A DNA stretch of 64,000 nt, taken from positions 136,372-200,371 of the forward strand of contig VMGC01000002.1 of assembly GCA_007376385.1 (NCBI GenBank), written 5' to 3'. Under the pieces are notes generated by a model. That model had not been told where the DNA came from and made no database searches. It saw nothing but the letters and a program-made list of their open reading frames with translations. Below are positions 1-64,000 of the stretch, piece after piece (positions within the stretch are counted from its first letter, which is position 1; each line of letters starts with the position of its first letter). The stretch is from Parcubacteria group bacterium Gr01-1014_8 (lineage in GTDB: Bacteria; Patescibacteriota; Minisyncoccia; Phycocordibacterales; UBA2100). The position numbers and the translations under genes were made by a program.

Positions 1-1087
1 ATTATTTTACCTGGCTGTTGCGCCGGAGTTTTACGAAACAATATTTAAAAACCTATCTGATTCGAAGTTGTCGGAGCCATGTGATGAAGATGGCGGCTGG
101 ACACGCCTTATCATTGAGAAGCCCTTCGGTGTTGATCTGAAGACGGCTAAAAGCATTGAGCGGCTCCTTACCAAGCTTTTTCTGCCGGAACAGATATATC
201 GTATTGACCATTATCTGGCCAAAGAAATGTTACAGAATATTCTTACGTTCCGCTTCTCGAATAATTTATTCGAGAAACACTGGGGACGGGACTCAATAGA
301 ACGCATTTACATAAAATCGCTTGAGGAGATAGGCGTTGAAAAGCGCGGTGCATTCTATGATCCGGTGGGCGCATTTCGCGACGTGGGCCAAAATCACTTT
401 TTGGCGATGATGGCTCTGGTCACCATGGAACATCCGATAAGTTTCGATGCAAAGGCGATCCAAAGGAAACGAGCGGATGTGCTAAAGAAATTGAAAATTA
501 TCAAAAAAAACGAAATACCGAAAGCCACATTTCGTGCGCAGCACGAGGGCTACAGAACCATCGCTGGTGTTGCGAAAAATTCCGCGACGGAAACATACTT
601 CAAAATAAAAGCGGAAGTTGCAACGAAGCGATGGAAGGGAGTACCGATAATTCTTGAAGGCGGCAAGCGATTGGGGGCGCCAGAGAAGGAAGTCATCATT
701 ACCTTCAAGCATCCAAAACAGTGTCTTTGCCCGAAAGACGGACCACATCACAAGAATGAGATAATCATCCGTTTTGAACCCAGGGAAGAGATTCTCATCG
801 AATTCTGGTCCAAAAAACCCGGCTTCACGATGGATACTGCGCCGCGCATGCTCCACTATATTCTAAGGGAACCAAAAGCGCATATTCCGTACATCGAGGA
901 ATACGCGAAGCTCCTTTTGGATTGCATTCGTGGGGATCAGATGCTGTTCGTCTCCACGTCCGAGATACAGGCGATGTGGCGCTTCACCGATCCCATCCTT
1001 GACGCATGGAAGAAGGGTTTGGTACCGTTGCATTCGTACAAACCGGATACAAAAGAAATACTACAAACATCTAACTATATACAATAG
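1..1087 (+). CDS. zwf: Glucose-6-phosphate 1-dehydrogenase, 5'-truncated at window edge (frame continues from position 2: LFYLAVAPEFYETIFK...)
   Basis: RIDHYLGKE-type motif (RIDHYLAKEMLQNIL), EKPFG motif, typical G6PD C-terminal half; gnd immediately downstream. Confidence 0.85.
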   Translation, partial: LFYLAVAPEFYETIFKNLSDSKLSEPCDEDGGWTRLIIEKPFGVDLKTAKSIERLLTKLFLPEQIYRIDHYLAKEMLQNILTFRFSNNLFEKHWGRDSIERIYIKSLEEIGVEKRGAFYDPVGAFRDVGQNHFLAMMALVTMEHPISFDAKAIQRKRADVLKKLKIIKKNEIPKATFRAQHEGYRTIAGVAKNSATETYFKIKAEVATKRWKGVPIILEGGKRLGAPEKEVIITFKHPKQCLCPKDGPHHKNEIIIRFEPREEILIEFWSKKPGFTMDTAPRMLHYILREPKAHIPYIEEYAKLLLDCIRGDQMLFVSTSEIQAMWRFTDPILDAWKKGLVPLHSYKPDTKEILQTSNYIQ

Positions 1088-1089
1088 AT

Positions 1090-2079
1090 ATGCAAAAAGA
1101 GATAGGAATGATCGGACTTGGAAAAATGGGAGGGAACATGGCGCGACAGCTCGTGGAAAAAGGATGGAATGTGCACGGTATGGATGCGGACCCTGCGACA
1201 ACACAAAAACTCGGAAAGGAGGGTATACAAGGAGCGTACTCGATACACGAACTTGTCTCGAAACTGAAAGCCCCGCGTGTGGTATGGCTCATGGTACCCG
1301 CAGGGAAACCGGAAGACGATCTGCTGTTTGGCAATGACCGACATCATGACCGACATCGTAAGTCGAACACATTGACCGACTTACGATATCGGTCACGGTC
1401 ATCCGTAAAAGATGCGGGGCTTGTACGTTTACTTTCACGGGGCGACGTTATCATTGATGGGGGTAATTCTTATTACAAAGATTCAATATCGCGCGCGAAG
1501 AAAGTCGCAACATTCGGCATCAAATTCATTGACGTTGGATTTTCTGGCGGCCCCGCGGGGGCTCGAAACGGAGGCTGTCTCATGATCGGCGGGGATGAAA
1601 GCTCGTTCAAGCGGCTCGAACCGTTGTTCAAAGACCTTGCGCGCGACAATGGGTATCAATTCTTCAAAGGTGTTGGAGCGGGCCATTTTGTAAAGATGGT
1701 CCACAACGGCATCGAATACGGCATGATGCAGGCGTTGGGGGAAGGTTTTGCGATGTTAAAAAAGACACCGTTCAAACTGGATCTCACGCGTGTTGCGGAT
1801 ATATACAATAATGGAAGCGTTATCGAGTCGCGCTTGGTAGGATGGATGAAGAAAGCGTTTCAAGAACATGGAGAAGACTTGAAGCAGGTCTCAGGTTCGG
1901 TTGGGCACACTGGCGAGGGCGAATGGACGGCAAAGACTGCGCGAGAAATGAAAATTCCGGCAAAAATAATTGGGGAATCGTACAAGTTTCGCGTTCAGTC
2001 AAAGAAAAAGCCGTCGTTTACCGGCAAAGTCGTGTCCGCATTGCGTGGACAGTTCGGAGGACATAATATTAAAGAGTAA
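1090..2079 (+). CDS. gnd: 6-phosphogluconate dehydrogenase (decarboxylating), short approximately 300-aa form, carrying an in-frame approximately 23-aa insertion
   Basis: MIGLGKMGGNMA Rossmann motif; VVWLMVPAG...IIDGGNSYY; GIEYGMMQA; 3 bp after zwf stop. Confidence 0.85.
   Translation: MQKEIGMIGLGKMGGNMARQLVEKGWNVHGMDADPATTQKLGKEGIQGAYSIHELVSKLKAPRVVWLMVPAGKPEDDLLFGNDRHHDRHRKSNTLTDLRYRSRSSVKDAGLVRLLSRGDVIIDGGNSYYKDSISRAKKVATFGIKFIDVGFSGGPAGARNGGCLMIGGDESSFKRLEPLFKDLARDNGYQFFKGVGAGHFVKMVHNGIEYGMMQALGEGFAMLKKTPFKLDLTRVADIYNNGSVIESRLVGWMKKAFQEHGEDLKQVSGSVGHTGEGEWTAKTAREMKIPAKIIGESYKFRVQSKKKPSFTGKVVSALRGQFGGHNIKE
1334..1403. repeat. Palindromic insertion inside gnd coding sequence (18-bp stem GACCGACATCGTAAGTCG / CGACTTACGATATCGGTC, one mismatch, preceded by a tandem TGACCGACATC duplication); in-frame
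   Basis: Read directly from the sequence; the protein region between the VPAG and GDVIIDGGNS motifs is about 23 aa longer than in typical short-form 6PGDH. Confidence 0.5.
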
Positions 2080-2081
2080 CT

Positions 2082-3029
2082 ATGAACAGAAACCTAGCGC
2101 TTGAATTTGTGCGAGTGACCGAGGCTGCGGCATACGCTGCAGCGAAGTGGGTCGGGAAAGGCGACAAAATTGCTGCGGATGGTGCGGCGGTAGACGCGAT
2201 GCGAGAGCGTTTCAACGAGATAGAGTTCAGCGGGACCATCGTCATTGGCGAGGGAAGCAAGGACGAGGCGCCAGAATTATATACAGGCGAAAAAGTAGGG
2301 AAAGGCAAAGGGCCGGTGATGGACCTTGCGGTGGACCCATTGGAGTGCACCGACAGCGTTGCCTTTGGACGCTTCAATGCTCTAAGCGTTATTTCAGCAG
2401 GAGCTAAGGGAAGCCTTCTTTCAGCGCCTGATACCTATATGGAAAAGATCGCTGCAGGCCCCGGCGCGGGTAAAGTAATCGATATAGATGCACCTGTCGC
2501 AACAAATATTAAAAAGGTGGCAAAGGCGCTCGGGAAGGATGTCGGGGAGATCACCGTGGTGATTTTAGACAGGGACAGGCATATCGAACTCATCAATGAT
2601 GTTCGGAAGGCAGGAGCGCGTGTTCGATTGATAACAGATGGAGATGTGGCAGGAGGTATTGCGCCGTGCATGCCAGAGAGCGGCATTGACCTATTGATGG
2701 GCATTGGCGCTTCCGCCGAGGCGGTGCTCGCGGCGACTGCGATAAAGATTATGGGGGGAGAGCTTCTCTGCCGGTTCAAACCAAAAGACGAGAAACATGC
2801 GAAATTGGTTTCGGATCACGGGCACACCACGAAGAGGATATTCAAGACGAGCGACCTCGCCAAGGGGAACGAGCTAACGTTCACCGCGACCGGTGTTATT
2901 GACGGGCCGCTTCTCCAAGGAGTGAGGATTCTAAGGGACATCGCGATAACACATTCCCTCGTCATACAGGGCGTCTCGGGGACACTTCGCTACATAACGA
3001 CCCATCACAAACTCCCTGCGTATAAATAG
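2082..3029 (+). CDS. glpX: Fructose-1,6-bisphosphatase class II (GlpX family)
   Basis: N-terminus LALEFVRVTEAAAYAAAKWVGKGDKIAADGAAVDAMR is a typical GlpX signature; approximately 315 aa. Confidence 0.85.
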   Translation: MNRNLALEFVRVTEAAAYAAAKWVGKGDKIAADGAAVDAMRERFNEIEFSGTIVIGEGSKDEAPELYTGEKVGKGKGPVMDLAVDPLECTDSVAFGRFNALSVISAGAKGSLLSAPDTYMEKIAAGPGAGKVIDIDAPVATNIKKVAKALGKDVGEITVVILDRDRHIELINDVRKAGARVRLITDGDVAGGIAPCMPESGIDLLMGIGASAEAVLAATAIKIMGGELLCRFKPKDEKHAKLVSDHGHTTKRIFKTSDLAKGNELTFTATGVIDGPLLQGVRILRDIAITHSLVIQGVSGTLRYITTHHKLPAYK

Positions 3030-3078
3030 ATCTGCTACACTGCAAAAGTGACACTAATTATTTTATTAATATATCTTT

Positions 3079-4074
3079 ATGTCTTTACAATCAATCGCAA
3101 AGCAGATGGTCGCAAAGGGAAAGGGCATCCTCGCAGCGGACGAAAGTTCGGGAACGATAGAGAGGAAGTTTGCGAAAGTCGGACTGACTTCGACAGAAGA
3201 TAATCGGCGGGCGTATCGCGGAATGCTTTTTACCTCGCCAGGTATTGGAAACTATATTTCGGGAGCCATCCTTTTTGATGAAACGATAAAGCAAAAGGCG
3301 CCCGACGGCCGCACAATGGTCTCCATTCTGGAAGCGGAAGGAATCCTGCCGGGCATAAAAGTCGACCAAGGTACGAAGGATATGGAGGGTTCGCCGGGCG
3401 AGAAGATCACCAAAGGGCTCGACGGACTTGGCGAACGTCTAAAAGAATATGCAACGTTGGGAGCAAAATTTGCGAAGTGGAGATCGGTCATTACGATAGG
3501 AAACGGTATCCCGACCGATGCAAACATCAAACAGCAAACAAAAGATTTGGCTGCGTACGCGCTGGAGTGCCAGAAAGCCGGCATTGTTCCGATGGTTGAG
3601 CCGGAAGTACTCATGGATGGCGGCCACACGATTGAAAGATGTGTTGAGGCAAGTGAAAAGACGCTCACTGCACTTTTTGAAGAGCTGAAGGCAGCAGGGG
3701 TAGATATATCGGGGACTATTCTCAAGACGAACATGATGGTTCCCGGCAAGGAGAGCGGTACGAGGGCAACACCAGAACAAGTGGCGGATGCGACTGTCGC
3801 CGTATTCAAGAAAGTTCTTCCAAATGATCTGCCAGGTCAGGCATTCCTATCTGGCGGGCAGGAAGATGTGGAAGCGACAGAGAATTTGAATGCCATCAAC
3901 AAAAAGGGACCTTTCCCCTGGAATCTTTCATTCTCATATGGCCGCGCACTTCAAGATTCGGCGCTCAAGGCATGGAACGGAAAATCAGAAAATATCATCG
4001 CTGCGCAACAGGTGTTTCTCAAGCGGGCAAAAATGAATTCACTTGCGACGGAAGGCAAATATAAAGGAGAGTAG
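3079..4074 (+). CDS. fba: Fructose-bisphosphate aldolase, class I
   Basis: GILAADESSGTIERKF class I aldolase motif; approximately 330 aa. Confidence 0.85.
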   Translation: MSLQSIAKQMVAKGKGILAADESSGTIERKFAKVGLTSTEDNRRAYRGMLFTSPGIGNYISGAILFDETIKQKAPDGRTMVSILEAEGILPGIKVDQGTKDMEGSPGEKITKGLDGLGERLKEYATLGAKFAKWRSVITIGNGIPTDANIKQQTKDLAAYALECQKAGIVPMVEPEVLMDGGHTIERCVEASEKTLTALFEELKAAGVDISGTILKTNMMVPGKESGTRATPEQVADATVAVFKKVLPNDLPGQAFLSGGQEDVEATENLNAINKKGPFPWNLSFSYGRALQDSALKAWNGKSENIIAAQQVFLKRAKMNSLATEGKYKGE

Positions 4075-4111
4075 TCGCATTTGAAACCTAATTTTTCAGC
4101 AATATCGCATG

Positions 4112-4160
4112 ATACCTTAGGTGTGCCGACCGGCACACCTAAGGTATTCAGGTTTTTGGC
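4112..4160. terminator. Bidirectional rho-independent terminator (perfect 12-bp stem ACCTTAGGTGTG/CACACCTAAGGT followed by a T-run) between convergent fba and the HAD gene
   Basis: Palindrome plus TTTTTGG read from the sequence. Confidence 0.6.
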
Positions 4161-4163
4161 GGA

Positions 4164-4811
4164 CTACAATAAAGAATGCCCGTGAAGGACGATAGGAAGA
4201 ATATCTTCGATTGTGTACACGATGTGGTCCGGTTCGTACGCGACGAGATCAGCGTGGGGTCCGTATGAAATACCAATAGTCCCGACACCGGCGGCTTTTC
4301 CCGCTTGGATGTCGACTGGCGTATCGCCGACAAACCACGCGTCTTTCGCCTCTACATCTACCGCTCGGAGGGCTGCAGACACGTGTTCCGGGTCTGGCTT
4401 GGCTCGAGTGACATCATCTTGAGACAGCAAGGCATCAAACATGCTCACTATTTTTACGTGTTGCATGGTGGCGATGGACGATTTTCTCATACGATTTGTC
4501 ACTGTTGCCAGCTTGATGCCCTTGTCTTTAAGCGTCTGCAGCGTTTCTTTTACGTTTGGAAATATCATTACTAACTGAAGATTTTTTTCTTGAAAATCGC
4601 GATGCGCTTGCATAAGCCGCAGGGCATCTTTTTCCGGGAACAGCATTTCATAGTTCTCTCTCAGCGTTTTACCCTGGCTTGCGAGAAGCACTGCAGTTGC
4701 CCGTGAAATAGGCGCTCCTTCTTCAGTGGTAACATGCTCGTAAGCACGAATAATGTACTCGTACGTATCAAGCAGAGTCCCATCGACATCAAAAAGTACT
4801 GCTTTTGTCAC
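4164..4811 (-). CDS. HAD-superfamily hydrolase, subfamily IA (phosphoglycolate phosphatase / beta-phosphoglucomutase-like)
   Basis: LFDVDGTLLDT motif I, VTNR motif II, GDTPVDIQAGKAAG motif IV. Confidence 0.75.
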   Translation of the reverse strand: MTKAVLFDVDGTLLDTYEYIIRAYEHVTTEEGAPISRATAVLLASQGKTLRENYEMLFPEKDALRLMQAHRDFQEKNLQLVMIFPNVKETLQTLKDKGIKLATVTNRMRKSSIATMQHVKIVSMFDALLSQDDVTRAKPDPEHVSAALRAVDVEAKDAWFVGDTPVDIQAGKAAGVGTIGISYGPHADLVAYEPDHIVYTIEDILPIVLHGHSLL

Positions 4812-4925
4812 TGGAAGATTATACCTAACTTCAGGAGAACTCGTATTTCTCTCACTTTGACAGGAGTCATATATCTCCGTATGATGTTTTTTTCGCCCCT
4901 ATAATAAGGCACACTTCCTAGGCAC

Positions 4926-7151
4926 ATGAGGCATATATTCTTAATCGTGCTTGCTGTCGCTTTTGCTGTATCTCTTGCAGCTTCAGTTTTTACGTTGATG
5001 CAAGTGAACAAAGAGACAGATGAGTTGTCGAAGAAGCTCAGGGAGAGGACGCTGCTTCTTGCGGATGGTCTTGCAGAGTCCGCGGCTCCTGCGTACGCGC
5101 GATATGCCACGAGTACGCTGGAAAAGTTGGCGAACACCTTTACGAATCGCGAGCGTCTCATCGGCCTTGCATTTTATGACACGCGCGGTAATAAAATTGC
5201 CGGTTCGAGCGGCGTCACAGATGAAATGCTGAAAAATGCGCCGATTCTCGATACATTCAATAGCACCGAGCCTGACGACGCTTTTGCAATTACCGAAGGG
5301 ACGAGAAAATATTATTTCGCGCAACCACTCCACTCTGACGATGCCTATATTGGCTCGCTTGTACTTGTGCAGGATGCCAGTGATATCGATGTGGCAATGA
5401 GCAGGATATGGCGAGACACATTTCTGAAACTTTTCGTATATTTTCTCCTTTTTGCCGTCGCCATCGCAGCCCTTGTCTACTTTGTGCTTTTCAAACCGCT
5501 ATCGAATTTAGCTGAATCTATCCGCCAGGCGCGAATGAATAAAGATGCGCGTGCTCCTCAACCCTCGCACCACAATTTTTTTCTGCAACCTCTTGCGATG
5601 GAAGTCTCGAAACTTGCGTCTTCACTCGCGCAGGCACGAACTGCTGCAAGCGAAGAGGCGCGTATGCGCCTTGAAAAGATTGACACCCCTTGGACGGAGG
5701 AGAGGCTAAAGGAATTCATAAAGGCGTATCTCAAGGATAGGCCTATCTATGTCGTTTCGAATCGAGAGCCCTACATACACTCCAAGGATCGCGGAGAGGT
5801 CACCTACTCGGTGCCTGCGAGCGGCATGGTGACAGCGCTTGAGTCTGTCATGGCGGCCTGCGGAGGGGAATGGCTCGCTCATGGCAGCGGAAATGCTGAC
5901 AAAGAAATGGTCGATGCGGAGAGCAAGATCCGTGTCCCACCAGATGAGCCGAAATATACCTTGAAGCGTATTTGGCTGAATCCAAAAGAGGTCAAGGGCT
6001 ATTATGTCGGTTTCTCGAACGAGGCTCTGTGGCCGCTGTGTCATATAGCGCATACGAGGCCGACCTTCAGAAAGGAAGACTGGCTGATGTACAAGCGCGT
6101 GAACGGCAAGTTTGCTGAGGCGCTTCTTGCGGAATTAAAAGGCGTCGAGCGCCCCATAGTGTTGATACAAGATTTTCATCTTTCTCTTTTGCCGCGGATG
6201 ATAAAGGAGTCGCGTCCGGACGCACAGGTCGGTCTTTTTTGGCACATACCCTGGCCGTCCGCAGAAGGCTTCAGTATCTGTCCTTGGAGAAAAGAGATAC
6301 TGCAGGGAATGCTCGGCGCGGATATAATCGGTTTTCATACGCAGCAGTTCTGCAATAATTTCCTCGAAACTGTCGGAAAAGAGATCGAATCGCTTATCGA
6401 TCTGGAGCAATTTGCTGTTACGAGCGATGAGCACACATCATTCATCAAGCCATTTCCTATAAGTATTTCGTTCACTGACGCAATGGAGGGAAAGACGTCG
6501 ATAGCGCCTGATCGCGCTGCTCTTGAAGCGATGGACATTCGAACAGAGTTCGTCGGACTTGGCGTGGACAGGCTCGACTATACGAAGGGAATTCTTGAGC
6601 GATTCAGAGGGATCGAATTTTTTCTTGACGCTCATCCGGATTTTTATAAACGATTTACGTTCTTGCAGGTCGCACCTCCGAGCCGCGAGGAATCGGAAAA
6701 GTATCGGGATTATGCAGTTGCCGTCGAGGCAGAAGCAGCCCGAGTGAATGCAAAATTCAGAAAGAATGGATGGCAGCCCATTCGTTTTGAAAAAAGGCAT
6801 TTTTCGCACTCGGAACTTGTGCCGCTCTACCAAACAGCGAACTTTTGTCTTGTGACATCTCTGCACGACGGCATGAACTTGGTCGCCAAAGAATACGTGG
6901 CAGCAAGAGATGATGAAGCAGGAGCCCTCATCTTGAGCAAATTCACCGGCGCTTCTCGCGATTTCAATCGCGGTGCGCTTATCGTCAATCCCTATAGCGC
7001 CGAAGAGGTCTCGGAAGCTATCCACCGTGCTCTCGTCATGCCCGCCACTGAGCAGCATCGTAGAATGAGATCCATGCGAACATCAATACGAGACTACAAT
7101 GTGTATCGCTGGGCGGCTGAATTTATAAAAGCAGTTGCAGCGCTCCGATAA
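4926..7151 (+). CDS. otsA: Trehalose-6-phosphate synthase (GT20, OtsA) fused to an N-terminal 2-TM periplasmic sensor-like domain with a HAMP-like linker
   Basis: GT20 core (PIYVVSNREPY, FSNEALWPLCH, HDGMNLVAKEY); N-terminal 250 aa has TM1 (aa 4-24), an approximately 140-aa extracytoplasmic segment and TM2 (aa 168-190). Confidence 0.8.
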   Translation: MRHIFLIVLAVAFAVSLAASVFTLMQVNKETDELSKKLRERTLLLADGLAESAAPAYARYATSTLEKLANTFTNRERLIGLAFYDTRGNKIAGSSGVTDEMLKNAPILDTFNSTEPDDAFAITEGTRKYYFAQPLHSDDAYIGSLVLVQDASDIDVAMSRIWRDTFLKLFVYFLLFAVAIAALVYFVLFKPLSNLAESIRQARMNKDARAPQPSHHNFFLQPLAMEVSKLASSLAQARTAASEEARMRLEKIDTPWTEERLKEFIKAYLKDRPIYVVSNREPYIHSKDRGEVTYSVPASGMVTALESVMAACGGEWLAHGSGNADKEMVDAESKIRVPPDEPKYTLKRIWLNPKEVKGYYVGFSNEALWPLCHIAHTRPTFRKEDWLMYKRVNGKFAEALLAELKGVERPIVLIQDFHLSLLPRMIKESRPDAQVGLFWHIPWPSAEGFSICPWRKEILQGMLGADIIGFHTQQFCNNFLETVGKEIESLIDLEQFAVTSDEHTSFIKPFPISISFTDAMEGKTSIAPDRAALEAMDIRTEFVGLGVDRLDYTKGILERFRGIEFFLDAHPDFYKRFTFLQVAPPSREESEKYRDYAVAVEAEAARVNAKFRKNGWQPIRFEKRHFSHSELVPLYQTANFCLVTSLHDGMNLVAKEYVAARDDEAGALILSKFTGASRDFNRGALIVNPYSAEEVSEAIHRALVMPATEQHRRMRSMRTSIRDYNVYRWAAEFIKAVAALR

Positions 7152-7152
7152 T

Positions 7153-7929
7153 ATGAGGTATTCCGAGTCGGTGCTTCCGGTGATGAGGGCGATCAGAGAC
7201 ATGCTTCTCCCAGAGTGGGGCGTCGCGAAAGCCGTCCATCAAAAAACAGCGTCCTCATGGAGCGTCGTTACGGCGCTCGATATCGAAATAGAAAAATTTG
7301 TGAGCGCCGAATTGGCGCATCTCCACCCTGATATTGAATTTGTCGGAGAAGAGCAAGGGGGGAATAGAAGTGCGAAGAAATTCTGGTTGATGGACCCGAT
7401 AGACGGAACGGCTCACTTTATCCGCGGCCTGCCGTTCTGCACGTCGATGCTTGCATTGGTCGACAGAGGGCATGTCGTTTTTTCTGCCATATACGATTTT
7501 ATACACGACGAAATGTATTTTGCTGATAAGGGGAAAGGAGCGTTCTGCAACGAAAAGAAGCTTTCAGTGAGTTCGCGAACGTTAAAAGATTCTTTCGTCT
7601 CGTTCGAGACGGATATTGCAATCGAGAAGAATGCTAATTTGCGACAAAAAATGCTCTCGCAAACGAACGTAATGACGACATTTTGTGCAGGCTGGGAATT
7701 TGCAATGGTCGCATCAGGAAAAATTGATGCGCGAATATGTCTCGACCCGTTTGGCCAAGATTATGATTTCGCTCCTGGTACGCTATTGGTAATGGAAGCA
7801 GGAGGCGTCGTCACGAACCTTGATTCGCACGAATTTGACTATACGAATTTGGATCTCATCGCAGCAAATCCGCTTGTGTATAAAGACCTTACGGAGGGAG
7901 AATCAGCATTATTCCCTCTCGGGCGCTAG
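7153..7929 (+). CDS. Inositol-monophosphatase-family phosphatase (SuhB/CysQ-like)
   Basis: WLMDPIDGT motif, EEQGG motif; ATG 2 nt after the otsA stop (the track ORF starts earlier at a TTG at 7135). Confidence 0.75.
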   Translation: MRYSESVLPVMRAIRDMLLPEWGVAKAVHQKTASSWSVVTALDIEIEKFVSAELAHLHPDIEFVGEEQGGNRSAKKFWLMDPIDGTAHFIRGLPFCTSMLALVDRGHVVFSAIYDFIHDEMYFADKGKGAFCNEKKLSVSSRTLKDSFVSFETDIAIEKNANLRQKMLSQTNVMTTFCAGWEFAMVASGKIDARICLDPFGQDYDFAPGTLLVMEAGGVVTNLDSHEFDYTNLDLIAANPLVYKDLTEGESALFPLGR

Positions 7930-8023
7930 CTATAGAGGGATGTGGACAATTGATTAACTTCTCTGCCTGCAGGGGACTATACTTGCAGGAAGGGTCGATT
8001 ATACATATTCACTCTATTTTTAT

Positions 8024-8242
8024 ATGAAGTGGTTACACATGGTCTCCTATATCCTCGTATTTGCTGGAAGCTTGAACTGGCTGCTTTTGGCGCTTACTGG
8101 ATGGGAAATAGGCTCTCTGTTCGGAGGTATGACAGCTCCAATATCGCAGGTGGTCTATGTGCTAGTTGGACTTGCAGCCATCTATCTCATCGCGACCCAT
8201 AGGAAATACTGCAAAGAGTGCGCAGCAGGTGCGCCAATGTGA
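8024..8242 (+). CDS. Small 2-TM membrane protein, DUF378 family
   Basis: 72 aa, GSLNWLLLAL...GLAAIYLI pattern typical of DUF378. Confidence 0.55.
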   Translation: MKWLHMVSYILVFAGSLNWLLLALTGWEIGSLFGGMTAPISQVVYVLVGLAAIYLIATHRKYCKECAAGAPM

Positions 8243-8437
8243 AGCTAGCCACCGCCGTTCGCGACGGTGTACTGGGGCTGGCTTGCTGATAACGTGTCTC
8301 TCTGCCGACTTGAGATCAATCTTTGCCACCTCACCGTAGTTTGGCGGCAATTCCAGATTATGAAGAGCGTGCGCGGTGGGCCCAAACCAAAACGCTCGAG
8401 GAAACTCGGGCGTTTTGCATGCTAAAGTTTCAAGAAT

Positions 8438-8872
8438 ATGGAAGACAGGCCCTTTGTCGGTATTGGCGTAACGATACTTAAAGATGGAAAAATTCTCCTC
8501 GGCAAAAGAGTATCAACGTATGGGACCGGAGAATATCAAACGCCTGGCGGACATCTTGAGCCTAAAGAAGCTTTTGAGGCATGTGCGCGGCGAGAAACCT
8601 TGGAGGAGTGCGGACTCGAAATAGGCTCAATCCGTTTTCAATTTGTAGCAAATGCCGTAGGGTATGGTCTCGTGCATTACGTTCATATTGGTTTGATAAC
8701 GGAATGGAAGGCAGGTGAACCTAAAAATCTTGAACCTACAAAATGCGAAGGATGGGATTGGTACTCTCTTGACGCATTGCCGGAGCCTCTTTTTGTATAC
8801 ACGAAATGGTCTATAGAGGCACATCAAACAGGACTCAATTATTTCGATAGTGAGGCCCGACCAGCGAAATAA
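8438..8872 (+). CDS. NUDIX hydrolase
   Basis: Nudix box GGHLEPKEAFEACARRETLEECGL. Confidence 0.8.
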   Translation: MEDRPFVGIGVTILKDGKILLGKRVSTYGTGEYQTPGGHLEPKEAFEACARRETLEECGLEIGSIRFQFVANAVGYGLVHYVHIGLITEWKAGEPKNLEPTKCEGWDWYSLDALPEPLFVYTKWSIEAHQTGLNYFDSEARPAK

Positions 8873-8980
8873 AGGTTCCTCGGAGCTTGCTCCGAGGTAT
8901 TATGGAGCTCGCTTCGCTCGCGCAGTCTCGCAGCAGAGCTGCGAGGTATTGAACCTGTGTTTGCTCCTCGGCACGGAAAT
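8867..8980. repeat. Dispersed palindromic repeat, copy 1 (expanded variant with a nested 48-bp insertion; contains the TAA stop of the NUDIX gene)
   Basis: AAATAAAGGTTCCTCGGAGCTTGCTCCGAGGTAT...TGAACCTGTGTTTGCTCCTCGGCACGGAAAT matches copies at 22252, 29962 and 51309. Confidence 0.6.
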
Positions 8981-9076
8981 GCAACAGAGTACTTTTGCAT
9001 TTCTCTCGCAATGCTCGCAAATAAAATGTGAAGGCATCTTGACTCGATTTCGTGCACGGGTAGAGTATGGGGGTTC

Positions 9077-9271
9077 ATGAACGTCTCAAATAATGTACAG
9101 AAATTGCGTATGAATCGTGATCTCACGCAAGAAGCGCTGGCGGATAAGGTTGGTGTTTCGCGCCAAACGATTATTTCTATAGAGAAGGGGAATTACACAC
9201 CCTCAGTCTTGCTTGCTTTGAAGATCGCACGCATATTTAAAGTGCCTGTTGAGGACGTCTTTTACCTATGA
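9077..9271 (+). CDS. XRE-family helix-turn-helix transcriptional regulator (Cro/C1-type)
   Basis: LTQEALADKVGVSRQTIISIEKG HTH signature; 64 aa. Confidence 0.8.
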   Translation: MNVSNNVQKLRMNRDLTQEALADKVGVSRQTIISIEKGNYTPSVLLALKIARIFKVPVEDVFYL

Positions 9272-9630
9272 ATTCACTTTTCATTCAGGTTGGTGTTGCT
9301 GTCGTTTTCATCGGGCTCCTCGTTGGACTTACCGATCCTTTTATGTACTGGATGCCCGATATGGCGGCATTAGTGGTACTCGTCGTCGCAGCTGCTCTTT
9401 CGGCGACGTGGGTAGGATTTGTTGCTCTTGAACAGAGGGGAGACGAACGTGAGGCGGGTCACCGACAATTTGCAGGACGTGCGGCGTACCTCTCAGGTAT
9501 CGCGATACTAACGATCGCGTTGGTTGTTCAAGGCTTAGCGCACGTTATTGACTCCTGGATTTCGATGGCACTTGGTGCAATGGTTGTTGTGAAGCTTGTA
9601 GCTCGCTGGTTTGCGGATCGTTTTTACTAA
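9268..9630 (+). CDS. Membrane protein co-transcribed with the XRE regulator (ATGA overlap), 3-4 TM
   Basis: Hydrophobic helices; start overlaps the HTH gene stop. Confidence 0.55.
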   Translation: MNSLFIQVGVAVVFIGLLVGLTDPFMYWMPDMAALVVLVVAAALSATWVGFVALEQRGDEREAGHRQFAGRAAYLSGIAILTIALVVQGLAHVIDSWISMALGAMVVVKLVARWFADRFY

Positions 9631-9738
9631 ATTGGACACCGCGGCTATCCACATGTGCAATGTTAAGTGCACTTTACATATCACGATTTGTATATACACT
9701 ATTCGTAATTAATCGAAATTCAGAAATAACGTAACGTT

Positions 9739-10308
9739 ATGCAATACGGAATTATTGGTCTCATTGTGCTGGCAGTTCTTGGGGGAGGTTTCTATGTTTT
9801 TCTAGGCTCATCGCAGGATACGGCAATGGTGGAGAAAGAAAAGATGGAGAAGGATGCAATGATGCAGCAAGAGGTAATGGAAATGGAAAAGAAAGCTACG
9901 ATGGAAAAGGAAGCAATGGAAAAAGAAGTAATGATGAAGGAAGAGGCGATGAAAAAAGATGACTCGATGATGGAGAAAGGTGATGCAATGATGGCGCACG
10001 GAGGCACCTATGAGGCGTATGCTCCTGAAAAGATCTCATGGGCAAAAGATGGTGACGTTGTTCTATTTTTCCGCGCATCGTGGTGCCCAACCTGCAGGGC
10101 AGTTGATGCGGACATTCGCTCGCATCTCTCCTCAATACCTAAGGATCTAACCATTCTCGACGTGAATTACGATAACTCGTCAGCACTGAAACAAAAATAC
10201 GGCGTGACCTACCAGCACACCTTTGTGCAAGTGGATGCTTCGGGAAATCAGATCACGAAATGGAGTGGAAGCCCAACTCTTGCGGCACTTGTTTCTAATG
10301 TAAAATAG
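9739..10308 (+). CDS. Membrane-anchored thioredoxin-like protein with a Met/Glu/Lys-rich low-complexity linker
   Basis: N-terminal TM; approximately 60-aa M/E/K-rich segment (MEKEAMEKEVMMKEEAMKKDDSMMEKGDAMM); thioredoxin fold WCPTC active site. Confidence 0.75.
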   Translation: MQYGIIGLIVLAVLGGGFYVFLGSSQDTAMVEKEKMEKDAMMQQEVMEMEKKATMEKEAMEKEVMMKEEAMKKDDSMMEKGDAMMAHGGTYEAYAPEKISWAKDGDVVLFFRASWCPTCRAVDADIRSHLSSIPKDLTILDVNYDNSSALKQKYGVTYQHTFVQVDASGNQITKWSGSPTLAALVSNVK

Positions 10309-10312
10309 AAAC

Positions 10313-12079
10313 ATGGTTTTGCTCATCCTCTCGTTCGTAGCAGGTGTACTAACAGTACTTGCACCTTGTATACTTCCGCTTCTGCCCGTCATCATTGGCG
10401 GCTCACTTGATCCGATGCGACACGTGCGTTTAAAGCATGCCACAACGGTTGTGCTTTCGCTCGGTGTTTCCGTTATTGTCTTTACGTTTCTTTTGAAAGT
10501 GAGCACTGCTCTTATATCTGTCCCGCCGCAGGTTTGGACGTATCTTTCGGGAGGCATTGTCTTTTTTTTCGGATTGACCTTACTTTTTCCCGGACTCTGG
10601 GAACATGTGCCGTTCATCGCAAAACTTAGCAGCCGTTCGAACCGGCTGGTTTCGACTGGCTATCAGAGGAAGAGTTTTTGGGGAGACATTTTGATAGGCG
10701 CAGCACTCGGACCGGTATTTGCGACGTGTTCTCCCACATATTTCATAGTTCTCGCGACAGTATTGCCGCAAAGTCCTGTCCTCGGCTTTGTGTATGTATT
10801 GGCGTACGTTCTCGGACTTTGTCTGATGTTGCTTCTTATCGGTATCGTCGGCCAGCGTCTTGCGGATAGCCTCGGATTTGCTTCTGATCCGCACGGAAGT
10901 TTCAAGCGCATACTTGGCGTCATATTCATGATAGTCGGGCTCGTGATCATTATGGGCTTCGATAAGAAATTTCAGATCAAGCTATTGGAGTGGGGTATAT
11001 TCGATATTACCAAAGTGGAGCAGCGGCTGTTGCAACTCACTGATCCGAATGCAAAAGGACTTGTTCCGAGCCAATCCATTGCCATTTTGGATGAAGAAAT
11101 GCGCATCGCGCAGAAAGAGAGGCTGTACGAACGAGCGCCAGAAATTCAAAATCCCGCTGGCTATGTGAACACTGGCGGCAGACCTGTCACCATCGGTGAA
11201 TTCCGCGGGAAAAAAGTCGTGCTTCTCGACATTTGGACCTACAGCTGCATAAATTGCCAGAGAACCATTCCCTACCTTAAGGCATGGCACGAGACGTACA
11301 ATGATCAAGGATTACAGATAATCGGTATACATACGCCGGAATTTGCGTTCGAGAAGGACGCAAAGAATGTCGAATGGGCAGTTCGGCAATTCGGGATCAC
11401 GTATCCAAGTGTTCTGGATAACGATTATGAGACGTGGAAAGCACTCGGTAATAATTACTGGCCGCGAAAATATCTCGTGGACATCGATGGGTTCATTGTA
11501 TACGACCATATTGGTGAGGGAAATTACGAGGAAACTGAAGCAGCGATCCAGAGGGCTCTGCAGGAGAGGGCGATGGTGGTGGGTAGTGAAATGCCTGGTA
11601 AAAAGATCGTCGCGGAAGAGATCCCTCAAGCTGATCTATCGGGAGTGCGTTCGCCGGAAACGTATTTTGGAGCTTTGCGAAACGAGAGTTTAGCCAATGG
11701 TGATCCGCAGACCATCGGTGTTGAAACGTATATACTGCCAGAAAATATCATAGGAAATGCGCTCTATCTGGAAGGGATATGGGATTTGACCCCGGAATAC
11801 GCGGGATCGAAGGGAAGGACAAAGATAGTCTACAAATATAATTCGCGGGATGTATACCTTGTGGCGAGTAGCGACAAAGGAGTGAAAATAACTGTCCTTC
11901 GAGATGGGAAGCCCGTTGGCGAATTTGCGGGTGCAGATATTGACCAGACAACAAGCACCGGGACGATCAAAGAAAACAAGCTGTACAAATTGGTGCATGA
12001 CGATGAGCCAGGACAACATCTACTTGAAATAGTCATAGAAGGCGAGGGGGTAAAGGCGTACGCGTTCACATTCGGTTGA
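10313..12079 (+). CDS. CcdA/DsbD-type membrane thiol-disulfide transporter fused to a TlpA-like thioredoxin domain and a C-terminal domain (DipZ-like)
   Basis: LAPCILPLLP CcdA motif with multi-TM N-terminal half; redoxin domain with the CINC active site (DIWTYSCINCQRTIPYL); approximately 170-aa C-terminal extension. Confidence 0.8.
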   Translation: MVLLILSFVAGVLTVLAPCILPLLPVIIGGSLDPMRHVRLKHATTVVLSLGVSVIVFTFLLKVSTALISVPPQVWTYLSGGIVFFFGLTLLFPGLWEHVPFIAKLSSRSNRLVSTGYQRKSFWGDILIGAALGPVFATCSPTYFIVLATVLPQSPVLGFVYVLAYVLGLCLMLLLIGIVGQRLADSLGFASDPHGSFKRILGVIFMIVGLVIIMGFDKKFQIKLLEWGIFDITKVEQRLLQLTDPNAKGLVPSQSIAILDEEMRIAQKERLYERAPEIQNPAGYVNTGGRPVTIGEFRGKKVVLLDIWTYSCINCQRTIPYLKAWHETYNDQGLQIIGIHTPEFAFEKDAKNVEWAVRQFGITYPSVLDNDYETWKALGNNYWPRKYLVDIDGFIVYDHIGEGNYEETEAAIQRALQERAMVVGSEMPGKKIVAEEIPQADLSGVRSPETYFGALRNESLANGDPQTIGVETYILPENIIGNALYLEGIWDLTPEYAGSKGRTKIVYKYNSRDVYLVASSDKGVKITVLRDGKPVGEFAGADIDQTTSTGTIKENKLYKLVHDDEPGQHLLEIVIEGEGVKAYAFTFG

Positions 12080-12137
12080 AAAAGTCTGCAGCGCGATCGA
12101 AAAAGTGTCTAGTTGAATATTGCTATAATGAGTTCAC

Positions 12138-14093
12138 ATGGAATCCGCACGAGCCGAGAAAATACAAAAATCACAAGATGCCGATCTGTCAACTCAACCT
12201 GCAGCGGAACCTAAGTCAGTCGGAGATGATCAATCTGGCATAGATACGGCTCGAAATGAGGAGGAAAGGAATCGTGAAGAACGAGTTCAGCGAGCCGAGA
12301 CAATGTCCAAGATGTTGGATGTGTACGTGGCGAACAGAACTCCATCGTTAGTAGAGGAGGCCCTTAAAGGGATGCCAGAAACAGAGGTCGCTGTAAGAGA
12401 GGCGCGTGCGCAAGAAGTCAAAGAGCAGTCCGAAAGAATAAAGCAATTTTTCGTCAGTGTTGACGCTGGGAAAAGAGAGGAAACGCCGCTAACAAGAATG
12501 GCTCAAATTTATGAGTATCTTGATGCTCCGGAAAATCCTAGCGAACAAGCTGAATTTGAGACTGCGATGTCAGCTCATATGCAAGAATTAGTGGAACGTG
12601 CGTTTGATCAGCACCTAGACAACCCTGAGCAGTATGTGTCTCATGGATTCGATCATTCCCTCAACGTTGCCGATTATGCCAAAAATATAATTGATTTGAA
12701 TGATGTAATTGTCGACCAGACCGCCCAGAAATACGGCATAAGTGCGAAGGAGGCAAAATTTATGCTGGAAAATGTTGCACTTTTTCACGACTGCGGCTAC
12801 CCTCATGTTGGCGCAAAGGCAAAAGCTGTGCACGGCATTGCCGGTGCAGATCTTATCTCGACCCCGAAAATGCAGGGAATATTTCGGAATCTCATTAGGA
12901 CCCCGGAGGCTAATTTGGACCTGCTTAGCCACGATCTGAGGGATTCAATACTTTTCCATTCAGCGGATAAAGTTGAGAATCAATTTTCAGCAAAAATACG
13001 GACTACACGCGGGACCTTTTTGTCGGAAGGTAGGGACGTGTATACGGTCATATCAACTTTTAATGATCCCTCGGAGAATCCGGTTGGAGTTGCGCGAGAT
13101 ATTTTGGAGATTGAGGTTGCTGATGAAGAAACAAAATTGGACATCGAAGCGCAACTTGCATTGGCGGCCGCTGATACAGCAAGAAAAACAGGTCTGCCAC
13201 CCGAATCAATTCCGGTTACTGTAGGAGGCTCCCGATTTAAGGGCAGATACACAGATCTTGCGAGGGCGAAGGATAATCGTTTGGGTTTGGAGTACTCAGA
13301 AATCGATGCTTTGCAGACACCATTGCATGCGATCATTCGATTGGCAGACAATATGGACATGCGCCGCAATCGATTTTCTGCTGTACAGAGGGAGCCAGCG
13401 TTTCGTGCAACCTATCAAGCGTTTAGCGATGGGGGACAGACGAGCAGAGCCCTTGTAACTTTAGAGGCCGAAAGTAAATTATTCAAAGGTCGCTTGGCAA
13501 GTGCGGGTTCAGAGACAGAAAAAGCTCAGCTTCTGGCAGACTCACCGCAGCTCGTTCAGTCGCAGTTTCAAGCGCTACTGGCGGAAAATCAAAACCTTGT
13601 AACAGTCACAACGGAAGAAATAGCGTCGTTGCAGCAACCTTCAGACGCGGAGAAACTTTGGAGAAAAGGCATAGCGGAACGGATCATCAACAGCGAAGAT
13701 CAGGTGTTATCGCCGGAGAATAAAAGAAAAATAATGAGCATGGCTCTTGCGCAAGATTCACAGGGAATGCGGCATTTTGGCGGTTGCGAAGCGGTAACAG
13801 ATGTCCGAATGGAACGTTTCGGTGAGCGCGGAGCTGAAGTTTCAATTGTCGTTGTTACAGCAGATAGGGGGCAATTTGAACAGCTCAATCGCACGCGTGT
13901 TCAGGATTCAAGCCTCGATAAAGAGGGGAACGTCAGCACTGTCGAGCTTGGCATAGGTGAGTATCAAATTTGGCGCGCGCGTGAGGCTTACAAAAGTATC
14001 TCGGTTGGTGGGAAAAAGATCGGCATAAGGGTTCAGGACGAGAATGGCTTGGAACTCCAAACGACTTTTGAACAATTTAGAGAGGAGAAATAG
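12138..14093 (+). CDS. Large HD-domain (metal-dependent phosphohydrolase) protein with a charged N-terminal region and a long uncharacterised C-terminal region
   Basis: H...HD pattern: HSLNVADYA...LFHDCGYPH; TATAAT lies 8 nt before the start (leaderless-like). Confidence 0.55.
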   Translation: MESARAEKIQKSQDADLSTQPAAEPKSVGDDQSGIDTARNEEERNREERVQRAETMSKMLDVYVANRTPSLVEEALKGMPETEVAVREARAQEVKEQSERIKQFFVSVDAGKREETPLTRMAQIYEYLDAPENPSEQAEFETAMSAHMQELVERAFDQHLDNPEQYVSHGFDHSLNVADYAKNIIDLNDVIVDQTAQKYGISAKEAKFMLENVALFHDCGYPHVGAKAKAVHGIAGADLISTPKMQGIFRNLIRTPEANLDLLSHDLRDSILFHSADKVENQFSAKIRTTRGTFLSEGRDVYTVISTFNDPSENPVGVARDILEIEVADEETKLDIEAQLALAAADTARKTGLPPESIPVTVGGSRFKGRYTDLARAKDNRLGLEYSEIDALQTPLHAIIRLADNMDMRRNRFSAVQREPAFRATYQAFSDGGQTSRALVTLEAESKLFKGRLASAGSETEKAQLLADSPQLVQSQFQALLAENQNLVTVTTEEIASLQQPSDAEKLWRKGIAERIINSEDQVLSPENKRKIMSMALAQDSQGMRHFGGCEAVTDVRMERFGERGAEVSIVVVTADRGQFEQLNRTRVQDSSLDKEGNVSTVELGIGEYQIWRAREAYKSISVGGKKIGIRVQDENGLELQTTFEQFREEK

Positions 14094-14108
14094 CGTACGC
14101 ATAAAAGC

Positions 14109-14813
14109 ATGACCAACGAAGCAGATCAAAGTGGAAAGCATCACATGTCGGAGACGCCTGATTCTGTGCGTTGGAAACAAAGTCTCGCAGGCAAATTGTG
14201 TTCACGATTGGAAAAAATTGCAAAAGACACAGGTAAAACATTCCGAATGCTCGGGGCAGGGTCATCTGTCGAGGTGTTTGAGTTTGGCGGGGAACGAGCG
14301 GAGTTAGTAAAGCACATGGAGAACAGTACTGTTGGGGACGTAGGCGGTTCTATACGAAATTACGTAGAATCGTGGGACTACAAACGATTGCCTTGGTGGC
14401 GAGACGCACTCATGAGTGAACAGGCACCGTATGAGTTACTCGACATTCCCGTATCTCGCGCGGCGAGAGATGCCGGGGTTGAGAGGTGGCGAGAGCTTTT
14501 TATTCCCGCACAAGTTGTCAATACCTTTGATCTTGTTACGCCTGACAATTGGAGAGAAGTGGAGGCAATGAAGGAATGGGTTCGATCTTCGATTACGAAC
14601 ATTCTAGGTCGTATCGTTCGTCCTGATTACTCCGTCACATTCTTTGAGAACTCTTTGAGACTCGCGCCTCTCACAGAGGGGGCAATTCTAAGTAAAACAG
14701 TCGATAATGAAACATATAGCAGTTTGCTAAAAAAGATCGAGATCATCGCACCCGCGTTCGAACTGGAATATGCGCGTAAACGTGACAAGCGAAGCAAAAC
14801 ATCTACATCTTGA
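14109..14813 (+). CDS. Hypothetical protein (no recognisable domain), probably co-transcribed with the HD-domain gene
   Basis: ORF 15 nt downstream of the HD gene; consistent coding appearance. Confidence 0.45.
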   Translation: MTNEADQSGKHHMSETPDSVRWKQSLAGKLCSRLEKIAKDTGKTFRMLGAGSSVEVFEFGGERAELVKHMENSTVGDVGGSIRNYVESWDYKRLPWWRDALMSEQAPYELLDIPVSRAARDAGVERWRELFIPAQVVNTFDLVTPDNWREVEAMKEWVRSSITNILGRIVRPDYSVTFFENSLRLAPLTEGAILSKTVDNETYSSLLKKIEIIAPAFELEYARKRDKRSKTSTS

Positions 14814-14967
14814 ATGGCAAAAGATCCTACGTTCTGTCCGAGTTTGCCGTTGCGTAAAAAAAGTCGGCGTGTTAGCTTGGTGCAATGACGCACATAACAG
14901 TCTCAGCACGCCGTCGCGCTGCTTCTACCTTGAGGCTGTTTGTCAGCGCTTAAACCTTAAACACTGA

Positions 14968-15004
14968 CACGCGGCCTTAAGGAAAAGGTCGCGTGTTTTT
15001 TAAT
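14968..15004 (+). terminator. Rho-independent terminator (ACACGCGGCC...GGTCGCGTGT followed by a T-run)
   Basis: 10-bp stem with one mismatch followed by TTTTTTAATTT. Confidence 0.6.
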
Positions 15005-15032
15005 TTAATTAATAATTTTTACAATAATTGCC

Positions 15033-16304
15033 ATGAAAACAGATAATACGTATAAAAAGATCTCATCATATGAGATAGAGCCTGGCGACGTTGATACCGT
15101 GCTTCTCCTCTATTCAGGGGGACTTGATACGTCGGTGATGTTGAAATGGATACAAGACCACTACAAAGCAGATCTTGTGACTCTTACCCTGGATATCGGC
15201 CAGCAAAAGGACGATCTTGAAGCGATACGAAAGAAAGCACTGCGCCTGGGCGCAAAAAAGGCGATTGTTCTCGATGCGAAAAAAGAATTTGCAGATGAAT
15301 TTATCGCTAAAGGGATCAAGGCGAATGCGTCGTATCAGGGCGAGTATCATCTTTCAACTCCTATCGGCAGAGCCGTAACCGCAAAAAAGGGTGTGGAAGT
15401 CGCAAAGAAATTGGGGATTACGTGCATTGCGCATGGGTGCACCGGAAAAGGCAACGATCAAGTCCGGTTTGAAGGATACATCTTAGCCCACGACCCGAAT
15501 ATGAAGGTCATTGCACCGGTCAGAGAGTGGAACATGGATAGGAACGAGGAGATAGAATACGCGCGAAAAAATAATATCCCTGTCCCGGCCAAAAAAGATT
15601 TTCCTTACTCCGTGGATGACAACATGTGGGGCATGACATGGGAAGGCGGAGAAGTCGAAGATCCTGCATCAGTGCCGAAAGTCGAGAAATTCCTTACCAC
15701 GTACACATTGCCTGAAAAGGCGCCAAGCACTCCGGAAAAGATAACGCTTGCCTTCAAGAATGGTTTGCCGACAAAACTGAACGGCAAGGCCATGCGCTTG
15801 TCAGACCTCATCATTAAACTCAATTCCATCGGAGGCAGGCACGGTGTCGGAATTGCGTACATGATCGAGGACAGAATGGTCGGCGTGAAAGACAGGGGCG
15901 TCTATGAGCAGCCGGGCGGGCACCTGATTATCGAGGCCCACAAAGCACTTGAAAGGTACGTATCAACACGCGACTTGAACGAACTCAAGTCGTCGCTCGA
16001 CATCAAGTGGGGGTACCTTTGCTATGGCGCAAAATGGTATGACCCTTCCATGGATGCTATCAACGCGTTCAATGATTCGGTGAATGAAAAAGTTGAAGGC
16101 ACAGTGACCTTAAAGTTACATAAGGGTTCCGTAACCGTTATCGCACTCACCTCGCCGTTCGGTCTAAAACACGCGTCGTTCAACAACACAGAAGGGTACA
16201 ACTTCAATGTGAATGCGAGTGCAGGCTTCACGGAAATATATACATTGCAAATGAAGATCGCTAATGACTTGGCAAGAAAACATGCAAGTAAGAAAAAGAA
16301 GTAG
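15033..16304 (+). CDS. argG: Argininosuccinate synthase
   Basis: LLYSGGLDTSVML PP-loop ATPase motif and ArgG-typical downstream blocks. Confidence 0.9.
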   Translation: MKTDNTYKKISSYEIEPGDVDTVLLLYSGGLDTSVMLKWIQDHYKADLVTLTLDIGQQKDDLEAIRKKALRLGAKKAIVLDAKKEFADEFIAKGIKANASYQGEYHLSTPIGRAVTAKKGVEVAKKLGITCIAHGCTGKGNDQVRFEGYILAHDPNMKVIAPVREWNMDRNEEIEYARKNNIPVPAKKDFPYSVDDNMWGMTWEGGEVEDPASVPKVEKFLTTYTLPEKAPSTPEKITLAFKNGLPTKLNGKAMRLSDLIIKLNSIGGRHGVGIAYMIEDRMVGVKDRGVYEQPGGHLIIEAHKALERYVSTRDLNELKSSLDIKWGYLCYGAKWYDPSMDAINAFNDSVNEKVEGTVTLKLHKGSVTVIALTSPFGLKHASFNNTEGYNFNVNASAGFTEIYTLQMKIANDLARKHASKKKK

Positions 16305-16306
16305 GT

Positions 16307-17596
16307 ATGGCAAAGTTATGGCAAAAATCCGGTAAAAAACTGCATCCACTTGTAGAGAAATATACTGTCGCAACCGACGATGTATTCGATGTGCTGTTGA
16401 TGCCGTTCGATATCACGGTGTGCAAGACGCATGCAAAAGGATTGAAACAGATAGGCATTTTGACAGCGAGGGAGCTTAAAAGTCTGCTTGATGCACTCGC
16501 TCAACTCGAGCAAGATTGCAAAGAAGGCGCAGTGCGGATCACGAAAGCGGACGAAGACAGCCATACAGTCATTGAGAATTATCTTGTGAAGAAGCTCGGC
16601 GCCGTGGGGAAGAAGATCCATACAGGACGGAGCCGGAACGAAGTTATTGTCGCAATGCGGTTGTATATGAAGGATGCGCTTGGTCAGTCGAGAAAGCAGT
16701 GTCTCCATCTTGCAAGGGAATTTCTTGACATGGCGGATGAACACAAAAACATTCCTATGGCAGGATATTCGCACACGCAGCAGGCGATGCTTTCAAGTAT
16801 CGGTCATTATTTTTCCGCTTTTGCGGAAAGTATGTTGGATGATTCAGACGTGCTTCATCTCGCGAAAATGCACCTCGATAAAAGTCCGCTTGGTTCGGCT
16901 GCCGGATTCGGTGTTTCTTTGCCGCTTGATCGCGTCTATACGGCAAAAGAGCTAGGCTTTGGCAGTATCCAGATAAATTCACTGTATTGCCAAAACTCGC
17001 GCGGCAAGTTCGAGAGCCTGTACATGGAAGCTCTGGCGCAGGTCATGCTTACATTGGGAAGATTTGCAAACGATATGCTGCTCTTTACCTCGCAGGAATT
17101 CGATTTTTTCTTGATAGATGACTCGCTTGTGACAGGCTCAAGCATCATGCCGCATAAGCGAAATCTAGATGCCATGGAAATACTGCGAGGAAATGTGAGC
17201 GTGGTCATTGCAAATCAGCTCATGGTAAAAGATATCGCAAAAAACTTGCTATCCGGATACAACCGGGACGGACAGCTCATGAAAAAACCGATCTTTGAGT
17301 CAACACAGATAGTCTTGGACTCACTAAAGATCGTAGAGCTCATATTGAAGGGGCTTACCCCAAAGACGGATCGTATCATCGCCAATATCCGCATGGGTAT
17401 CTTTACCGCGGATATTGCGAATGACCTGGTTTCAAAAAAGGGTGTCCCATTTCGAGACGCGTATAGACAAGCTGCAGATACAGATGTCGGAAACATAAAC
17501 CTCATGGCGAACATCGCCTCAAAAAAGAGCCTAGGTGCTCCAGGCAATCTTGGATTGAAACTGCTTCGAAAGCGAGTTAGTAAGTTATCGATATGA
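16307..17596 (+). CDS. argH: Argininosuccinate lyase
   Basis: Fumarate-lyase signature TGSSIMPHKRN. Confidence 0.9.
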   Translation: MAKLWQKSGKKLHPLVEKYTVATDDVFDVLLMPFDITVCKTHAKGLKQIGILTARELKSLLDALAQLEQDCKEGAVRITKADEDSHTVIENYLVKKLGAVGKKIHTGRSRNEVIVAMRLYMKDALGQSRKQCLHLAREFLDMADEHKNIPMAGYSHTQQAMLSSIGHYFSAFAESMLDDSDVLHLAKMHLDKSPLGSAAGFGVSLPLDRVYTAKELGFGSIQINSLYCQNSRGKFESLYMEALAQVMLTLGRFANDMLLFTSQEFDFFLIDDSLVTGSSIMPHKRNLDAMEILRGNVSVVIANQLMVKDIAKNLLSGYNRDGQLMKKPIFESTQIVLDSLKIVELILKGLTPKTDRIIANIRMGIFTADIANDLVSKKGVPFRDAYRQAADTDVGNINLMANIASKKSLGAPGNLGLKLLRKRVSKLSI

Positions 17597-18519
17597 AGCA
17601 CGTACTTTCAATTGCAGATCTAACATCCAAGGAAATTACAGAAATACTGAACCTCGCAAAGAAATTGAAGTCAGAGTTGAAGAAAAAGGGAGCAAATTCA
17701 CCTCTGTTCAAGAATAAAACACTGGTCATGATCTTCGAGAAGCCAAGTCTTCGTACACGGCTTTCGTTCGAGATAGGTATGACACAGCTGGGCGGGCATG
17801 CTGTCTATCTGGCTCCGAGCGATATCGGGCTAGGAAAACGCGAATCGATCGCCGATGCGTCGAAAGTCATATCTCGGATGGGTGACATCATCATGGCGCG
17901 TGTATTTTCGCATGAGAACGTGAGGGAAATGGCCGCGCACTCCTCTGTGCCTGTGATAAACGCACTGTCTGACCTTGAACATCCATGCCAATCTCTCGCG
18001 GACGTAATGACGATGTGGGAACACAAGCGTTACCTCAAGGGGCTGAAAGTCGCATTCATCGGGGATGGTGAGAACAACGTCACGCACTCGCTGGCGCTCA
18101 TCTCGGGGCTTCTTGGGATGCATTTTGTAACCGCATCGCCCAAAGGGTATTGGATGAACAAGGGCATCGTTGCTCAGGCAAAAAAGTTTGCAGCAAAAAG
18201 TGGAGGTTCTATTTCTGAAACCACCAAGCCTGAAGTCGCAGCCAAAAATGCAGATGTGGTCTACACGGATACATGGGTGAGCATGGGAGACGAGGCAGGA
18301 AAGGAACAAAGACTTAAGATCTTTCGCCCATATCGAGTGACTAAAAGGCTTATGAGTCTGGCAAAGAAGGATGCCCTCTTTATGCACGACCTCCCCGCGT
18401 ACCGTGACAATGAAGTTGAGGCGGACGTTATCGATGGTCCGAAGTCAGTTGTGTTCCAACAAGCGGAAAATAGGTTGCACGTCCAAAAGGCTATACTAGT
18501 GCGTTCATTGCAGAAATGA
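17593..18519 (+). CDS. argF: Ornithine carbamoyltransferase
   Basis: SLRTRLSFE, HPCQSLAD, DTWVSMG, FMHDLP motifs; overlaps the argH stop (ATGA). Confidence 0.9.
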   Translation: MKHVLSIADLTSKEITEILNLAKKLKSELKKKGANSPLFKNKTLVMIFEKPSLRTRLSFEIGMTQLGGHAVYLAPSDIGLGKRESIADASKVISRMGDIIMARVFSHENVREMAAHSSVPVINALSDLEHPCQSLADVMTMWEHKRYLKGLKVAFIGDGENNVTHSLALISGLLGMHFVTASPKGYWMNKGIVAQAKKFAAKSGGSISETTKPEVAAKNADVVYTDTWVSMGDEAGKEQRLKIFRPYRVTKRLMSLAKKDALFMHDLPAYRDNEVEADVIDGPKSVVFQQAENRLHVQKAILVRSLQK

Positions 18520-18554
18520 CGCTTTGTCGTAATGCGCGATGATAGAATATCGGT

Positions 18555-18977
18555 ATGTCGAGCCAAGAAAAATCGCTTCGCGTTCAAAATATAGAGATCA
18601 GAAAAGAGTGGCTAGAAGATCCAAAAAATCTTGCTACCCTACTGCAACGATGGCACAAAAAAGCGCTATCGGATGGCAATGAGGAGATGAAACGAGAACT
18701 TGAGCAAATACTCACAGTTATAAATGACATGAAAAATCCCAGTTCGCACAACTACCCCATGTTTAGGCGATGGGAAGGCTGGGTGGGCGGGAAGCTTGGC
18801 ATAGATGCTGATCCTGCAAGTCCGGCTGCTTTCATCGCAGCGGTGAAAGCGGCTGATGGCCGCCAACCCAACGCTTGGTCGTATATACCTGGTTTTGTTA
18901 CTTCCACTCGAACTCTTTTGCAATCTATTTTCGAGCAAGAAGGCCTTCTCAACGCAAAGATTGATCTTAGAAAGTGA
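18555..18977 (+). CDS. Hypothetical protein
   Basis: 140-aa ORF with no recognisable motif. Confidence 0.45.
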   Translation: MSSQEKSLRVQNIEIRKEWLEDPKNLATLLQRWHKKALSDGNEEMKRELEQILTVINDMKNPSSHNYPMFRRWEGWVGGKLGIDADPASPAAFIAAVKAADGRQPNAWSYIPGFVTSTRTLLQSIFEQEGLLNAKIDLRK

Positions 18978-19017
18978 GTATTTGGAATGATCGAATGAGA
19001 GCCTCTCGACAAAAAAG

Positions 19018-20280
19018 GTGTTCACGGGTACGCTAGCTCTCATGTCATACACACCGAACGGTACGATTCTCAAAAAATACGCGGACGTGATGGTCAATTT
19101 CGCGCTCGGCAAAGGAAAGGGGATCAAGAAAGGAGATGTGGTACGGCTCTCCGGCAGCGAATCGTGCAAGCCTCTCTTTATCGCGATACACAATGCCATC
19201 ATTGATGCAGGCGGGCATGTCATTTCGCATTACGGTCCTGATGAAGAAAAAGGCGACAGACGCCGCAACATCAATTTCAGCCGATATTTCTACGAGCACG
19301 CGACTGACGAACAGCTGAAGTTTTTTCCGAAGAATTATCTCAAAGGTGTTGTTGACGACATGGATCACTCGCTGTTCATTTTGGCGGAGAAAGACCCGCA
19401 CGCGATGGACGGAGTAGACCCAAAGAAGATACTGCTCCGCGGGAAGACGATGAAGCCGTTCATGGATTGGCGTCACGAGAAAGAATATAAAGGCAAATTG
19501 ACCTGGTCCATCTGCATGTACGGAACTGCTGCGATGGCAAAGGAGGCAGGTCTATCGGAAAAAGAATATTGGAACCAGATAATCAAAGCGTGTTACCTCG
19601 ATAAGAAAAACCCAATTGCAGTCTGGAAAAAATTATATCGGGAAATTGAGAGTTACCGGCGAAAACTCTCCGCGCTATCGCCGAAGATCGACCGCCTGCA
19701 CGTTAAGGGGGTTGACGCTGACCTCTGGATACGTTTGGGCGAAAAGCGCCAGTGGCTTGCCGGGCGAGGCTACAACATGCCGTCATTCGAGATATTCACG
19801 TCACCCGACTGGCGCGGAACGAACGGATGGATCCGCTTCAATCAGCCTTTGTATCGTTATGGAACAAAAATGACCGGCATTCAGTTATGGTTCAAAGATG
19901 GTCGGGTTATAAAAAGCAAAGCGAAGACGAACGAAAAATTCTTGAAGCAGATGATAGCCACAGAAAATGCCGATAAGATAGGCGAATACTCCTTGACGGA
20001 CAGCCGCCACTCTCGCATCACAAAATTCATGGCAGAGACTCTGTATGATGAGAACGTCGGTGGACCGCAAGGGAACACACACCTAGCGGTGGGTATGAGC
20101 TATCGCGACACATATTCGGGGAATGTTGCGAAGCTTACTGATGCACAGGCGAAGAAACTCGGATTCAACGATTCTTCTGTACACACGGACATCATCTCCA
20201 CGACTCGCCGAATTGTAACGGCGCACCTAAGGAACGGCACACAAAAAGTCATCTACGAAGACGGGAAGTTCGTTTTATAG
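19018..20280 (+). CDS. Aminopeptidase, M29 family (AmpS/PepS-like)
   Basis: Size and N-terminal KKYADVMVNFALGKGKGIKKGDVV are typical of M29 peptidases; start may be the ATG at 19042. Confidence 0.7.
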   Translation: MFTGTLALMSYTPNGTILKKYADVMVNFALGKGKGIKKGDVVRLSGSESCKPLFIAIHNAIIDAGGHVISHYGPDEEKGDRRRNINFSRYFYEHATDEQLKFFPKNYLKGVVDDMDHSLFILAEKDPHAMDGVDPKKILLRGKTMKPFMDWRHEKEYKGKLTWSICMYGTAAMAKEAGLSEKEYWNQIIKACYLDKKNPIAVWKKLYREIESYRRKLSALSPKIDRLHVKGVDADLWIRLGEKRQWLAGRGYNMPSFEIFTSPDWRGTNGWIRFNQPLYRYGTKMTGIQLWFKDGRVIKSKAKTNEKFLKQMIATENADKIGEYSLTDSRHSRITKFMAETLYDENVGGPQGNTHLAVGMSYRDTYSGNVAKLTDAQAKKLGFNDSSVHTDIISTTRRIVTAHLRNGTQKVIYEDGKFVL

Positions 20281-20332
20281 AAGCTATGGTGGTACCAATG
20301 AGGAGCGAAAAACCATGAGATACTAGATCCTC

Positions 20333-20986
20333 ATGAAAACGATTTATTTTGTGAGGCACGGTGAGACTGAAGGGAATAAAGGTCATTTTTTTCAAGGACC
20401 GGATACTCCGCTTACTGATAAAGGCCGCGCGCAAGCGGCGTTTATTGCCGAACGCGTCTCGAAGCTTCCCATAGAGGTGATATTGTCGAGCGAAATGGAG
20501 CGTGCCAAAGATACAGCGGAACATATTTCCCGCAGCACTGGAAAGTTAGTCGAATTTTCCAAGTTTCTGTTTGAACGAAGAATTCCAAGTGTGCAGGTTG
20601 GATCACGGCATAATTCGGAAGAAATGAGGCATGTCTCGCGCGAGGTCATTGCAAATTTTGGGAAACCAGGCGGACGATATTCGGATGAAGAAAATTTTGA
20701 CGATCTCAAAGAACGTGCCCGGGATGCTCTCAATGAACTCGCAGAGCGACCGGAGAACCATATTGTTGCCGTTACTCACGGATTTTTTCTCCGTGTCATT
20801 CTAGCGTATGCGCTTTTCGATGAGAAATTGACACCCGAAATATGCGTCGCATTCTTAAAGGGCGGGCGTGTTGCCAATACGGGACTTACCATTCTTAGAT
20901 ACAAGCATGAAGACCACGAATACTTTGGAAACTCAGAGAACGGATGGGAGTTTTGGGTCTGGAACGACCATGCGCATTTGGGATAA
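20333..20986 (+). CDS. Histidine phosphatase family protein (phosphoglycerate-mutase-like)
   Basis: RHGETEGN catalytic motif; VTHG downstream. Confidence 0.75.
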   Translation: MKTIYFVRHGETEGNKGHFFQGPDTPLTDKGRAQAAFIAERVSKLPIEVILSSEMERAKDTAEHISRSTGKLVEFSKFLFERRIPSVQVGSRHNSEEMRHVSREVIANFGKPGGRYSDEENFDDLKERARDALNELAERPENHIVAVTHGFFLRVILAYALFDEKLTPEICVAFLKGGRVANTGLTILRYKHEDHEYFGNSENGWEFWVWNDHAHLG

Positions 20987-21019
20987 ATTGTATGCAAAAG
21001 TGTGCGATGATGAGCATGA

Positions 21020-21550
21020 ATGCGTCCTGATACTATGGTTGTAGAAAAATACAGAGACGTCATGAAGCTTCCGCACGATATAGAAGCCGAGCTGGACGGT
21101 GCGCCTCTGTTTGAAAATTTGGAAGCTGCAATGGGGACACTTGAGCTCGAGCATAAACGCCGTCGCAACCTTTTAGAGCACGCTGGGAAGGCAGAACGTC
21201 TCAACTACCCTGATAAGGCAACTGCGATAAAAGCAGCGATAATGAATGGAAGGTCAGCAGCAAAAGAAACAGCTGCGTGGGAGGATTTTACGCAGTCGAA
21301 TCCTTCTGCAGAACAGGCGGCAATAGTTCTAGCGCACGTCTCTCATTTTAGGTCCGCGAAACCGACGCTGCTCGATATGGCAATTGATTTCTTTCTTCTT
21401 CGTATTCAGGAGGTTACTGATGCGAAAAAATCAAGAGAGATAGTGGCTCTCGCTGCAAATGCCATTCGCAGCAGGCATCTGGACGATCCCGAAAAAAAAG
21501 GATATTTACGGAGACTGCAACTCTTAAATGGAGTGGGCGAGGAAAAATGA
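21020..21550 (+). CDS. Hypothetical protein
   Basis: ORF only. Confidence 0.4.
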   Translation: MRPDTMVVEKYRDVMKLPHDIEAELDGAPLFENLEAAMGTLELEHKRRRNLLEHAGKAERLNYPDKATAIKAAIMNGRSAAKETAAWEDFTQSNPSAEQAAIVLAHVSHFRSAKPTLLDMAIDFFLLRIQEVTDAKKSREIVALAANAIRSRHLDDPEKKGYLRRLQLLNGVGEEK

Positions 21551-21684
21551 AAGGTTTCAACCCCCAAGGCAAGCCCTGGACTCTGGAAAACGAGCACCGC
21601 TCGTTTCCCAAATTCCGCGGCCTGTCTGCGTGCATCGCACAGGTACACATATATCGGCGGCATTCACCGTGGTACACTGGCACT

Positions 21685-22239
21685 CCCATGAACACAACGA
21701 TTACGACAGGGTGGCTGAAGTTTGTCATAGGATGGACAGCTGTGTTCCTATTCCGCTTGATACCATTCAGACCGCCGAATTTTGAGCCAATGTTGGCGAC
21801 GATCATGCCGTTCTCAAAGCGATACGGCGTTGTGGGGAGCTTTTTGTTCGGATTCCTCGGAATTGTTCTCTACGATGCAGTAACGTCCGGCTGGGGGATA
21901 TGGACACTTGTAACGTCCGTCTGCTACGGCCTGTTGGGTGTCGGAGCATATTTTTTCTTTAAGAATCGTGAGGCAACGGCAACACATTTTGTGATGTTCG
22001 GCGTCCCGAGTACGGTATTGTACGACGCTGTAACGATGATGATAGGACCCCTCTTCAATGGACAATCTTTTGCTGCGGCGCTCATAGGGCAAATTCCATT
22101 CACCGTCATGCATCTTCTTGGAACCATTGTATTTGCAACACTTCTCAGTCCCGCTTTATACCGCTGGGTCGTTCAAAATGATGTTTTGGAATTTTCTGTT
22201 CTATGGATGCAGGTTCGCTCGTTGATCGGCACTCGTTGA
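21685..22239 (+). CDS. Multi-TM membrane protein, possibly an ECF-transporter S-component-like substrate-binding subunit (track ORF starts at 21547; likely start is the MNTTITT Met)
   Basis: 5-6 hydrophobic helices; the N-terminal 46 aa of the track ORF are non-membrane and overlap the preceding gene. Confidence 0.45.
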   Translation, partial: PMNTTITTGWLKFVIGWTAVFLFRLIPFRPPNFEPMLATIMPFSKRYGVVGSFLFGFLGIVLYDAVTSGWGIWTLVTSVCYGLLGVGAYFFFKNREATATHFVMFGVPSTVLYDAVTMMIGPLFNGQSFAAALIGQIPFTVMHLLGTIVFATLLSPALYRWVVQNDVLEFSVLWMQVRSLIGTR

Positions 22240-22251
22240 AATTACTCCTGC

Positions 22252-22317
22252 TTTATTTCCGAGCCGAGGAGCAAACACAGGTTCAATACCTCGGAGCTTG
22301 CTCCGAAGAACCTTTAT
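22252..22317. repeat. Dispersed palindromic repeat, copy 2 (orientation opposite to copies 1 and 4)
   Basis: ATTTCCGAGCCGAGGAGCAAACACAGGTTCAATACCTCGGAGCTTGCTCCGAAGAACCTTTAT. Confidence 0.6.
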
Positions 22318-22891
22318 CTTTGCGAGGGCGAATAAATACAAATATATCATTCGCCGAGTAGGTGTCATCGGAATTTGCTCGAAGCTCGAGTTGACGTTGT
22401 CCCGGAAGAAGAAATCGCATGGGACCAGCGATAGAAGAAAGTCCAAAAACATGAGACGTATGGGCGCTGACTGGAATAGCTTGCATACCAAGTACCAGGT
22501 GTTCGCCAGGAGGTTGATTACGATATTGGATACGAAGCAATGGGCCTACTTGAGGTGGACATAATTCGAGCCCATGTGCCACAGCAATTTCACAAATATA
22601 TTTGTAGAGTCCCGTGCCATGCTTTATTTTGTCGTAATCGAAACCCAGGCTTCGTGCTGACAGTGTCACTAATTCTACTTCTCTGCTTTTTGGCGCGTCT
22701 TGAAATGATGCGGTTTCAAGGAGTTGATGCGCGTCTTGAGTGATGTAACATCCAGCATCATTGAGCTTCTTCCGGAAAGACGATGCGGATTCCGAATGGG
22801 CAGGAAGCATGAGGCGCATGAGAACTGGCAATTTCTCTATTGATGTATCAGCATGAGCCGTATCCGTATTGGACTTGGGATAGTTTTTCAT
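22283..22891 (-). CDS. Hypothetical protein; its 3' end runs into repeat copy 2
   Basis: ORF only. Confidence 0.4.
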   Translation of the reverse strand: MKNYPKSNTDTAHADTSIEKLPVLMRLMLPAHSESASSFRKKLNDAGCYITQDAHQLLETASFQDAPKSREVELVTLSARSLGFDYDKIKHGTGLYKYICEIAVAHGLELCPPQVGPLLRIQYRNQPPGEHLVLGMQAIPVSAHTSHVFGLSSIAGPMRFLLPGQRQLELRANSDDTYSANDIFVFIRPRKDKGSSEQAPRY

Positions 22892-23008
22892 TGTGCAAGT
22901 GTAAAGCTCCGTATACTTCGTGTCGACTGCCAGTTATGCTGAGACAGGACGTTGCGCTGGTTTCAACTTGATATATACTTCATTTTTAATGCTCCAACAT
23001 CTCATCGA

Positions 23009-23045
23009 CCCCAGTACCACAAGCCCTTCGGGCTTGGCTACGGGG
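23009..23045 (+). ncRNA. Conserved 37-nt leader hairpin motif (CCCCAGUACCACAAGCCCUUCGGGCUUGGCUACGGGG) in the pyrB 5' region; a paralogous copy lies in the uvrA leader
   Basis: 7-bp stem CAAGCCC/GGGCUUG with a UUCG tetraloop; compensatory C:G to U:A change in the copy at 53093. Confidence 0.5.
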
Positions 23046-23104
23046 CGAGGTTCATTGCATGAATATACTTGCGCGGGCGTGCAGTCCGTGGAGAAAATAA
23101 TGTT

Positions 23105-24016
23105 ATGCAACATCTGATCGAAACCCAGCAGTTCGATAGAGAAGCTCTTAGCAAATTGTTTGCGCTTGCGACCACTCTTGAGGGGAAGCGCGAAGAATCA
23201 CTCAAAGGCAAGATACTTGCCTCTCTTTTTTACGCACCGTCCACTCGAACGCGGCTTTCATTCGAATCAGCGATGATGCGGCTCGGAGGCAATGTTCTTT
23301 CGATGGAAAATGCAAGCGAATCATCGTCGGCAACAAAAGGCGAGACAATCGAAGACACGATACGCATCGTGGATGATTATGCCGACATTATCGTCCTCAG
23401 ACACACGGAAGTCGGGACTGCGGCGAAGGCGGCAGCTGTCTCGGAAGTTCCCATTATCAATGCAGGAGATGGCATTGGACAACACCCGACGCAAGCGTTT
23501 CTCGATCTGTATACAATAGAGCGCGAAATAGGGCGCACAGACGACTTCCACATTGCATTTGTGGGTAATCTTGCGTATTACCGGACCGCGCGTTCGCTTG
23601 CGTATCTTTTGGGAAAATACAATAAAGTAAAAATGACGTTTGTTTCTGCGCCGGAGCTCCGGATGAAAGATGATGTCAAGGATTATTTGAAGGAAAAAAA
23701 TGTGCATTTTGAAGAAACGGAAGACTTGGAAAGCACGATGAAAGTAGCAGATGTGGTGTATCAAACGCGGGTAGCGGAAGAATGGATACCGAACGAGGAG
23801 GATTACAAAAAACTTCGCGACAAATACGTCATCACGCGCCCAATGACCGACGTAATGAAAGAGGGGGCCATCCTCATTCATCCTCTGCCCCGTGCCGGAG
23901 AAATAGCACCTGAAGTCGACGATTCGCCTCACGCTGTCTACTTCAAACAAGCGGGGTATGGTGTGCTTGTGCGCATGGCGCTATTGAAGCTCTTAGCCAA
24001 TGGCGAGAAGGTGTAA
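23105..24016 (+). CDS. pyrB: Aspartate carbamoyltransferase catalytic subunit
   Basis: STRTRLSFE, HPTQ, HPLPR motifs; the alternative start at 23069 has a GAGG 8 nt upstream. Confidence 0.85.
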   Translation: MQHLIETQQFDREALSKLFALATTLEGKREESLKGKILASLFYAPSTRTRLSFESAMMRLGGNVLSMENASESSSATKGETIEDTIRIVDDYADIIVLRHTEVGTAAKAAAVSEVPIINAGDGIGQHPTQAFLDLYTIEREIGRTDDFHIAFVGNLAYYRTARSLAYLLGKYNKVKMTFVSAPELRMKDDVKDYLKEKNVHFEETEDLESTMKVADVVYQTRVAEEWIPNEEDYKKLRDKYVITRPMTDVMKEGAILIHPLPRAGEIAPEVDDSPHAVYFKQAGYGVLVRMALLKLLANGEKV

Positions 24017-24023
24017 TGCGCGT

Positions 24024-24431
24024 ATGCTTCGGACCGAAGAAGACTGGCAAAAAAAGCTGACTCCCGAGCAATATAAGATCTTACGCGAAAAGGGGACGGA
24101 AATGCCGTTCTCCGGAAAATTGCTGCATGAAGACCGCGACGGCATCTTTAAGTGTGCCGCTTGCGGCAATGCGCTCTTTGCCTCGGACGCAAAATTTGAT
24201 TCAGGCACAGGCTGGCCAAGTTTTGACCAAGCGTTGCCTGGTGCTATCGAGCAGGTTCGCGATACGGCGCATCGGATGGAACGGACCGAGGTCGTATGCG
24301 CCCATTGCAAATCTCACTTGGGTCACGTATTTGATGATGGTCCCACTAAAACGGGCAAACGGTATTGTTTGAACTCTGTGTGTCTGGGATTCGATACTAC
24401 AGAAGCTCCATCAAACGGGGAACAAAAATAA
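24024..24431 (+). CDS. msrB: Peptide-methionine (R)-S-oxide reductase
   Basis: CAACGNALF...CAHCKSHLGHVF zinc and catalytic Cys motifs, GWPSF. Confidence 0.85.
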   Translation: MLRTEEDWQKKLTPEQYKILREKGTEMPFSGKLLHEDRDGIFKCAACGNALFASDAKFDSGTGWPSFDQALPGAIEQVRDTAHRMERTEVVCAHCKSHLGHVFDDGPTKTGKRYCLNSVCLGFDTTEAPSNGEQK

Positions 24432-24759
24432 TTCCAAGAACGACTATCGCGCCGAGCCCGATGAGAGAAGCAGATGCCGCGCCGAGGTCTTTAATGAGAC
24501 CTATCAAAGGGTCGTTAGACTTCTCGAACATATTGCCGATGCGTTCTATCGCTGTATTGATAAGTTCGACAGAGAGGACCCCCGACAGTGCGAGAATGAG
24601 CAGGGCCCACTCGATGGGCGAAATGCTCACGTACAGTGCAAGACCAAGAAAAATGATAGAAACAGACACGTGGACGCGGAAGCTGGGCTCCTCATTCCAC
24701 GTTATGTTGATCGCCTTTAAGGCGCATTTGAGGTTACGCAGTTTGCGCTCGAAAATCAT
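24397..24759 (-). CDS. dgkA: Diacylglycerol / undecaprenol kinase (DgkA family)
   Basis: VELINTAIE...KDLGAASASLIG matches DgkA conserved blocks; 3 TM. Confidence 0.7.
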   Translation of the reverse strand: MIFERKLRNLKCALKAINITWNEEPSFRVHVSVSIIFLGLALYVSISPIEWALLILALSGVLSVELINTAIERIGNMFEKSNDPLIGLIKDLGAASASLIGLGAIVVLGIIFVPRLMELL

Positions 24760-24931
24760 GTTGGCATTATAGGGTAGGATACGTACTTCTGTTACTATAC
24801 TGTTCATGCTTCAGCGAATGCCAGTAACGATACTCGTAGTTGCGGTATTCACAACACTATTGTTTGGTTCCTTCCAACAGTTGTCTTGGTCTGCGGATAA
24901 TGGCATAGTCGATGATCGCTATTGAATAGAT

Positions 24932-25501
24932 ATGCTCATCCTTACTCGCATGTTCTTCCTAGCTCCGCTTTTTGCTCTAACGTTGCTTCTTTTGCCCAGC
25001 GCGGTTTTAGCGCACGGCGGCGAATCGCTCACATTTACCAGCACGACGACAGAAGGATACGTTGTCGACGTTGACATTGAAGATGGATATCTTGAGGCTG
25101 ACTCTTTTACCCGCATTGATTTCGGGCTCTTTAAGGATGCCGCGCGCTCCAAAAGCGCAGATTTCACTGATATGTGGGTTCGCATCGTGAAAAAAGACGG
25201 GAGCAAAGCCGGCCAGACGCTCTTTGCGGGCGCAATTGCTAAACAGCAGATCGGGGGCAACGGTTTCTCGTTCGTATTTCCAGAAGGAGGAGTCTATGCG
25301 CTCAGCGTTCGGTATAATGATGCAAGCAAGGAGAAGTATGGTGATATTGTTGGGGAGGCGGAATTCGAGTTTGAAGTTTTGCGCAGCCCTGACGAGAACG
25401 CATTCAATGTTGGCATGGAGTTTTGGGTCGGATTGATGATCGGGGCTTTTGCACTTGCAACCCTCTGTGTACCGCTGTTTCTCAGAAGGAAAGTACCCTG
25501 A
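24932..25501 (+). CDS. Secreted hypothetical protein with a signal peptide and a C-terminal TM anchor
   Basis: Hydrophobic N- and C-termini. Confidence 0.45.
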   Translation: MLILTRMFFLAPLFALTLLLLPSAVLAHGGESLTFTSTTTEGYVVDVDIEDGYLEADSFTRIDFGLFKDAARSKSADFTDMWVRIVKKDGSKAGQTLFAGAIAKQQIGGNGFSFVFPEGGVYALSVRYNDASKEKYGDIVGEAEFEFEVLRSPDENAFNVGMEFWVGLMIGAFALATLCVPLFLRRKVP

Positions 25502-25560
25502 TCGCAGGCGAGGATGCTTCTTTCTGGTGCTCTTATCTGCCGTTTTCTGCACATAAACAT

Positions 25561-25989
25561 ATGCTGATCGAGCTGTTCGGACAGAGCATTCTTTGGGGAA
25601 CGCTTCTGCTGTTCACGCTTGTGTGGAGACCGATACATATGGTGGCCGTATGGGATGAGACCTCTGTAAAGAACATCGAACGAATATATTCGTTGCTTAT
25701 ATTTTTCGGCGTCACTACCGGCATACTTGGAAGTATCGCGACAGTGTCCTGGGGTGTGTTTCTGTTCTCACGTGAAAAAGGGTTTCCGTTCTACGAGGTT
25801 TTTGCACAATTCTTAAAGACTGACCTTGCCTCTATGGCAGTGTATCGCGCGCTTCTTCTTGCACTCCTATTCAGTATATTTATCGTCGGTTGGAAACATA
25901 TTTTTGGAGCAAAGATCTTCTCTGTGTTTGAAGCATTGTTATTCGCATGTCTCTTTGCGTCGAGCTATGCGCTCTGGCTTTATTGGTAA
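25561..25989 (+). CDS. Hypothetical multi-TM membrane protein
   Basis: 4 hydrophobic helices; start taken at the MLIELFG Met after the upstream gene's stop. Confidence 0.4.
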   Translation: MLIELFGQSILWGTLLLFTLVWRPIHMVAVWDETSVKNIERIYSLLIFFGVTTGILGSIATVSWGVFLFSREKGFPFYEVFAQFLKTDLASMAVYRALLLALLFSIFIVGWKHIFGAKIFSVFEALLFACLFASSYALWLYW

Positions 25990-26004
25990 GCAAAGCGAGC
26001 TTGC

Positions 26005-26772
26005 CTAGAAGACAAAGAATAGAAAGATCAGCCCGAGTGCGATGCGATAGATACCGAACGAGATGAATGAGTGACTCTGCACGAAACGAAGGAGCCACAT
26101 GATACTGGCGGCTGCAACAACAAACGACAGAACGAATCCGATGGAGAGAGACATTGCTTGGTCGCTCGAGAATGTAGAATAATTTTTCAGCAGGTCGAGG
26201 CCCGTTGCGGCAAGCATCGTAGGGACCGCAAGCAAGAATGAGAATTCGACGATGGTTTTCCGCTTAAGTCCCAGCGCGAGTCCTCCGATGATAGTCGCAC
26301 CTGAGCGAGAAATGCCCGGGATCATTGCGATAGATTGAAACAGGCCTATGAGAACTGACTGTGTGTAGGAAATTGCAGAAACGGCGCCTGTCGCGCTATC
26401 AGTTTCATGGTGGAAGTATTCAAACGCAATGAGCGCAATACCGCCGAGAAGCAACGTCCACACAACTAACTGTTCGCTGCCCAAGAGATACGTTTTTATT
26501 GTGGAATACAGAAGGAGCCCAATAACTGCAGTCGGAATGAACGCGACAACAAGTCGTTTTAGTATCTCGACATCAAAAAATGACTTCCAATACAATGCGA
26601 TAACTGCGGCAATTGCTCCCGACTGAATGATTATTTCGAAACTTTTTAGAAATTCACTGTCAGGAAGGCCAAGAAGCGAGCTTGCCAGTATCAAGTGTCC
26701 GGTAGATGAAATTGGCAAGAACTCAGTCAGCCCCTCGACGACAGAGAGAATGACCGCATCAAATACGTTCAT
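26005..26772 (-). CDS. uppP: Undecaprenyl-diphosphatase (BacA/UppP)
   Basis: VVEGLTEFLPISSTGHL and PGISRSGATI motifs. Confidence 0.85.
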   Translation of the reverse strand: MNVFDAVILSVVEGLTEFLPISSTGHLILASSLLGLPDSEFLKSFEIIIQSGAIAAVIALYWKSFFDVEILKRLVVAFIPTAVIGLLLYSTIKTYLLGSEQLVVWTLLLGGIALIAFEYFHHETDSATGAVSAISYTQSVLIGLFQSIAMIPGISRSGATIIGGLALGLKRKTIVEFSFLLAVPTMLAATGLDLLKNYSTFSSDQAMSLSIGFVLSFVVAAASIMWLLRFVQSHSFISFGIYRIALGLIFLFFVF

Positions 26773-26788
26773 GGTAGTGATTCTATCA

Positions 26789-27820
26789 CTACCGCGCTCG
26801 CGGGATGCCTCCAGTGTCAACAGACTGCCCGTCAGTGGATAGAGCAGGCTCTGATACCGATGGTTCGCTCGCCGGCGTTCCGCCGGTTCCTTCTGCGCTG
26901 GTCGTCGTTGCTTCGACTATCGAAGGAGTACCCACGGTAGAATTTGTGGATCGGTTTGCTTTTGGTGCAGCCTTTGAGGGCGCACTTGGCACTAGAGGCT
27001 CATTTATTTCAGGTAATTGCTCTGTCTCCTCCATCACACGGGATGGATCCATGGGCTCTTCCTCTGGGAGAGCAGTCTGGATGCCGAGCATCAGACCAGC
27101 ACCGACGAGACCGGCAAGAATGTGCATATATGTGCCTCCGTTGCTCCGAACTGACGCGAGCGCGTGGGGCAAGAGGTCATGCAAGACAACAGACATAAAT
27201 CCTCCGGCGGCTATACCAGAAAATAGTGCGACGATCCAAGTCACTGATGACAGTGTGCTTGCAAGGAAAAAGCCGATGAGAATGGTGGAGGAAACGAGAA
27301 AACTCCGGGTCAGGGCTCCTTTATTGGAATATCCAGCCCCGCGTAGCACAAAGTACTCTGAGACCTCCTGCACCGTCTCATGGAGAACGACGCCGAGCGT
27401 TGCTGCAAGGCCGATGTACCAATTCGTCTCAAAAGCACCCACAAGCAGAATACCGTCCCCAATGTTATGCAGAGCGTCGCTAAAGAGCACGCTACGACCC
27501 TCTATGGGAGTGTGAGTGTGACTATTGTCAACGTCGTGGTGGTGGTGCTTTGTTGGAAAAATATAGTGAATTCCTTCCATAAGCGTTGCACCGATAAGTA
27601 CCGATATGACAGCGACCACCCAGCCGCCTGCGCGTACGGCCTCCGATGCAAGGTCAAATGCGACAAGAACAAACACGCCAGCAGAAAAGGTTGCCAAATA
27701 GGTCAGATATCGTTGCATCCACTGTCCCAGTTTTCCTGCGGAAAAGATGACCCCAATAAGAGATATCAGCATGACAAGAAGCGATGCGAGAAAAGCAGCG
27801 CTCGCAGCTGAAAAGTCCAT
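26789..27820 (-). CDS. ZIP-family divalent metal transporter with an approximately 90-aa Ser/Thr/Pro/Ala-rich C-terminal tail
   Basis: ZIP helices with the HNIGDG...GVVLHE pattern and a His-rich loop (HHHHDVDNSHTH); TACACT lies 10 nt upstream of the ATG. Confidence 0.8.
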   Translation of the reverse strand: MDFSAASAAFLASLLVMLISLIGVIFSAGKLGQWMQRYLTYLATFSAGVFVLVAFDLASEAVRAGGWVVAVISVLIGATLMEGIHYIFPTKHHHHDVDNSHTHTPIEGRSVLFSDALHNIGDGILLVGAFETNWYIGLAATLGVVLHETVQEVSEYFVLRGAGYSNKGALTRSFLVSSTILIGFFLASTLSSVTWIVALFSGIAAGGFMSVVLHDLLPHALASVRSNGGTYMHILAGLVGAGLMLGIQTALPEEEPMDPSRVMEETEQLPEINEPLVPSAPSKAAPKANRSTNSTVGTPSIVEATTTSAEGTGGTPASEPSVSEPALSTDGQSVDTGGIPRAR

Positions 27821-27832
27821 AATGGGTGTGAG

Positions 27833-27939
27833 TGTACCCCATGAGATAAGGACCCGCTATAGGCTATTCACAGGAAGCTACTTTTTGAAAGAAGAATTAC
27901 TCTAGCGAACGCCACCCGGTCTATCTCACGGGGTGTACC
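27833..27939. promoter_or_regulatory. Inverted pair of the TATCTCAYGGGGT(A/G)TAC motif (RC copy at 27833-27847, direct copy at 27923-27939) plus the direct repeat GGCTATTCACAG(G)AAG (27871-27889 and 27961-27977); the left copy doubles as the -10 region of the ZIP gene
   Basis: Read directly; the same motif pair is found at 52979-53085 and 60663-60768. Confidence 0.5.
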
Positions 27940-28090
27940 CCAGAGAGTAAAGACTCGCTACCGGCTATTCACAGAAGATATGCTGACAACAAAGTATGCA
28001 CATCATGCGGACCGTTTGCCTCTATCTACTATTGACACAGGGCCGGGTATGTATCCGAGTATTTTCCTTAAAACTTGACGGAACAAGTGA

Positions 28091-28128
28091 AATGTCCGAT
28101 AGGAATGTCCATGAGGATGTCTGATGGG
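28091..28128. repeat. Three tandem 13-bp units (AATGTCCGATAGG / AATGTCCATGAGG / ATGTCTGATGGG) in a GACAG/TTGACAG-rich 520-bp intergenic region
   Basis: Read directly. Confidence 0.6.
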
Positions 28129-28346
28129 ACAGGTTGATGATCAGAGCTGCCTTAGTAAGGGACAGACCGACAGAATGGACTGGATATAGGACGTCATGTA
28201 TGCCGGAATTGACAGTCAGTAAAATTGTGTTGTTTCGGACATTTTATCGTCAACTTTCGTTGACAGGGATTGTACCGCGCGTACTGTTACGGACAGCGCT
28301 CTTTTAATTTACGCTATTACTAAAGATTAATTATAAATACGAGCAT

Positions 28347-29606
28347 ATGACGTTGTTACGTTTGGCACGTGTGGGAGGTGTTGCGGCTTTTGCTGTTCTC
28401 TTGTTCACACTCGTTTCGTTTGTGGGAAACCAGCGTCTTGCTTACGCAGATGAGGTGCCCGTTTCGGGCTCTGACATTGTGTGCGACACGTATCGTCAAC
28501 TGCAGGAACAGGGATTGCCGATCCCTCCAGGACTCGATGTGAGCGGTTGTGAAGGAGGTGGGGGAGGCGGCGGTGGTGGCGAACCGCCACTACCAACGGT
28601 TACAGAGTGCATAGACGGTATTGATAACGACGGAGATGGACGTACCGATTTTCTTCCGATATACGGCGACCCCGATTGTGATAACTTCTCTGATGATAGC
28701 GAGGCGGCGAGCGGAGGAGGCGGCGGTGGCGGTTCTACTCCAGCATGTGCCGATGGCATTGATAACGACGGCGATGGGCTCGTAGATAGTGTTGACCCGG
28801 GCTGCTCAGACACTTCCGATACTGACGAGGCCGATCCTACGGGGGGCGGCGTAGGAGGTGGTGGAGGTGGCGGAGGCGGAGGCCCCGCAGCGGCGTGCGA
28901 GGACAGCATAGACAATGACCTCGATGGTCTTAAAGACATGCAAGACCCAGGGTGTGAAAATGCTTCTGACAACGACGAAACCAACGGTTCTGGTGGAGGA
29001 GGAGGCGGCGGGGGAGGTGGCGAGGCAGCGACGACAACGGCACCAACTCCAGAAATTCTCGGCGCATCAACGCCAGCACAGGAACTTTCGTGCGACTCCT
29101 ACCTGACGGCATTCATTCGCTTCGGCGGAAAGAATGATGCAGACCAGGTTATGCGCCTCCAGAAAGTACTCAAAGATTACGAGAAGGCGGATGTGAATGA
29201 AAATGGTACCTACGATGCTGCAACTCTCAAGGCAGTACATGCATTCCAAACAAAGTATGCCGATGAAATTCTTACACCATGGGGTATCAAGAGCTCGACA
29301 GGCTATGTGTATCTCACGACGCGAAAGAAAGTGAATGAAATTCGGTGCGAGAATAAGAAGACATTTCCGCTTTCGGAAGAAGAACAGAAGAAAGTCGAGG
29401 AAACACGGGTTTCTGCGGCAGTCAGGGACATCGGCACAGACGCATCTCCCGCAAAACCAGCGGAGCCAGCAAAACCTGCAGTAGTAAAAGCTAAAGATGT
29501 AACGGACAGGACCGCCGATTCATCGTCAAAAGACGAGACAGTGCAGGTGAGCGGATTGAAGAGGGTGTGGGATTTCCTCGGCAGAATGTTCAACAGAGCG
29601 CGCTAA
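28347..29606 (+). CDS. Secreted protein with four C-x-DGIDNDGDG-x-D...DPGC Ca/metal-binding repeats (MopE-like) separated by poly-Gly linkers, plus a C-terminal peptidoglycan-binding (PG_binding_1-like) domain
   Basis: Signal/TM N-terminus; repeats TECIDGIDNDGDGRTD, ACADGIDNDGDGLVD, ACEDSIDNDLDGLKD; G8-12 runs; C-terminus LQKVLKDY...TLKAVHAFQTKYADEILTPWGIKSSTGYVY. Confidence 0.7.
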   Translation: MTLLRLARVGGVAAFAVLLFTLVSFVGNQRLAYADEVPVSGSDIVCDTYRQLQEQGLPIPPGLDVSGCEGGGGGGGGGEPPLPTVTECIDGIDNDGDGRTDFLPIYGDPDCDNFSDDSEAASGGGGGGGSTPACADGIDNDGDGLVDSVDPGCSDTSDTDEADPTGGGVGGGGGGGGGGPAAACEDSIDNDLDGLKDMQDPGCENASDNDETNGSGGGGGGGGGGEAATTTAPTPEILGASTPAQELSCDSYLTAFIRFGGKNDADQVMRLQKVLKDYEKADVNENGTYDAATLKAVHAFQTKYADEILTPWGIKSSTGYVYLTTRKKVNEIRCENKKTFPLSEEEQKKVEETRVSAAVRDIGTDASPAKPAEPAKPAVVKAKDVTDRTADSSSKDETVQVSGLKRVWDFLGRMFNRAR

Positions 29607-29884
29607 ACGAAATCAAATCGTACAGAAACGACGCCATATTCTGGCGTCTTTTTTGTCCTATACCAACTATGACACTCTGTCCTTAGTGGTGCGCATAGAT
29701 TCTGCAGCGTTGACAATAATGGACGGACTTTGTACGATGCGCGCCGTTAGAGACAAACATCTCCCGTTCCTTGTCATTTTTTGTAGGAGGTCAGGGCGGG
29801 CCCAAAGCCGACAGCTTTCACGCTGGTTTCCCTAGGTTTTGGGCCCACCCAGGATTCCTACATGATCACGTAAAATATTATACA

Positions 29885-29922
29885 GGGAAGATAAAAAAGG
29901 CCGCGTTGAGCGGTTTTTTTAT
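29885..29922. terminator. Bidirectional terminator-like hairpin (AAAAAAGGCCGCGTTGAGCGGTTTTTTT)
   Basis: A-run/stem/T-run read directly. Confidence 0.5.
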
Positions 29923-29961
29923 TGGCGACGTAGAGCGAGTGAAATGAACGTGTACTCATGT

Positions 29962-30033
29962 TCATTTCCGAGCCGAGGAGCCAACATAGGGTCGAATGCC
30001 CCGCGGCTTGCCCGCGGAATGAATACCCTTTAT
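29962..30033. repeat. Dispersed palindromic repeat, copy 3 (most diverged)
   Basis: ATTTCCGAGCCGAGGAGCCAACATAGGGTCGAATGCC...CCTTTAT. Confidence 0.5.
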
Positions 30034-30458
30034 TGCAACTCATTATAAAAAAATATCAATGGTGTTTGACAACAAGCATGAATACGTATCGAAATACTTT
30101 TCCACATGGCTAATTCATTGACACTCCACGAGAACGCGCGATAATTCGCCTACGTTTCGTCGCGTGCGCAAAATGCGATAAAGCGAGGGGAACCAGCGGA
30201 CAATATGTCCGTTGAGAACATTTTTTTTACTCACAGCTGTCTTTTTGAAATGAAGAGACGAGGCATCGCTGACCGTGATGCGTCGTTTTTTATTATGCAA
30301 ATGGACGACTGAAGTCCATGGAGCGGCTTATTTCCATGAAATGAGCCGCTCCGTGAACTGCAAGGTTCATGAGAAAGGTCGAGTTCTGCATTGCGCCGTC
30401 CGTACGGAGGCACAATGTCAGGTTTATCAAAACTTATCAACATGAAAAATTCAAAGAT

Positions 30459-31355
30459 ATGACTAAGACTATGAAAATCGGTGCAGTTCTTGCAACAAGC
30501 GCGATGGTTTTGTCGCAGTTCGCAGCAATTCCTGCATACGCATGTGAGGACTGGTGCTGGGGCGAAGGAAGCTCTGACGACAACAGCGTCTACATAAAGG
30601 TTTCGAACTCAGGCACAATCTACAACGAAACTAAAGCTAAGGCAGACACTGGCGACAACGATGCCGGCGGAAGCTACGGCGGCGACGGCGGCTCTGCTGG
30701 AGACGGTGGCGACGGCGGCGAAGCTGATGTGGAAGGCGGTGTTAATTGGTGCGGAGAGTGCAGCGACGGATCGGACAGCGAAGCAAACGGAGGCGACGGC
30801 GGCAACGGCGGCGACTCGAACGGCGGCGATGCAGGTCCGGGTGGGCTCGTAGACACTGGGGATGCTGACGCAAACGCAGGAACAGTCAACACACTCAACA
30901 CGACCGATATCGCAGTTGAGGGATGTGGCTGTGAGGATGACCAGGATGAGTGCGGATGCATTCCTCCATGGCTCCGACGCGACGTTGACAACAGCGTCCG
31001 CGTGAAGGTCCACAACGACGGCACGATCAACAACGAAACTAAAGCTAAGGCAGACACTGGCGACAACGATGCCGGCGGAAGCTACGGCGGCGATGGTGGC
31101 GGCGATTGTCACTGTGACGGCGGTGGCGACGGTGGCGACGGCGGTGACGCTGAAGTTGGCGACGACGAAGAGGGCTGTGGTTGTGAATGGGACATCGGTG
31201 GCGGCGGCACAGCAAACGGCGGCGACGGCGGCGACGGCGGAGACGCTGACGGCGGCGACGGCGACGTAGGAGGCACGATCCGAACGGGCGACGCTCGATC
31301 GGACGCTGGCACTGTGAACGTGATGAACACGACTCTTGTTCGTGTAACTCGCTAG
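30459..31355 (+). CDS. Secreted acidic Gly/Asp-rich, Cys-containing repeat protein (two approximately 130-aa modules with a near-identical 65-bp DNA duplication)
   Basis: Signal peptide MKIGAVLATSAMVLSQFAAIPAYA; repeated NETKAKADTGDNDAGGSYGGDGG and TGDA..AGTVN..NTT blocks; CGEC/CGCE/CHCD Cys pairs. Confidence 0.6.
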   Translation: MTKTMKIGAVLATSAMVLSQFAAIPAYACEDWCWGEGSSDDNSVYIKVSNSGTIYNETKAKADTGDNDAGGSYGGDGGSAGDGGDGGEADVEGGVNWCGECSDGSDSEANGGDGGNGGDSNGGDAGPGGLVDTGDADANAGTVNTLNTTDIAVEGCGCEDDQDECGCIPPWLRRDVDNSVRVKVHNDGTINNETKAKADTGDNDAGGSYGGDGGGDCHCDGGGDGGDGGDAEVGDDEEGCGCEWDIGGGGTANGGDGGDGGDADGGDGDVGGTIRTGDARSDAGTVNVMNTTLVRVTR

Positions 31356-31416
31356 TTCACGCATCTCTGGAGAGAGAACCTCTGTTCTCTCTCTGGGGTG
31401 GGTGGGAGGGAAGTCA

Positions 31417-34263
31417 ATGCTTCCCCCCTCTCATGAGATCTTGCAATTTAGCCGAGGTCTCATTAGGAGGGAACTAAAGCGTGGCTCTATGTATACATAT
31501 AAAGATGTTGGAATAGTGTGGGTGACCGCGTTCGTACTTGCGGGCGTGATTATTTTAACTGGCGGAATGCCTGGAGTGTTGGCATTTGCACAGGAGGCGG
31601 AAGCACCGCCTGCATACGCAGAGGCGGCGTACTACGCCGAAGCGAGCTACTATGCGGAGGCCGCGTATGAGCCAGCGCCCGAGCCTACTCCGGAGGTGCA
31701 GGCGCAAACTCAAGAAACAATTAATCCTAATGAGAACACAGGCTCGGAAGGAACTGATGGGCAGCCGGATGCTGCACCTCCTCAAGATGGGGAGAACGGC
31801 GACGATAGTACGCCGACAGATCCAGCGACCGACGGAGAGCCAGGCCAGGACAACAATGCACCAGTGGATCCACCGGCAGCTGATGGAACGCCGACAACAA
31901 TTAATACGGGTGATGCGTCTGCGGATTCAACATCAACGGATGCAGGGAACCTGACAAACATAGACACACCTGCTCCGGACCCGAACACCTATCCGTATGG
32001 AAAACCACCAGCATGGTTCATCGCTGCATGTGAAAAATATCCGCAACCCAAGTGCGAGAAATACATCGTTAAACCTCCTCCGACAACGGTTGTAGTGAGC
32101 GACGATATCGTGCTTGAGAATGGGGGGGAAGCAGTCGCAGAGACTGGAGAAAATACAGCAGTGGACCCTGAAGGCGTCTCTATCACGACAGGAAATTCTG
32201 ATGCGTTCGGCTACCTCATCTCGCTCTTTAACGTTGTTGTGACGAATTCAACCGGCTCGATACTCTTCCTCAAGAACCCGCTTTCGAGCGCCCTCGACTT
32301 CACGCAGCGTATCATGGACATTTTCAACAATCTTGCCGGAGGAGACGGCGACTGTACGCTCCTTGGCTGCTCAATTTCTGACGCGGTCTTCAATCTCATC
32401 ACTGATGATACGGCGACAGTCTCGAATGAGCTTATTGTTCGAGCGGGGACCGGAGCGAACGCCGCGACGTCTACCGACGGCGTAGCAAGCATCGACACGG
32501 GAAATGCGAACGCGTTCGGAGGTATCGTGAACTTCGGCAACCTTCAGATAGTCGATTCGCGCTACATGATAATCCTCATGACCAACCAGGGCGACCTGTC
32601 AGGGAACATCGTTCTTCCTGAAGCTGAATTTTTCAGGCAGCTCTCCACGGGAGCGAAATTCGGAAGCGCGAGCTCGTTCGATACGACGAACGGCGCTGAT
32701 GTGACGAACGATGGAACGGCGAATGCGGATACGGGAGACAACGCCGCAGTTGCATCCTCAACTGAGGAGATAGCGCAGATACACACCGGAGAGGCGGATG
32801 CTGATGCCTCCACGATAAACTTTGTGAACCAGATAGGCGCTCCTATCTGCTTTATCGTGAACGTAGGCGGCAGGTGGCGCGGAGATGTAAAGCGTCTCCC
32901 AGAAGGCTTCTCTCGCGAGCAGACTGAATTCGGCGAGATAATCTGTGGAGCGGGAACAAACACAGATAGACCTGGCGCGCGTGACAACTTCCACGCGACA
33001 ACGACAAACTATGCAAAAGTATTGAACAAGGCGATCGTCGAAGCAACGACAGGGGCGAATGCAGCAGCAGGCGCGGCGGCGCGGATCAACACAGGCGACG
33101 CTGATGCGTTCGTGCAGATCCTCAACGTCTTGAACCAGAGCATCATCGGACAAGACTGGATATTCGCTCTTTTCACCGTAACAGGCGATTGGAACGGCAA
33201 CCTCATATTCGGCGCAGACCCGGCAGTGCCTGGCAGCGGCGGCGGGGATGTCCTCACGCAGATCGCAGCATCAATGCTCGCAGGCGCAGGCGGCGGCCTG
33301 CCTGGTGGATACACATCTGACCCGAAATTGTCTGTCACAAAAACAGCGAATGTAACGAGCGCAAAGGCTCCTGCGAAAGTCGATTACACGGTCGTGGTGA
33401 AGAATGACAAGGGGGGAGGCGCAGCATACCGCGCAGTGCTCTCGGATATTCTCGTTGAACCTTCGAAGGGCTCACGGATCTCTACACGCTGGTGGAATCT
33501 TGGAACCGTGAAAGAGGGCGAGGAAATAACGCTCACCTACACCATCGAGTACAACGAAGAGATACCGTACGGTGTGTATGAAAACACTGCGACTGTCTCG
33601 GGCTACAAAAACAGCTCGATCTATGTCGCGCCAAATCCATTCGACCAAATTTCTGCGACGGCAAGCGTCGAGATAAGCGGAGGAGAGATATTGGGAGTGC
33701 AGACAACGAACTCGTGCAAACCTCTTCTCAAGGGCTTTGTCAAGGTTGGGCAGAAGAATTCTCCTGAGGATGTGCGTAACCTGCAGACATTCCTCTTGGT
33801 TTCTGAAGGCGACCAGATAGGGGCTTCGGGTGTGTACGACCAGAAAACAATAAATGCCGTAAAAAAGTTCCAGCAGAAATATGCCGAGTACATCTTGACG
33901 CCATGGGGAGTAACAGAGCCGACAGGAAATGTGTACTACACGACACAACACACCATCAACAATATGTACTGCCGAGGTTCGGGCGCGTTCTCGCTCTCCG
34001 CGGATCAAGTGAGTGAAATAAACGGGTTCAAGGCAAAGTACACGAATCCGCTTCCGAATGTTCCTAAGCCGGACCCTATCATCGAGGGAGTGGGACAAAT
34101 ACAGAAAAAGATGAAGCCTCCGGTGACACTCGAGCTCCCGAAAATAGTCCCCGCGTCGGCGCTCCTAAAGTCGTTCGCTCCGACTTCTAATGCAGGAAGA
34201 TCGAATGGGCTTGGCAAGTGGATGAAATCAATGATGCCGTTCGTCGAGGCGGGAGAAGAATAG
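31417..34263 (+). CDS. Large (approximately 950 aa) membrane-anchored surface protein with T-G-(D/N)-A-x-A repeats, a DUF11-type conserved-repeat domain and a C-terminal PG_binding_1-like domain
   Basis: GGGAGGG SD 7 nt upstream; N-terminal TM; DUF11-like LSVTKTANVTSAKAPAKVDYTVVVKND...NTATVSGY; C-terminus FQQKYAEYILTPWGVTEPTGNVYYTT is paralogous to that of the gene at 28347. Confidence 0.7.
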   Translation: MLPPSHEILQFSRGLIRRELKRGSMYTYKDVGIVWVTAFVLAGVIILTGGMPGVLAFAQEAEAPPAYAEAAYYAEASYYAEAAYEPAPEPTPEVQAQTQETINPNENTGSEGTDGQPDAAPPQDGENGDDSTPTDPATDGEPGQDNNAPVDPPAADGTPTTINTGDASADSTSTDAGNLTNIDTPAPDPNTYPYGKPPAWFIAACEKYPQPKCEKYIVKPPPTTVVVSDDIVLENGGEAVAETGENTAVDPEGVSITTGNSDAFGYLISLFNVVVTNSTGSILFLKNPLSSALDFTQRIMDIFNNLAGGDGDCTLLGCSISDAVFNLITDDTATVSNELIVRAGTGANAATSTDGVASIDTGNANAFGGIVNFGNLQIVDSRYMIILMTNQGDLSGNIVLPEAEFFRQLSTGAKFGSASSFDTTNGADVTNDGTANADTGDNAAVASSTEEIAQIHTGEADADASTINFVNQIGAPICFIVNVGGRWRGDVKRLPEGFSREQTEFGEIICGAGTNTDRPGARDNFHATTTNYAKVLNKAIVEATTGANAAAGAAARINTGDADAFVQILNVLNQSIIGQDWIFALFTVTGDWNGNLIFGADPAVPGSGGGDVLTQIAASMLAGAGGGLPGGYTSDPKLSVTKTANVTSAKAPAKVDYTVVVKNDKGGGAAYRAVLSDILVEPSKGSRISTRWWNLGTVKEGEEITLTYTIEYNEEIPYGVYENTATVSGYKNSSIYVAPNPFDQISATASVEISGGEILGVQTTNSCKPLLKGFVKVGQKNSPEDVRNLQTFLLVSEGDQIGASGVYDQKTINAVKKFQQKYAEYILTPWGVTEPTGNVYYTTQHTINNMYCRGSGAFSLSADQVSEINGFKAKYTNPLPNVPKPDPIIEGVGQIQKKMKPPVTLELPKIVPASALLKSFAPTSNAGRSNGLGKWMKSMMPFVEAGEE

Positions 34264-34299
34264 AGCACCGAGGCGCTTTCAGCGCCCAGTTGTAGTAGA

Positions 34300-34947
34300 A
34301 TGCCACCCTATATGAAGTATGTTCTCACATCCCTCGTTCTACTCCTCGTTCCAGGCGTCTCGTTTGGGGCGGGGCTTGCGGCGAGTACCGATGGCATCAT
34401 CTACAGGCAGGCGAGCGTTACTGTCTCCAATAGCCTGCCTGCCGCGTCGAGTGCGGCGCAGGCAGGCGGCTCCATCAATAGCAACACAAGTTCGTCGGCA
34501 TCGAGCGGGGGAAATTCAGTAGGAAGCGGCCTGCCCGGCCAGGGTGGCTCTGTAACCACCGGAAATGCAAGCGCATCTGCTTCGACTGAAGTTACCAGCG
34601 ATGGCAGCGGTGGCAGTGTAAAAGTGAAAGTGGAGACAGACAGTGGAGATGGGAAAAAAGTCGAGGAGTATCAGAAAGACCTAAAGGCTGGGGAATCAAT
34701 TGATGTAAGCGTCGAAGCGACGTCGAAAAGCGGAGGAGGGACGTCCGAAAGCAGTGTCAAAGTAACAGCGAACGGCTCCGAGGTCGCAACGTCAAGCGCA
34801 ACGTCCACTGATGCCGCAACTCCCATGGCGGAGGCTGTCGCAATGGAAGCTTCGGCCTCGTCCAGTCTAGGTAAGATAACATTCACCAACATATTTGCAG
34901 GTATTAAGAGCGCATTCCACGGATTCTTGAACTTCTTTGGTTTCTAA
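34300..34947 (+). CDS. Secreted Ser/Gly/Thr-rich low-complexity protein with a hydrophobic C-terminus
   Basis: Signal peptide; TGNASASASTEVTSDGSGGSVKV-type repeats resembling the adjacent proteins. Confidence 0.5.
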   Translation: MPPYMKYVLTSLVLLLVPGVSFGAGLAASTDGIIYRQASVTVSNSLPAASSAAQAGGSINSNTSSSASSGGNSVGSGLPGQGGSVTTGNASASASTEVTSDGSGGSVKVKVETDSGDGKKVEEYQKDLKAGESIDVSVEATSKSGGGTSESSVKVTANGSEVATSSATSTDAATPMAEAVAMEASASSSLGKITFTNIFAGIKSAFHGFLNFFGF

Positions 34948-35959
34948 GCAGGTTACAATAGGGTACATGGCGCGACCGAGCGTTGAGCGAGGAAGTACTG
35001 AGCGTAGCAACGCGAATGTGCGCCCAAAGCGCAAGAGCCGAAATAAGATATCGCATGTGATCTTGCCGTTGCCGGAAAACGGCCACCATCCGCATCTTCT
35101 TCGCGGCCCCACCGTGATGACGGTGCTGGCCGTTGTGAGCGTTCTCCAAATAGGGTTCTTCGCTTACCAATTCACATTCCTTTCATCGAGCGTGAACATA
35201 GCGAGCGTGCTACCGGGGGCCATCGCACTTCTCTCAAATACTGCGCGTGCAGAAGCAGATAGTTTGCCTCTCGAGATCAGTCCCGTTTTAGCCGGAGCTG
35301 CGCAAAAAAAAGCCGAGGATATGGCGCAAAAAGGCTATTTTGCACACAAAGAGCCCAATGGCGACATGCCATGGCATTGGTTCACAGAGGCCGGATACAA
35401 CTATGTATACGCAGGCGAGAACTTGGCGGTGAATTTTTCTGACACGAAACAGCTTGTTGATGCATGGCTAGCGTCTCCGGCGCATCGCGACAATATTTTG
35501 AAACCGCAATACACCGAGATAGGCATCGGCATGGCGACTGGTACATACAAGGGAAAAGAAGCAATATTCGTAGTCCAATTTTTTGGAGCAGAACAAGATT
35601 CACGTTATGCAGTTTCAAATACAGATACAGTTGAAGACGTGGCAAAAATAGATGCCGCAACTTCATCCGTTCTCGGGGAACAGGTCAGCAACGCGAGCTC
35701 TGCTGGTTCGCTTTTGGACAATGTGAGAATTTCTCCGCGGACGTATGCCATCCGCACGCTGATGTCGCTTATCGCGCTGTTCGCAGCGTTGCTCGCGTTC
35801 AGTCTGATGCCCGCGTTCCGTGCGCATCCTCGGGCGGTTATGAATGGTTTCCTGGTCATTACGGTCCTTGTTTTCTTTTACGCATTCCAAGACGGATTTT
35901 TTGGAAGGACAGTGCTCTCGGATGAGGCGCAAGCAGCAACGGTAGCGTCAGTGTTATGA
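34937..35959 (+). CDS. CAP/SCP-domain (YkwD-like) protein flanked by N- and C-terminal TM helices
   Basis: CAP domain blocks GYFAHKEPNGDMPWHW, GENLAVNF, HRDNILKPQYTEIGIG. Confidence 0.7.
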   Translation: MVSKQVTIGYMARPSVERGSTERSNANVRPKRKSRNKISHVILPLPENGHHPHLLRGPTVMTVLAVVSVLQIGFFAYQFTFLSSSVNIASVLPGAIALLSNTARAEADSLPLEISPVLAGAAQKKAEDMAQKGYFAHKEPNGDMPWHWFTEAGYNYVYAGENLAVNFSDTKQLVDAWLASPAHRDNILKPQYTEIGIGMATGTYKGKEAIFVVQFFGAEQDSRYAVSNTDTVEDVAKIDAATSSVLGEQVSNASSAGSLLDNVRISPRTYAIRTLMSLIALFAALLAFSLMPAFRAHPRAVMNGFLVITVLVFFYAFQDGFFGRTVLSDEAQAATVASVL

Positions 35960-37452
35960 TGACCGGCATGAGAGATGAGGGCTTATCGAGCGGCGAGTCT
36001 ATCCGTGCGGAGCGATTGAAAAAGTTGCAGGTTCTAAAGGAGACAGGGATGGATGCGTATCCGTCGCATAGTTCGCGCGATACATCGATAGCAGAGTTCG
36101 CGGCTGGCTTTGAGGAGAGAATGAAAAGCGGGAAAGCAGCGACAGTTGCAGGCCGCCTCATGTCGCTTCGCGGGCAAGGGGGCATTATGTTCGCGGATAT
36201 CTTTGACGGTACAGCTCGCACACAGATAGTTCTTCAGAAAGCTGAGATGGATGGATCTCTGTTCGATCTATTTGCTGAGACCGTTGACGTGGGCGATTTT
36301 GTAGAAGCGACTGGCGTTGCATTCAAAACAAAACGAGGCGAGAACTCACTTAAAGTTTCGAAATGGAGAATGCTTGCGAAGTCGTTGATGCCGATACCGA
36401 GCGAATGGTACGGAGTAAAGGATGAAGAATTGAAGTTGCGCCAGAGATATCTCGACATACTACTGAATGAAGATATCCGCGCGATGTTTGAGCGTCGTGC
36501 CAAATTTTGGAAGGCCGCGAGGGATTTTTATCTGTCGCGAGGATTCTTGGAAGTCGAGACACCGGTACTCGAGACAACTCCGGGGGGCGCAGACGCGCGT
36601 CCATTCATCACGCACCACAATGCGCTCAATATGGATGTGTATCTGCGCATCTCATGCGGCGAGTTGTGGCAAAAGAAACTTCTCATGGCCGGATATCCGA
36701 AGGTTTTTGAAATAGGCAGGATATTTCGAAATGAAGGCCAGTCGCGCGAACACTTGCAGGATTACACTCAACTGGAATCGTACGAGGCATATGCTGATGC
36801 GGCGTCGGGCATGAAATTTGTTCAGGAGCTGTATCGGCATGTTGTGAAAGAAACGTACGGACAATACACATTCACGATTGGCGAACACACAGTTGATTTT
36901 GCGGAAGTCTGGCCGACAGTGGATTTTTCAGACGCGATACAAAACAAATTTGGTATCAATCCAATTGCCTGCTCCGACGCCGAAGCGATACACACCGCGC
37001 GGAGTGCAGGAATCCAATTCAACATTGTGGAATCGCCAAACAAAGCGAGGGCGGTAGACCACTTGTGGAAGCTTGTGCGAAAAAGTATCTCTGGGCCGGC
37101 ATTTTTGGTGGGTGTACCGGTCTTTCTTGAGCCGCTTGCAAAGAGAAAGTCAGATAATATGGATGTGGTTGACCGCATACAGGTATTGATAGCAGGCAGC
37201 GAGATAGGGAAAGGATACAGCGAGCTCAATGATCCCTTGGACCAGTACTCACGATTCGAAGAGCAGCAGAAAATGCGCGATGCGGGAGACCCTGAAGCAC
37301 AGCGGCTGGACAAAGAATACGTCCAAGCTATGGAGTACGGCATGCCGCCCGCGTTCGGTTTCGGCGTGTCGGAGCGCCTCTTTGCGTTCCTTGAGAATAG
37401 ACCAGCGCATGAGACGCAATTGTTTCCATTGTTAAGACCGAAGGTAGATTAA
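35956..37452 (+). CDS. lysS: Lysine--tRNA ligase (class II)
   Basis: OB-fold N-domain; class II motifs FRNEG and GLGIDR-like (GFGVSER). Confidence 0.9.
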   Translation: MMTGMRDEGLSSGESIRAERLKKLQVLKETGMDAYPSHSSRDTSIAEFAAGFEERMKSGKAATVAGRLMSLRGQGGIMFADIFDGTARTQIVLQKAEMDGSLFDLFAETVDVGDFVEATGVAFKTKRGENSLKVSKWRMLAKSLMPIPSEWYGVKDEELKLRQRYLDILLNEDIRAMFERRAKFWKAARDFYLSRGFLEVETPVLETTPGGADARPFITHHNALNMDVYLRISCGELWQKKLLMAGYPKVFEIGRIFRNEGQSREHLQDYTQLESYEAYADAASGMKFVQELYRHVVKETYGQYTFTIGEHTVDFAEVWPTVDFSDAIQNKFGINPIACSDAEAIHTARSAGIQFNIVESPNKARAVDHLWKLVRKSISGPAFLVGVPVFLEPLAKRKSDNMDVVDRIQVLIAGSEIGKGYSELNDPLDQYSRFEEQQKMRDAGDPEAQRLDKEYVQAMEYGMPPAFGFGVSERLFAFLENRPAHETQLFPLLRPKVD

Positions 37453-37524
37453 TGCATGCAATTTTTTGTCCTGTTCTGACATTCGTCGCCATATAGTGCA
37501 GGAGAGAACATTTGCTATACTGTC

Positions 37525-37695
37525 ACCACTCCTTCGGGGTTGGGTGAAAGTCCCAATCGGCGGTATAGCCCGCGAGTTCTTAGGGACACGATTTGGTGAG
37601 ATTCCAAAGCCGACCGTACAGTCGGGATGAAAGAAGGAAGCGAGGCACCCTTGTTGGATGCTTGCGTGGTAACCCCGATGGATCGGGGTTTTTTA
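37525..37695 (+). ncRNA. FMN riboswitch (RFN element) with a terminator expression platform (AACCCCGATGGATCGGGGTTTTTT at 37671-37694)
   Basis: GGGTGAAAGTCCCAATCGGCGGTATAGCCCGCGAG...GATTTGGTGAGATTCCAAAGCCGAC...AGTCGGGATGAAAGAAGG matches conserved FMN aptamer blocks; upstream of the rib operon. Confidence 0.85.
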
Positions 37696-37700
37696 TTTAT

Positions 37701-38288
37701 ATGTTTACAGGAATTATCACACATACCGGGACTATCTCTCGTACATCTCCATCAAAGATTGCGATTCGTGCAGATCGCGATTTTGTGCAAAAGTTGGGTT
37801 ACGGCACCAGCGTTAGTGTGGGCGGAGTATGTCTCACCGTTATCTCAAAAAATAGCGATTCGTTTTCGGCGGACATTATGCCGGAAACCGCACGGCGTAC
37901 TACCTTGGGAAGTCTTCATCGCGGTGACTTGGTAAATTTAGAGCATCCGGCAACCCCCTTGTCGTTCCTTTCGGGTCACATAGTGCAAGGTCATATCGAT
38001 GGTATAGGGACATTACGGCAGATCCGTGCGCACAAGATGGGTTGGATCGTGTCGATCGCCTCTCCGGCAGCTCTCCTGCGCTACATCGTCGCGAAGGGAT
38101 CGATAGCGGTAAATGGCATTTCACTTACGGTCATCGGAAGGGGCCGCTCATACTTCACGGTAGGTATAATCCCTCACACATGGAAAACCACGACGTTCCA
38201 TGAACTCGCGCAGGGGAGCAGTGTCAACATTGAAGTGGATGTCCTCGCAAAGTATGTCGAGACATTTGTTCGGGATCGCCGCATATGA
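37701..38288 (+). CDS. ribE: Riboflavin synthase (alpha subunit)
   Basis: MFTGIITHTG N-terminus and internal duplication typical of riboflavin synthase; the track ORF starts upstream, inside the riboswitch. Confidence 0.85.
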   Translation: MFTGIITHTGTISRTSPSKIAIRADRDFVQKLGYGTSVSVGGVCLTVISKNSDSFSADIMPETARRTTLGSLHRGDLVNLEHPATPLSFLSGHIVQGHIDGIGTLRQIRAHKMGWIVSIASPAALLRYIVAKGSIAVNGISLTVIGRGRSYFTVGIIPHTWKTTTFHELAQGSSVNIEVDVLAKYVETFVRDRRI

Positions 38289-38728
38289 AAAAGATCGGCG
38301 ATATACGGATCGGCATCATCGGAAGCTCTTTCCGAGAGAATATCACTGCAGAACTTGAAAAACGTTGCGTGAAAACACTTCGAGTACGAGGGATATCAAA
38401 AGAACACATTCACCTTGTACGTGTTCCTGGTGCCTTCGAGATACCGCTTGTTGCAAAAAAAATGGCAATGCAGAGAACATACGACGCGCTCATAACATTT
38501 GGTGCGATCCTTAAAGGAAAAACGTACCACTTCGAACAAATAGCGAATGAGTGTGCGCGCGGCTGTGCCGAGGTGTCGCGTGCGTACGATATTCCTATTA
38601 TCTTCGAGGTGCTCGCGGTCTACGATCTGAGGGATGCGCTCGAACGCGCAACACGACCACATGAAAACAAAGGCGTCGAAGCGGCTGAATCTGCTTTAGC
38701 CATGATCAAGCTCATGTCGTCGCTATGA
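38285..38728 (+). CDS. ribH: 6,7-dimethyl-8-ribityllumazine synthase
   Basis: VPGAFEIP motif; approximately 147 aa. Confidence 0.9.
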   Translation: MKKIGDIRIGIIGSSFRENITAELEKRCVKTLRVRGISKEHIHLVRVPGAFEIPLVAKKMAMQRTYDALITFGAILKGKTYHFEQIANECARGCAEVSRAYDIPIIFEVLAVYDLRDALERATRPHENKGVEAAESALAMIKLMSSL

Positions 38729-39951
38729 ATCACTTTTCCACCATACCGGAGGCGATCGCTGAAATAAAGAAAGGAAAGCTCCTCATCGTTGCTGATAGTC
38801 CAAAGCGGGAGAATGAAGCCGATTTTTTTATTCCAGCTGGGGGAGTAACGCCCACAGCCATCACAACCATGGTTACGTACGGCGGCGGCCTTGTCTGTGT
38901 TGCTATTACGAGCGCACAAGCCAGGCGTTTGCACGTACCTCTCATGGTTTCGCCCGGCGAGAATACTGAAAAAACGGGCGTAAATTTTACGGTGTCGGTC
39001 AATGCAAGACGAGGTATCACAACGGGAATTTCTGCATTCGATCGAGCGAAAACGATCCGCATTCTCGCTGATCCGCACTCGAATGAACAGGACATAGTAA
39101 AGCCTGGGCATGTCTTCGGTCTCGTTGCTCGTGACGGCGGTGTGCTCGAACGGGAGGGACATACTGAAGCTGCAGTCGATCTCTCGCGCCTTGCGGGGAA
39201 AATGTCTGCCGGCGTCTTGTGCGAAATTGTTGGAAGAAACGGACACATGGCGAAACGAGACGAACTCATCCGGCTGTCGCGGAAGCTTGATATAAAGATG
39301 ATAACAATACGCGACCTTGCGCGCTACCTTCGTGCACATCCTCTGCCGTTGCTCCCCAAACATCATGGTCTCGTGCGCGTCTCCTCTGCCGCGCTGCCGA
39401 CCGCATACGGCACGTTTACTGTCGTCGCTTACAGATCTATTTTGGATAATCGAGAGCATGCAGCTCTCATTCTTGGGGAACCGCGGGGAAACGCCTTGGT
39501 GCGCATTCATTCCGGATGTCTTACGGGTGATGCTCTGTTTTCACTCCGTTGCGACTGCGGCTCGCAGCTGGCGAAAGCCATGCGAATGGTGCAAAAAGCG
39601 AAGCAAGGTGTCATTGTGTATCTAAATCAGGAAGGCAGGGGGATCGGTCTTGGGAACAAGATCAAAGCATACGCGCTGCAGGATGAGGGATACGATACGG
39701 TAGAGGCGAATCACAAGCTGGGGCTGCCTGCCGATCCGCGCAGCTATGAGGCGGCGGCGGATATTCTCAAAGATCTCGGCATACGCGATGTGCGCCTTCT
39801 CACGAATAACCCCGAAAAGGAGAAGCAGCTTTCACATTTCGGCATAAGAATTACGCAGCGCATTCCGCTCGAGATCCCGCCGAATGGTGTGAATGCAGCA
39901 TATCTCAAGACGAAGAAGCAGAAACTAGGGCATACGCTCTCCAATGTGTAG
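38725..39951 (+). CDS. ribBA: Bifunctional 3,4-dihydroxy-2-butanone-4-phosphate synthase / GTP cyclohydrolase II
   Basis: DHBP synthase N-half (RENEADF) and GCH-II C-half (CDCGSQL Zn motif). Confidence 0.9.
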   Translation: MNHFSTIPEAIAEIKKGKLLIVADSPKRENEADFFIPAGGVTPTAITTMVTYGGGLVCVAITSAQARRLHVPLMVSPGENTEKTGVNFTVSVNARRGITTGISAFDRAKTIRILADPHSNEQDIVKPGHVFGLVARDGGVLEREGHTEAAVDLSRLAGKMSAGVLCEIVGRNGHMAKRDELIRLSRKLDIKMITIRDLARYLRAHPLPLLPKHHGLVRVSSAALPTAYGTFTVVAYRSILDNREHAALILGEPRGNALVRIHSGCLTGDALFSLRCDCGSQLAKAMRMVQKAKQGVIVYLNQEGRGIGLGNKIKAYALQDEGYDTVEANHKLGLPADPRSYEAAADILKDLGIRDVRLLTNNPEKEKQLSHFGIRITQRIPLEIPPNGVNAAYLKTKKQKLGHTLSNV

Positions 39952-39954
39952 CGT

Positions 39955-41046
39955 ATGCGCACATCCTCTACCGACTCTACCGACGAACGATTTATGCGCG
40001 AGACATTTCGACTCGCAAAGAAAGGCGTCGGTTGGACAAACCCCAATCCGATGGTTGGCGCCGTGATTGTGAAGAATAGGAAAATAGTAGGAAAGGGTTA
40101 CCACAGAAAGCTCGGTTTGCCGCATGCAGAAGTCGAAGCCTTGAGTGACGCGGGTACGGCGGCAAGGGGCGCCGTGCTCTATACGAATCTTGAACCGTGC
40201 AGTCATTTTGGCAGAACACCGCCGTGTGCGAACGCGATCATTCAAGCGGGCATCCGTCGGGTCGTTTGTGCCACGCGGGATCCGAATGCGTTCGCTCGCG
40301 GCGGTGTCGAGAAATTGCGGCAAGCTGGTATTAAGGTCTCGACTGGTATTCTTGAGAAAGAGGCGCGTGACCTAAATGAGGCATTTTTCACATTCCATGA
40401 AAAGCAGCGACCATTCGTGGCTCTCAAATTTGCAGCAAGTCTTGACGGAAAATTGGCGACACGGAGAGGAGATTCGAAATGGATCACAAATGAACGTGCT
40501 CGCGCGCATGCTCGACGCTTGCGCGGTGCGTATCAAGCCGTTCTTATCGGGATCGAGACAGTTATTGCGGACGACCCGCATCTTGGTGTACGCACGAGAG
40601 GTCTGAGAGATCCGCTTCGTATTGTTCTTGATTCGGATCTTCGAATTTCACTTTCTGCGCGCGTGCTGCGTGATTCGCATGTCGTCATTGCAACAACAAA
40701 GAATGCCTCGGCGCGAAAAAGGAAACAACTTACGCATCGTGGCATCCGCGTGCTGACATTCAGCGGCGGCCGCATTTCACCCGAGGCGCTTTTCGCGGCG
40801 CTCCGGAAGATGAACGTTATTAGCGTGCTCGTCGAAGGTGGCGGCGCAGTGTTGGGGAGCATTATTGACGCCGATAGTGCAGACAGGATTTATGTCTTTT
40901 ATGCTCCTATCCTCATTGGTGGAAAACGCGCCGTCGTGATCGGCGGGCGGGGAGCTGACCGCATTTCGAATGCGCTTCGCGTTGCACAGGTCTCTGTCCA
41001 TCATTTTGGTGACAATATTCTCGTGACGGGGTCTACCCGGTCTTGA
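39955..41046 (+). CDS. ribD: Bifunctional diaminohydroxyphosphoribosylaminopyrimidine deaminase / 5-amino-6-(5-phosphoribosylamino)uracil reductase
   Basis: CMP/dCMP deaminase Zn motif HAEVEAL...PCSHFGRTPPC plus a reductase C-half. Confidence 0.85.
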   Translation: MRTSSTDSTDERFMRETFRLAKKGVGWTNPNPMVGAVIVKNRKIVGKGYHRKLGLPHAEVEALSDAGTAARGAVLYTNLEPCSHFGRTPPCANAIIQAGIRRVVCATRDPNAFARGGVEKLRQAGIKVSTGILEKEARDLNEAFFTFHEKQRPFVALKFAASLDGKLATRRGDSKWITNERARAHARRLRGAYQAVLIGIETVIADDPHLGVRTRGLRDPLRIVLDSDLRISLSARVLRDSHVVIATTKNASARKRKQLTHRGIRVLTFSGGRISPEALFAALRKMNVISVLVEGGGAVLGSIIDADSADRIYVFYAPILIGGKRAVVIGGRGADRISNALRVAQVSVHHFGDNILVTGSTRS

Positions 41047-41077
41047 ATCGCTCGTCGGATCCAATCTAGTCGGAATA

Positions 41078-41575
41078 TTACGGCGTAACTGTAAACGTAC
41101 CCTTCATTCCCATTGCGCGGTGGTTGCCGACGGAGCAGTAGAATTCAAAGGTGCCTTCTTTGTCCGCTGTGAATTCGATCGATTGGGACATGCCGTTTTG
41201 CAATACCTCTGTGCCGATGTTGTAGACCTCGATACGGAAATCGTGCGTGCCGCCTCCGTTTTTGAAGGTTATCTTTACTTTGTCGCCCTTTTTGACGGAT
41301 ATATTTTTTGGGTTGAACGTAAATCCCTGATTTGTGACGTTGAACTCCTTCACCACGGCTACGTCGCCGCCGGCTTGGACTCCGATGTTAACAGTTGCGC
41401 CGGGCGATGCAGTGCCATTCGTTGACGTGTTGGCGGCCGGCTCTTCTGGCGGAATAAGGCCGTCTGTTTGAGTTGGATCCGCCCCAAGCATGTTGTTGCT
41501 CGAATTCTTGCTCCAATACATATACCCTCCGCCGATAAGGACGAGAGCGATGAGAATGATAAGTAGTGTTCGCAT
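41078..41575 (-). CDS. Membrane-anchored cupredoxin (type-1 copper, plastocyanin/azurin-like) protein
   Basis: N-terminal TM, Thr/Ser-rich linker, copper ligands H (THDFRI) and C...H...M (YCSVGNHRAMGM). Confidence 0.7.
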   Translation of the reverse strand: MRTLLIILIALVLIGGGYMYWSKNSSNNMLGADPTQTDGLIPPEEPAANTSTNGTASPGATVNIGVQAGGDVAVVKEFNVTNQGFTFNPKNISVKKGDKVKITFKNGGGTHDFRIEVYNIGTEVLQNGMSQSIEFTADKEGTFEFYCSVGNHRAMGMKGTFTVTP

Positions 41576-41750
41576 GTGTGATAAATGTTAACTCTTATAA
41601 CGAAGCATTAGGATACCATATGCGAAAGGGGAAATTGTGAAGAAGTATAGCAACGTTGACAGATTATTCAGAATCTGTTAAAGTGCAGCCATCAACCTTC
41701 TCTTTGGTTTTTTGTCTTGAGAGCTTCTCGGGGCCCGCATGTAGGGATTT

Positions 41751-43109
41751 GTGCGGAAAACACTCTCGAGACGCGTTGACTTAATAAAAGCCGGAGGGAA
41801 TCTCTCTGTTTTCAACTTGTCCTGCATGTATAGTCGAAACCCACACACATCACGTTCTTCGTCGCATTCCGGACCTTCGCGGTCAGGACAGCGCTCTTCG
41901 AGCAGACGACCTTTTCGCAGTTCGTATGGCCGCTCCTCTCACGGCTACGGAGGCAATCGTCGCGTTTCAAGCGGACGAACTTCACAGGCGGATCGCGGGC
42001 GCGGTGCTCACATCCCGCATTCAAAGTTCATCAGTAAGGCCGTAGAACCGGAGTCGGTGGAAGTATTTGTGCCGAAGCACACATTTGCTAACTTCGCTAT
42101 CGATGAACGATTGAAAAAGAACATCGTCAAGAAAGGATACACGACGCCAACACCAATTCAGGATGCAGCAATTCCTCTTGCCTTGCACGGCCGCGATGTC
42201 GTCGGGCTTGCAGAAACAGGGACCGGTAAAACTGGTGCATTCCTCATTCCTCTTATCGACAAAGTGCTTAAGAATGACAGCGAAAGCGTCCTCATCATGG
42301 CGCCGACGCGCGAACTTGCGGTGCAAATAGACGAGGAATTCCGGGGCTTTGCATCAGGGCTTCCGCTTCGCTCCGCGCTCGTCATAGGCGGCGCCAACAT
42401 CAATTCGCAAATTCGAAGCCTACGCTACGGTCCGCAATTCGTCATCGGAACTCCCGGCCGCATCATGGACCTAATGGGCCAGAATGAACTCCGGCTTGCG
42501 AAATGCGCAAACGTCGTACTCGATGAGGCTGATCGTATGCTCGACATGGGGTTCATCGAGAGCGTAAAAAAGATCCTCGCCACAATGCCTGCAAAAAGGC
42601 ACACGTTGTTTTTTTCTGCGACGCTGGGGCGGGAGATAGAGCAACTTATTGGTGACTTCCTTACTGAACCTGAACGTATATCCGTCAAAACACAAGACAC
42701 ATCAAAAAATGTTGACCAGGATATTGTACGGATTCAGTCTGGAAGGACAAAACTCGACCATCTCTCGGAACTTCTTAAAGACAACAATTTTACAAAAGTG
42801 CTCGTCTTTGGACGCACAAAGCACGGCGTGGAGAAGCTTTCAAAACTTTTGAAACAGACTGGATTCAGCGTCGAATCGATCCATGGGAATAAATCGCACA
42901 GCCAGCGCCAGCGGGCACTCCAACTTTTCAAAGATGAAAAAGTGCAGGTTCTTGTAGCGACGGATGTCGCGGCGCGCGGTTTGGACATTCCGAAGGTATC
43001 GCATGTCATCAACTTCGATGTTCCGGGAACGTATGACGACTACGTGCACCGCATAGGGCGAACGGGCCGGGCAGGAGAAAGAGGGAAGGCGCTGACGTTT
43101 ATTGAATAA
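41751..43109 (+). CDS. DEAD-box ATP-dependent RNA helicase with an Arg/Ser/Gly-rich N-terminal extension
   Basis: Q-motif, AETGTGKT, DEAD (VLDEADRM), SAT, HRIGRTGRAG; approximately 100-aa RS-rich leader; start uncertain (41751 or 41826). Confidence 0.85.
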   Translation: MRKTLSRRVDLIKAGGNLSVFNLSCMYSRNPHTSRSSSHSGPSRSGQRSSSRRPFRSSYGRSSHGYGGNRRVSSGRTSQADRGRGAHIPHSKFISKAVEPESVEVFVPKHTFANFAIDERLKKNIVKKGYTTPTPIQDAAIPLALHGRDVVGLAETGTGKTGAFLIPLIDKVLKNDSESVLIMAPTRELAVQIDEEFRGFASGLPLRSALVIGGANINSQIRSLRYGPQFVIGTPGRIMDLMGQNELRLAKCANVVLDEADRMLDMGFIESVKKILATMPAKRHTLFFSATLGREIEQLIGDFLTEPERISVKTQDTSKNVDQDIVRIQSGRTKLDHLSELLKDNNFTKVLVFGRTKHGVEKLSKLLKQTGFSVESIHGNKSHSQRQRALQLFKDEKVQVLVATDVAARGLDIPKVSHVINFDVPGTYDDYVHRIGRTGRAGERGKALTFIE

Positions 43110-43110
43110 T

Positions 43111-43272
43111 ATGGCAAAAGAAGCGAATAAAACATCGGTAAGGACAACACCACGAGGCGTGTATGTCTACAAACCGATCAAGAGTGTCATCGTACTCTGC
43201 GAGTGCGGCAATAAATACGTCAAAACGCGGTTGAGACAGGTTGTGTGTATCCGCTGTATCAACGATCGGTAA
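43111..43272 (+). CDS. Possible 53-aa zinc-ribbon protein (CECG...CIRC) immediately downstream of the helicase
   Basis: Translated by hand: MAKEANKTSVRTTPRGVYVYKPIKSVIVLCECGNKYVKTRLRQVVCIRCINDR; below the 60-aa cutoff of the track. Confidence 0.35.
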   Translation: MAKEANKTSVRTTPRGVYVYKPIKSVIVLCECGNKYVKTRLRQVVCIRCINDR

Positions 43273-43399
43273 AAACGGGTTTTCCGTCGATCCCCGATGC
43301 ACGCATCGGGGCATTCTCGGCGTCCGCCCAGTAAAATACCAACACACTTTGAGTACTCTGGCAAGTTGCGCATAAAACGACTGGAGGTACCATGGGGGC

Positions 43400-44188
43400 A
43401 TGAAAACTGCCTTGAGAGTGGGCTTATTGGTAGCTGCAGGTGTACTGTTTTTTGGCTCATTTGCAGAGGCAGACCATGCATGGGCACCGTATCACTGGGC
43501 ACGTACAGCGAACCCATTTACGATCCAGTTGGGCGATAACCTCACATCTGCATGGGATCCATACCTCGTTACCGCGGCCTCTGATTGGAGTATTTCATCG
43601 GTTCTCGATGTGACGATTGTCGCGAGTGGAAAGAACCCTAAGACGTGCCGGCCGACTGCAGGCCGTGGTGAAGTGTGCAACGCGAAATACGGTTCAAACG
43701 GCTGGCTCGGTATCGCGCAAATTTGGATAATGGGCGACCATATCACGCAGGGCGTCGTCAAATTGAACGATACGTACTTTACGAGGGCAACGTACAATAC
43801 TGCCGCATGGAAAAATCTCGTCATGTGCCAAGAGGTTGGTCACGTGTTCGGCCTTGACCACCAAGACGAAAATATGACGAATCCGAACCTGGATACATGC
43901 ATGGATTACACCAATAACCCTGAATCTAATCAGCACCCGAATGCGCACGACTACGAAATGCTTGAAACTATTTATGCACATCTCGATCCAACAACGACGT
44001 TAAGCCAATCGGCAGCAGCGAAAGCGCAGGCGCCCGAGAGTGTGGATGAAGTTCGAGAATGGGGCCGTGAGATACGACGTTCTGCAGACGGTCGCGCATC
44101 GCTTTTCGAGCGCGACTTTGGAGGACAGAAAGTGTTCACGCACGTGTTCTGGGCGGAAGAGGATGGCCGCTTTACGCGCGAACGCTAG
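43400..44188 (+). CDS. Secreted zinc metalloprotease, metzincin-type (snapalysin/M7-like)
   Basis: Signal peptide; HExxHxxGxxH motif (QEVGHVFGLDHQ). Confidence 0.7.
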   Translation: MKTALRVGLLVAAGVLFFGSFAEADHAWAPYHWARTANPFTIQLGDNLTSAWDPYLVTAASDWSISSVLDVTIVASGKNPKTCRPTAGRGEVCNAKYGSNGWLGIAQIWIMGDHITQGVVKLNDTYFTRATYNTAAWKNLVMCQEVGHVFGLDHQDENMTNPNLDTCMDYTNNPESNQHPNAHDYEMLETIYAHLDPTTTLSQSAAAKAQAPESVDEVREWGREIRRSADGRASLFERDFGGQKVFTHVFWAEEDGRFTRER

Positions 44189-44196
44189 AGTCGCAC

Positions 44197-44538
44197 ATGA
44201 CCATTAGTTACGAGGATTTTACGAAAGTCGATATTCGTGTCGGCAAGATACTAGAAGTATCTGATTTTCCTGAAGCCAGAAAGCCAGCGTTCAAGCTGAA
44301 GATAGACTTCGGATTTGAAATCGGCATTAAGCAATCAAGCGTGCAGGCAGTGGGCGCTCACACGAAAGAGGAACTGCTAGGAATGCTCGTATGCTGTGTT
44401 GTGAATTTTCCTCCGAAAAAAGTCGCTGACTTTACATCAGAAGTACTGACGCTCGGATTCAAGAATACGGCGGATATCGGCTGGGTTCTCATTACGCCGG
44501 GGAAAGACAGCGTGGAGTTAGGGAGTAAACTTGCATAG
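44197..44538 (+). CDS. tRNA-binding protein (CsaA/Trbp111 EMAP-like OB-fold)
   Basis: FTKVDIRVGKILEV N-terminus and size typical of CsaA/YgjH. Confidence 0.8.
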   Translation: MTISYEDFTKVDIRVGKILEVSDFPEARKPAFKLKIDFGFEIGIKQSSVQAVGAHTKEELLGMLVCCVVNFPPKKVADFTSEVLTLGFKNTADIGWVLITPGKDSVELGSKLA

Positions 44539-44617
44539 GCAGAGGTTGGATTTTTGACGATTTTGATATACTATGGTGCAACTTGCCTCGCAAGCGAGGC
44601 ATTTTTCATTCAAGCCT

Positions 44618-46417
44618 ATGGAAATCCGTAATATCGCAATTATTGCCCATGTTGACCACGGGAAAACGACTCTGACGGATGCAATTTTGCGTCAGACTGG
44701 AGCGGCGGAAGCCGGTGTTTCGATGGACTCCAACAAACTCGAACAGGAGCGAGGTATCACCATCTATGCAAAAAATGCTTCTGTTCAATACAAAGGAACA
44801 AAGATAAACATCGTCGATACTCCTGGGCACGCGGATTTCGGCTCTGAGGTCGAGCGCGTGCTTCGTTCTATTGATTCGGTCTTGCTCGTCGTTGATGCGC
44901 AAGAAGGCCCGATGCCTCAAACCCGATTCGTTTTGAAAAAGTCTCTTGAACTCGGCCTCAGACCAATAGTCGTCATCAATAAGATAGACAAGCCTGCGGC
45001 AGACCCGGCAAAAGCGGAGGAGGGTGTTTTAGAGCTTTTCCTTGAACTCGGTGCATCTGATGAGCAATCGAATTTTCCCGTCGTCTACGCGATCGGCAAG
45101 CAGGGAAGGGCAATGTTGAAATTGGGTGATAATTCGACCGATTTAAGGCCGCTTCTGGATGTCATCCTGGAAAAGGTGCCTGTTGCGTCAAATGTTGATG
45201 CAAGCAAGCCCCTTCGCGCCCAACCGTTCAATCTTGCGTATGACAATTTTCTCGGACGTATGGGTATCGCGCGTGTGTATGAAGGGTCACTCAGGGCGGG
45301 CTCAAATGTGTTCATAAAGACTCCAACCGGGGAATCGCGACAAGGAAAAATAACGAAGATGTTCACATTCAACGGCTTGAAGCGTGTCGAAGCTACAGAA
45401 GTAGGAGCCGGGGACATCGTGCTCATTGCTGGTATTCCCGACATCGAAATTGGAGAAACAATTTCGACAAGCGTTGATGTGGATGCACTTCCGGCAATAG
45501 CCGTTGATGAGCCTACGATCTCATTGAATTTCTTGGTGAACAATTCACCAGTCGGAGGACGCGAAGGAAAGTTTGTCACGTCACGCCAACTTCGAGAGCG
45601 GCTCGAACGTGAGCTCGAAGTGAATGTCGGTCTCCGCGTCGAATTCTCATACGAGGGTGGAGCAGAAGGCATGTTCAAAGTGTCAGGTCGCGGCGAGCTT
45701 CACATTGCGATACTTCTCGAGAATATGCGGCGCGAAGGGTACGAAATGCAGGTATCGCAGCCGAGCGTCATTGTGCATGAGGAGAACGGCGTGAAAACGG
45801 AACCGTTCGAAGAGGTTGTGATAGACACGCCAACAATATACCAGGGCGCCATTATCGAACGCTTAGGGCAGCGCGGATTCGTGATGACGAACCTGCTTCC
45901 GCACAGCGAGAGCGTACGCCTGATTTTTGAAGGTCCGACGAGAGGACTTCTCGGATACCGCAATCAATTTGTGATAGATACAAAAGGCGAGGGTATCATA
46001 GCAGCACGGGTGATAGGCTTCAGGCATTTTGGAGGAGAAATTCGAAAGCGTACGACCGGTTCGATGATATCGATGGCGTCCGGCAAGGCGCTCGGATATT
46101 CGCTGTGGAATTTGCAGGATAGGGGAACGCTGTACATAGGACCAGGAACAGAAGTGTACGAAGGCATGGTGCTTGGCGATACATCCAAAGGCGAAGAAAT
46201 GGAAGTGAACCCGACGAAGAACAAGAATCTTACGAACGTGCGTGCTTCGGCTTTGGATGAGGCAATTAACCTTGTGCCGCCGTACACACTCACGATTGAG
46301 CGCGGGCTCGAAGTTATGGCGAAGGATGAATATTTGGAAGTGACCCCACAGAATGTGCGCCTCCGAAAACAGAAACTTTTGGCGAGTGAGCGTTCCAAAG
46401 TGCGGCGGCAGAACTAA
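44618..46417 (+). CDS. typA: Translational GTPase TypA/BipA
   Basis: [18 protein letters not shown]1, DTPGHADF; approximately 600 aa. Confidence 0.9.
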
Positions 46418-46492
46418 AGGGTAATGGCTCTCCTCCAGCCGGCGGATAGCGCTATGTGAGCTGTTGAATGGTTCAAATGCTATTATTCCGGC

Positions 46493-47029
46493 ATGAAAAC
46501 GGCTGTGTTTGGCGGCGGATGCTTTTGGTGCACTGAAGCGGTATTTCAAATGCTGAAGGGGGTAAACAAAGTCGAATCAGGCTATGCGGGTGGGTCAGTC
46601 GCGAACCCCTCGTACGAACGGGTTTCAATGGGGAATACGGGCCATGCCGAGGTCATACGAGTAACCTATGACCCGGCTGTCATCACGTACGAGGACCTTC
46701 TGACGGTTTTTTTCGGTTCGCATGACCCGACAACGCCGAATCGGCAGGGGAATGACGTTGGTGAGCAGTATCGTTCAGTGATTTTGTACCAAACGGACGA
46801 CGAGAAAAATGTCGCAGAACGAGTTGCAAAAGAAATACAGGAGTCCTTGAAAGATAGTACGCGAGTCATTACGCAAATCAGTCCGCTGAAAGAATTTTAT
46901 CCTGCGGAGGAATATCACAAGAATTACTACAAACAAAATTCCTCCGCGCCGTATTGCATGCTCATCATCGAGCCGAAAGTCGAGAAAGTCCGGAAGCGAT
47001 TTGCGCAGCTAGTTAACCCAGGCGCATAA
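46493..47029 (+). CDS. msrA: Peptide-methionine (S)-S-oxide reductase
   Basis: GGGCFWCTEAVF active site. Confidence 0.9.
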   Translation: MKTAVFGGGCFWCTEAVFQMLKGVNKVESGYAGGSVANPSYERVSMGNTGHAEVIRVTYDPAVITYEDLLTVFFGSHDPTTPNRQGNDVGEQYRSVILYQTDDEKNVAERVAKEIQESLKDSTRVITQISPLKEFYPAEEYHKNYYKQNSSAPYCMLIIEPKVEKVRKRFAQLVNPGA

Positions 47030-47439
47030 TGCCAGCGATGAAAAGAGAAGACTTTGAAAAATTGGCCGGAGAAGGGTTCGAGCGCCTGCCTGAATGGGTG
47101 CGGTTGAAAATTAAGAATGTAGCGCTCTTGGTGGAAGATGAGCCATCTGACGAGGTGAGAGCGCGAGAAGGACTCTCGCATGAGGAAACACTTCTCGGGT
47201 ATTACCAGGGGATTCCTCTCTCTGTGAGAGGCGAAAACTACGGTGTTGGTGCAACAATGCCGGACACGATCACGTTGTACCAGCATCCTATCGAAGATGC
47301 TGCAGTCGAAGATGGAATGGACGTTCGCGATGTTGTTGCGGATACAATATGGCACGAATTCGCACATCATTTTGGAATGGATGAGCACGAAGTGCGAGAG
47401 AGGGAAAAGAATAGAACTGAATCCCATCCTACGGATTGA
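47029..47439 (+). CDS. Small zincin-like metallopeptidase-family protein (COG3824-like)
   Basis: HEFAHHFG HExxH motif in an approximately 135-aa protein. Confidence 0.55.
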   Translation: MPAMKREDFEKLAGEGFERLPEWVRLKIKNVALLVEDEPSDEVRAREGLSHEETLLGYYQGIPLSVRGENYGVGATMPDTITLYQHPIEDAAVEDGMDVRDVVADTIWHEFAHHFGMDEHEVREREKNRTESHPTD

Positions 47440-47511
47440 TCAATAAAAAATGGATTGCAGCCTCTACTTGGTCTGATACACTCACCCTATTAATCCCAAC
47501 TCAATTGAAAT

Positions 47512-47736
47512 ATGGGCACATTTGGCAAAGGAGAAGCACCTTCCGATGAAAGTAAATGGTCTCAAGGAATGTTAGATGAGTTCGAAAAGGAATATTGGAT
47601 TCTATTAGGGAAGGGGCAAAAAAATGAGCTAAATGACGTAGATGCTAGGCGAAGGGATTATCTGTACGATCAATTTGGGGAAAAAGAGCGAAGAAAAAGA
47701 GAGATACCGACTCGAGTCATCAAGCCAAGAGGGTGA
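47512..47736 (+). CDS. Small hypothetical protein (74 aa, highly charged)
   Basis: ORF only. Confidence 0.3.
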   Translation: MGTFGKGEAPSDESKWSQGMLDEFEKEYWILLGKGQKNELNDVDARRRDYLYDQFGEKERRKREIPTRVIKPRG

Positions 47737-47802
47737 TTTGCAGTCCCAGAAAGGATTAAACGGGAACCGTGAATGATGCACATTTTGTGCTATATTTTTC
47801 GT

Positions 47803-49062
47803 ATGACATCGCTTTCAGAAACGCTCCGCGAACGAGGATATGTATACCAACACTCGTCCGAAAAGCTTGAGGAAATAACTGATGATGATGCAAAGCGCAC
47901 GCTGTATCTCGGCGTAGACCCGACGGCTGATTCGATGCATGTCGGACAGTTGCAAGGAATGTTGGTGTTGCGCAGATTCGTAGAGAACGGCCACAAACTC
48001 ATCATAATTGTCGGAGGAGGTACAGGCATGATAGGAGACCCGGGAGGCAGAAGCGCTGAAAGGAATTTGCTGGACGATGCGACAATAGACAAAAATACTG
48101 AAGCGCTTCGCAAGCAATTTAAACAGCTTCTCGGTGGTGTGGATTTCAAGATGGTCAACAATGCGGAATGGCTTCGCGAACTGAACTTGATGGAATTTTT
48201 GCGCGACGTGGGGAAGCATTTTACCGTGAACGAAATGATAAAACGTGACAGCGTAAAGCCTCGACTCGAGACGCCCGACGCGAGCATCTCATTTACAGAA
48301 TTCTCGTACATGCTTCTTCAGGCATACGACTATTTGCAATTGCACAAAAAGTATAACTGTGATTTGCAGGTCGGCGGCTCTGACCAGTGGGGAAATATTC
48401 TCTCCGGCGTAGAACTTATTCGACGAACGACGGGTGATACAGTCTATGCATTTTCGTGGCCGCTTCTCGTTGATAAAGCGACGGGCAAAAAATTCGGCAA
48501 AAGCGAAGGGGGTGCAGTGTGGCTGGATGCAGAGAAGACGTCGCCGTTCAAATTCTACCAATTCTGGCTCAATACGAGCGATGAAGCTGTGGAAGAGTTG
48601 TTTTTAAAAATGACGCTTTTACCCAAGGCGGAAATCAATAAGTGGATGAAAGACCACAAAACGCATCCAGAACAGCGGAATGCTCAACGCGCTCTCGCAC
48701 ATCATGTTACAGAATTGGTACATGGATTGGAGACTGCGGTCAAAGTCGGGAAAATTTCATCAGTTTTGTTTGTAGGCACTGACAATGCTTTAAAGGAATT
48801 AAGTGAAGCGGATACAACACTTTTAAAACAGGAAGCTCCTTCATGCTCGGTTTCTTCGGGCACCGCTATTGTAGATGCACTCGTTGGCTCTGGGCTTGCC
48901 AGTTCAAAACGAGAAGCCAAGCAGTTTCTTGCGGACGGCGCTGTGCAATTGAACGGGCAAAGTGTGGATGAAAACAAGGTTGTCGAGAACACAGACTTTT
49001 CGAATGGTATTGCGCTCTTAAAACGAGGTAAAAGAAATGTTTCGGTTATGATACTCTCATAG
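47803..49062 (+). CDS. tyrS: Tyrosine--tRNA ligase with a C-terminal S4 domain
   Basis: LYLGVDPTADSMHVGQ (HIGH-region variant), KFGKS (KMSKS variant), S4-like C-terminus. Confidence 0.9.
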   Translation: MTSLSETLRERGYVYQHSSEKLEEITDDDAKRTLYLGVDPTADSMHVGQLQGMLVLRRFVENGHKLIIIVGGGTGMIGDPGGRSAERNLLDDATIDKNTEALRKQFKQLLGGVDFKMVNNAEWLRELNLMEFLRDVGKHFTVNEMIKRDSVKPRLETPDASISFTEFSYMLLQAYDYLQLHKKYNCDLQVGGSDQWGNILSGVELIRRTTGDTVYAFSWPLLVDKATGKKFGKSEGGAVWLDAEKTSPFKFYQFWLNTSDEAVEELFLKMTLLPKAEINKWMKDHKTHPEQRNAQRALAHHVTELVHGLETAVKVGKISSVLFVGTDNALKELSEADTTLLKQEAPSCSVSSGTAIVDALVGSGLASSKREAKQFLADGAVQLNGQSVDENKVVENTDFSNGIALLKRGKRNVSVMILS

Positions 49063-49298
49063 GTATGGATAAGCCGGAACAAAAAGGGGGGATTGGCGGA
49101 TATCCGCATACGAGGGGAACGCCGCCTCGAGTTCCTGCTCGCATGGAAGGAAAGGTTCGACAAAAAGGGATACGGCCAGTGAAAAAGAAGAAAAGAGACA
49201 ATAAAGGGTAACCGGAAATACGCTGCCCTTCTGAGCCATCCAGTCGGCGGGTGTTTCCTTTGGATGGCAGTAACAGTGTATATTGTAGTTTCTTAAGT

Positions 49299-51314
49299 AT
49301 GGCAACATTCAAACTCGAATCATCATATAAGCCTGCTGGGGACCAACCGCAGGCAATACAAGCCCTGTACGATGGGCTGAAAAAAGGTAAGCGGGATCAG
49401 ACGCTTCTTGGCGTAACTGGGTCCGGCAAGACGTATACGATGGCGAGTATCATCGAAAAAATCGGCAAGCCAACGCTTGTCATTGCGCACAATAAGACGC
49501 TTGCGGCGCAGCTCGCATCCGAATATCGCGAGTTCTTTCCCACGCATGCGGTCCACTATTTCGTCTCATACTACGACTTCTATCAGCCGGAAGCATATGT
49601 GGCAGTTTCCGATACGTACATAGAGAAGGAAGCGCAGGTAAACGAGGATATCGAACGTTTGCGCCATGCTGCTACGCAGGCACTCTTAACGCGAAAGGAC
49701 GTTATCGTCGTCGCTTCTGTTTCTTGCATTTACGGTCTTGGAAGCCCCATTGAATATGAAAAAGTTAATTTGAAATTGCAGAAGGGAGAAACAATGACGC
49801 GGACAGGACTTACAAGAAAACTCGTATCAATGCATTTTGAGCGAACCCCTGGGGATCTGTCTCCGGGAACATTTCGGCCACTCGGAGCAGCCGTTGAGAT
49901 AATGCCGGCGAATGAGCGAGTCATTTATCGCATCGGCCTCTCGAGCGGAAAAATCGCGAACATCGAGGACATTGACCCGATTACACGTGTTATTAAAGGC
50001 GAAGAAGAAGCTGTATTTATTTTTCCCGCACGCCACTATGTTACGCCGGAGAATGTCGTGGAAGCGGCGCTTGCGGACATTGAGGCTGAACTCGAGGCAC
50101 AATTGAAGCATTTGAACGACGGCGGAAAAATACTTGAAGCGGAACGTTTGAAGCGGCGCACACGGCAAGATCTCACGATGATACGAGAGTTTGGATTTTG
50201 CAGCGGCATCGAGAACTACTCGCGTCATTTTGATAGGCGAAAACCAGGAGAGCCACCTTACACGTTGCTTTCGTACTTCCCGAAAAAGGCGGACGGTACT
50301 CCGGATTTTCTTACGGTCATAGACGAGTCGCACGTGACGGTGCCGCAGATAGGAGCGATGTATGCAGGGGATAGGGCGAGAAAATTGACCCTTATCGAGC
50401 ATGGGTTCAGACTTCCCAGCGCAGTAGATAATCGTCCGCTTAAATTCGAGGAGTTTTTGGAAAATACCGGACAGACGCTGTATACGAGCGCTACGCCATC
50501 TCTGTATGAATTGAATAAAAGCGGGAAGCCAGTCGAAATGATAGTAAGACCGACTGGCCTCTTGGACCCAGAGATACTAGTGAGACCGATAATAGGGAGA
50601 GGAGACTACGAAGGCCAAGTCCGCGATTTCATCAAAGAAGCAGAGGCGGTAACAAAACGAGGCGCGCGGTCGCTAGTGACCGTCCTCACCAAGAAAATGG
50701 CAGAAGACCTTGCGCAATTTCTCGTAGAACGCGGAATAAAAGCGCGCTATGTGCATAGCGACGTCCTTACTATCGAGCGCATTGAGATTCTCACAGATTT
50801 TAGGAAAGGTGTGTTCGACGTCTTGGTAGGTGTGAACTTGCTTCGTGAAGGATTGGACCTCCCTGAAGTTGAGCTGGTGGGAATTTTAGATGCTGATAAA
50901 GAAGGATTTCTTCGCTCGGAAACCTCACTTATACAGACCATGGGTCGCGCCGCACGAAATGTGAATGGACGTGTGCTTCTATACGCAGACAATATTACTG
51001 GCTCAATGGAGCGGGCAATAGGCGAGACGAATCGCCGCAGAGGGGTACAGGCAGAGTACAACAAAAAACACGGCATTACGCCGAAAACGATAGAAAAAAA
51101 GATACGAGATATCACGGGCGATATTGCGAGGGTGCGAGAACGCGCAATTAAGGAGCTAGCGGACATGGATACTGCTGCGTACGGCGGCGATAAGAGGAAA
51201 ATGATAAAGGATAAACGCCGCCAGATGCATGAAGCGGCCGATAGATTGGATTTCGAGACGGCGGCACTGCTGCGCGATGAGATACGCATCCTTGAACACG
51301 GCGTTTCAAAATAA
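49299..51314 (+). CDS. uvrB: Excinuclease ABC subunit B
   Basis: GVTGSGKT Walker A, helicase motifs, C-terminal UVR domain (FETAALLRDEIRILE). Confidence 0.9.
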   Translation: MATFKLESSYKPAGDQPQAIQALYDGLKKGKRDQTLLGVTGSGKTYTMASIIEKIGKPTLVIAHNKTLAAQLASEYREFFPTHAVHYFVSYYDFYQPEAYVAVSDTYIEKEAQVNEDIERLRHAATQALLTRKDVIVVASVSCIYGLGSPIEYEKVNLKLQKGETMTRTGLTRKLVSMHFERTPGDLSPGTFRPLGAAVEIMPANERVIYRIGLSSGKIANIEDIDPITRVIKGEEEAVFIFPARHYVTPENVVEAALADIEAELEAQLKHLNDGGKILEAERLKRRTRQDLTMIREFGFCSGIENYSRHFDRRKPGEPPYTLLSYFPKKADGTPDFLTVIDESHVTVPQIGAMYAGDRARKLTLIEHGFRLPSAVDNRPLKFEEFLENTGQTLYTSATPSLYELNKSGKPVEMIVRPTGLLDPEILVRPIIGRGDYEGQVRDFIKEAEAVTKRGARSLVTVLTKKMAEDLAQFLVERGIKARYVHSDVLTIERIEILTDFRKGVFDVLVGVNLLREGLDLPEVELVGILDADKEGFLRSETSLIQTMGRAARNVNGRVLLYADNITGSMERAIGETNRRRGVQAEYNKKHGITPKTIEKKIRDITGDIARVRERAIKELADMDTAAYGGDKRKMIKDKRRQMHEAADRLDFETAALLRDEIRILEHGVSK

Positions 51315-51371
51315 AGGTTCCTTGAAGCAAGCTCCGAGAGCTCGAACTCGTGTTTGTTCCTCGGCTCGGAC
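51309..51371. repeat. Dispersed palindromic repeat, copy 4 (contains the uvrB TAA stop)
   Basis: AAATAAAGGTTCCTTGAAGCAAGCTCCGAGAGCTCGAACTCGTGTTTGTTCCTCGGCTCGGACAT. Confidence 0.6.
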
Positions 51372-51450
51372 ATGCATATAAGTACACATGCATATCACTC
51401 GCTCTACGTCGCAAATAAGGCATAATGAAAAGCAATTTAATACTGGTGCC

Positions 51451-52374
51451 ATGCTTACGATAAAAGAAAACGTGCCGCTCGCCGAACTCTCGACATTCGA
51501 GATAGGTGGAAAGGCGAGGTATTTTGTGTCAGTGAAGACGGAAGAAGATATCAAAGAAGCGCTAGGGTGGGCGAGGGAACATGGCCACCGTTTTATCGTT
51601 ATGGCCGGTGGGAGCAACGTTGTTGTGCCGGACGAAGGGCTTGATGCACTCATTATTAAGATATCTGGCGTGAATTTCAGCATCATCGATTCAACCATTG
51701 AAATAGACGCTGGCTGTGTTCTTTTACATGTGATAAAAGCGGCGGCTGACGAAGGCTTAGGCGGTTGGGAAAAGTTGGCCGGGATACCGGGCACGGTTGG
51801 CGGTGCAGTTCGCGGCAACGCTGGTGCTTTTGGCAACGAAATAAAAGATGTCATCACATGGGTGAGAGCCATCAACACAAAAACGGGAGAAGGCCATGAG
51901 TTCGCGAACCCGGAATGTGAATTCGCATATCGTATGAGCTATTTTAAGAAGAATCCAGAGTGGATAATCACACGTGTTCATATTTCCCTACAAAAAACCG
52001 ATGCAATCGAAAGCCAAAGACTGATAACCGAAACAATAAAGGAGCGCGAAAGGCGGCACATTCAAGACGTTCGCGCAGCCGGCTCATATTTTATAAATCC
52101 CGTCGCACCTACTGATATTCGCGAGATGTATGAGAAAGAAAAGAAAGCTCAGTCACGCGAGGGAAGAGTACCCGCGGGGTGGCTTATTGAAAAAGCGGGA
52201 CTGAAGGGCAGGCGCGTCGGCGGCGCAGAAGCCAGCATGCAACATCCGAATTATATTGTGAATACAGGGAACGCGACCGCATCCGATGTTCGGAGATTAG
52301 CCGAACTCATAAAGCGCATCGTGAAGGAAAAATTTGGAGTTGAACTGCAAGAAGAGGCGGTGGTTTGGAAATGA
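51451..52374 (+). CDS. murB: UDP-N-acetylenolpyruvoylglucosamine reductase
   Basis: FAD-binding GGGSN motif (MAGGSNVVV); MurB C-terminal blocks. Confidence 0.85.
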   Translation: MLTIKENVPLAELSTFEIGGKARYFVSVKTEEDIKEALGWAREHGHRFIVMAGGSNVVVPDEGLDALIIKISGVNFSIIDSTIEIDAGCVLLHVIKAAADEGLGGWEKLAGIPGTVGGAVRGNAGAFGNEIKDVITWVRAINTKTGEGHEFANPECEFAYRMSYFKKNPEWIITRVHISLQKTDAIESQRLITETIKERERRHIQDVRAAGSYFINPVAPTDIREMYEKEKKAQSREGRVPAGWLIEKAGLKGRRVGGAEASMQHPNYIVNTGNATASDVRRLAELIKRIVKEKFGVELQEEAVVWK

Positions 52375-52392
52375 GTCAGCGATTGGAGTGAT

Positions 52393-52584
52393 CTACTCCC
52401 GGTCAAAGACCCACACGTACAGTACAAACCAGCCGATGATGGTCCATGCGATGGCAAGATTGGTAAATATGACGCCGCCAGCGTTCGGATGGCGCCGTAT
52501 CAAAGCCAGTATTCCGGGGAAAAAATACACGTATGTAGCCATAGCCACGTAGAGATAAACCATGAAATGCAAAAAAAGCAACAT
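52393..52584 (-). CDS. Superinfection-immunity-like small membrane protein (Imm family), paralog 1
   Basis: FFPGILALIRRHPNAGGVIFTNLAIAWTIIGWFVLYVWVF pattern. Confidence 0.6.
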   Translation of the reverse strand: MLLFLHFMVYLYVAMATYVYFFPGILALIRRHPNAGGVIFTNLAIAWTIIGWFVLYVWVFDRE

Positions 52585-52709
52585 GTTAACGAGTGCCCTG
52601 TTCCACGTAGGTCAATGAGGGCAAACGAACGTGTTACTGATCTGTAAGCGGATTCTACCAGTCCACCCGGGCAAAGGCAATTTTTTCGGTTGCCCATGAA
52701 AAAAATCGG

Positions 52710-52931
52710 CTAATTAGTACTTTGTCTGTCAAATACCCACGCGAACAAGACAAACCATCCAATGATGGTCCAGCCGATGGCGATGTTCGTAAAGAAAATA
52801 CCGCCGGGACTAGAATGGCGCAGAATGACAGCCAATATTGTGGGGAAGAAATACACGAACAACCCTCCCGCAACGTATGCGTATATCATGAGCAATTGTA
52901 ACCACAAAGTCGAAGGTATCAAATAGACCAC
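52710..52931 (-). CDS. Superinfection-immunity-like small membrane protein (Imm family), paralog 2 (GTG start)
   Basis: FFPTILAVILRHSSPGGIFFTNIAIGWTIIGWFVLFAWVF; approximately 60% identical to paralog 1. Confidence 0.6.
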   Translation of the reverse strand: MVYLIPSTLWLQLLMIYAYVAGGLFVYFFPTILAVILRHSSPGGIFFTNIAIGWTIIGWFVLFAWVFDRQSTN

Positions 52932-52978
52932 TGTGAATTAGGGCGAATGGTTGGCTCTTTCGGCAGATACGAGAAATG

Positions 52979-53085
52979 GTATACCCCGTGAGATAAAAAG
53001 GTCTCAAAATTATGCGGCAAGCGCACATGTACTCAAAATTCCTTTTTTTGCCTATAGTCACGGGCTATCTCATGGGGTATACTCG
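52979..53085. promoter_or_regulatory. Inverted pair of the TATCTCAYGGGGTATAC motif (RC copy at 52979-52995, direct copy at 53066-53085, which includes the TATACT -10) between the divergent Imm genes and uvrA
   Basis: Read directly; same architecture as at 27833-27939 and 60663-60768. Confidence 0.55.
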
Positions 53086-53092
53086 TCCGTGT

Positions 53093-53129
53093 CCCCGGTA
53101 CCACAAGTCCTTCGGACTTGACTACGGGG
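53093..53129 (+). ncRNA. Second copy of the 37-nt leader hairpin motif (CCCCGGUACCACAAGUCCUUCGGACUUGACUACGGGG) in the uvrA 5' UTR, followed by a second hairpin (CCCCTCG...CGAGGGG)
   Basis: Paralogous to 23009-23045 with a compensatory C:G to U:A change in the stem. Confidence 0.5.
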
Positions 53130-53173
53130 CAGGTAACCCCTCGGACAAGACGAGGGGCGAGGCTATTTGCATC

Positions 53174-55798
53174 ATGATAGAATCATCAAAAAATTCAGAA
53201 GGGCCAGGCAAGATCATCGTAAAGGGGGCGAGGACGCATAACTTAAAAAATATCAGCGTCGAGATACCTCGTAATAAAATGGTCGTCTTTACGGGGCTCT
53301 CGGGAAGCGGGAAATCGTCGCTGGCATTCGACACAATTTTTGCTGAAGGCCAGCGTAAGTACGTGGAATCGCTTTCCGCTTACGCGAGGCAGTTCTTACG
53401 TCAAATGCAAAAGCCCGATGTTGACGAGATCAGCGGTCTTTCTCCTGCCATCTCTATCGACCAAAAAAGCCGCTCAAATAATCCGCGCTCTACCGTTGCG
53501 ACGATAACGGAAATTTACGATTACCTGCGCGTACTGTACTCGCGTGTCGGACATCCCCACTGTCCCGTCTGCGGCCGAATAGTAAAAAAAATGTCGAATG
53601 AGGAAATTCTTGAGACCGTTTTGAAGGTAGTCGATGCAGCAAAAGCTTCAAAAAATGTCCCCAAGGGTAAGCACACGAAGGGAGTAACGGACGCAAAGGT
53701 ACGCATAACCGCTCCGGTTGTCGTCGGACGAAAGGGTGAATATTACCAGCTTCTGTACGACATGTTGAACAAGGGTTTTGAGAAAGTCATCATCGATGGT
53801 GAGGAGAAATCACTACGTGAGCGCATTGAGCTAAAAAAACATTTCAAGCACGATATAGATGTCGTTGTTGATGAGATATTCGTGAGCGAGTTCAAGGATG
53901 ATGCGAAAGGCTCTCGCGAACGAGCAAGTGAATCCATCGAGCGCGCGCTCCATGAAGCCGAGGGTCTCGTAAAAATAATCGATCCTGAGGGCGGTGCGCA
54001 TATCGTATCCGCAAAATTCATGTGTCCGTATGATGGCTTTTCATTTCCCGAAGTTGAACCTCGGCTTTTTTCGTTCAATTCTCCATACGGAGCCTGTCCC
54101 ACGTGCAATGGCTTAGGAACCAAATATTTTTTTGGAGATGAGCAGTGCGATACATGTCAGGGCGCACGTCTCCGAAGCGAAGCGTTGCATGTGTTTCTTG
54201 GGAGCGAAAAAAAGGAAGGCGCGCGGCAGAATATCGTGCAAGTAACAAGCATGTCTATAGCGAATGCTCGTAAATTCTTCGACGAGCTGGTATTAACGGA
54301 AAAGGAAAAAGAAATATCAAAAGTCGTCATAAAAGAAATAGTAAACCGGCTCCAATTCATGCTTGACGTCGGTATCGAATATCTGACGCTTGATAGACGG
54401 GCAAATACACTCTCTGGCGGCGAAGCGCAACGGATCCGCCTTGCTTCACAGCTTGGGAGCGGGCTTGTGGGTGCGCTCTATGTCCTCGATGAGCCGACCA
54501 TCGGTCTTCACCAAAAAGATAACGACAGGCTTATTGAGACGCTTAAACATCTCCGCGAACTGGGAAATACTGTGCTTGTCGTAGAACATGACGAGGATAC
54601 GATATTTGCCGCCGATTACATTGTTGATCTGGGACCCGGCGCCGGCACGCACGGCGGGGAAATAGTCGTAGCAGGCTGGCTTGAAGAACTCTTGACCGCC
54701 AAGACGAATAAGTCGGGCTCTAGGACCTTGGCGTATCTTCGCGACGAAACTCGGATCGAAATGCCGGAAAAACGACGTACGAACGACAAGGGAAAAATAA
54801 AAATTCGCGGAGCATCAAAATTCAATCTTGAAAAAGTGAATGTAGACGTGCCGCTTGGAAAATTAGTTGTTATCACCGGCGTTTCCGGTAGCGGGAAATC
54901 AACTTTTTTGTACGAAATCATGCATCGGAATTTACTCGCCAGATTCGATAAACGATTTCGAAATGCAAAAACCTACAACGCAGCAGAGTTTACTGGAACG
55001 GAATACCTGGGCCGTTCGATACTCATTGACCAGTCGCCGATAGGCAGGACGCCGCGCTCAAATCCCGCGACCTATACGGGGGCGTTCACGCATATTCGAG
55101 ACATGTTCGCGATGAGCGAAGAGGCGCGTGCGCGCGGATGGGGGCCAGGCAGGTTCAGTTTTAACCGCAAGGGCGGGCGATGCGAAGCGTGCGAAGGGAA
55201 CGGCATGGTCGCCGTTGAGATGCACTTTTTGCCGACGGTGTATGTCACGTGCGATGTGTGCGCAGGAAGACGTTTTATGAAGGAAACGCTTGAGGTGAAA
55301 TTCAAGAAAAAAAGCATACACGATATTTTGAAGATGACCGTCGAGGAAGCGCTTACGTTTTTTACTGACATTCCAGCCATATCAGACCGCCTTAAAACGT
55401 TGAGCAATGTTGGACTTGGTTATCTTCAATTGGGGCAGAGCGCAACGACACTCTCCGGCGGCGAAGCGCAACGCGTAAAAATAGCGTCGGAGTTGTATCG
55501 TCCGCATCAGACAAAAACGATGTACCTCTTGGACGAACCAACCGTCGGACTTCACTATGACGATGTGCAGAAGCTCATCGAAATTCTCCAACGACTCGTT
55601 GAGAGAGGGAACTCGGTAGTCGTTATCGAGCACAATCTTGACGTGTTGAAATCAGCGGATTACATCATTGATATGGGGCCGGAGGGTGGTGCTGGAGGTG
55701 GAAAAATTGTCGCGAAGGGTACGCCGGAGGAGGTATCCAAGACGGAAGGATCGCACACGGGCTACTATTTGCGGCGGGTTTTGAAAAAAAAGAAGTAG
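53174..55798 (+). CDS. uvrA: Excinuclease ABC subunit A
   Basis: Two ABC modules (GLSGSGKSSL, GVSGSGKST), LSGGEAQR signatures, Zn-finger Cys pairs. Confidence 0.9.
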   Translation: MIESSKNSEGPGKIIVKGARTHNLKNISVEIPRNKMVVFTGLSGSGKSSLAFDTIFAEGQRKYVESLSAYARQFLRQMQKPDVDEISGLSPAISIDQKSRSNNPRSTVATITEIYDYLRVLYSRVGHPHCPVCGRIVKKMSNEEILETVLKVVDAAKASKNVPKGKHTKGVTDAKVRITAPVVVGRKGEYYQLLYDMLNKGFEKVIIDGEEKSLRERIELKKHFKHDIDVVVDEIFVSEFKDDAKGSRERASESIERALHEAEGLVKIIDPEGGAHIVSAKFMCPYDGFSFPEVEPRLFSFNSPYGACPTCNGLGTKYFFGDEQCDTCQGARLRSEALHVFLGSEKKEGARQNIVQVTSMSIANARKFFDELVLTEKEKEISKVVIKEIVNRLQFMLDVGIEYLTLDRRANTLSGGEAQRIRLASQLGSGLVGALYVLDEPTIGLHQKDNDRLIETLKHLRELGNTVLVVEHDEDTIFAADYIVDLGPGAGTHGGEIVVAGWLEELLTAKTNKSGSRTLAYLRDETRIEMPEKRRTNDKGKIKIRGASKFNLEKVNVDVPLGKLVVITGVSGSGKSTFLYEIMHRNLLARFDKRFRNAKTYNAAEFTGTEYLGRSILIDQSPIGRTPRSNPATYTGAFTHIRDMFAMSEEARARGWGPGRFSFNRKGGRCEACEGNGMVAVEMHFLPTVYVTCDVCAGRRFMKETLEVKFKKKSIHDILKMTVEEALTFFTDIPAISDRLKTLSNVGLGYLQLGQSATTLSGGEAQRVKIASELYRPHQTKTMYLLDEPTVGLHYDDVQKLIEILQRLVERGNSVVVIEHNLDVLKSADYIIDMGPEGGAGGGKIVAKGTPEEVSKTEGSHTGYYLRRVLKKKK

Positions 55799-55802
55799 TC
55801 TA

Positions 55803-56156
55803 TTAGCCATACCAGTTTTTTGGCGCCTTGCGTGGTTGAGCTGACTGAGTTGAGTCATGTATGTCTACGGGCGCGTTTTTTCTTGCCGTACGGGGCCCGG
55901 CAAAATAAGCCAGCGCCTTCTCAAGTGCTTGCTGCAGGTGTCCGATGGCTTCTTCTCTTGTGCGCAGGCGGCGCGAAGCAAAGTAATCGGACAGGAGCTT
56001 TGCCGAGATGGACGATTCTTTTGCTATGTCATTAATGTTTAGTGTTTTCTGCGAAGACACAATAGCTAATAGTGATCGCGCGACATGAGGGTTCGTAAAA
56101 ATTATGGATTCAAGTGCCTTATGTGGAACAATATTTTCAGTATTTCTATGTTTCAT
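55803..56156 (-). CDS. Hypothetical protein, possible HTH
   Basis: ORF only; convergent with uvrA. Confidence 0.35.
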   Translation of the reverse strand: MKHRNTENIVPHKALESIIFTNPHVARSLLAIVSSQKTLNINDIAKESSISAKLLSDYFASRRLRTREEAIGHLQQALEKALAYFAGPRTARKNAPVDIHDSTQSAQPRKAPKNWYG

Positions 56157-56163
56157 ATCTGCA

Positions 56164-59100
56164 TTATGACAGATATTCCCCCCATTCCTTCGCCTTCAGT
56201 CCGTTGCCTTTTTGTTCCGCAAGAGCCATCGCGAATGCTTCTGCCAATTGTCTGTTGGTGATGAGCGGAATGTTTAGGTCAACAGCCCTGCGGCGGATGA
56301 CAAAACCGTCTGCTGTCTCCCGCGCAAGCGGCTTTGCGGGCACATTGATGATGAGGTCTACAGTGCGGTTCTCTATGACCGAAAGGACGCTGGGTTCTTT
56401 TTGTTCTGAAATTTTATGCAGCAACATGCATGCTATGCCGTGCTTTTCGAGAAATGCGGCGGTGTGCTCAGTGCCAAAGAAACGATATTTCATATCCGCC
56501 AGTTTTTGCATCGCCGGCAACAGTTTTATTTTGTTTTCCTCTCCACCAAGGGAGAGTAGGATATTTTTCTTTGGGAGCCGAAAGCCTGCAGCAAGCATAG
56601 ACTTCAATAGAGCCTCCGAATACGAATCACCAAAACATGCGACTTCTCCGGTTGCCGTCATCTCTACGTACGAGACCGGGTCTGCCCCTTTGATGCGGCC
56701 GTACGAAAATTGAGGCGATTTTACTGCGACATAATCGAGTTCTACCGTTCGGTACTCCGCAGAAATGTTCTTTCCGAGAAGGGCCCTTGTCGCAATGTCT
56801 ATGAAATTATAGCCGGTCACCTTTGAAACGAACGGAAAACTGCGGGAGGCGCGCACATTGCATTCAATGACCATGAGGTTATTGTCCTTGGCAAGGAATT
56901 GAATGTTGAGAGGCCCAGTGATGTTCAGCTCCTTCACGATAGCTTTCGTAATTTCCTTCGCCCTTCGAATAGTTTCCAGATATGTTCTTTGGGGCGGAAG
57001 CACAAGGGTTGCGTCTCCGGAATGCGTACCTGCGTTCTCTACGTGTTCTGAAATGGCGTAGATGGCGAGCTTGCCATGCGACGCTACTCCATCTATCTCT
57101 ATCTCGCGTGAATTCTCGACAAATTTTGAAATGACGACCGGGTGGTCGGATGAGATGTCTACGGCACGCTGTAAGTATTTGATGAGCGAGTCCTTATCGA
57201 ACGCGACGTTCATAGCGGAGCCGGAGAGAACATACGAAGGGCGGACCAATACCGGGAAGCCCATTGCTTCAGCAGCGTTCGCGGCCTTTATAGGAGTCGT
57301 TGCTTCGACCCACGCCGGTTGAGAAACGCCGAGTCGGTCGAGAAGTTTTGAGAACTCATGCCGGTCTTCAGCGCGGTCAATATTTTTCGGACTTGTGCCG
57401 AGGATAGGCACACCGTGTTCGTAGAGGGGGAGGGCGAGATTATTAGGGATCTGGCCGCCTGTTGATACGACGACTCCCTGCGGTCTTTCAAACTCAATGA
57501 TGTCCAATACTCTTTCCAGTGAAAGCTCTTCAAAGTACAGTCTGTCAGATTCGTCGTAATCGGTAGACACTGTCTCAGGATTGCAATTTATCATTATCGT
57601 CTCCTTTTTTTCTGCACGAAGGCGCTTCAGTGCCTGCACATTGCACCAGTCGAATTCAACGGATGAACCAATGCAGTACGGCCCGCTGCCAAGGACCGCG
57701 ATTCCCTTCGAACCGCGCTCAATGTCGTTTTCAGTGCCGTGATACGTCAGGTACAAATAGTTGGTTTTTGCTGGAAATTCGCCGGCAAGCGTATCTATCT
57801 GCTTCACGACCGGCCTGATAGCAAAACGCAGTCGTCGTGCGCGTATCTGAGCCTCGGTGGTTTTTTTCAGTTTTGCTATCTGCGCATCAGAGAAACCAAG
57901 CTGCTTTGCCTTCAACATCGTATATTTGTCAAGATCTTTTCTTGAGAGCGATCGTTCAAAGTCGCTGATATTTTTCATTTTTTCGAGGAACCAGGGGTCT
58001 ATTTTTGACAACGCGTGCAGCTTTTTTACGGATATTCCTGCTTTAAGTGCTTCTGCTAAAGCGAATATTCTGCGAGTCGTTGGCTCTTTAATTTCCTCAA
58101 GAAGCTTTCCGCCAGCGTCTTTTTGCGCGGTGAAGCCAGGTGCTCCAATTGAGAGCATGCGAAGAGACTTCTGTAGCACTTCCTCAAAATTGCGGCCGAT
58201 CGCCATGACCTCTCCGACACTTTTCATTTCAGTGCCAATACGTGATGTAGCGTTCTCGAATTTATTCAGATCCCATCGCGGCACTTTCAGAACAAGATAA
58301 TCGAGCGCTGGCTCGAAATCTGCTATCGTCGATCCTGTGATTGAGTTCTTCAATTCAGGAAGCGTAAAACCGAGCGCGAGTTTCGCCGCAATGAATGCCA
58401 GTGGGTAACCGGTAGCTTTGGAGGCAAGCGCGGATGAGCGAGACAAGCGCGCGTTCACCTCTATAACGCGGTAGTCGCCCGTTTGCGGGTGCAGAGCGTA
58501 TTGGATATTGCATTCCCCGACCACTCCCAGATGCCGAATGGTCTTGATGGCAATCGTGCGCAGCCGATGATACTCCTCGTTCGAGAGTGTTTGTGACGGC
58601 GCGACGACCATACTTTCTCCCGTGTGGATGCCCATCGGGTCCACATTTTCCATGTTGCATACCGTTATGCAGTTGTCGAGTCTGTCGCGGACGACCTCGT
58701 ATTCTACTTCTTTCCAGCCCAAGAGATATTCTTCGATAAGCACTTGCGGGCTTGAACTGAATGCTTCGGTAAGTTTCTGCTCCAGCTCTTTTTGGTCTCC
58801 CGCAATACCGGAGCCCTGCCCGCCGAGTGCAAATCCAGCACGCACCATGACGGGGAACCCAATGACTTGTGCCGCCTCGATCCCGTCTTGAATCGTTCGG
58901 ACGGCTTTGCTGCGAGCGGTTTGTACATCGATCTCAGCCAGACGTTTTATAAAAAGGTCCCTGTCTTCGGTGTCTCGGATCGTCGAAATAGGCGTGCCAA
59001 GTACGCGGACTTTATACTTTGAAAGTACGCCTTGCTCAGCGAGCAACAGTCCCAGATTGAGCGCCGTCTGTCCGCCGAATCCAAGCAGTATCGCATTCGG

Positions 59101-59367
59101 CTTTTCCTTTTTAATGACTTTGGTAGCAAATTGTTCAGTGAGAGGGAGAAAATACACTGCATCCGCAAGATTCTTACCCGCCTGCGCGCCGCGCGCGGGC
59201 AGGTCTGTCTGGACTGTTGCAATGTTCGGATTTATAAGAATGACGCGGATGCCTTCTTCCTTGAGAGCTTTTATAGCTTGTGAACCGGAGTAATCAAATT
59301 CGCCAGCCTGGCCGATTTTCAAGCCGCCCGAACCTAGGATGAGAACTGAGCGGATCTTTTTACTCAT
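56164..59367 (-). CDS. carB: Carbamoyl-phosphate synthase large subunit
   Basis: Duplicated ATP-grasp modules, 1067 aa, MGS-like C-terminus. Confidence 0.95.
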   Translation of the reverse strand: MSKKIRSVLILGSGGLKIGQAGEFDYSGSQAIKALKEEGIRVILINPNIATVQTDLPARGAQAGKNLADAVYFLPLTEQFATKVIKKEKPNAILLGFGGQTALNLGLLLAEQGVLSKYKVRVLGTPISTIRDTEDRDLFIKRLAEIDVQTARSKAVRTIQDGIEAAQVIGFPVMVRAGFALGGQGSGIAGDQKELEQKLTEAFSSSPQVLIEEYLLGWKEVEYEVVRDRLDNCITVCNMENVDPMGIHTGESMVVAPSQTLSNEEYHRLRTIAIKTIRHLGVVGECNIQYALHPQTGDYRVIEVNARLSRSSALASKATGYPLAFIAAKLALGFTLPELKNSITGSTIADFEPALDYLVLKVPRWDLNKFENATSRIGTEMKSVGEVMAIGRNFEEVLQKSLRMLSIGAPGFTAQKDAGGKLLEEIKEPTTRRIFALAEALKAGISVKKLHALSKIDPWFLEKMKNISDFERSLSRKDLDKYTMLKAKQLGFSDAQIAKLKKTTEAQIRARRLRFAIRPVVKQIDTLAGEFPAKTNYLYLTYHGTENDIERGSKGIAVLGSGPYCIGSSVEFDWCNVQALKRLRAEKKETIMINCNPETVSTDYDESDRLYFEELSLERVLDIIEFERPQGVVVSTGGQIPNNLALPLYEHGVPILGTSPKNIDRAEDRHEFSKLLDRLGVSQPAWVEATTPIKAANAAEAMGFPVLVRPSYVLSGSAMNVAFDKDSLIKYLQRAVDISSDHPVVISKFVENSREIEIDGVASHGKLAIYAISEHVENAGTHSGDATLVLPPQRTYLETIRRAKEITKAIVKELNITGPLNIQFLAKDNNLMVIECNVRASRSFPFVSKVTGYNFIDIATRALLGKNISAEYRTVELDYVAVKSPQFSYGRIKGADPVSYVEMTATGEVACFGDSYSEALLKSMLAAGFRLPKKNILLSLGGEENKIKLLPAMQKLADMKYRFFGTEHTAAFLEKHGIACMLLHKISEQKEPSVLSVIENRTVDLIINVPAKPLARETADGFVIRRRAVDLNIPLITNRQLAEAFAMALAEQKGNGLKAKEWGEYLS

Positions 59368-60433
59368 ACTTTTTTCTATTTAACTCGTCGATGAATTCGT
59401 CAAAAATCCATGCTGTGTCCGTAGGTCCGGGGGACGCTTCTGGATGAAATTGAACCGAACGCCATGGCTTTGTCTTGTGTCTGATGCCTTCATTGCTGCC
59501 ATCGTTAGCATTGGTAAACCATTCTTCCCAATCTTTCGGCAGTGTCTTTCCGTCAACCGCAAAGCCATGGTTTTGCGACGTGATGTAGCATTTTCCAGGA
59601 TCCGTTACATCGAGTGCAGGTTGATTGTGGGACCTATGTCCGTACTTGAGCTTGTAGGTTTTTGCTCCCGCAGCGAGCGCCAACAACTGATTGCCAAGAC
59701 ACACGCCCAAGATAGTTTTTTTTGCGTTCATTGCTTTCTTAATGTGCTCGATCGTTGGCGCACACATTGTCGGGTCGCCGGGACCATTGGATAGAACAAC
59801 CGCATGGTATTTTTCCTTCGTAAAATCGTAATCCCATGGCACGCGAATGACGGTTGTTTCCTTGCGAGTGAGCGAGCGGACAATATTTTCCTTCATGCCG
59901 CAATCAACCGCGATTATCCGTATAGGCCCTTTTCCATACGTACGTTTCCTGTTCACACTGACGCGTGCAACCAAGTTTTTCTCGTTCGGGTCGAGAAATT
60001 TCCTCGGTTTGTCGTTTTCCGATAATGCGCCGAGCATCACGCCATGTTCGCGAAGTTTTTTTGTCAGCGCCCGTGTATCAACGCCGGAGATGGCAGGAAT
60101 TCCAGATTTTTTCAACCACGAACCGAGAGATTGAACGGCTTTAGCGTGCGAATACTTTTCGCAGTACTCGGAAACGATAAGACCTGCGATGTGAATTTTC
60201 GACGATTCAAAGCACTCTGGACTGGGAACGCCGTAGTTGCCGACAAGCGGGTATGTACAGACAAGTATCTGTCCGGCGTATGAAGGGTCGGTGAGACTCT
60301 CTACGTAGCCGACCATTCCGGTATTGAAAACTACCTCTCCAAATTGACCTCCAGACGGTGTTTTTGCGCCAAAGCTCGTGCCCTCAATGACTGTGCCATC
60401 TTTTAAGAAAAGCTTCATACCGTGATATGCCAT
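59360..60433 (-). CDS. carA: Carbamoyl-phosphate synthase small subunit (glutamine amidotransferase)
   Basis: GVCLGNQ class-I GATase triad motif; overlaps the carB start. Confidence 0.9.
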   Translation of the reverse strand: MAYHGMKLFLKDGTVIEGTSFGAKTPSGGQFGEVVFNTGMVGYVESLTDPSYAGQILVCTYPLVGNYGVPSPECFESSKIHIAGLIVSEYCEKYSHAKAVQSLGSWLKKSGIPAISGVDTRALTKKLREHGVMLGALSENDKPRKFLDPNEKNLVARVSVNRKRTYGKGPIRIIAVDCGMKENIVRSLTRKETTVIRVPWDYDFTKEKYHAVVLSNGPGDPTMCAPTIEHIKKAMNAKKTILGVCLGNQLLALAAGAKTYKLKYGHRSHNQPALDVTDPGKCYITSQNHGFAVDGKTLPKDWEEWFTNANDGSNEGIRHKTKPWRSVQFHPEASPGPTDTAWIFDEFIDELNRKKYE

Positions 60434-60662
60434 AGCTCGAAAGAGAGAAGGCGATCAGAAAAAAGCCCTCTTGGGGAGGGCAGAAAATCAGTCATTTTCA
60501 GGGGGATAGGACCCGCCTTCGCCAAAGGCTTCGACGAGGCGAAGTAAAAAAATACGCCCGAGCGGGCGCTTTCCGAATTCCGGACCTTAGGAGCCATTAA
60601 AAGTGCATTGTATCTGAATTTTTACGGCAGTCAAATCAGCTCGCGGTGGATATCCAGTTTCT

Positions 60663-60768
60663 GTATACCACATGAGATAAATAATTCGCGCCGTAAATCT
60701 GTCAAAATTCATCGCAAAATCGCGTGCATTTCGAAATTGTAATGTCTTTATCTCACGGGGTATACTCG
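60663..60768. promoter_or_regulatory. Inverted pair of the TATCTCAYG(G/T)GGTATAC motif between divergent carA and uvrC (RC copy at 60663-60679; direct copy at 60749-60768 with TATACT 7 nt before the uvrC ATG)
   Basis: Read directly. Confidence 0.55.
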
Positions 60769-60773
60769 CCTTC

Positions 60774-62018
60774 ATGACGAAAGAAGAGCTAAAAAAAATA
60801 AACTTGCCGGATAGTCCCGGGGTATACATGTTTCGGAGGAGCAACAATCATATCCTGTATATAGGAAAGGCGGCGTCACTTCGTGACAGAGTGCGCAGTT
60901 ATTTTGCTTCGGACCTAGCAGAGTCCCGTTCGTCGGCAATCGCTGGAATGGTATCTGATGCGGTGACGGTAACGTGGGAATCGGTGGACACAGTTCTTGA
61001 GGCGCTTATTTTGGAGGCTAACCTCATAAAGAAATATGAGCCTCAATTCAACATAGAACAGAAAGATAATAAAAGCTTCAACTATCTCGTTATTACGAAA
61101 GAGGCGTTCCCGCGGGTCGCTGTTGTTCGCGGACGGGAATTATTTCTTACATGGAACGAAAAAGACATAAAGCACTGTTTCGGACCGTACCCGCACGGAG
61201 GTGCGCTACAGGAAGCCGTAAAGTTGGTACGAAGAATATTTCCCTTCAGAGACAACAAGTGTGTCCCAGCTCCTGTCCAGAAAAAGAAAGGGAAGCCGCC
61301 TAAGCCGTGTTTTAATCGCCAAATAGGTCTCTGTCCTGGAGTATGTACAGGCGAAATGAGTGAAGCAGAGTACAAGTATGTCATCCGAAACATTGTTGAA
61401 CTTTTCTCCGGCGGGATGCGCTCTTTAAAGAGGCGGCTTGAAAAAGAGATGAAGGATGCGTCACGAGCAGAACGTTTTGAAAAAGCGACTGCACTTCACC
61501 GGCAAGTCTCAGCGCTTACTCATATTAGAGACGTTTCGCTTATAAAAGATGAGCACAGGGTCTCGACAGGAGGCCAGTTCCGCATCGAAGCCTATGACGT
61601 CGCACATACCTCAGGTGACGAGACGGTCGGGGTCATGACCGTCGTTGAAGGAGGAGAAATTTACAAAGCAGCGTATCGCATGTTCAAAGTGCGGGAGGCA
61701 AAAAATGACGATACTAAGGCGCTGTCGGAAATCTTAATGAGAAGGCTCGCCCATCCGGAGTGGCAGTATCCGAAACTCATCGTTATCGATGGGGGAAAGG
61801 GACAGCTGAATGCCGCATCTCGAGTTCTCAAAAAAGCAGGTGTATCGATTCCGCTCGTGGCCGTCACGAAAGACGAATTTCATCGTCCCGAAAAAGTGAT
61901 AGGCGACGAGCGCATGGCGCGTGCGTACGAAAAAGAAATTTTGCTGGCGAACAGCGAAGCGCATCGTTTTGCGATACGTTGGCACAGAAAACGTAGACAA
62001 AAGGGCATGGTAGAGTAA
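60774..62018 (+). CDS. uvrC: Excinuclease ABC subunit C, short form (GIY-YIG + UVR + RNase-H-like endonuclease domains; no C-terminal HhH2)
   Basis: GIY-YIG (GVYMF...ILYIGKA), UVR domain (RFEKATALHRQVSAL), endonuclease block IDGGKGQLNAA; only 414 aa. Confidence 0.85.
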   Translation: MTKEELKKINLPDSPGVYMFRRSNNHILYIGKAASLRDRVRSYFASDLAESRSSAIAGMVSDAVTVTWESVDTVLEALILEANLIKKYEPQFNIEQKDNKSFNYLVITKEAFPRVAVVRGRELFLTWNEKDIKHCFGPYPHGGALQEAVKLVRRIFPFRDNKCVPAPVQKKKGKPPKPCFNRQIGLCPGVCTGEMSEAEYKYVIRNIVELFSGGMRSLKRRLEKEMKDASRAERFEKATALHRQVSALTHIRDVSLIKDEHRVSTGGQFRIEAYDVAHTSGDETVGVMTVVEGGEIYKAAYRMFKVREAKNDDTKALSEILMRRLAHPEWQYPKLIVIDGGKGQLNAASRVLKKAGVSIPLVAVTKDEFHRPEKVIGDERMARAYEKEILLANSEAHRFAIRWHRKRRQKGMVE

Positions 62019-62022
62019 TTGC

Positions 62023-62487
62023 ATGTCGGAGAACGGCGGAAACCCGAAGAAACCAATCGATCTCAGCGCAGAACGACTCAAGAAATTAAGGCCTAAGAAC
62101 TTATTACTGCGAACGGATGTCTTAGTAGATGCACTTGGACTGCCTCCTGAAACATTTGCTCCACCTCAAGGCCTCAAGGAGCTTTCTTTATCCGAGGCGC
62201 ATGAATTTGCCAGCGAAATCGTCAAAAAGTATTCAGATAGAAGCACGTTCATGCAAGCATACACAGAGGAACTTTATCCCGATGACCCAAAGGCAGAACA
62301 GCGAGCGGCTGAAAGTGTAGAAGGGGATTTAAATGAAAAAAGGGAGATTGTTGGCGTATTCACCACAGAAGGAATGCGACAAACTCTTTCATATAGTAAA
62401 GCTGATTCGCGTTATTATCCAATTGCGTTCACTTTTGTTACAGCAGAAGCATTTTTGAATCGTTTTCCCAATAAACCACAGGAGTAG
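62023..62487 (+). CDS. Hypothetical protein
   Basis: ORF 5 nt after uvrC. Confidence 0.45.
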   Translation: MSENGGNPKKPIDLSAERLKKLRPKNLLLRTDVLVDALGLPPETFAPPQGLKELSLSEAHEFASEIVKKYSDRSTFMQAYTEELYPDDPKAEQRAAESVEGDLNEKREIVGVFTTEGMRQTLSYSKADSRYYPIAFTFVTAEAFLNRFPNKPQE

Positions 62488-62513
62488 TTGTACTTGAATG
62501 CTATACTTTCGGC

Positions 62514-63482
62514 ATGGCACGCACTGTAGTGGGTGTACTTCGGGGTGGAACTTCAAGTGAGTATGACTTGTCGCTTAGAACAGGGGCGGCAATGCTGAAT
62601 GCGCTCTCTGAAGATGAGTACGATGTTAGAGATATTCTCATTGACAAGCGGGGAGTGTGGCATTCGCGAGGCCGTCCCGCGGACCCGGCACGCGTGCTCT
62701 CCCAGGTTGATGTCGTATTAAATGGACTTCACGGAGGTATCGGGGAGGATGGAACTGTCGGAAGACTTTTAGAGCGTGCAGGTACGCCGTATGCTGGCTC
62801 AAAGCCCCTTGCCTCAGCATTCTCTTTGAGCAAGGTACGCTCAAGAGAAATATTGAAAAATGCCGGAATACTTATGCCGCGTGGGCTCGCATTCTCCGCG
62901 TCGATGCCGCTCAATACTGGCGAAATGACGGAGCTTGTTTTTGCAGAGTTTGGGCCGCCATACATTCTTAAACCCGCCGCGGAAGGTGCATCAACTGGAA
63001 TAAAATTGGTGTATACGATCATAGAACTACCCGAAGCCATTGGCGATATTCTCGACGCGTATGGCTCCACAATTGTCGAAGAATATTTAGCGGGGGAAAA
63101 CGCGACTGTCGGGGTCTTGGAAGATTTTAGAGGAGAAGAGTTGTACGCGCTGCCGCCGGCACATATTATTCTTCCGGATGAGTCGCCGTTTTTACACTTT
63201 GACCATCACACAAACGGTTCGCTGCGCCATATAGCGCCAAGTAATTTCAGCGACCTTGAAAAAAAGGCCCTTGTGGAGGCAGCAAAAGCCGCACATCGAG
63301 CATTGGGGCTCTCGCATTTTTCTCGAGCTGATTTCATTGTTACGAAGCGCGGCCCGCATTTGTTGGAAGTAAATGCGCTGCCCGGTCTCTATGAAGGCTC
63401 GGCAATGCCGTCGAAGTTGCAGGCAGTCGGGTCCTCCGTAAAACAATTTCTGGAACACGCGCTTCATTTAGCGAGAAAATAA
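62514..63482 (+). CDS. ddl: D-alanine--D-alanine ligase
   Basis: ATP-grasp; N-terminal VGVLRGGTSSEYDLSLRTGAAM; C-terminal blocks typical of Ddl. Confidence 0.85.
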   Translation: MARTVVGVLRGGTSSEYDLSLRTGAAMLNALSEDEYDVRDILIDKRGVWHSRGRPADPARVLSQVDVVLNGLHGGIGEDGTVGRLLERAGTPYAGSKPLASAFSLSKVRSREILKNAGILMPRGLAFSASMPLNTGEMTELVFAEFGPPYILKPAAEGASTGIKLVYTIIELPEAIGDILDAYGSTIVEEYLAGENATVGVLEDFRGEELYALPPAHIILPDESPFLHFDHHTNGSLRHIAPSNFSDLEKKALVEAAKAAHRALGLSHFSRADFIVTKRGPHLLEVNALPGLYEGSAMPSKLQAVGSSVKQFLEHALHLARK

Positions 63483-63483
63483 T

Positions 63484-63660
63484 ATGGCCGGGAATGGGAC
63501 TGTTACGCTCGAAAAAATGTACCACTTTCGTTGCGCATCATGCTCAAGATGGTGGAGTATCGCTGATGCTCCCGGTACGCCGGCGGAACGAGAATGGTGG
63601 TGTCCATGGTGCGGTATCAAGCAATCTTTTCTTGATAAAACACTGGGAGTTCTTTCGTAG
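63484..63660 (+). CDS. Possible 58-aa zinc-ribbon protein (CASC...CPWC)
   Basis: Hand translation MAGNGTVTLEKMYHFRCASCSRWWSIADAPGTPAEREWWCPWCGIKQSFLDKTLGVLS; shorter than the track cutoff. Confidence 0.3.
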   Translation: MAGNGTVTLEKMYHFRCASCSRWWSIADAPGTPAEREWWCPWCGIKQSFLDKTLGVLS

Positions 63661-63787
63661 TGGTTGTGTCAATGCAATAAAAAAGCTATCTTACCGATTG
63701 TCAGTCATTTTGGGCCCATACTGGAGGATCGTATGGACCCTGTGTTCGGAGAAAGAATATGCTAGCATCTTCTTTCAATCCTCACTT

Positions 63788-63863
63788 GGGCCCATAGCTC
63801 AGTTGGTAGAGCACCTCATTTGCAATGAGGGGGTCAGCGGTTCGAATCCGCTTGGGTCCACCA
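63788..63863 (+). tRNA. tRNA-Ala (anticodon TGC), CCA encoded
   Basis: Cloverleaf GGGCCCA/TGGGTCC acceptor stem with the G3:U70 Ala identity pair, TTTGCAA anticodon loop, GGTTCGAATCC T-arm. Confidence 0.9.
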
Positions 63864-64000
63864 AATTTGATTTGCATCAGAATTGACCGCGCCCGCGCCG
63901 AAGGCGCGGGCTTGGGCTGGCATTTCCGCCAAGAAATTCCAAGGGGTTTTGAATTCCGCCAAAAGCATTCCCGCCGAAAGTCGGCGGTTCGAGCCGATGG

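What the first reader, a model, noticed from the sequence alone, without database searches (positions are those of the whole stretch)
27833..27977. Third copy of the inverted motif pair plus a direct repeat upstream of the ZIP metal transporter
RC motif (GTACCCCATGAGATA) and direct motif (TATCTCACGGGGTGTAC) are 75 bp apart. Each is followed by a GGCTATTCACAG(G)AAG direct repeat: a composite A-B...A'-B' structure. The left copy supplies the TACACT -10 of the ZIP gene, again leaderless-like. The B repeat could be a metal-responsive (Zur/Fur-family?) operator superimposed on the generic promoter cassette.
Basis: seen in the sequence. Interest (0 to 1): 0.5.

Follow-up and report, generated by a model that had tools for sequence, protein, structure and literature searches.

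The report
Tiny promoter-carrying repeat element upstream of ZIP
The "inverted motif pair plus B repeat" upstream of the ZIP transporter is most likely about 1.4 tandem copies of a ~97-bp mobile-looking element with inverted-repeat ends, found across Parcubacteria, that sits inside promoter -10 boxes and rebuilds them; it is not a metal-responsive operator.

Summary

**B repeat.** It occurs only at this locus. It is part of a 42-nt direct repeat with a 101-nt period. It is absent upstream of six ZIP orthologues. A Zur/Fur operator is not supported.

**The motif.** The "motif" is a 12-bp terminal inverted repeat (CCCCRTGAGATA ... TATCTCAYGGGG) fused to a duplicated host TATA.
- In 116 related loci, mostly Kaiser-, Nomura- and Campbellbacteria MAGs, the gene-side copy reads TATACT, with a start codon 6-8 nt after that hexamer. 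This is a leaderless promoter in front of unrelated genes.
- The far copy usually reads TATACC, and its outer flank is enriched in TGn-TATA, the orphaned half of an extended -10 box.
- The spacers between the ends fall into three length classes but differ in sequence.
- At uvrC, a close relative has the empty site (CTGTATACT + 7 nt + ATG). The window has about 97 extra nt bounded by the repeated GTATAC.
- One MAG carries the same 73-nt interior at three loci.

**Best reading.** This is a Correia-like miniature element that targets -10 boxes, and the ZIP locus holds a decaying tandem array of it. What mobilises it, what keeps the ends perfect, and what sets the lengths are all unknown.

The parts
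26789..27820 (-). ZIP-family metal transporter gene (343 aa). It is followed by uppP/bacA (ORF 26005-26820 as listed; the called gene is shorter).
   Evidence: Pfam Zip, E = 1.1e-15, and BacA, E = 1.7e-71. The protein is 100% identical to a protein of the MAG 'Parcubacteria group bacterium Gr01-1014_8'.
27831..27836 (-). -10 hexamer TACACT of the ZIP promoter, 10 nt before the ATG (a near-leaderless transcript). Its first four bases (TACA) are the duplicated target.
   Evidence: Read from the sequence. The same register is found in orthologues L119 and L120. Across 116 related loci, start codons peak 7-9 nt after the motif end. No transcription start site has been measured.
27837..27848 (-). 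Gene-proximal terminal inverted repeat of element copy 1 (minus strand TATCTCATGGGG).
   Evidence: Positions 1-12 are near-invariant in all related copies.
27849..27921 (.). 73-nt interior of element copy 1 (long length class).
   Evidence: The length falls in the 67-77 class. It shows no similarity to the other two window interiors, nor to the ZIP orthologue upstream regions of L119 and L120.
27922..27933 (+). Distal terminal inverted repeat of element copy 1 (TATCTCACGGGG).
27934..27937 (.). TGTA core shared by the two tandem copies. It is a direct repeat of TGTA at 27833-27836, i.e. a duplication that looks like a target-site duplication.
   Evidence: Read from the sequence. It is analogous to the TATA/GTATAC that bounds the uvrC indel and to the shared core in the tandem arrays of L059, L111, L017 and L100.
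27938..28034 (.). Degenerate second tandem copy. Its parts are the end CCCCAGAGAGTA (27938-27949), an interior carrying B' (27963-27977), and a possible relic far end TATCTACTATTG (28023-28034, 7 of 12 matches, in exact 101-nt register).
   Evidence: The 42-nt direct repeat is 79% identical. The unit-versus-unit alignment shows the start and the TCTATCT register conserved but the middle diverged. The relic far end is tentative.
52979..53083 (.). Second pair in the window. The far end is 52979-52995 (TATACC). The interior is 70 nt. The gene-side end is 53066-53082, giving TATACT, followed by a ~90-nt structured leader and then uvrA.
   Evidence: The left outer flank reads TGGTATACC, i.e. TGn-TATA. 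The leftward Imm_superinfect gene has its own TTGATA-16-TACAAT promoter.
60663..60766 (.). Third pair in the window. The far end is 60663-60679 (TATACA). The interior is 69 nt. The gene-side end is 60749-60765, giving TATACT, followed by 7 nt and then the uvrC ATG at 60774.
   Evidence: It is a filled site compared with the empty site in syntenic locus L131. carA has its own promoter and an attenuator-like leader.

Best explanation
The region holds a miniature element with terminal inverted repeats, resembling a Correia element or MITE.

**Anatomy of the element.**
- The ends are 12 bp: CCCCRTGAGATA ... TATCTCAYGGGG.
- The total length is about 30-39, 57-63 or 91-101 bp.
- It lies inside the TATA of a -10 box, with that TATA (or GTATAC) repeated on both sides.
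- The gene-side junction reads GGGG-TATA-CT and rebuilds a working -10 hexamer 6-10 nt before the start codon, so the gene is still transcribed as a (near-)leaderless mRNA.
- The far junction keeps the orphaned upstream half of the old promoter (TGn-TATA-CCCC). It lacks the final T of a -10 box, so it does not fire.

**At the ZIP locus.**
- There is one intact 97-bp copy (27837-27933) and a decaying tandem second copy (27938-28034).
- ZIP expression from TACACT therefore depends on an element-host hybrid promoter, not on a metal operator within these coordinates.

**Shown here.**
- The anatomy, the geometry, and the distribution among genomes.
- One filled-versus-empty site.
- One genome with several copies that share an interior.

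**Inferred.**
- Actual transcription starts.
- The direction of the indel (insertion rather than deletion).
- Any protein that binds the ends.
For: 1. **The motif is non-random and lineage-specific.** It has 6 copies in the window against 0.05 expected. More than 116 genomic stretches carry exact matches. About 100 of these come from Patescibacteria-labelled MAGs, mostly Kaiser-, Nomura- and Campbellbacteria and Paceibacterota. Only 5 chance-like single hits occur in viral contigs.
2. **Promoter geometry.** Start codons of ORFs of at least 40 aa peak 7-9 nt after the 17-mer (57 of 140). Position 18 is T in 65 of the 77 copies (in pairs) that are followed by an adjacent ORF.
3. **The downstream genes are unrelated.** They include rpoD, dnaE, uvrC, recG, pheS, eno, prfA, ppa, secDF and type IV secretion genes. 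By clustering, 124 of 147 clusters are singletons. This is not a regulon.
4. **The pairs are asymmetric.** 56 of 73 active copies have an inverted partner. In the partner, positions 1-16 are conserved, position 17 is relaxed, and position 18 is C in 35 of 56 and T in only 7 of 56.
5. **The partner's outer flank looks like half a promoter.** On the promoter strand it reads TGn-TATA in 21 of 64 cases (33%), against 6% at all TATA sites. TGC is the commonest triplet, matching the genome's ordinary TGCTATAAT promoters.
6. **Filled versus empty site at uvrC.** L131 (UvrC 80% identical, same carA-uvrC-ddl synteny) reads TTTCTGTATAC-TCCGACGG-ATG. The window reads TTTCTGTATAC[CACATGAGATA-69 nt-TATCTCACGGGGTATAC]TCGCCTTC-ATG. 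The other close relatives, L130 and L132, also lack it, while the more distant L011 has a short-class copy at the same TGTATAC site. Parsimony therefore favours gain.
7. **A multi-copy family with a shared interior.** Six units on three contigs of one MAG (L017, L059, L111) have closely similar 73-nt interiors, upstream of three different genes and arranged in tandem arrays.
8. **All-or-none conservation.** The window has 6 sites at 0-1 mismatch and none at 2-3.
9. **The ZIP locus has the same tandem architecture as L059**.
10. **There is a known precedent.** Neisseria Correia elements duplicate a TA target, come in three length classes, and form a promoter from an in-element -35 plus a partial -10 completed by native sequence, for example upstream of uvrB (PMC2649163).
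Against: - Only one clean filled/empty comparison was obtained. Its polarity is inferred by parsimony, and deletion between the short direct repeats would give the same picture.
- The three copies in the window genome share no interior sequence. That is unlike a young MITE family.
- The ends are perfect while the interiors are randomised, and interior length is quantised (82 of 90 pairs fall in 6-15, 33-39 or 67-77 nt). Lengths are also kept between orthologues whose interiors have diverged (L010/L089, L001/L071). These points indicate selection on the ends and on the spacing, which a purely selfish element does not predict.
- No autonomous copy carrying a transposase was seen in the 116 loci.
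- The extent of the target duplication is ambiguous (TATA or GTATAC) because the target is palindromic.
- No transcription start site or expression data exist for these organisms.
Confidence: 0.58

Rival explanations
1. A fixed regulatory module that is not mobile. A conserved Parcubacteria DNA-binding factor recognises TATCTCAYGGGGTATA. This could be a sigma-associated adaptor or activator replacing the -35 contact, or a global repressor. The inverted upstream copy would be an auxiliary site used for cooperative binding or looping. This is compatible with an ancient mobile origin followed by domestication.
For: - The element is in fixed register with the -10 hexamer and there is no conserved -35.
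- Partner positions 1-16 are conserved although the partner is not a promoter.
- Spacer length is quantised while spacer sequence is free.
- Length is retained between orthologues with diverged interiors.
- The ends are near-perfect everywhere.
- T/T at position 8 is almost forbidden within a pair, so the two copies are not independent.
- The motif replaces the usual TGn of this genome's extended -10 boxes.
Against: - It does not explain the indel at uvrC bounded by the repeated GTATAC.
- It does not explain the TGn-TATA relic on the partner's outer flank.
- It does not explain identical interiors at three loci of one MAG, or the tandem arrays.
- The set of downstream genes is not conserved between genomes.
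- The three centre-to-centre distances (about 27, 52 and 89 bp) are not in one helical phase.
- No candidate factor was identified.
Confidence: 0.25
2. Bidirectional promoter cassettes: each copy of a pair drives one of two divergent genes.
For: - The copies face outwards.
- In a few loci both sides have an adjacent ORF (for example L001 and L088).
Against: - Only 6 of 86 pairs in the three length classes have a leaderless ORF on both sides.
- Partners lack the final T of the -10 box (T in 7 of 56).
- In the window, the leftward genes carA and the Imm_superinfect ORF have their own TTGACT/TTGATA-16-TACAAT promoters downstream of the partner.
- Some partners run straight into terminators (L058, L073).
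Confidence: 0.05
3. The B repeat (GGCTATTCACAG(G)AAG) is a metal-responsive Zur/Fur-family operator controlling ZIP.
For: - It lies upstream of a ZIP-family transporter gene.
- It is present twice.
Against: - It is a direct repeat, not a palindrome, and is not AT-rich.
- It is unique to this locus in the window and has one stray match (L070) in the other loci fetched.
- It is absent upstream of six ZIP orthologues, including the 76%-identical one that keeps the promoter.
- It lies 25-40 nt and 126-141 nt upstream of the -10 box, inside two units of a tandem duplication.
- No Fur-family gene was found among the 30 window ORFs scanned.
Confidence: 0.03
4. The inverted pair acts as an RNA or single-strand hairpin, for example a terminator, a processing site or an attenuator.
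For: The two arms can form a 17-bp stem. The fold of 27832-27949 has z = -2.8 on the plus strand and -3.2 on the minus strand.
Against: - None of 95 deviating arm positions is compensated in the other arm.
- A-C combinations at position 8 are as common as pairing ones.
- The interiors are not self-complementary (mean z about 0).
- Rfam finds nothing in 27700-28400, even at E = 1.
- The pair lies upstream of the inferred transcription starts.
Confidence: 0.03

Closest known systems
Correia repeat-enclosed elements (CREE) of Neisseria, a type of MITE
   Same: - Both are short non-coding elements with terminal inverted repeats.
- Both duplicate a short T/A target.
- Both come in discrete length classes (69-73, 104-108 and 153-157 bp in Neisseria).
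- Both lie mostly 5' of genes.
- In both, the element end plus native sequence makes a sigma-70 promoter. In Neisseria this is the 'Black promoter', where a partial -10 in the element is completed by host bases, for example upstream of uvrB.
- In both there are tandem-duplication variants and presence/absence differences between strains (PMC2649163).
   Different: - Here the ends are 12 bp rather than about 26 bp, and the elements are as short as about 30 bp.
- The target appears to be the TATA of an existing -10 box, so the host supplies the whole hexamer and the element supplies no -35.
- The interiors are not conserved between copies in most genomes.
- The same ends are shared across many Parcubacteria lineages rather than within one genus.
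- No IHF or RNase III features were detected.
REPINs (paired REP sequences mobilised by RAYT transposases)
   Same: Inverted doublets of a conserved short sequence, separated by spacers of discrete lengths that are less conserved than the repeats, and present in many extragenic copies. This comparison rests on general knowledge and was not tested here.
   Different: - REPs are themselves imperfect palindromes, are species-specific, and mostly lie 3' of genes.
- Here each arm is not self-complementary, the arms show no compensatory change, and the copies sit exactly on -10 boxes.
PafBC-dependent (RecA-independent) promoters of Actinobacteria, which act by 'sigma adaptation'
   Same: A conserved block at a fixed distance upstream of a TAnnnT -10 box, no -35, frequent leaderless transcripts, and uvrA among the targets. 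This comparison rests on general knowledge.
   Different: - The sequence and the spacing are different (a block at -26 with an 8-nt gap, against a block abutting the -10 box here).
- The downstream genes here are not a DNA-damage set.
- The PafBC motif has no inverted partner, no target duplication and no indel polymorphism.
Extended -10 (TGnTATAAT) promoters driving leaderless mRNAs
   Same: The ordinary promoters in this window are of this type. The element-bearing promoters keep the -10 hexamer and the 6-10 nt distance to the start codon.
   Different: The TGn is displaced to the far side of the element and replaced by GGGG preceded by TATCTCAY.
Fur/Zur boxes
   Same: Only the location, upstream of a metal transporter gene.
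   Different: There is no AT-rich inverted repeat, no conservation in orthologues, and no recurrence elsewhere.

Membership tests
Fur/Zur-family operator | AT-rich inverted repeat (7-1-7 or 9-1-9 type palindrome) | tested here: not met
   B is a direct repeat, GGCTATTCACAG(G)AAG. The only inverted repeats found in 27600-28400 are the element ends and AAATGTCCGA/TCGGACATTT.
Fur/Zur-family operator | Conserved upstream of orthologous target genes | tested here: not met
   No B-like sequence with 2 or fewer mismatches lies within 520 nt upstream of six ZIP orthologues (L119-L124).
Fur/Zur-family operator | Recurs at other promoters of the genome (a regulon) | tested here: not met
   There are only the two local copies in 64 kb. 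With 2 mismatches the count is at chance level. One stray match (L070) occurs in the other fetched loci; the two in L117 are the same genome. The rest of the genome was not available.
Fur/Zur-family operator | Cognate Fur-family regulator encoded in the genome | tested here: inconclusive
   None was found among 30 window ORFs scanned against Pfam. Only 64 kb of the genome was seen.
Sigma-70-type -10 promoter of a leaderless mRNA | TAnnnT hexamer (A at position 2, T at position 6) 6-10 nt upstream of the start codon | tested here: met
   TACACT lies 10 nt before the ZIP ATG. The register is conserved in L119 and L120. Start codons peak 7-9 nt after the motif end in 140 instances.
Sigma-70-type -10 promoter of a leaderless mRNA | Mapped transcription start site | not testable with these tools
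   No transcript data were available.
MITE / Correia-like element | Terminal inverted repeats | tested here: met
   The 12-bp ends CCCCRTGAGATA / TATCTCAYGGGG are present. 56 of 73 active copies have the inverted partner.
MITE / Correia-like element | Target-site duplication flanking the element | tested here: met
   TATA/GTATAC occurs on both sides in the window but once in the empty site of L131. TGTA flanks the ZIP copy at 27833-27836 and 27934-27937. The exact extent (4 or 6 bp) is ambiguous because the target is palindromic.
MITE / Correia-like element | Presence/absence polymorphism between related genomes | tested here: met
   At uvrC the site is filled in the window and empty in L131, L130 and L132. 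Only one comparison has clean boundaries. L036/L113 and L004/L046 show partial deletions instead.
MITE / Correia-like element | Several copies per genome with related interiors | tested here: inconclusive
   Met in MAG CAYPGH01, where six units on three contigs have closely similar interiors. Partly met for the short class, where GCGGCTTTGCC recurs. Not met in the window genome, whose three interiors are unrelated.
MITE / Correia-like element | Cognate autonomous insertion sequence with the same ends | tested here: not met
   No far-apart end pair enclosing a transposase-like ORF was seen in the 116 loci. Whole genomes could not be searched.
Structured RNA / hairpin element | Compensatory changes that maintain arm pairing | tested here: not met
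   0 of 95 deviating positions are compensated. A-C combinations are common at position 8. There is no Rfam match.
DNA-damage regulon motif (LexA box or PafBC type) | Motif confined to DNA repair and damage genes across genomes | tested here: not met
   uvrA and uvrC carry it in the window. Across the loci, however, the downstream genes span translation, glycolysis, secretion, cell wall synthesis, transporters and rpoD.

The most novel reading that the evidence does not exclude
These elements may be more than decayed selfish DNA. They could be a class-wide, domesticated 'portable promoter' system in Parcubacteria. The perfectly conserved 16-bp ends would be bound by a conserved protein, either a transposase-derived factor or a sigma-associated one. 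The three permitted spacer lengths would reflect the geometry of a protein bridge between the two ends. Landing in -10 boxes would rewire scattered housekeeping genes (uvrA, uvrC, dnaE, rpoD, ZIP and others) under one shared control. That would be a new way of building a regulon in organisms that have very few transcription factors.
Probability: 0.25. Interest if true: 0.8.

Novelty: new variant of a known kind. Interest (0 to 1): 0.6.

Why it matters
Almost nothing is known about how transcription is organised in Parcubacteria and other candidate-phyla-radiation bacteria, which are uncultured, have tiny genomes and encode few regulators.

- A miniature element that lands precisely in -10 boxes, rebuilds a leaderless promoter and keeps identical ends across many lineages would be a compact, testable handle on promoter recognition in these organisms.
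- It would also be a possible source of portable promoters for genetic tools.
- It gives a clear case of mobile DNA reshaping promoters of essential genes.
- For annotation, it warns against reading such repeats upstream of transporters as metal operators.

Searches of the held open-access literature found no paper that describes the motif.

Tried and rejected
1. **DNA-damage regulon motif.** The other two pairs precede uvrA and uvrC, which suggested this. It was rejected because the downstream genes in 116 loci are functionally diverse and mostly unique. The Patescibacteria SOS paper (Sanchez-Osuna 2017) is not in the library.
2. **The organism's generic promoter.** Rejected. There are only 3 sites in 64 kb, and ordinary promoters here are of the TGCTATAAT type.
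3. **RNA hairpin.** Rejected by the lack of covariation and by Rfam.
4. **Phage-borne element.** Only 5 single, unpaired, chance-like hits were found in IMG/VR.
5. **A conserved -35 or other signal in the spacers.** None was found in any length class.
6. **Spacers as foldback sequences.** They are not self-complementary.
7. **The long class as a duplicated medium class (72 = 2 x 35 + 2).** Only 5 of 36 long interiors show half-versus-half similarity, so this remains unresolved.
8. **Orthologues through metagenome contigs.** The search gave a single distant hit without the motif. The exact-protein contig look-ups were the productive route.
9. **Resemblance of GGGGTATA to CsoR-type G-tract operators.** This surfaced in a text search. 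It was not pursued because the arrangement is inverted and the targets are not copper genes.
10. **Search for an autonomous copy.** None was found in the data at hand.
Full report
**1. What is in the sequence**

The window comes from a Parcubacteria MAG: the ZIP protein is 100% identical to one from 'Parcubacteria group bacterium Gr01-1014_8'.

The ZIP gene (26789-27820, minus strand; Pfam Zip) is followed by uppP. Upstream of it lie these features:
- the reverse copy GTGTACCCCATGAGATA at 27832-27848;
- the forward copy TATCTCACGGGGTGTAC at 27922-27938, with 73 nt in between;
- GGCTATTCACAG at 27862-27873 and at 27963-27974.

The 17-mer, allowing up to 3 mismatches, occurs six times in 64 kb against 0.05 expected. 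It always forms outward-facing pairs: 27832/27922, 52979/53066 (before uvrA) and 60663/60749 (before uvrC).

The B repeat is not an independent motif. It belongs to a single 42-nt direct repeat, 27832-27873 versus 27933-27974, 79% identical, with a 101-nt period. The second unit starts with a degenerate reverse copy that abuts the forward copy. Together they make an imperfect 28-bp palindrome at 27922-27949. Aligning the two 101-nt units shows that their starts are conserved, their middles have diverged, and TCTATCT recurs in exactly the same register at 28021-28027.

**2. The B repeat is not a metal operator**

- B is a direct repeat, is not AT-rich, and occurs only here in the window.
- I fetched the upstream regions of six ZIP orthologues.
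  - The closest one (L119, 76% identity) keeps the proximal motif in the same register: TATCTCCTGGGGTACACT + 10 nt + ATG.
  - L120 (71%) has a decayed copy, CACCTCATGGAGTACACT.
  - L121-L124 (63-67%) have only a plain TATACT/TACAGT hexamer 6-7 nt before the ATG.
  - None has B, and none has a recognisable partner.
- In the other loci fetched, B has a single stray match, in L070.
- No Fur-family gene was found among the 30 window ORFs scanned.

**3. The motif is widespread and sits on leaderless promoters of unrelated genes**

- About 100 come from Patescibacteria-labelled MAGs: Kaiser-, Nomura- and Campbellbacteria, Paceibacterota, and 'Saccharibacteria'-labelled TPA MAGs.
- The 'Saccharibacteria' labels look unreliable, because some of those loci are orthologous at the DNA level to Parcubacteria loci.
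- The rest are scattered single hits, at roughly the number expected by chance for a pattern of this length (my own estimate).
- Viral contigs gave 5 unpaired, chance-like hits.

In the related loci:
- The start codon of an ORF of at least 40 aa peaks 7-9 nt after the 17-mer (57 of 140). That places it 6-8 nt after the T of TATACT, which is the geometry of a leaderless mRNA.
- The downstream proteins are diverse. They include rpoD, dnaE (twice), a pol III clamp-loader subunit, uvrC, recG, RNase H and RNase HII, pheS, enolase, release factors, pyrophosphatase, secDF, secG, ddl, transporters and type IV secretion proteins.
- Of 147 sequence clusters, 124 are singletons.
- My first idea, a DNA-damage regulon prompted by uvrA and uvrC, is therefore rejected.
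- This is also not the organism's standard promoter. Ordinary promoters in the window look like TGCTATAAT or TGCTATACT, 6-9 nt before the start codon. The motif marks 3 sites in 64 kb, with none at 2-3 mismatches.

**4. The pair is asymmetric and its spacing is quantised**

- Of 73 'active' copies (exact 18-mer with T at position 18 and an adjacent ORF), 56 have an inverted partner upstream.
- The partner keeps positions 1-16 (TATCTCAYGGGGTATA). Position 17 is relaxed. Position 18 is C in 35 of 56 and T in only 7 of 56. The partner therefore lacks the essential last T of a -10 box.
- Only 6 of 86 pairs in the three length classes have a leaderless ORF on both sides.
- In the window, the leftward genes carA and an Imm_superinfect ORF have their own TTGACT/TTGATA-16-TACAAT promoters.
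- The gap between the two 17-mers falls into three classes: 6-15 nt (14 pairs), 33-39 nt (35 pairs) and 67-77 nt (33 pairs). That is 82 of 90 pairs. All three window pairs are in the long class (69, 70, 73).
- The spacers show no conserved position in the medium and long classes analysed (pooled) and are not self-complementary.
- The arms show no compensatory changes (0 of 95), which excludes a hairpin function. Combinations with T at position 8 in both arms are almost absent (1 observed against about 11 expected).

**5. The turning point: a filled and an empty site**

The carA-uvrC-ddl neighbourhood is syntenic in relatives.
- L131 (UvrC 80% identical) reads ...GGATATCTCATTTCTGTATACTCCGACGGATG.
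- The window reads ...GGATATCCAGTTTCTGTATAC[CACATGAGATA - 69 nt - TATCTCACGGGGTATAC]TCGCCTTCATG.
- The difference is a clean ~97-nt indel bounded by a direct repeat of the -10 core (TATA, or GTATAC).

So the '17-mer' is a 12-bp terminal inverted repeat (CCCCRTGAGATA ... TATCTCAYGGGG) plus a duplicated host TATA.

The other close relatives, L130 and L132, also lack the element. A more distant Kaiserbacteria locus (L011) has a short-class copy at the same TGTATAC site. Parsimony therefore favours gain in the window lineage, although deletion between the short repeats cannot be excluded.

This reading made a prediction that held. The partner's outer flank, read on the promoter strand, should be the upstream half of an ordinary extended -10 box.
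- It is TGn-TATA in 21 of 64 cases (33%), against 6% at all TATA sites.
- TGC is the commonest triplet, matching this genome's TGCTATAAT promoters.
- This explains the C and A enrichment at partner positions 18-19 and the relaxed position 17.

**6. Evidence for copying with the interior**

- In one MAG (CAYPGH01), six units on three different contigs share closely similar 73-nt interiors. They form tandem arrays whose units are joined by the 28-bp palindrome (end - GTATAC - end). They lie upstream of three different genes.
- The complete Kaiserbacteria chromosome CP066682.1 (locus L100) has a two-unit array of the medium class.
- The short-class interior GCGGCTTTGCC recurs at several loci and genomes.
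- The ZIP locus has the same architecture as L059:
  - an intact 97-bp copy at 27837-27933, flanked by TGTA at 27833-27836 and 27934-27937;
  - a decaying second copy at 27938-28034.
- B and B' are the interior segments next to the left end of each copy.

**7. What remains unexplained**

- The three window copies share no interior sequence.
- Orthologous pairs keep their length while their interiors diverge (L001/L071 35/35, L010/L089 35/35, L007/L054 75/70).
- The PPase orthologues L008 and L031 share the left flank but differ in class (34 versus 69).
- The ends are essentially perfect everywhere.
- These facts point to selection on the ends and on the spacing. The cause could be a bound protein, promoter function, or constraints on bringing the two ends together. 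This is why the 'fixed regulatory module / domesticated element' reading remains a serious rival or complement.
- No autonomous copy or mobilising enzyme was found in the data available.
- Other orthologue comparisons showed partial deletions of the distal end rather than clean empty sites (L036/L113, L004/L046). That fits the gene-side end being retained as the promoter while the far end decays. The same pattern appears in L119 and L120 at ZIP.

**8. Comparison with known systems**

- The closest analogue is the Neisseria Correia element. It has terminal inverted repeats, duplicates a TA target, comes in three length classes, lies mostly 5' of genes, and forms a promoter from a partial -10 in the element completed by native sequence, for example upstream of uvrB (PMC2649163).
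- The differences here are:
  - the ends are much shorter and so are the elements;
  - the apparent target is the TATA of an existing -10 box;
  - the element contributes no -35;
  - the interiors are not conserved in most genomes;
  - the same ends are shared across many lineages.
- REPINs, PafBC-type promoters and Fur/Zur boxes were considered and fail the defining tests listed in the membership table.
- Text searches of the held literature for the motif and for MITEs or promoters in Patescibacteria found nothing relevant. The library lacks most subscription journals.

**9. Verdict**

- The -10/leaderless and 'cassette' parts of the interpretation hold.
- The metal-operator part does not.
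- The most likely identity is a Correia-like miniature inverted-repeat element that occupies -10 boxes and rebuilds leaderless promoters. It is present at ZIP as about 1.4 tandem copies (confidence about 0.58).
- A non-exclusive possibility is that the ends have been domesticated as protein-binding sites (about 0.25).
- Transcription starts, the direction of the indel, the mobilising enzyme and the reason for the quantised spacing are inferred or unknown.

Noticed in passing
window 53093-53131 and 23009-23047: A conserved hairpin, CCCCRGTACCACAAGYCCTTCGGRCTTGRCTACGGGGC, lies in the 5' leader of uvrA and again upstream of the aspartate/ornithine carbamoyltransferase gene (23069-24016). The inner stems differ by compensatory changes (GTCC/GGAC versus GCCC/GGGC). 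The folds score z = -2.2 and -3.9. There are only two copies in the window, none in the 124 loci fetched by then, and no Rfam family. It may be an undescribed cis-regulatory RNA or a small repeat.
   Followed up: partly
window 28080-28300; L119 and L120 intergenic regions: A cluster of YGGACAK / MTGTCCR repeats lies between ZIP and the divergent secreted Gly-rich gene (28347). It includes the inverted repeat AAATGTCCGA/TCGGACATTT. The blocks CTGTCCGTAAGAGTA, CTGTCAAC and ACGGACATTCTATCGGACA are conserved in the orthologous intergenic regions. This is a better candidate for a real regulator-binding region than the B repeat.
   Followed up: partly
window 60434-60640 (minus strand): The carA leader has a TTGACT-16-TACAAT promoter (60634-60607). 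Two terminator-like hairpins (60569-60554 and 60481-60465) follow before the carA ATG at 60433. The layout looks like an attenuator, and parts of it are conserved in L130 and L131.
   Followed up: no
window, upstream of many genes (e.g. 12138, 18555, 44573, 46493, 62514): Ordinary promoters of this genome look like extended -10 boxes (TGCTATAAT, TGCTATACT, TGATAGAAT) 5-9 nt before the start codon, without a clear -35. This suggests that leaderless mRNAs are common.
   Followed up: partly
L001-L116 pairs: Position 8 of the inverted-repeat ends (C or T) is not independent between the two ends of a pair. The combinations proximal/partner are C/T 25, C/C 23, T/C 14 and T/T 1. This suggests either element subfamilies with intrinsically unequal ends or selection against two CATG ends.
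   Followed up: partly
L001-L116 pairs; window 52996-53065: The long-class spacers (about 72 nt) are about twice the medium class (about 35 nt) plus 2. Five of 36 long interiors, including the window's uvrA copy with CTCAAAATT twice, show significant similarity between their two halves. The long class may derive from two medium units that lost the central palindrome.
   Followed up: partly
window 26005-27820; L119, L120: ZIP is followed by the undecaprenyl-diphosphatase UppP/BacA in the window and in L119, but by a PAP2-family phosphatase in L120. The pairing of ZIP with a phosphatase gene recurs, but the phosphatase family differs.
   Followed up: no
window 52393-52931 (minus strand): Two tandem small membrane ORFs of the Imm_superinfect family (73 and 63 aa) lie between murB and uvrA.
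   Followed up: no
window 37526-37642: An FMN riboswitch (Rfam RF00050, 104 bits) lies upstream of a riboflavin-synthesis operon that includes a lumazine synthase gene at 38285-38728.
   Followed up: no
L007/L054, L001/L071 and other TPA MAG loci: MAGs deposited as 'uncultured Candidatus Saccharibacteria' (TPA_asm) carry loci that are orthologous at the nucleotide level to loci of Parcubacteria/Kaiserbacteria MAGs. Their taxonomic labels look unreliable, so the element's spread beyond Parcubacteria is unproven.
   Followed up: partly
window 60680-60748 versus L130: The interior of the window's uvrC element resembles the native uvrC upstream region of relative L130 (local score 30, p about 0.004 by shuffling, uncorrected). 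It resembles that region more than the window's own flank does. The origin of the interiors is unclear.
   Followed up: partly

What the first reader, a model, noticed from the sequence alone, without database searches (positions are those of the whole stretch)
28347..35959. Approximately 7.5 kb cluster of secreted / cell-surface repeat proteins sharing PG-binding C-termini: candidate novel envelope structure
Five consecutive same-strand genes encode:
- (1) a protein with four MopE-like C-x-DGIDNDGDG-x-D...DPGC Ca/metal-binding repeats separated by poly-Gly linkers and a PG_binding_1-like tail
- (2) an acidic Gly/Asp/Cys-rich protein built from two duplicated modules
- (3) an approximately 950-aa anchored protein with TG(D/N)AxA repeats, a DUF11 domain and a paralogous PG_binding_1-like tail
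- (4) a Ser/Gly/Thr-rich secreted protein
- (5) a membrane-flanked CAP/SCP-domain protein

Proteins 2, 3 and 4 share a TGxAxA...N..N repeat flavour. The cluster is bounded upstream by a 520-bp repeat-rich intergenic region and contains several hairpins, and repeat copy 3 lies inside it. The combination (Ca-binding repeats + peptidoglycan anchoring + CAP domain) suggests an uncharacterised wall-attached surface layer, fibre or adhesion apparatus. It is the best candidate in the window for an undescribed system.
Basis: partly seen in the sequence, partly recalled or inferred. Interest (0 to 1): 0.75.

Follow-up and report, generated by a model that had tools for sequence, protein, structure and literature searches.

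The report
Conserved Parcubacteria wall-protein cluster with RNAs
Five neighbouring genes for secreted, cell-wall-tethered proteins form a gene cluster conserved across uncultivated Parcubacteria; it is built on a protein module absent from Pfam and solved structures, carries two unreported structured RNAs, and is a good candidate for the unknown surface coat of these tiny bacteria.

Summary

The window comes from Parcubacteria bacterium Gr01-1014_8. The same gene order recurs in 27 loci from Kaiserbacteria, Paceibacterota, Minisyncoccia and Taylorbacteria, with unrelated flanks, so it is a unit.

- **Core:** a ~70-aa all-beta module with no Pfam or PDB match. It occurs four times (plus a half copy) in the wall-anchored g3, twice in split form in small secreted g2, and once in degenerate form in g4. 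A module profile finds 3165 protein clusters.
- **Evolutionary rate:** g2 and g3 are as conserved as the adjacent lysyl-tRNA synthetase (69% vs 70%). This favours a structural envelope role over a fast-evolving adhesin.
the ORF-free g1-g2 gap holds an 81-nt hairpin RNA (19 of 25 stem pairs covary). Its loop GCUGGUUUCCC is complementary to a site in the g2 leader and a site inside the g1 coding sequence. Neither RNA matches Rfam.

My best reading is a peptidoglycan-tethered surface coat or fibre made of an anchored scaffold plus small co-assembling subunits, with RNA-coordinated expression. The function is inferred, not shown.

The parts
28347..29606 (+). g1: secreted acidic protein. Signal peptide (AYA|D); three C-x-DGIDNDGDG-x-D...DPxC repeats (about 28602-28946) separated by poly-Gly; PG_binding_1-like domain (about 29052-29396); Lys/Pro/Ala-rich tail.
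   Evidence: NF033662 61.2 bits > 41; PG_binding_1 20.3 bits; paralogous to g3 tail, E=7e-23. Orthologues sit upstream of the RNA elements in most loci.
28424..28434 (+). Target site 1: GGGAAACCAGC inside the g1 coding sequence (+77 from the ATG), exactly complementary to the RNA-A loop.
   Evidence: The same 11-mer sits at +68 to +80 in g1 orthologues of 11 further loci (plus L001), always as xxG GGA AAC CAG CGT. Synonymous positions are invariant, and the preceding residue varies (L/W/Q/M/V) while its third base stays G.
29630..29655 (+). Intrinsic terminator-like hairpin plus T-run directly after g1.
29710..29738 (+). Promoter-like site (TTGACA-17-TACGAT) upstream of RNA-A.
   Evidence: aligned with L001. 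Consensus match only.
29782..29862 (+). RNA-A: 81-nt hairpin. Invariant apical region CAGCUUU..GCUGGUUUCCCUA; long covarying stem.
   Evidence: 29 pairs, 19 with compensatory changes, 92% paired, 0/500 shuffles reach this; z=-5.95. CM R1 hit 29776-29872 at 89.5 bits, against 39 bits on the reverse strand. No Rfam match.
29894..29920 (+). Terminator-like hairpin (A-run, stem, U-run) after RNA-A.
   Evidence: MFE structure; sequence.
30118..30145 (+). Promoter (TTGACA-16-GATAAT, 11 of 12) of the RNA-B / g2 leader. Both hexamers are invariant in the 4-genome alignment and recur in most metagenome loci.
30187..30214 (+). Target site 2 (GGGGAACCAGC; one G·U relative to the loop) and the overlapping P2 hairpin. 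GGGAAACC stays single-stranded while AGCG enters P2.
   Evidence: (52 of 61 loci carry the site, <=1 mismatch; in 49 it lies 180-515 nt downstream of RNA-A).
30253..30291 (+). Strong intrinsic terminator between the leader promoter and g2. It is either an attenuator or the end of a discrete ~140-nt RNA-B.
   Evidence: A terminator at the equivalent place is visible in most loci.
30313..30359 (+). Hairpin c in the g2 5' UTR (GAAGUCCAUGGAGCGGCU...AGCCGCUCCGUGAACU), conserved with compensatory changes.
30385..30422 (+). Hairpin d (GCAUUGCGCCGUCCGUACGGAGGCACAAUG), nearly invariant, about 40 nt before the g2 ATG in the closer relatives.
   Evidence: (8 loci).
30459..31355 (+). g2: 298-aa secreted acidic Gly/Asp/Cys-rich protein. 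It has two copies of the beta-module, each split by a (GGxGGD)n insert; CGC/CxC cluster between halves; C-terminal RVxR.
   Evidence: family alignment; module HMM E=1.3e-13. A g2-like ORF sits directly upstream of g3 in nearly all loci. The AF2 model is poor (pLDDT 46.6).
31402..34263 (+). g3: 953-aa (924 from the NCBI start at 31489) wall-anchored scaffold. In order: signal/anchor helix; disordered acidic Pro/Thr-rich spacer; half module (31894-31962); four ~70-aa beta modules (32077-33219); CLIPPER/DUF11 Ig-like domain (33325-33678); PG_binding_1 domain (33685-34044); conserved C-terminal ...PFVEAxE tail.
   Evidence: (pLDDT ~85-92 over 228-603, 642-759, 788-881).
34300..34947 (+). g4: 215-aa secreted Ser/Gly/Thr-rich protein. 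One degenerate module core (SSASSGGNSV...VTTGNASASA), a beta-rich middle and a conserved aromatic hydrophobic C-terminal tail.
   Evidence: Found downstream of g3 in most loci with sequence there.
34937..35959 (+). g5: membrane-embedded CAP/SCP-domain protein. One N-terminal and two C-terminal hydrophobic helices; CAP domain about 35237-35578. Its stop overlaps the lysS start by 4 nt.
   Evidence: (72 bits). A CAP ORF lies downstream of g3/g4 in 13 loci.

Best explanation
This is a lineage-wide cell-envelope gene cluster of Parcubacteria (Patescibacteria). It encodes the parts of a peptidoglycan-tethered extracellular protein structure.

**Shown**
- All five products carry export signals or membrane helices.
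- g3 ends in a peptidoglycan-binding fold, and g1 ends in a paralogous domain.
- g3 also has a CLIPPER (CnaA-like) domain.
- g3, g2 and, weakly, g4 share one ~70-residue all-beta module that matches no Pfam family or solved structure.
- Gene order is conserved with different flanks.
- g2 and g3 diverge as slowly as LysRS.

**Inferred mechanism**
- g3 is fixed to the wall by its C-terminal domain and presents four modules outward.
- The small secreted g2 and g4, which carry the same module, add onto it by beta-sheet extension and build a coat or fibre. This is the logic of long anchored versus short secreted chaplins, or CsgB/CsgA.
- The acidic Asp/Gly-rich segments of g1 and g2 bind Ca2+ and bridge or rigidify the assembly.
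- The membrane CAP protein g5 acts as an assembly or anchoring factor.

**Expression**
Expression appears to be coordinated by RNA. An 81-nt hairpin RNA (RNA-A) lies between g1 and g2. Its loop is complementary to a site at about +75 in the g1 mRNA and to a single-stranded site in the g2-g5 leader, just upstream of an intrinsic terminator. I infer that RNA-A pairing couples g1 output to read-through or stability of the g2-g5 transcript.
For: **Cluster is a unit**
- Source organism and family size.
- Synteny with differing flanks.

**Protein domains and module**
- Domain assignments.
- g1/g3 tail paralogy.
- Module homology between g3 and g2. g2-like ORF next to g3 almost everywhere. g4 motif.
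- Module family: 3165 representatives at E<=1e-3 and 816 at E<=1e-30, with a constant modules-DUF11-PG_binding architecture.
- Module absent from Pfam and PDB.
- Slow evolution: g2 69% and g3 69% against LysRS 70%.

**RNA-A**
- Covariation.
- CM hits strand-specific.
- Linkage to the cluster: 33 of 47 hairpin loci have cluster genes in fixed geometry, against 1 of 73 chance pattern matches.

**Target sites**
- Complementary leader site in 52 of 61 loci.
- g1 site with invariant synonymous positions.
- Single-copy leader variants all keep pairing through G·U.
- In L013 a diverged loop (GCUGGUCUUCUC) is matched by a co-diverged leader site (GAGAAGAUCUGC) 175 nt downstream.

**Context**
Against: - There is no experimental or expression data.
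- Co-assembly of g2, g3 and g4 is purely by analogy.
- The g2 model is unreliable (pLDDT 46.6), and I could not inspect the 3-D packing of the g3 modules.
- Ca2+ binding is inferred from DxDxDG-like motifs only. Pfam RTX and MopE models do not match.
- g5 is missing from about a third of loci with enough downstream sequence, and g1-like genes change position.
- Some lineages (L022-L026) lack a canonical RNA-A.
- GNQR is also invariant at the protein level, so the constraint at the g1 site is not purely on the RNA.
- Promoters and terminators are consensus matches only.
Confidence: 0.5

Rival explanations
1. Host-attachment apparatus. g3 is a fibrillar adhesin that an episymbiotic Parcubacterium uses to hold on to its host cell, and g1, g2, g4 and g5 are accessory factors.
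For: CLIPPER/DUF11 domains are typical of fibrillar adhesin stalks (10.1101/2025.04.25.650565). g3 has a wall anchor and a long disordered N-terminal spacer. Parcubacteria are thought to be host-attached.
Against: There is only one CLIPPER domain and no tandem stalk. No known adhesive head domain is present. g2 and g3 are as conserved as LysRS, whereas host-binding adhesins usually diverge fast. The architecture is constant across >800 clusters.
Confidence: 0.17
2. Envelope metal buffering or sequestration system. The acidic Asp/Gly/Cys-rich g1 and g2 capture Ca2+, Cu or Zn in the wall, and g3-g5 are unrelated wall proteins.
For: g1 has DxDxDG-type repeats. g2 has CxC/CGC clusters and 39% Gly+Asp. 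Neighbouring genes include a ZIP transporter in the window, Fur, cupredoxin and multicopper oxidase in L001, and VIT1 and DsbB in L003/L005.
Against: The flanking metal genes differ between loci, so they are not part of the unit. g2 shares the structural module with g3. Pfam MopE and RTX models do not match. The Cys of g2 are not universally conserved.
Confidence: 0.1
3. Peptidoglycan remodelling or division-associated complex. The PG-binding domains target g1 and g3 to the wall, and the CAP/YkwD-like g5 acts on the wall during growth or division.
For: The PG-binding fold is closest to the SleB and endolysin targeting domains. g5 weakly resembles YkwD (95.7 bits) and the divisome lipoprotein DalA (47.6 bits). 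uppP lies upstream in the window and in L001.
Against: No catalytic hydrolase or transpeptidase domain is present in any of the five proteins. The g5 scores are far below both NCBIfam cutoffs (171 and 200). Most of the coding capacity is non-enzymatic repeat modules.
Confidence: 0.08
4. For the RNA part only: the 11-mer is a DNA operator or protein-binding motif, not an RNA-RNA pairing pair. A regulator binds three sites in the locus.
For: The motif is invariant in three places. Some leaders carry 2-3 tandem motif copies, as in protein-titrating RNAs.
Against: One copy sits in the loop of a hairpin whose stem covaries, with G·U pairs that would be mismatches on the other strand. CM scores are strongly strand-specific. 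Leader variants are all wobble-compatible. L013 shows co-divergence of loop and site.
Confidence: 0.15

Closest known systems
Chaplins of Streptomyces (long, wall-anchored ChpA-C plus short, secreted ChpD-H) and the curli CsgB/CsgA pair
   Same: A large cell-anchored protein carries several copies of a module, and small secreted proteins encoded alongside carry one or two copies of the same module. This arrangement supports templated surface assembly. (Comparison from my own knowledge of these systems.)
   Different: No sequence relationship: Pfam chaplin and curlin models give no hit. Anchoring is through a non-covalent PG_binding_1 domain, not sortase or an outer-membrane secretion channel. 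No dedicated secretion or assembly genes are present. Assembly has not been demonstrated.
Gram-positive S-layer proteins with wall-anchoring modules
   Same: A large acidic exported protein with a dedicated wall-binding domain and beta-rich domains, possibly Ca2+-dependent. Parcubacteria do show an S-layer-like coat by cryo-EM.
   Different: The anchor is PG_binding_1 rather than SLH or CWB2. No lattice-forming domain is recognisable. Multi-protein composition with small partners is unusual for S-layers.
CLIPPER/DUF11 fibrillar adhesins (10.1101/2025.04.25.650565)
   Same: g3 has a bona fide DUF11/CLIPPER domain (32.2 bits; Foldseek hit to 9ifr). Conserved Lys647, Asp682 and Asn728 sit at spacings similar to the isopeptide triad.
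   Different: There is a single CLIPPER domain, not a tandem stalk. There is no known adhesive tip. Divergence is at a housekeeping rate.
NCBIfam NF033662 acidic double-disulfide repeat proteins; thrombospondin type-3 / MopE-type DxDxDG motifs
   Same: The g1 repeats pass the NF033662 cutoff and contain the DNDGDGxxD Ca2+-loop signature.
   Different: The fusion to a PG_binding_1-like domain and the embedding of an sRNA target site in its signal-peptide codons are specific to this cluster. The Pfam MopE motif is not matched.
Trans-acting base-pairing sRNAs and countertranscript-driven attenuation (e.g. pT181/pIP501 RNAIII; RNAI/RNAII kissing loops)
   Same: A stable hairpin presents a conserved loop that is complementary to a single-stranded stretch in a leader, immediately upstream of an intrinsic terminator. 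(Comparison from my own knowledge.)
   Different: Regulator and targets lie on the same strand, 200-500 nt (leader) or 1-5 kb (g1) apart, so this is not cis-antisense. One target lies inside a coding sequence. No Rfam family matches.

Membership tests
NF033662 acidic double-disulfide repeat protein (g1) | HMM score above NCBIfam cutoff (41 bits); tandem Cys-bounded acidic repeats | tested here: met
   61.2 bits, E=5.4e-17, 3 stretches; three repeats visible in the translation.
Pfam Cu-binding MopE-like motif (g1) | Match to the Pfam model | tested here: not met
   No hit at E<=0.1 in the Pfam scan.
PG_binding_1 (PF01471), g3 and g1 tails | Sequence score at or above the gathering cutoff (23 bits) | tested here: inconclusive
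   g3 scores 23.0 bits, exactly at the cutoff. g1 scores 20.3 bits, below it.
PG_binding_1 (PF01471), g3 and g1 tails | Three-helix PG-binding fold | tested here: met
PG_binding_1 (PF01471), g3 and g1 tails | Actual binding to peptidoglycan | not testable with these tools
   Needs a pull-down with purified sacculi.
CLIPPER / DUF11 (PF01345), g3 | HMM above cutoff and CnaA-like beta-sandwich | tested here: met
   32.2 bits against a cutoff of 24.6. Foldseek hits to 3idu (CARDB) and 9ifr (CLIPPER). pLDDT ~90 over residues 642-759.
CLIPPER / DUF11 (PF01345), g3 | Lys-Asp-Asn intramolecular isopeptide triad | tested here: inconclusive
   K647 and N728 are >=90% conserved and D682 is invariant in 34 orthologues. 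Their spacing is similar to K715/D748/N806 of 9IFR. No residue-level alignment to 9IFR could be obtained.
CAP / SCP (PF00188), g5 | HMM above cutoff | tested here: met
   72 bits against a cutoff of 21.1.
YkwD subfamily (TIGR02909) and DalA (NF052539), g5 | Score above the curated cutoff | tested here: not met
   95.7 bits against a cutoff of 171, and 47.6 against 200.
Fibrillar adhesin | Tandem stalk repeats plus a recognisable adhesive tip domain | tested here: not met
   One CLIPPER domain only. The N-terminal modules match no adhesin domain in Pfam or PDB.
S-layer protein | Wall-anchoring domain on a large exported protein | tested here: met
   PG_binding_1 fold at the g3 C-terminus.
S-layer protein | Self-assembly into a 2-D lattice; very high abundance | not testable with these tools
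   Needs cryo-ET, proteomics or in vitro assembly.
Curli (Curlin_rpt), chaplin, TasA functional amyloids | Match to the family HMMs | tested here: not met
   No such Pfam or NCBIfam hits for g2, g3 or g4.
RTX Ca2+-binding beta-roll (g2 Gly/Asp inserts) | GGxGxDxUx nonapeptide repeats matching the Pfam HemolysinCabind model | tested here: not met
   No Pfam hit. By eye the repeats do not keep the nonapeptide register.
Any Rfam family (RNA-A, RNA-B / leader) | Covariance-model match | tested here: not met
   No match at gathering threshold in the window, nor at E<=1 in 27700-30500.
Base-pairing sRNA with mRNA targets | Conserved structured RNA with an accessible seed and complementary conserved target sites; covariation between seed and target | tested here: met
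Base-pairing sRNA with mRNA targets | Independent transcript and regulatory effect | not testable with these tools
   Only consensus promoter and terminator matches are available.

The most novel reading that the evidence does not exclude
The cluster encodes the so far unidentified surface coat (S-layer or sheath) of Parcubacteria. The coat would be a peptidoglycan-tethered assembly built from a previously undescribed beta-module, shared by an anchored scaffold (g3) and small secreted subunits (g2, g4), and stiffened by Ca2+-binding acidic proteins. Subunit stoichiometry would be set by a dedicated hairpin sRNA that pairs with both the g1 mRNA and an attenuator in the g2-g5 leader.
Probability: 0.25. 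Interest if true: 0.85.

Novelty: new variant of a known kind. Interest (0 to 1): 0.68.

Why it matters
Parcubacteria and their relatives make up a large share of bacterial diversity and are almost entirely uncultivated. Their distinctive envelope, seen by cryo-EM as a thick coat or S-layer, has no assigned proteins.

This cluster supplies named candidates:
- a very large protein family (>3000 clusters at 50% identity) built on a module absent from Pfam and the PDB;
- fixed partner genes;
- two conserved RNAs that give a first concrete example of an sRNA/leader regulatory circuit in this radiation.

All of these can be tested directly in the few available co-cultures and in existing metatranscriptomes and metaproteomes.

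Tried and rejected
- **Word-indexed search with a 70-aa module profile:** one hit only, so uninformative. The exhaustive profile search was used instead.
- **AFDB Foldseek library:** unavailable. No annotated structural neighbours beyond the PDB and viral sets could be obtained.
- **AF2 of g2:** failed (pLDDT 46.6), so no fold search was run on it.
- **Sequence and profile searches of the PDB for g2, g3 and the module:** empty or spurious Gly-linker hits.
- **Literature searches** for the cluster, the RNA motif or CPR structured RNAs: nothing specific.
- **Metagenome DNA-pattern scan:** about 60% of the 120 loci were chance matches. They were removed by hairpin energy and by the covariance model.
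- **Chance co-location of five unrelated genes:** rejected.
- **Hidden ORF in the g1-g2 gap:** rejected. The longest ORF wholly within the gap is 61 aa and not conserved, whereas nucleotide blocks and stems are.

Full report
**Observation**

The window comes from the MAG 'Parcubacteria group bacterium Gr01-1014_8': the 953-aa ORF is 100% identical to its protein G01um10148_567. Five co-oriented ORFs lie at 28347-29606 (g1), 30369/30459-31355 (g2), 31402-34263 (g3), 34300-34947 (g4) and 34937-35959 (g5).

- g1 has NCBIfam NF033662 acidic double-disulfide repeats (61.2 bits, three stretches, so three repeats rather than four). It also has a sub-threshold PG_binding_1 match.
- g3 has DUF11/CLIPPER (32.2 bits) and PG_binding_1 (23.0 bits).
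- g5 has a CAP domain (72 bits).
- g2 and g4 match nothing.
- The C-terminal domains of g1 and g3 are paralogues (39% identity, E=7e-23).
- Composition matches the description: g2 is G 24%, D 15%, C 4%; g4 is S 19%.

**Is it a unit?**

g3 homologues come from Kaiserbacteria, Minisyncoccia and other Patescibacteria.
- Three long contigs show the same five-gene order. Two of them have completely different flanking genes.
- A scan of species-representative genomes gave 21 loci, and a metagenome scan gave more.
- A combined table of 27 loci shows the recurrent order: acidic-repeat + PG-binding gene, two RNA elements, g2-like, g3, g4, sometimes a second g1-like gene, then the CAP gene. All are on one strand.

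**The shared module**

AF2 on a 34-sequence alignment models g3 residues 228-603 confidently (block pLDDT mostly 80-92). The region forms four similar all-beta units, each with a ~20-residue strand, two short strands and a 16+9-residue hairpin. An Ig-like domain (642-759) and a helical domain (788-881) follow.

- The Ig-like domain matches CARDB 3idu, CLIPPER 9ifr and RbmA.

Sequence and profile searches of the PDB find nothing for the module.

An HMM built only from g3-family modules has this consensus:

...NTAEVTNTATVTAETGENTAEG..GASIKTGDADAFANIINLVNQNI...

It hits g2 at E=1.3e-13. Both g2 halves are split by Gly/Asp-rich inserts. The same HMM touches g4 only weakly. The g4 family alignment nevertheless conserves SSASTGGNxV...VxTGxASAS and an aromatic C-terminal tail.

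With this HMM, a 220-300-aa g2-like ORF is found directly upstream of g3 in almost every locus.

An exhaustive profile search of 1.84 billion representatives finds 3165 proteins at E<=1e-3 and 816 at E<=1e-30. The best 150 all have 4-9 (mostly five) module stretches, and most are 800-1100 aa. Ten sampled hits carry only DUF11 and PG_binding_1 besides the unannotated module region. The module is therefore a large, undescribed domain family with a fixed architecture.

**Rate of evolution**

Between the window and the Kaiserbacteria locus L001, the identities are g2 69%, g3 69%, g1 56%, g5 55% and g4 47%. The adjacent lysyl-tRNA synthetase is 70% identical.

A housekeeping-like rate, a single CLIPPER domain and the lack of any adhesive tip domain argue against a classical fibrillar adhesin. 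They favour a constrained structural role.

**The g1-g2 gap**

All loci have a ~700-860-bp gap between g1 and g2 with no called gene. In the window, the longest ORF lying wholly within the gap is 61 aa. A four-genome alignment shows conserved nucleotide blocks in the gap.

*RNA-A (29782-29862).* This is an 81-nt hairpin.
- In 13 loci, 19 of its 25 long-stem pairs show compensatory changes. 92% of cells are paired, no shuffle reaches this, and slid controls collapse.
- G·U pairs and strand-specific covariance-model scores (89.5 vs 39 bits in the window) place it on the gene strand.
- The fold z-score is -5.95.
- Its invariant apical sequence contains GCUGGUUUCCC.

*Site in the g2 leader.* The exact complement, GGGAAACCAGC, lies downstream of RNA-A in 52 of 61 loci (41 exact, 11 with one mismatch). 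In 49 of these it is 180-515 nt away; in three it is 1.5-2.1 kb away.
- It sits about 45 nt after an invariant TTGACA-N16/17-GATAAT promoter.
- It is single-stranded between two hairpins and is followed by a strong intrinsic terminator. The g2 start codon lies 250-450 nt beyond the site.

*Site inside g1.* A further exact copy lies inside the g1 coding sequence at +68 to +80, in the window, L001 and 11 other loci.
- It is always read as xxG GGA AAC CAG CGT.
- Synonymous positions never vary.
- The preceding residue changes (L, W, Q, M, V) but always ends in G.

*Support for RNA-RNA pairing.*
- Leader sites that exist only as a variant (GGGGAACCAGC, GGGAAAUCAGC, GGGAAACCGGC) all keep pairing through G·U.
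- In L013 a diverged RNA-A (36.5 bits) has the loop GCUGGUCUUCUC. A matching GAGAAGAUCUGC lies 175 nt downstream. These are the only two occurrences of GAGAAGAYC in 16 kb. Loop and target have therefore co-varied.

*Linkage and novelty.* Of 47 metagenome loci with a strong hairpin, 33 carry cluster genes in the expected geometry. Only 1 of 73 chance pattern matches does. No Rfam family matches either RNA, and no paper mentions the motif. The RNAs are thus integral parts of the cluster and link g1 to the g2-g5 operon.

**Interpretation**

*Shown.*
- The cluster is conserved and consists of exported proteins.
- g3 has a PG-binding fold, and g1 has a paralogous domain.
- One new module is shared by an anchored large protein and small secreted ones.
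- The cluster carries a structured RNA with conserved complementary sites.

*Inferred.*
- The products assemble into a wall-tethered coat or fibre, by analogy with long and short chaplins or CsgB/CsgA.
- The acidic DxDxDG-type and Gly/Asp-rich segments bind Ca2+.
- g5 helps assembly or anchoring.
- RNA-A pairing tunes g1 translation or stability and read-through of the leader terminator.

*Rivals.* I consider a host adhesin (0.17), metal sequestration (0.10), wall remodelling (0.08) and, for the RNA part only, a DNA or protein-binding motif (0.15). Each has specific evidence against it, given in its own entry.

**Verdict**

The finding is real and more interesting than a list of repeat proteins. 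It is a lineage-wide envelope cluster built on an undescribed protein module, with a previously unreported sRNA/leader pair. The kind of system (wall-anchored surface proteins; base-pairing sRNA) is known. The module, the gene set and the RNAs are not in Pfam, NCBIfam, the PDB, Rfam or the searched literature. The function is inferred only.

Noticed in passing
window 29782-29862, 30187-30197, 28424-28434 (and L001, L003, L005, L008, L012, L014, L016-L021, plus about 45 metagenome loci): A covarying 81-nt hairpin RNA has a loop complementary to a site in the g2 leader and a site inside the g1 coding sequence. It is not in Rfam. I treat it in the report as part of the cluster.
   Followed up: yes
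L013 4527-4643 and 4756-4767: A diverged RNA-A has the loop GCUGGUCUUCUC, with a co-diverged leader site GAGAAGAUCUGC 175 nt downstream. The g1 homologue in this locus lacks the GNQR site.
   Followed up: partly
L145 (reverse strand 10543-10636) and neighbouring ORFs: An RNA-A-like hairpin (57.8 bits) and a downstream complement sit in front of an 883-aa polysaccharide-deacetylase-like protein with a PG-binding motif, instead of g2/g3. The RNA may regulate other wall genes in some lineages.
   Followed up: partly
window 30313-30359 and 30385-30422: Two further conserved hairpins lie in the g2 5' UTR, downstream of the terminator. Hairpin c shows compensatory changes. Hairpin d is nearly invariant in 8 loci. 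Their role is unknown.
   Followed up: partly
window 8963-8979(-), 22256-22272(+), 29965-29981(+), 51356-51372(-): A short dispersed intergenic repeat (core TTTCCGAGCCGAGGAGC) occurs in 4 copies against 0.25 expected. The copy in the g1-g2 gap sits in a window-specific ~110-bp insertion that is absent from L001.
   Followed up: partly
window 27832-27873 and 27933-27974: A 42-nt direct repeat (79% identical) lies in the 526-bp region upstream of g1. Its function is unknown, and it is not conserved in L001, where g1 has a different upstream neighbour.
   Followed up: no
window 35956-35959: The g5 stop overlaps the lysS start by 4 nt (ATGA). lysS also directly follows g5 in L001/L002, but not in L003/L005. 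In this lineage the operon probably runs on into lysS.
   Followed up: partly
window 37526-37642: An FMN riboswitch (104 bits) lies upstream of the riboflavin genes at 37593-39951.
   Followed up: no
window 24932-27820; L001 1363-4590 and 14748-18769; L003/L005 upstream: Metal-homeostasis and disulfide genes (ZIP, Fur, YibE_F, cupredoxin, multicopper oxidase, DsbA, VIT1, DsbB) lie near the cluster in several genomes. They differ between loci, so there may be a loose functional neighbourhood.
   Followed up: partly
window 54401-54432 and 55442-55473 (inside ORF 53012-55798): An internal 32-nt repeat (91% identical), 1041 nt apart, lies in a 928-aa ORF. This is another repeat-containing large protein in the window.
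   Followed up: no

What the first reader, a model, noticed from the sequence alone, without database searches (positions are those of the whole stretch)
52979..53085. Recurrent 15-18 nt motif TATCTCAYGGGGTATACT in inverted pairs at divergent promoters (uvrA / Imm locus)
An almost identical motif occurs six times in the window, always as an inverted pair 60-90 bp apart. The loci are 52979/53066 (Imm genes and uvrA), 60663/60749 (carA and uvrC) and 27833/27923 (ZIP transporter and the surface-protein gene region). The direct copy overlaps a TATACT/TACACT -10 box located 7-10 nt (uvrC, ZIP) or approximately 90 nt (uvrA) before the start codon. Identity over more than 12 nt upstream of the -10 is far more than a sigma-70 promoter needs. 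It suggests a lineage-specific operator or sigma/anti-sigma element. Two of three loci are nucleotide-excision-repair genes, so a DNA-damage (SOS-like) regulon with a non-canonical box is one hypothesis; a general 'strong leaderless promoter' cassette is another.
Basis: seen in the sequence. Interest (0 to 1): 0.65.

Follow-up and report, generated by a model that had tools for sequence, protein, structure and literature searches.

The report
Paired promoter box of CPR bacteria
An 18-base sequence sitting exactly where leaderless genes start being transcribed recurs almost letter-perfect in Kaiserbacteria-like ultra-small (CPR) bacteria, nearly always with a disabled mirror copy about 9, 35 or 72 bases upstream; I found no description of this promoter architecture, and the protein that reads it is unknown.

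Summary
TATCTCAYGGGGTATACT occurs six times in the window (0 expected) as three inverted pairs.

In 117 loci from about 55 Patescibacteria genomes, the motif is sharply bounded and strictly intergenic. It lies at -24..-7 of leaderless genes: copies ending TATAnT have a start codon 5-9 nt downstream in 78 of 115 cases, and a weak TTGAA -35 sits at the canonical distance.

The pairs are not two divergent promoters. Of 106 pairs, 86 contain exactly one TATAnT copy. The other copy keeps the 12-nt box and TATA but lacks T-7, and usually abuts the stop codon of a co-directional upstream gene. In the window, carA has its own canonical promoter and the Imm gene probably does too.

The spacer falls into three discrete, genome-specific classes (about 9, 35 and 72 nt) with unrelated interior sequence.

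Downstream genes are diverse (115 Pfam families in 142 genes), and the 23 metagenome uvrC relatives whose upstream region was read lack the box, so an SOS regulon is not supported.

Best reading: a lineage-specific promoter class made of a sigma70-type -10 fused to a protein-recognised box, with an upstream auxiliary copy. The binder and the cause of the spacing classes are unknown. No paper found holds the motif.

The parts
27831..27848 (-). Unit A, promoter-competent copy (TATCTCATGGGG + TACACT). It precedes the ZIP transporter gene, whose ATG at 27820 lies 10 nt downstream.
   Evidence: The hexamer ends in T; that class precedes start codons in 78/115 cases.
27849..27921 (.). Unit A spacer, 73 nt (class '72'), with no similarity to other spacers.
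27922..27939 (+). Unit A partner copy (box intact, hexamer TGTACC, no T-7). No gene starts within about 400 nt.
27940..27976 (+). Degenerate palindromic extension (CCAGAGAGTAA) plus a direct repeat of the first part of the spacer (cgctaNNggctattcacagRaag). This is a remnant of a tandemly doubled cassette, like those in L046 and L092.
   Evidence: Sequence; comparison.
52978..52995 (-). Unit B partner copy (box intact, hexamer TATACC). The Imm_superinfect gene beyond it probably has its own TACAAT (52900-52895) -N5- ATG (52889).
52996..53065 (.). Unit B spacer, 70 nt. A weak -35-like TAGTCA lies at 53055-53060, 17 nt from the -10.
   Evidence: class-wide -35 signal.
53066..53083 (+). Unit B promoter-competent copy (box + TATACT), inferred promoter of uvrA with a predicted TSS near 53090.
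53084..53173 (+). uvrA 5' leader of about 84-90 nt with two hairpins. The first (53093-53132) is a conserved RNA element that is also found before pyrB.
60662..60679 (-). Unit C partner copy (box with one mismatch, hexamer TATACA).
60607..60634 (-). carA's own canonical promoter, TTGACT (60634-60629) -N16- TACAAT (60612-60607), lying between the partner copy and the carA leader. It shows that the partner is not the carA promoter.
   Evidence: Sequences. The same arrangement occurs in L009 (TTGACA-N17-TAGAGT) and L119.
60680..60748 (.). Unit C spacer, 69 nt, with a -35-like TTGTAA at 60737-60742.
60749..60766 (+). Unit C promoter-competent copy (box + TATACT). The uvrC ATG at 60774 lies 7 nt downstream, so the mRNA is leaderless or nearly so.

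Best explanation
The 18-mer is a composite core-promoter element of one CPR lineage (Kaiserbacteria and relatives within Paceibacteria).

Its last six bases (TATAnT) act as the -10 hexamer of an ordinary sigma70-type RNA polymerase. Transcription starts 7 nt further on, usually at the A of the ATG, giving a leaderless mRNA.

The preceding 12 bases (TATCTCAYGGGG, positions -24 to -13) fill the spacer between a weak -35 and the -10. I infer that they are read by a lineage-specific protein, either a transcription factor bound in the spacer or an extra DNA-reading surface of the holoenzyme.

The second, inverted copy is not a promoter. It is an upstream auxiliary copy of the same protein site. It has kept the box and TATA but lost T-7, so it does not fire antisense into the upstream gene. 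It sits at one of three permitted distances (about 9, 35 or 72 nt) that differ between genomes. I infer that protein bound at the two sites acts together, through cooperative binding, bridging or insulation of the promoter from read-through.

Shown: position, orientation, asymmetry, spacing classes, lineage range and lack of a functional regulon. Inferred: that a protein binds the box, the sign of regulation, and the purpose of the partner.
For: - Discrete, sharply bounded motif: mismatch histogram 0:99, 1:65, 2:50, 3:14, 4:23, 5:56; no conservation immediately outside the 18 nt.
- Promoter geometry: the distance from motif end to start codon peaks at 6 nt (42 cases), 7 (20) and 8 (17); 88 of 96 starts are ATG.
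- The same 6-7 nt geometry is seen at ordinary TGnTATAMT promoters in the window.
- T-7 dependence: 78/115 TATAnT copies have a start codon 5-9 nt downstream, against 5/64 TATAnC copies and 1/49 non-TATA copies.
- Canonical -35: T-35 0.59, G-33 0.56, A-32/-31 about 0.5 in oriented class-35 units; TTGnnn at 16-18 nt in 15 unpaired sites.
- Pair asymmetry: 86/106 pairs have exactly one T-type copy, 5 have two, 15 have none. Independence would give about 52, 22 and 32 (my arithmetic).
- In 55/79 asymmetric pairs the partner faces a co-directional upstream gene, mostly 0-25 nt from its stop codon.
- Partners whose hexamer has decayed still keep CCCCRTGAGATA at the canonical gaps.
- Coupling between the two copies: position 7 is almost never T in both (1 case against about 10 expected, p=3e-5).
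- Location: no genuine copy inside genes although ORFs cover 88% of the sequence.
- Range: about 55 genomes labelled Kaiser-, Nomura-, Campbellbacteria, Paceibacterota or Parcubacteria.
- Spacing classes are tight and genome-specific.
- An rpoD homologue is itself driven by the motif in L073.
Against: - No transcript 5' ends are available; the start site is inferred from start-codon distances only.
- No binding protein was identified.
- About 30 bits of near-invariant sequence in more than 200 copies is more than transcription-factor sites usually keep. It is hard to create by point mutation, so some copying process is implied.
- Whole cassettes are occasionally duplicated.
- The three gaps (box centre-to-centre 21, 47, 84 bp) do not follow simple helical phasing.
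- The set of genes carrying the motif is poorly conserved between genomes. My rough estimate is about twice random overlap. uvrC and pyrB carry it in some genomes and not in others.
- This gene turnover fits a portable promoter module better than a classical regulon.
Confidence: 0.55

Rival explanations
1. Mobile or self-copying promoter cassette (MITE/Correia-like). The pair is the terminal inverted repeat of a small non-autonomous element of three length classes. A lineage-conserved transposase or recombinase recognises these ends, and the element brings an outward-firing -10 to whatever gene it lands next to.
For: - Inverted 16-18-nt ends, discrete total lengths and near-perfect repeat identity.
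- Presence/absence and class change at orthologous sites: uvrC has gap 69 in the window, gap 11 in L009 and no motif in L118/L119; pyrB carries the motif in L065 but not in the window.
- MAG CAYPGH01 has the same 73-nt interior at three contigs, each tandemly doubled.
- L045 and L117 cassettes are about 69% alike with unrelated flanks.
- The repeat begins TA-TA, compatible with a TA target duplication (my inference).
- The gene set carrying the motif turns over between genomes.
Against: - Interiors are otherwise unrelated, even within one genome: similarity equals the shuffled null, and same-genome versus different-genome p=0.18.
- Placement is exact to the nucleotide relative to start codons.
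- Exactly one end is promoter-competent, which random insertion would not give.
- There are no copies inside genes and none upstream of the 36 tRNAs in the set.
- No transposase is linked to the motif.
- The motif is identical across many species-level genomes, unlike typical MITE families (general knowledge).
Confidence: 0.17
2. Promoter of a dedicated RNA polymerase specificity factor. The whole 18-mer, with or without TTGAA at -35, is recognised by an alternative sigma factor (the GGGTAT inside it resembles sigB/sigF-type -10 elements) or by another polymerase. No separate transcription factor is involved.
For: - Fixed register of box and -10 in every copy, and high information content.
- The motif forms a discrete class beside ordinary TGnTATAMT promoters in the same genome.
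- GGGTAT is the sigB/sigF-type -10 (from memory, not tested).
Against: - It does not explain why promoter-dead partner copies are kept at fixed distances.
- The -10 hexamer TATACT and the 6-nt distance to +1 are the same as at ordinary promoters.
- The -35 signal looks like the housekeeping TTGACA type.
- The driven genes are housekeeping and include rpoD.
- In the 0.9 Mb held, only one rpoD homologue and one protein with an isolated sigma region-4 domain were seen, which says little either way.
Confidence: 0.12
3. RNA-level element. Read-through transcripts from the upstream gene fold the two copies into an 18-bp stem that terminates, processes (RNase III) or insulates transcripts just before the next gene.
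For: - The partner usually lies 0-25 nt after the stop codon of a co-directional gene, with no room for another terminator.
- The two copies would form a long perfect stem.
- Some class-9 interiors (gcggctttgcc) extend the complementarity.
Against: - There is no compensatory covariation. At the one variable position the complementary T/T combination is depleted, and the A.C-mismatch combination is the commonest (33/86). First-base changes (GAGATG or CATCTCA) are not compensated.
- No U-tract follows the stem.
- A structure needs complementarity, not an invariant sequence across about 55 genomes.
- 15 promoter copies work without a partner.
- The T-7 rule has no RNA explanation.
Confidence: 0.07
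4. SOS-like DNA-damage operator. A LexA-type repressor binds the box upstream of repair genes.
For: - Two of the three window units precede uvrA and uvrC.
- recA, a second uvrC, and two members each matching the PHP (DnaE-type) and RuvB_N families (the RuvB_N matches may be clamp-loader AAA proteins) appear among 142 motif-driven genes.
Against: - 115 Pfam families occur among the 142 genes; repair and replication make up about 6%, which I estimate to be roughly the genomic share.
- The 23 metagenome uvrC relatives whose upstream region was read, including two at 62-64% identity with conserved synteny, have plain -10 promoters without the box, and none of the 25 uvrC-relative loci holds a box anywhere.
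- The motif is asymmetric, not a LexA-type palindrome.
- At 3 units per 64 kb, a genome of about 1 Mb would hold some 45-50 units, an extrapolation that would be large for an SOS regulon.
Confidence: 0.03
5. Site-specific recombination site, inverton, or DNA-uptake sequence. The 28-bp palindrome TATCTCAYGGG-GTATAC-CCCRTGAGATA has the 11+6+11 layout of a dif-type tyrosine-recombinase core. Alternatively the repeat is kept by biased DNA uptake.
For: - Eight loci carry the full 28-bp palindrome, and tandem cassettes are joined through it.
- CPR bacteria rely on DNA uptake (general knowledge).
Against: - Ordinary copies have only one arm.
- Inverting the spacer would not change the promoter, which lies in the repeat itself.
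- The copies are strictly intergenic, oriented to genes and placed at a fixed distance from ATG. Uptake sequences are not (general knowledge).
- No recombinase is linked to the motif.
Confidence: 0.03

Closest known systems
Leaderless, -10-driven sigma70-type promoters (Actinobacteria, Deinococcus; extended -10 promoters) - from general knowledge
   Same: There is a TAnnnT hexamer 6-7 nt before an ATG that is also +1, and the -35 is weak or dispensable. Ordinary promoters in this same window are of this type (TGCTATACT-N6-ATG).
   Different: Here 12 further bases (-24..-13) are near-invariant in a discrete subset of promoters. They replace the TGn motif, and an inverted promoter-dead copy accompanies them upstream.
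Factor boxes that lie between -35 and -10: the mycobacterial PafBC 'RecA-NDp' -26 element (sigma adaptation), the phage T4 MotA box (sigma appropriation) and MerR-type spacer operators - from memory, not tested
   Same: A conserved box at a fixed register immediately upstream of a normal -10, with a poor or absent -35. For PafBC the regulon also includes repair genes.
   Different: There is no sequence similarity. The box abuts the -10 directly. The driven genes are general housekeeping genes. The box comes with a second inverted copy at discrete distances. No factor is known.
Neisseria Correia elements / MITEs with promoter-bearing terminal repeats; REPINs - from general knowledge
   Same: Short intergenic units bounded by inverted repeats, with discrete length classes and outward-firing -10 elements at an end. 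There are presence/absence differences between relatives and occasional tandem or dispersed copies.
   Different: Interiors are unrelated between copies. Placement relative to start codons is exact. Only one end is promoter-competent. The repeat is identical across many species-level genomes.
Auxiliary operators acting with a promoter-proximal operator (lac O1/O3, gal OE/OI) and spaced inverted-repeat operators such as CIRCE - from general knowledge
   Same: A promoter-overlapping site plus a second copy upstream. The statistical coupling between the two copies suggests that they are read together.
   Different: Spacing falls into three classes (about 9, 35, 72 nt) that are not multiples of a helical turn. 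The classes are genome-specific. The unit occurs 3 times in this 64-kb window, which extrapolates to dozens per genome rather than a few operons.

Membership tests
sigma70-type leaderless promoter | -10 hexamer TAnnnT with conserved A-11 and T-7 | tested here: met
   TATA is present in 210/260 copies. A start codon follows at 5-9 nt in 78/115 TATAnT copies but only 5/64 TATAnC copies.
sigma70-type leaderless promoter | Start codon (= +1) 6-8 nt after the hexamer, and ATG strongly preferred | tested here: met
   Peak at 6 nt (42 cases), 7 (20) and 8 (17); ATG in 88/96.
sigma70-type leaderless promoter | -35 hexamer TTGACA-like, 17+/-1 bp upstream | tested here: met
   A weak TtGAAt signal at -35..-30 in classes 35 and 72 and in single sites. 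It is absent in class 9, where the partner occupies that position.
sigma70-type leaderless promoter | Mapped primary 5' end | not testable with these tools
   No transcriptome data are held.
LexA/SOS operator | Palindromic or direct-repeat operator shared by recA, lexA and uvr genes and conserved in relatives | tested here: not met
   The motif is asymmetric. The 142 downstream genes fall into 115 Pfam families. The 23 metagenome uvrC relatives whose upstream region was read lack the motif, and no box occurs anywhere in the 25 uvrC-relative loci.
LexA/SOS operator | LexA homologue encoded in the genome and autoregulated | not tested
   Only 64 kb of the source genome is held.
MITE / Correia-like element | Terminal inverted repeats bounding a short unit of defined length | tested here: met
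   106 inverted pairs, in three length classes.
MITE / Correia-like element | Copies share the interior sequence (amplified family) | tested here: not met
   Interior similarity equals the shuffled null, and the same-genome comparison gives p=0.18. Exceptions: MAG CAYPGH01 and the pair L045/L117.
MITE / Correia-like element | Target-site duplication and empty sites in relatives | tested here: inconclusive
   Orthologous uvrC and pyrB sites exist with and without the unit, but the flanks are too diverged to define insertion borders. A TA duplication is possible but unproven.
Intrinsic terminator / structured RNA | Compensatory changes keeping the stem; U-tract after the stem | tested here: not met
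   The complementary T/T combination at position 7 is depleted and the mismatch combination is the commonest. There is no U-tract.
Invertible promoter (inverton) | Promoter inside the segment flanked by the inverted repeats; recombinase nearby | tested here: not met
   The -10 lies in the repeat itself, so inversion would not switch it. A neighbouring recombinase was not looked for.
DNA uptake sequence | Frequent in coding DNA as well, with no fixed relation to gene starts | tested here: not met
   There are no genuine copies inside genes although ORF coverage is 88%, and the distance to ATG is fixed.

The most novel reading that the evidence does not exclude
The pair is a previously unknown kind of transcription unit boundary in CPR bacteria. 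It is a portable 'promoter plus insulator' cassette read by an undiscovered lineage-specific protein. That protein's geometry sets a genome-specific spacer ruler (9, 35 or 72 nt). The near-perfect copies are spread or renewed by an active copying process, so even orthologous promoters are rebuilt to the local spacing class.
Probability: 0.3. Interest if true: 0.85.

Novelty: new variant of a known kind. Interest (0 to 1): 0.72.

Why it matters
- To my knowledge almost nothing is known experimentally about how the Candidate Phyla Radiation starts and regulates transcription.
- This motif gives a concrete, testable handle: a 12-nt bait for DNA-affinity capture of a lineage-specific regulator or polymerase surface.
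- It offers a ready-made portable promoter for emerging genetic work in Patescibacteria.
- It gives a rule for calling true start codons in these MAGs (ATG 6-8 nt after TATAnT).
- It can serve as a sequence marker to flag mis-binned contigs.
- The asymmetric pairing, the three genome-specific spacer classes and the re-setting of the class at orthologous promoters are not explained by textbook promoter or operator models. They would interest people who study promoter architecture and genome evolution in reduced genomes.

Tried and rejected
- Rfam (gathering score on the whole window; E<=10 around uvrA): nothing at the motif.
- tRNA scan: none of the 36 tRNAs in the held DNA lies just downstream of a motif.
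- Literature: no paper holds the sequence, and searches on CPR/Patescibacteria with leaderless, promoter or motif found nothing relevant. One NAR 2025 paper only lists TM7x TSS data.
- Viral contigs: four unpaired, chance-level matches.
- Hidden third boxes in long spacers: none.
- Own secondary structure of spacers: none, z about 0.
- Hairpin covariation between the two copies: absent.
- Spacer homology: at the null level.
- Functional enrichment of downstream genes: none.
- Phylogenetic footprinting at uvrC: the motif is not conserved.
- Reading the partner's outer flank as the remnant of a split TGnTATA promoter (an insertion model): suggestive (G at -14 in 73%, T at -15 in 43%) but not confirmed at the uvrC empty site.
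- Resemblances recalled from memory (IHF, DnaA box, sigma54, archaeal BRE/TATA, T7-type promoter): none fits the sequence or the geometry.

Full report
**1. The observation**

TATCTCAYGGGGTATACT matches six times in the window at <=2 mismatches, and none of 100 shuffles gave a match. The next-best matches have >=5 mismatches, so this is a discrete class. The copies form three (-,+) pairs:
- 27831-48 / 27922-39
- 52978-95 / 53066-83
- 60662-79 / 60749-66

The spacers are 73, 70 and 69 nt. Pfam confirms the neighbours: ZIP, a Gly-rich PG-binding protein, two Imm_superinfect genes, uvrA, carA and a short uvrC.

**2. Where else it occurs**

- Almost all are MAGs labelled Kaiserbacteria, Nomurabacteria, Campbellbacteria, Paceibacterota, Parcubacteria or Patescibacteria.
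- Some carry 'Saccharibacteria' labels from automated submissions, which I regard as doubtful.
- About five hits in unrelated bacteria are single and look like the chance matches expected for a 17-mer in 596 Gb.
- In the 838 kb fetched, the mismatch histogram is bimodal (0:99, 1:65, 2:50, 3:14, 4:23, 5:56, 6:367).
- The motif is sharply bounded, with no information immediately upstream or downstream.
- The window is about 49% G+C. It is syntenic at 66-72% DNA identity with Kaiserbacteria contigs, so the source is a Kaiserbacteria-like CPR bacterium.

**3. It sits on a promoter for leaderless genes**

- The distance from the motif end to the first long ORF's start codon peaks at 6 nt (42 cases), 7 (20) and 8 (17). 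In total 96/209 lie within 5-12 nt, and 88/96 of those starts are ATG.
- This is the geometry of a -10 hexamer at -12..-7 with +1 on the A of ATG.
- Ordinary promoters in the window show the same geometry: TGCTATACT-N6-ATG before ddl at 62514, TGCTATTAT-N6-ATG at 46493, and TAGAAT-N6-ATG at 18555. The FMN riboswitch also has TGCTATACT.
- So leaderless mRNAs and a TATACT -10 are general in this organism. What is special is the 12 bases in front, TATCTCAYGGGG at -24..-13.
- A weak -35 (T-35 0.59, G-33 0.56, A-32/-31 about 0.5) lies at the canonical 17-bp distance in oriented units and in unpaired sites.
- No genuine copy lies inside a gene although ORFs cover 88% of the DNA. The apparent exceptions are over-extended ORF calls or 1-mismatch chance hits.

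**4. The pairs are asymmetric**

- Using the 12-nt box alone (260 copies at <=1 mismatch), the following hexamer is TATACT 104, TATACC 43, TATACA 12, TATAGC 11 and TATAGT 10, with rarer variants.
- Copies ending in T have a start codon 5-9 nt downstream in 78/115 cases. Copies ending in C do so in 5/64, and non-TATA copies in 1/49.
- Of 106 divergent pairs, 86 have exactly one T-type copy, 5 have two and 15 have none. Independence would give about 52, 22 and 32 (my arithmetic).
- In 55 of 79 asymmetric pairs the gene beyond the partner is co-directional, and the partner lies mostly 0-25 nt after its stop codon.
- About 19 of 56 seemingly unpaired 18-mers have a decayed partner at the canonical distance that still keeps CCCCRTGAGATA. 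15 true singles exist.
- In the window each unit has one T-type copy: ZIP side, uvrA side and uvrC side.
- carA has its own TTGACT-N16-TACAAT promoter between the partner and its leader, as in L009 and L119.
- The Imm gene probably uses TACAAT-N5-ATG at 52900-52889 (sequence).
- Hence 'inverted pairs at divergent promoters' is only half right.

**5. Spacing**

- The gap between the two boxes falls into three classes: 6-17 nt (n=17), 33-39 nt (n=46, mode 35) and 61-80 nt (n=41, mode 72-73).
- Interiors are unrelated, unstructured and contain no hidden boxes.
- The class is genome-specific (chi-square p about 2e-6 with small cells):
  - JACPLD01: 6/7 class 9
  - Campbellbacteria BTUR01: 4/4 class 35
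  - the window, JAKFXG01 and CAZFMA01: 3/3 class 72 each
- The class differs at an orthologous site. The carA-uvrC intergenic region has gap 69 in the window and gap 11 in L009. Relatives at 62-64% UvrC identity with the same synteny have plain TATACT or TATAGT leaderless promoters and no box.
- pyrB is motif-driven and leaderless in L065, but in the window it has an ordinary promoter and a hairpin leader.
- Eight loci carry two copies overlapping by 8 nt, forming the 28-bp palindrome TATCTCAYGGGGTATACCCCRTGAGATA. In several loci this palindrome joins tandemly doubled cassettes, and the window's unit A carries a decayed version.

**6. What it is not**

*SOS regulon.*
- 209 downstream ORFs form 175 similarity clusters.
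- 142 confidently assigned genes hit 115 Pfam families, including RF1/2, clamp-loader subunits, DnaE, FtsA/PilM, MreB, RecA and ZIP. A T4SS coupling protein is also among them.
- An rpoD homologue is motif-driven too.

*RNA hairpin.*
- At the only variable position the complementary T/T combination is almost absent (1 of 86), and the mismatching combination is the commonest (33). The Fisher test on the partner-by-promoter table of C and T at this position gives p=3e-5.
- This speaks against a stem but for some coupling between the two copies.

*Others.*
- Phage element: only chance-level hits in viral contigs.
- Stable-RNA promoter: no tRNA lies just downstream of a motif.
- Known RNA family: none.

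**7. Mechanism**

*Shown.* The T-type copy has the position, orientation and sequence requirements of a sigma70-type promoter. The partner is a conserved non-promoter copy at discrete, genome-specific distances.

*Inferred.*
- The box, probably together with TATAC, is read by a lineage-specific protein.
- The partner is an auxiliary site for the same protein.
- T-7 is removed from partners to avoid antisense initiation.
- The rarity of two-T pairs even at divergent gene junctions suggests that only one side of a unit can be active.
- I cannot tell whether the factor activates (like PafBC or MotA boxes next to a -10) or represses (promoter-proximal plus auxiliary operator).
- The gaps correspond to box centre-to-centre distances of about 21, 47 and 84 bp (2.0, 4.5 and 8.0 helical turns). 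This is not simple phasing.

*Copying.* The near-perfect identity of more than 200 copies, the turnover of the genes that carry them, and occasional whole-cassette copies argue that some copying process contributes. The whole-cassette copies are CAYPGH01 at three contigs and L045/L117 with unrelated flanks. A MITE/Correia-like origin is therefore the main rival. Against it stand the unrelated interiors and the nucleotide-exact placement.

**8. Novelty**

Full-text searches found no paper holding the motif, and nothing on a CPR promoter motif of this kind. I classify it as a new variant of a known kind: a promoter with a factor box and an auxiliary site. The unexplained features are recorded in the notebook.

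**Limits**

- The loci were chosen by an exact 17-mer, so information content inside the motif is inflated. Spacing, asymmetry and distances are not affected by this choice.
- Gene calls are simple ORF heuristics.
- No expression data are available.
- Only 8-kb pieces of each genome were available.

Noticed in passing
window 53093-53132 (+) and 23009-23048 (+); L085 about 7727-7766 (-); L107 about 57-96 (-): A conserved roughly 40-nt hairpin, CCCCRGUACCAC-[variable stem-loop]-GRCUACGGGGCAGG, lies in the 5' leaders of uvrA and pyrB (aspartate carbamoyltransferase) in the window and of a transketolase N-terminal subunit gene in L085. Four base pairs show compensatory changes among the four copies. 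The two window leaders that were folded (uvrA, pyrB) give z = -3.4 and -3.9. There is no Rfam match. It is a candidate undescribed cis-regulatory RNA.
   Followed up: partly
window 60434-60606 (-); L009 3051-3180; L119 about 2340-2400: The carA leader carries two terminator-like hairpins with U-tracts (for example aaagcgcccgctcgggcgtattttttt) after its own promoter. The first is conserved in two relatives. It looks like a pyrimidine-type attenuator, yet Rfam's PyrR model did not hit.
   Followed up: partly
window, many gene starts (e.g. 4811-, 12138, 15033, 18555, 22891-, 46493, 62514): Leaderless starts are common in this genome. An ordinary -10, often the extended form TGCTATACT or TGCTATTAT, lies 6-7 nt before the ATG or GTG, and no Shine-Dalgarno sequence is visible.
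   Followed up: partly
window 37526-37642 (+): An FMN riboswitch (104 bits) lies before the gene at 37593-38288, transcribed from a TGCTATACT promoter.
   Followed up: no
window 60774-62018 and 62023-62487 (+): UvrC is only 414 aa (GIY-YIG, UVR and RNase H-like domains, with no C-terminal HhH region). It is followed 4 nt later by a 154-aa ORF with no Pfam match. The metagenome relatives align over nearly the whole 414-aa query.
   Followed up: no
window 27940-28346 (+): About 400 nt of apparently non-coding DNA lie between unit A's partner copy and the Gly-rich, PG-binding-domain protein gene (28347-29606). It begins with a decayed second cassette.
   Followed up: no
window 52393-52584 and 52710-52931 (-): Two tandem paralogues of the small membrane 'superinfection immunity' family (PF14373) sit on a cellular chromosome next to uvrA.
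   Followed up: no
L040 1127-2200 (+): A 357-aa protein combines an isolated sigma70 region-4 HTH at the N-terminus with a HARE-HTH domain. This is an unusual DNA-binding architecture in a motif-bearing MAG. No link to the motif could be shown.
   Followed up: partly
L093 (contig CAWCER010000013.1, labelled Bryobacterales); many 'uncultured Candidatus Saccharibacteria' TPA MAGs: A contig filed under Acidobacteria (Bryobacterales) carries three motif copies, including a class-9 pair identical in style to Kaiserbacteria. It is probably mis-binned or chimeric. Several 'Saccharibacteria' labels also look doubtful, since those contigs share genes at 68-72% DNA identity with the Kaiserbacteria-like window.
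   Followed up: no
L015, L046, L092 (MAG CAYPGH01): The same 73-nt cassette interior is present at three contigs upstream of different genes. Each time it is tandemly doubled and joined through the 28-bp palindrome, a local burst of cassette copying.
   Followed up: partly
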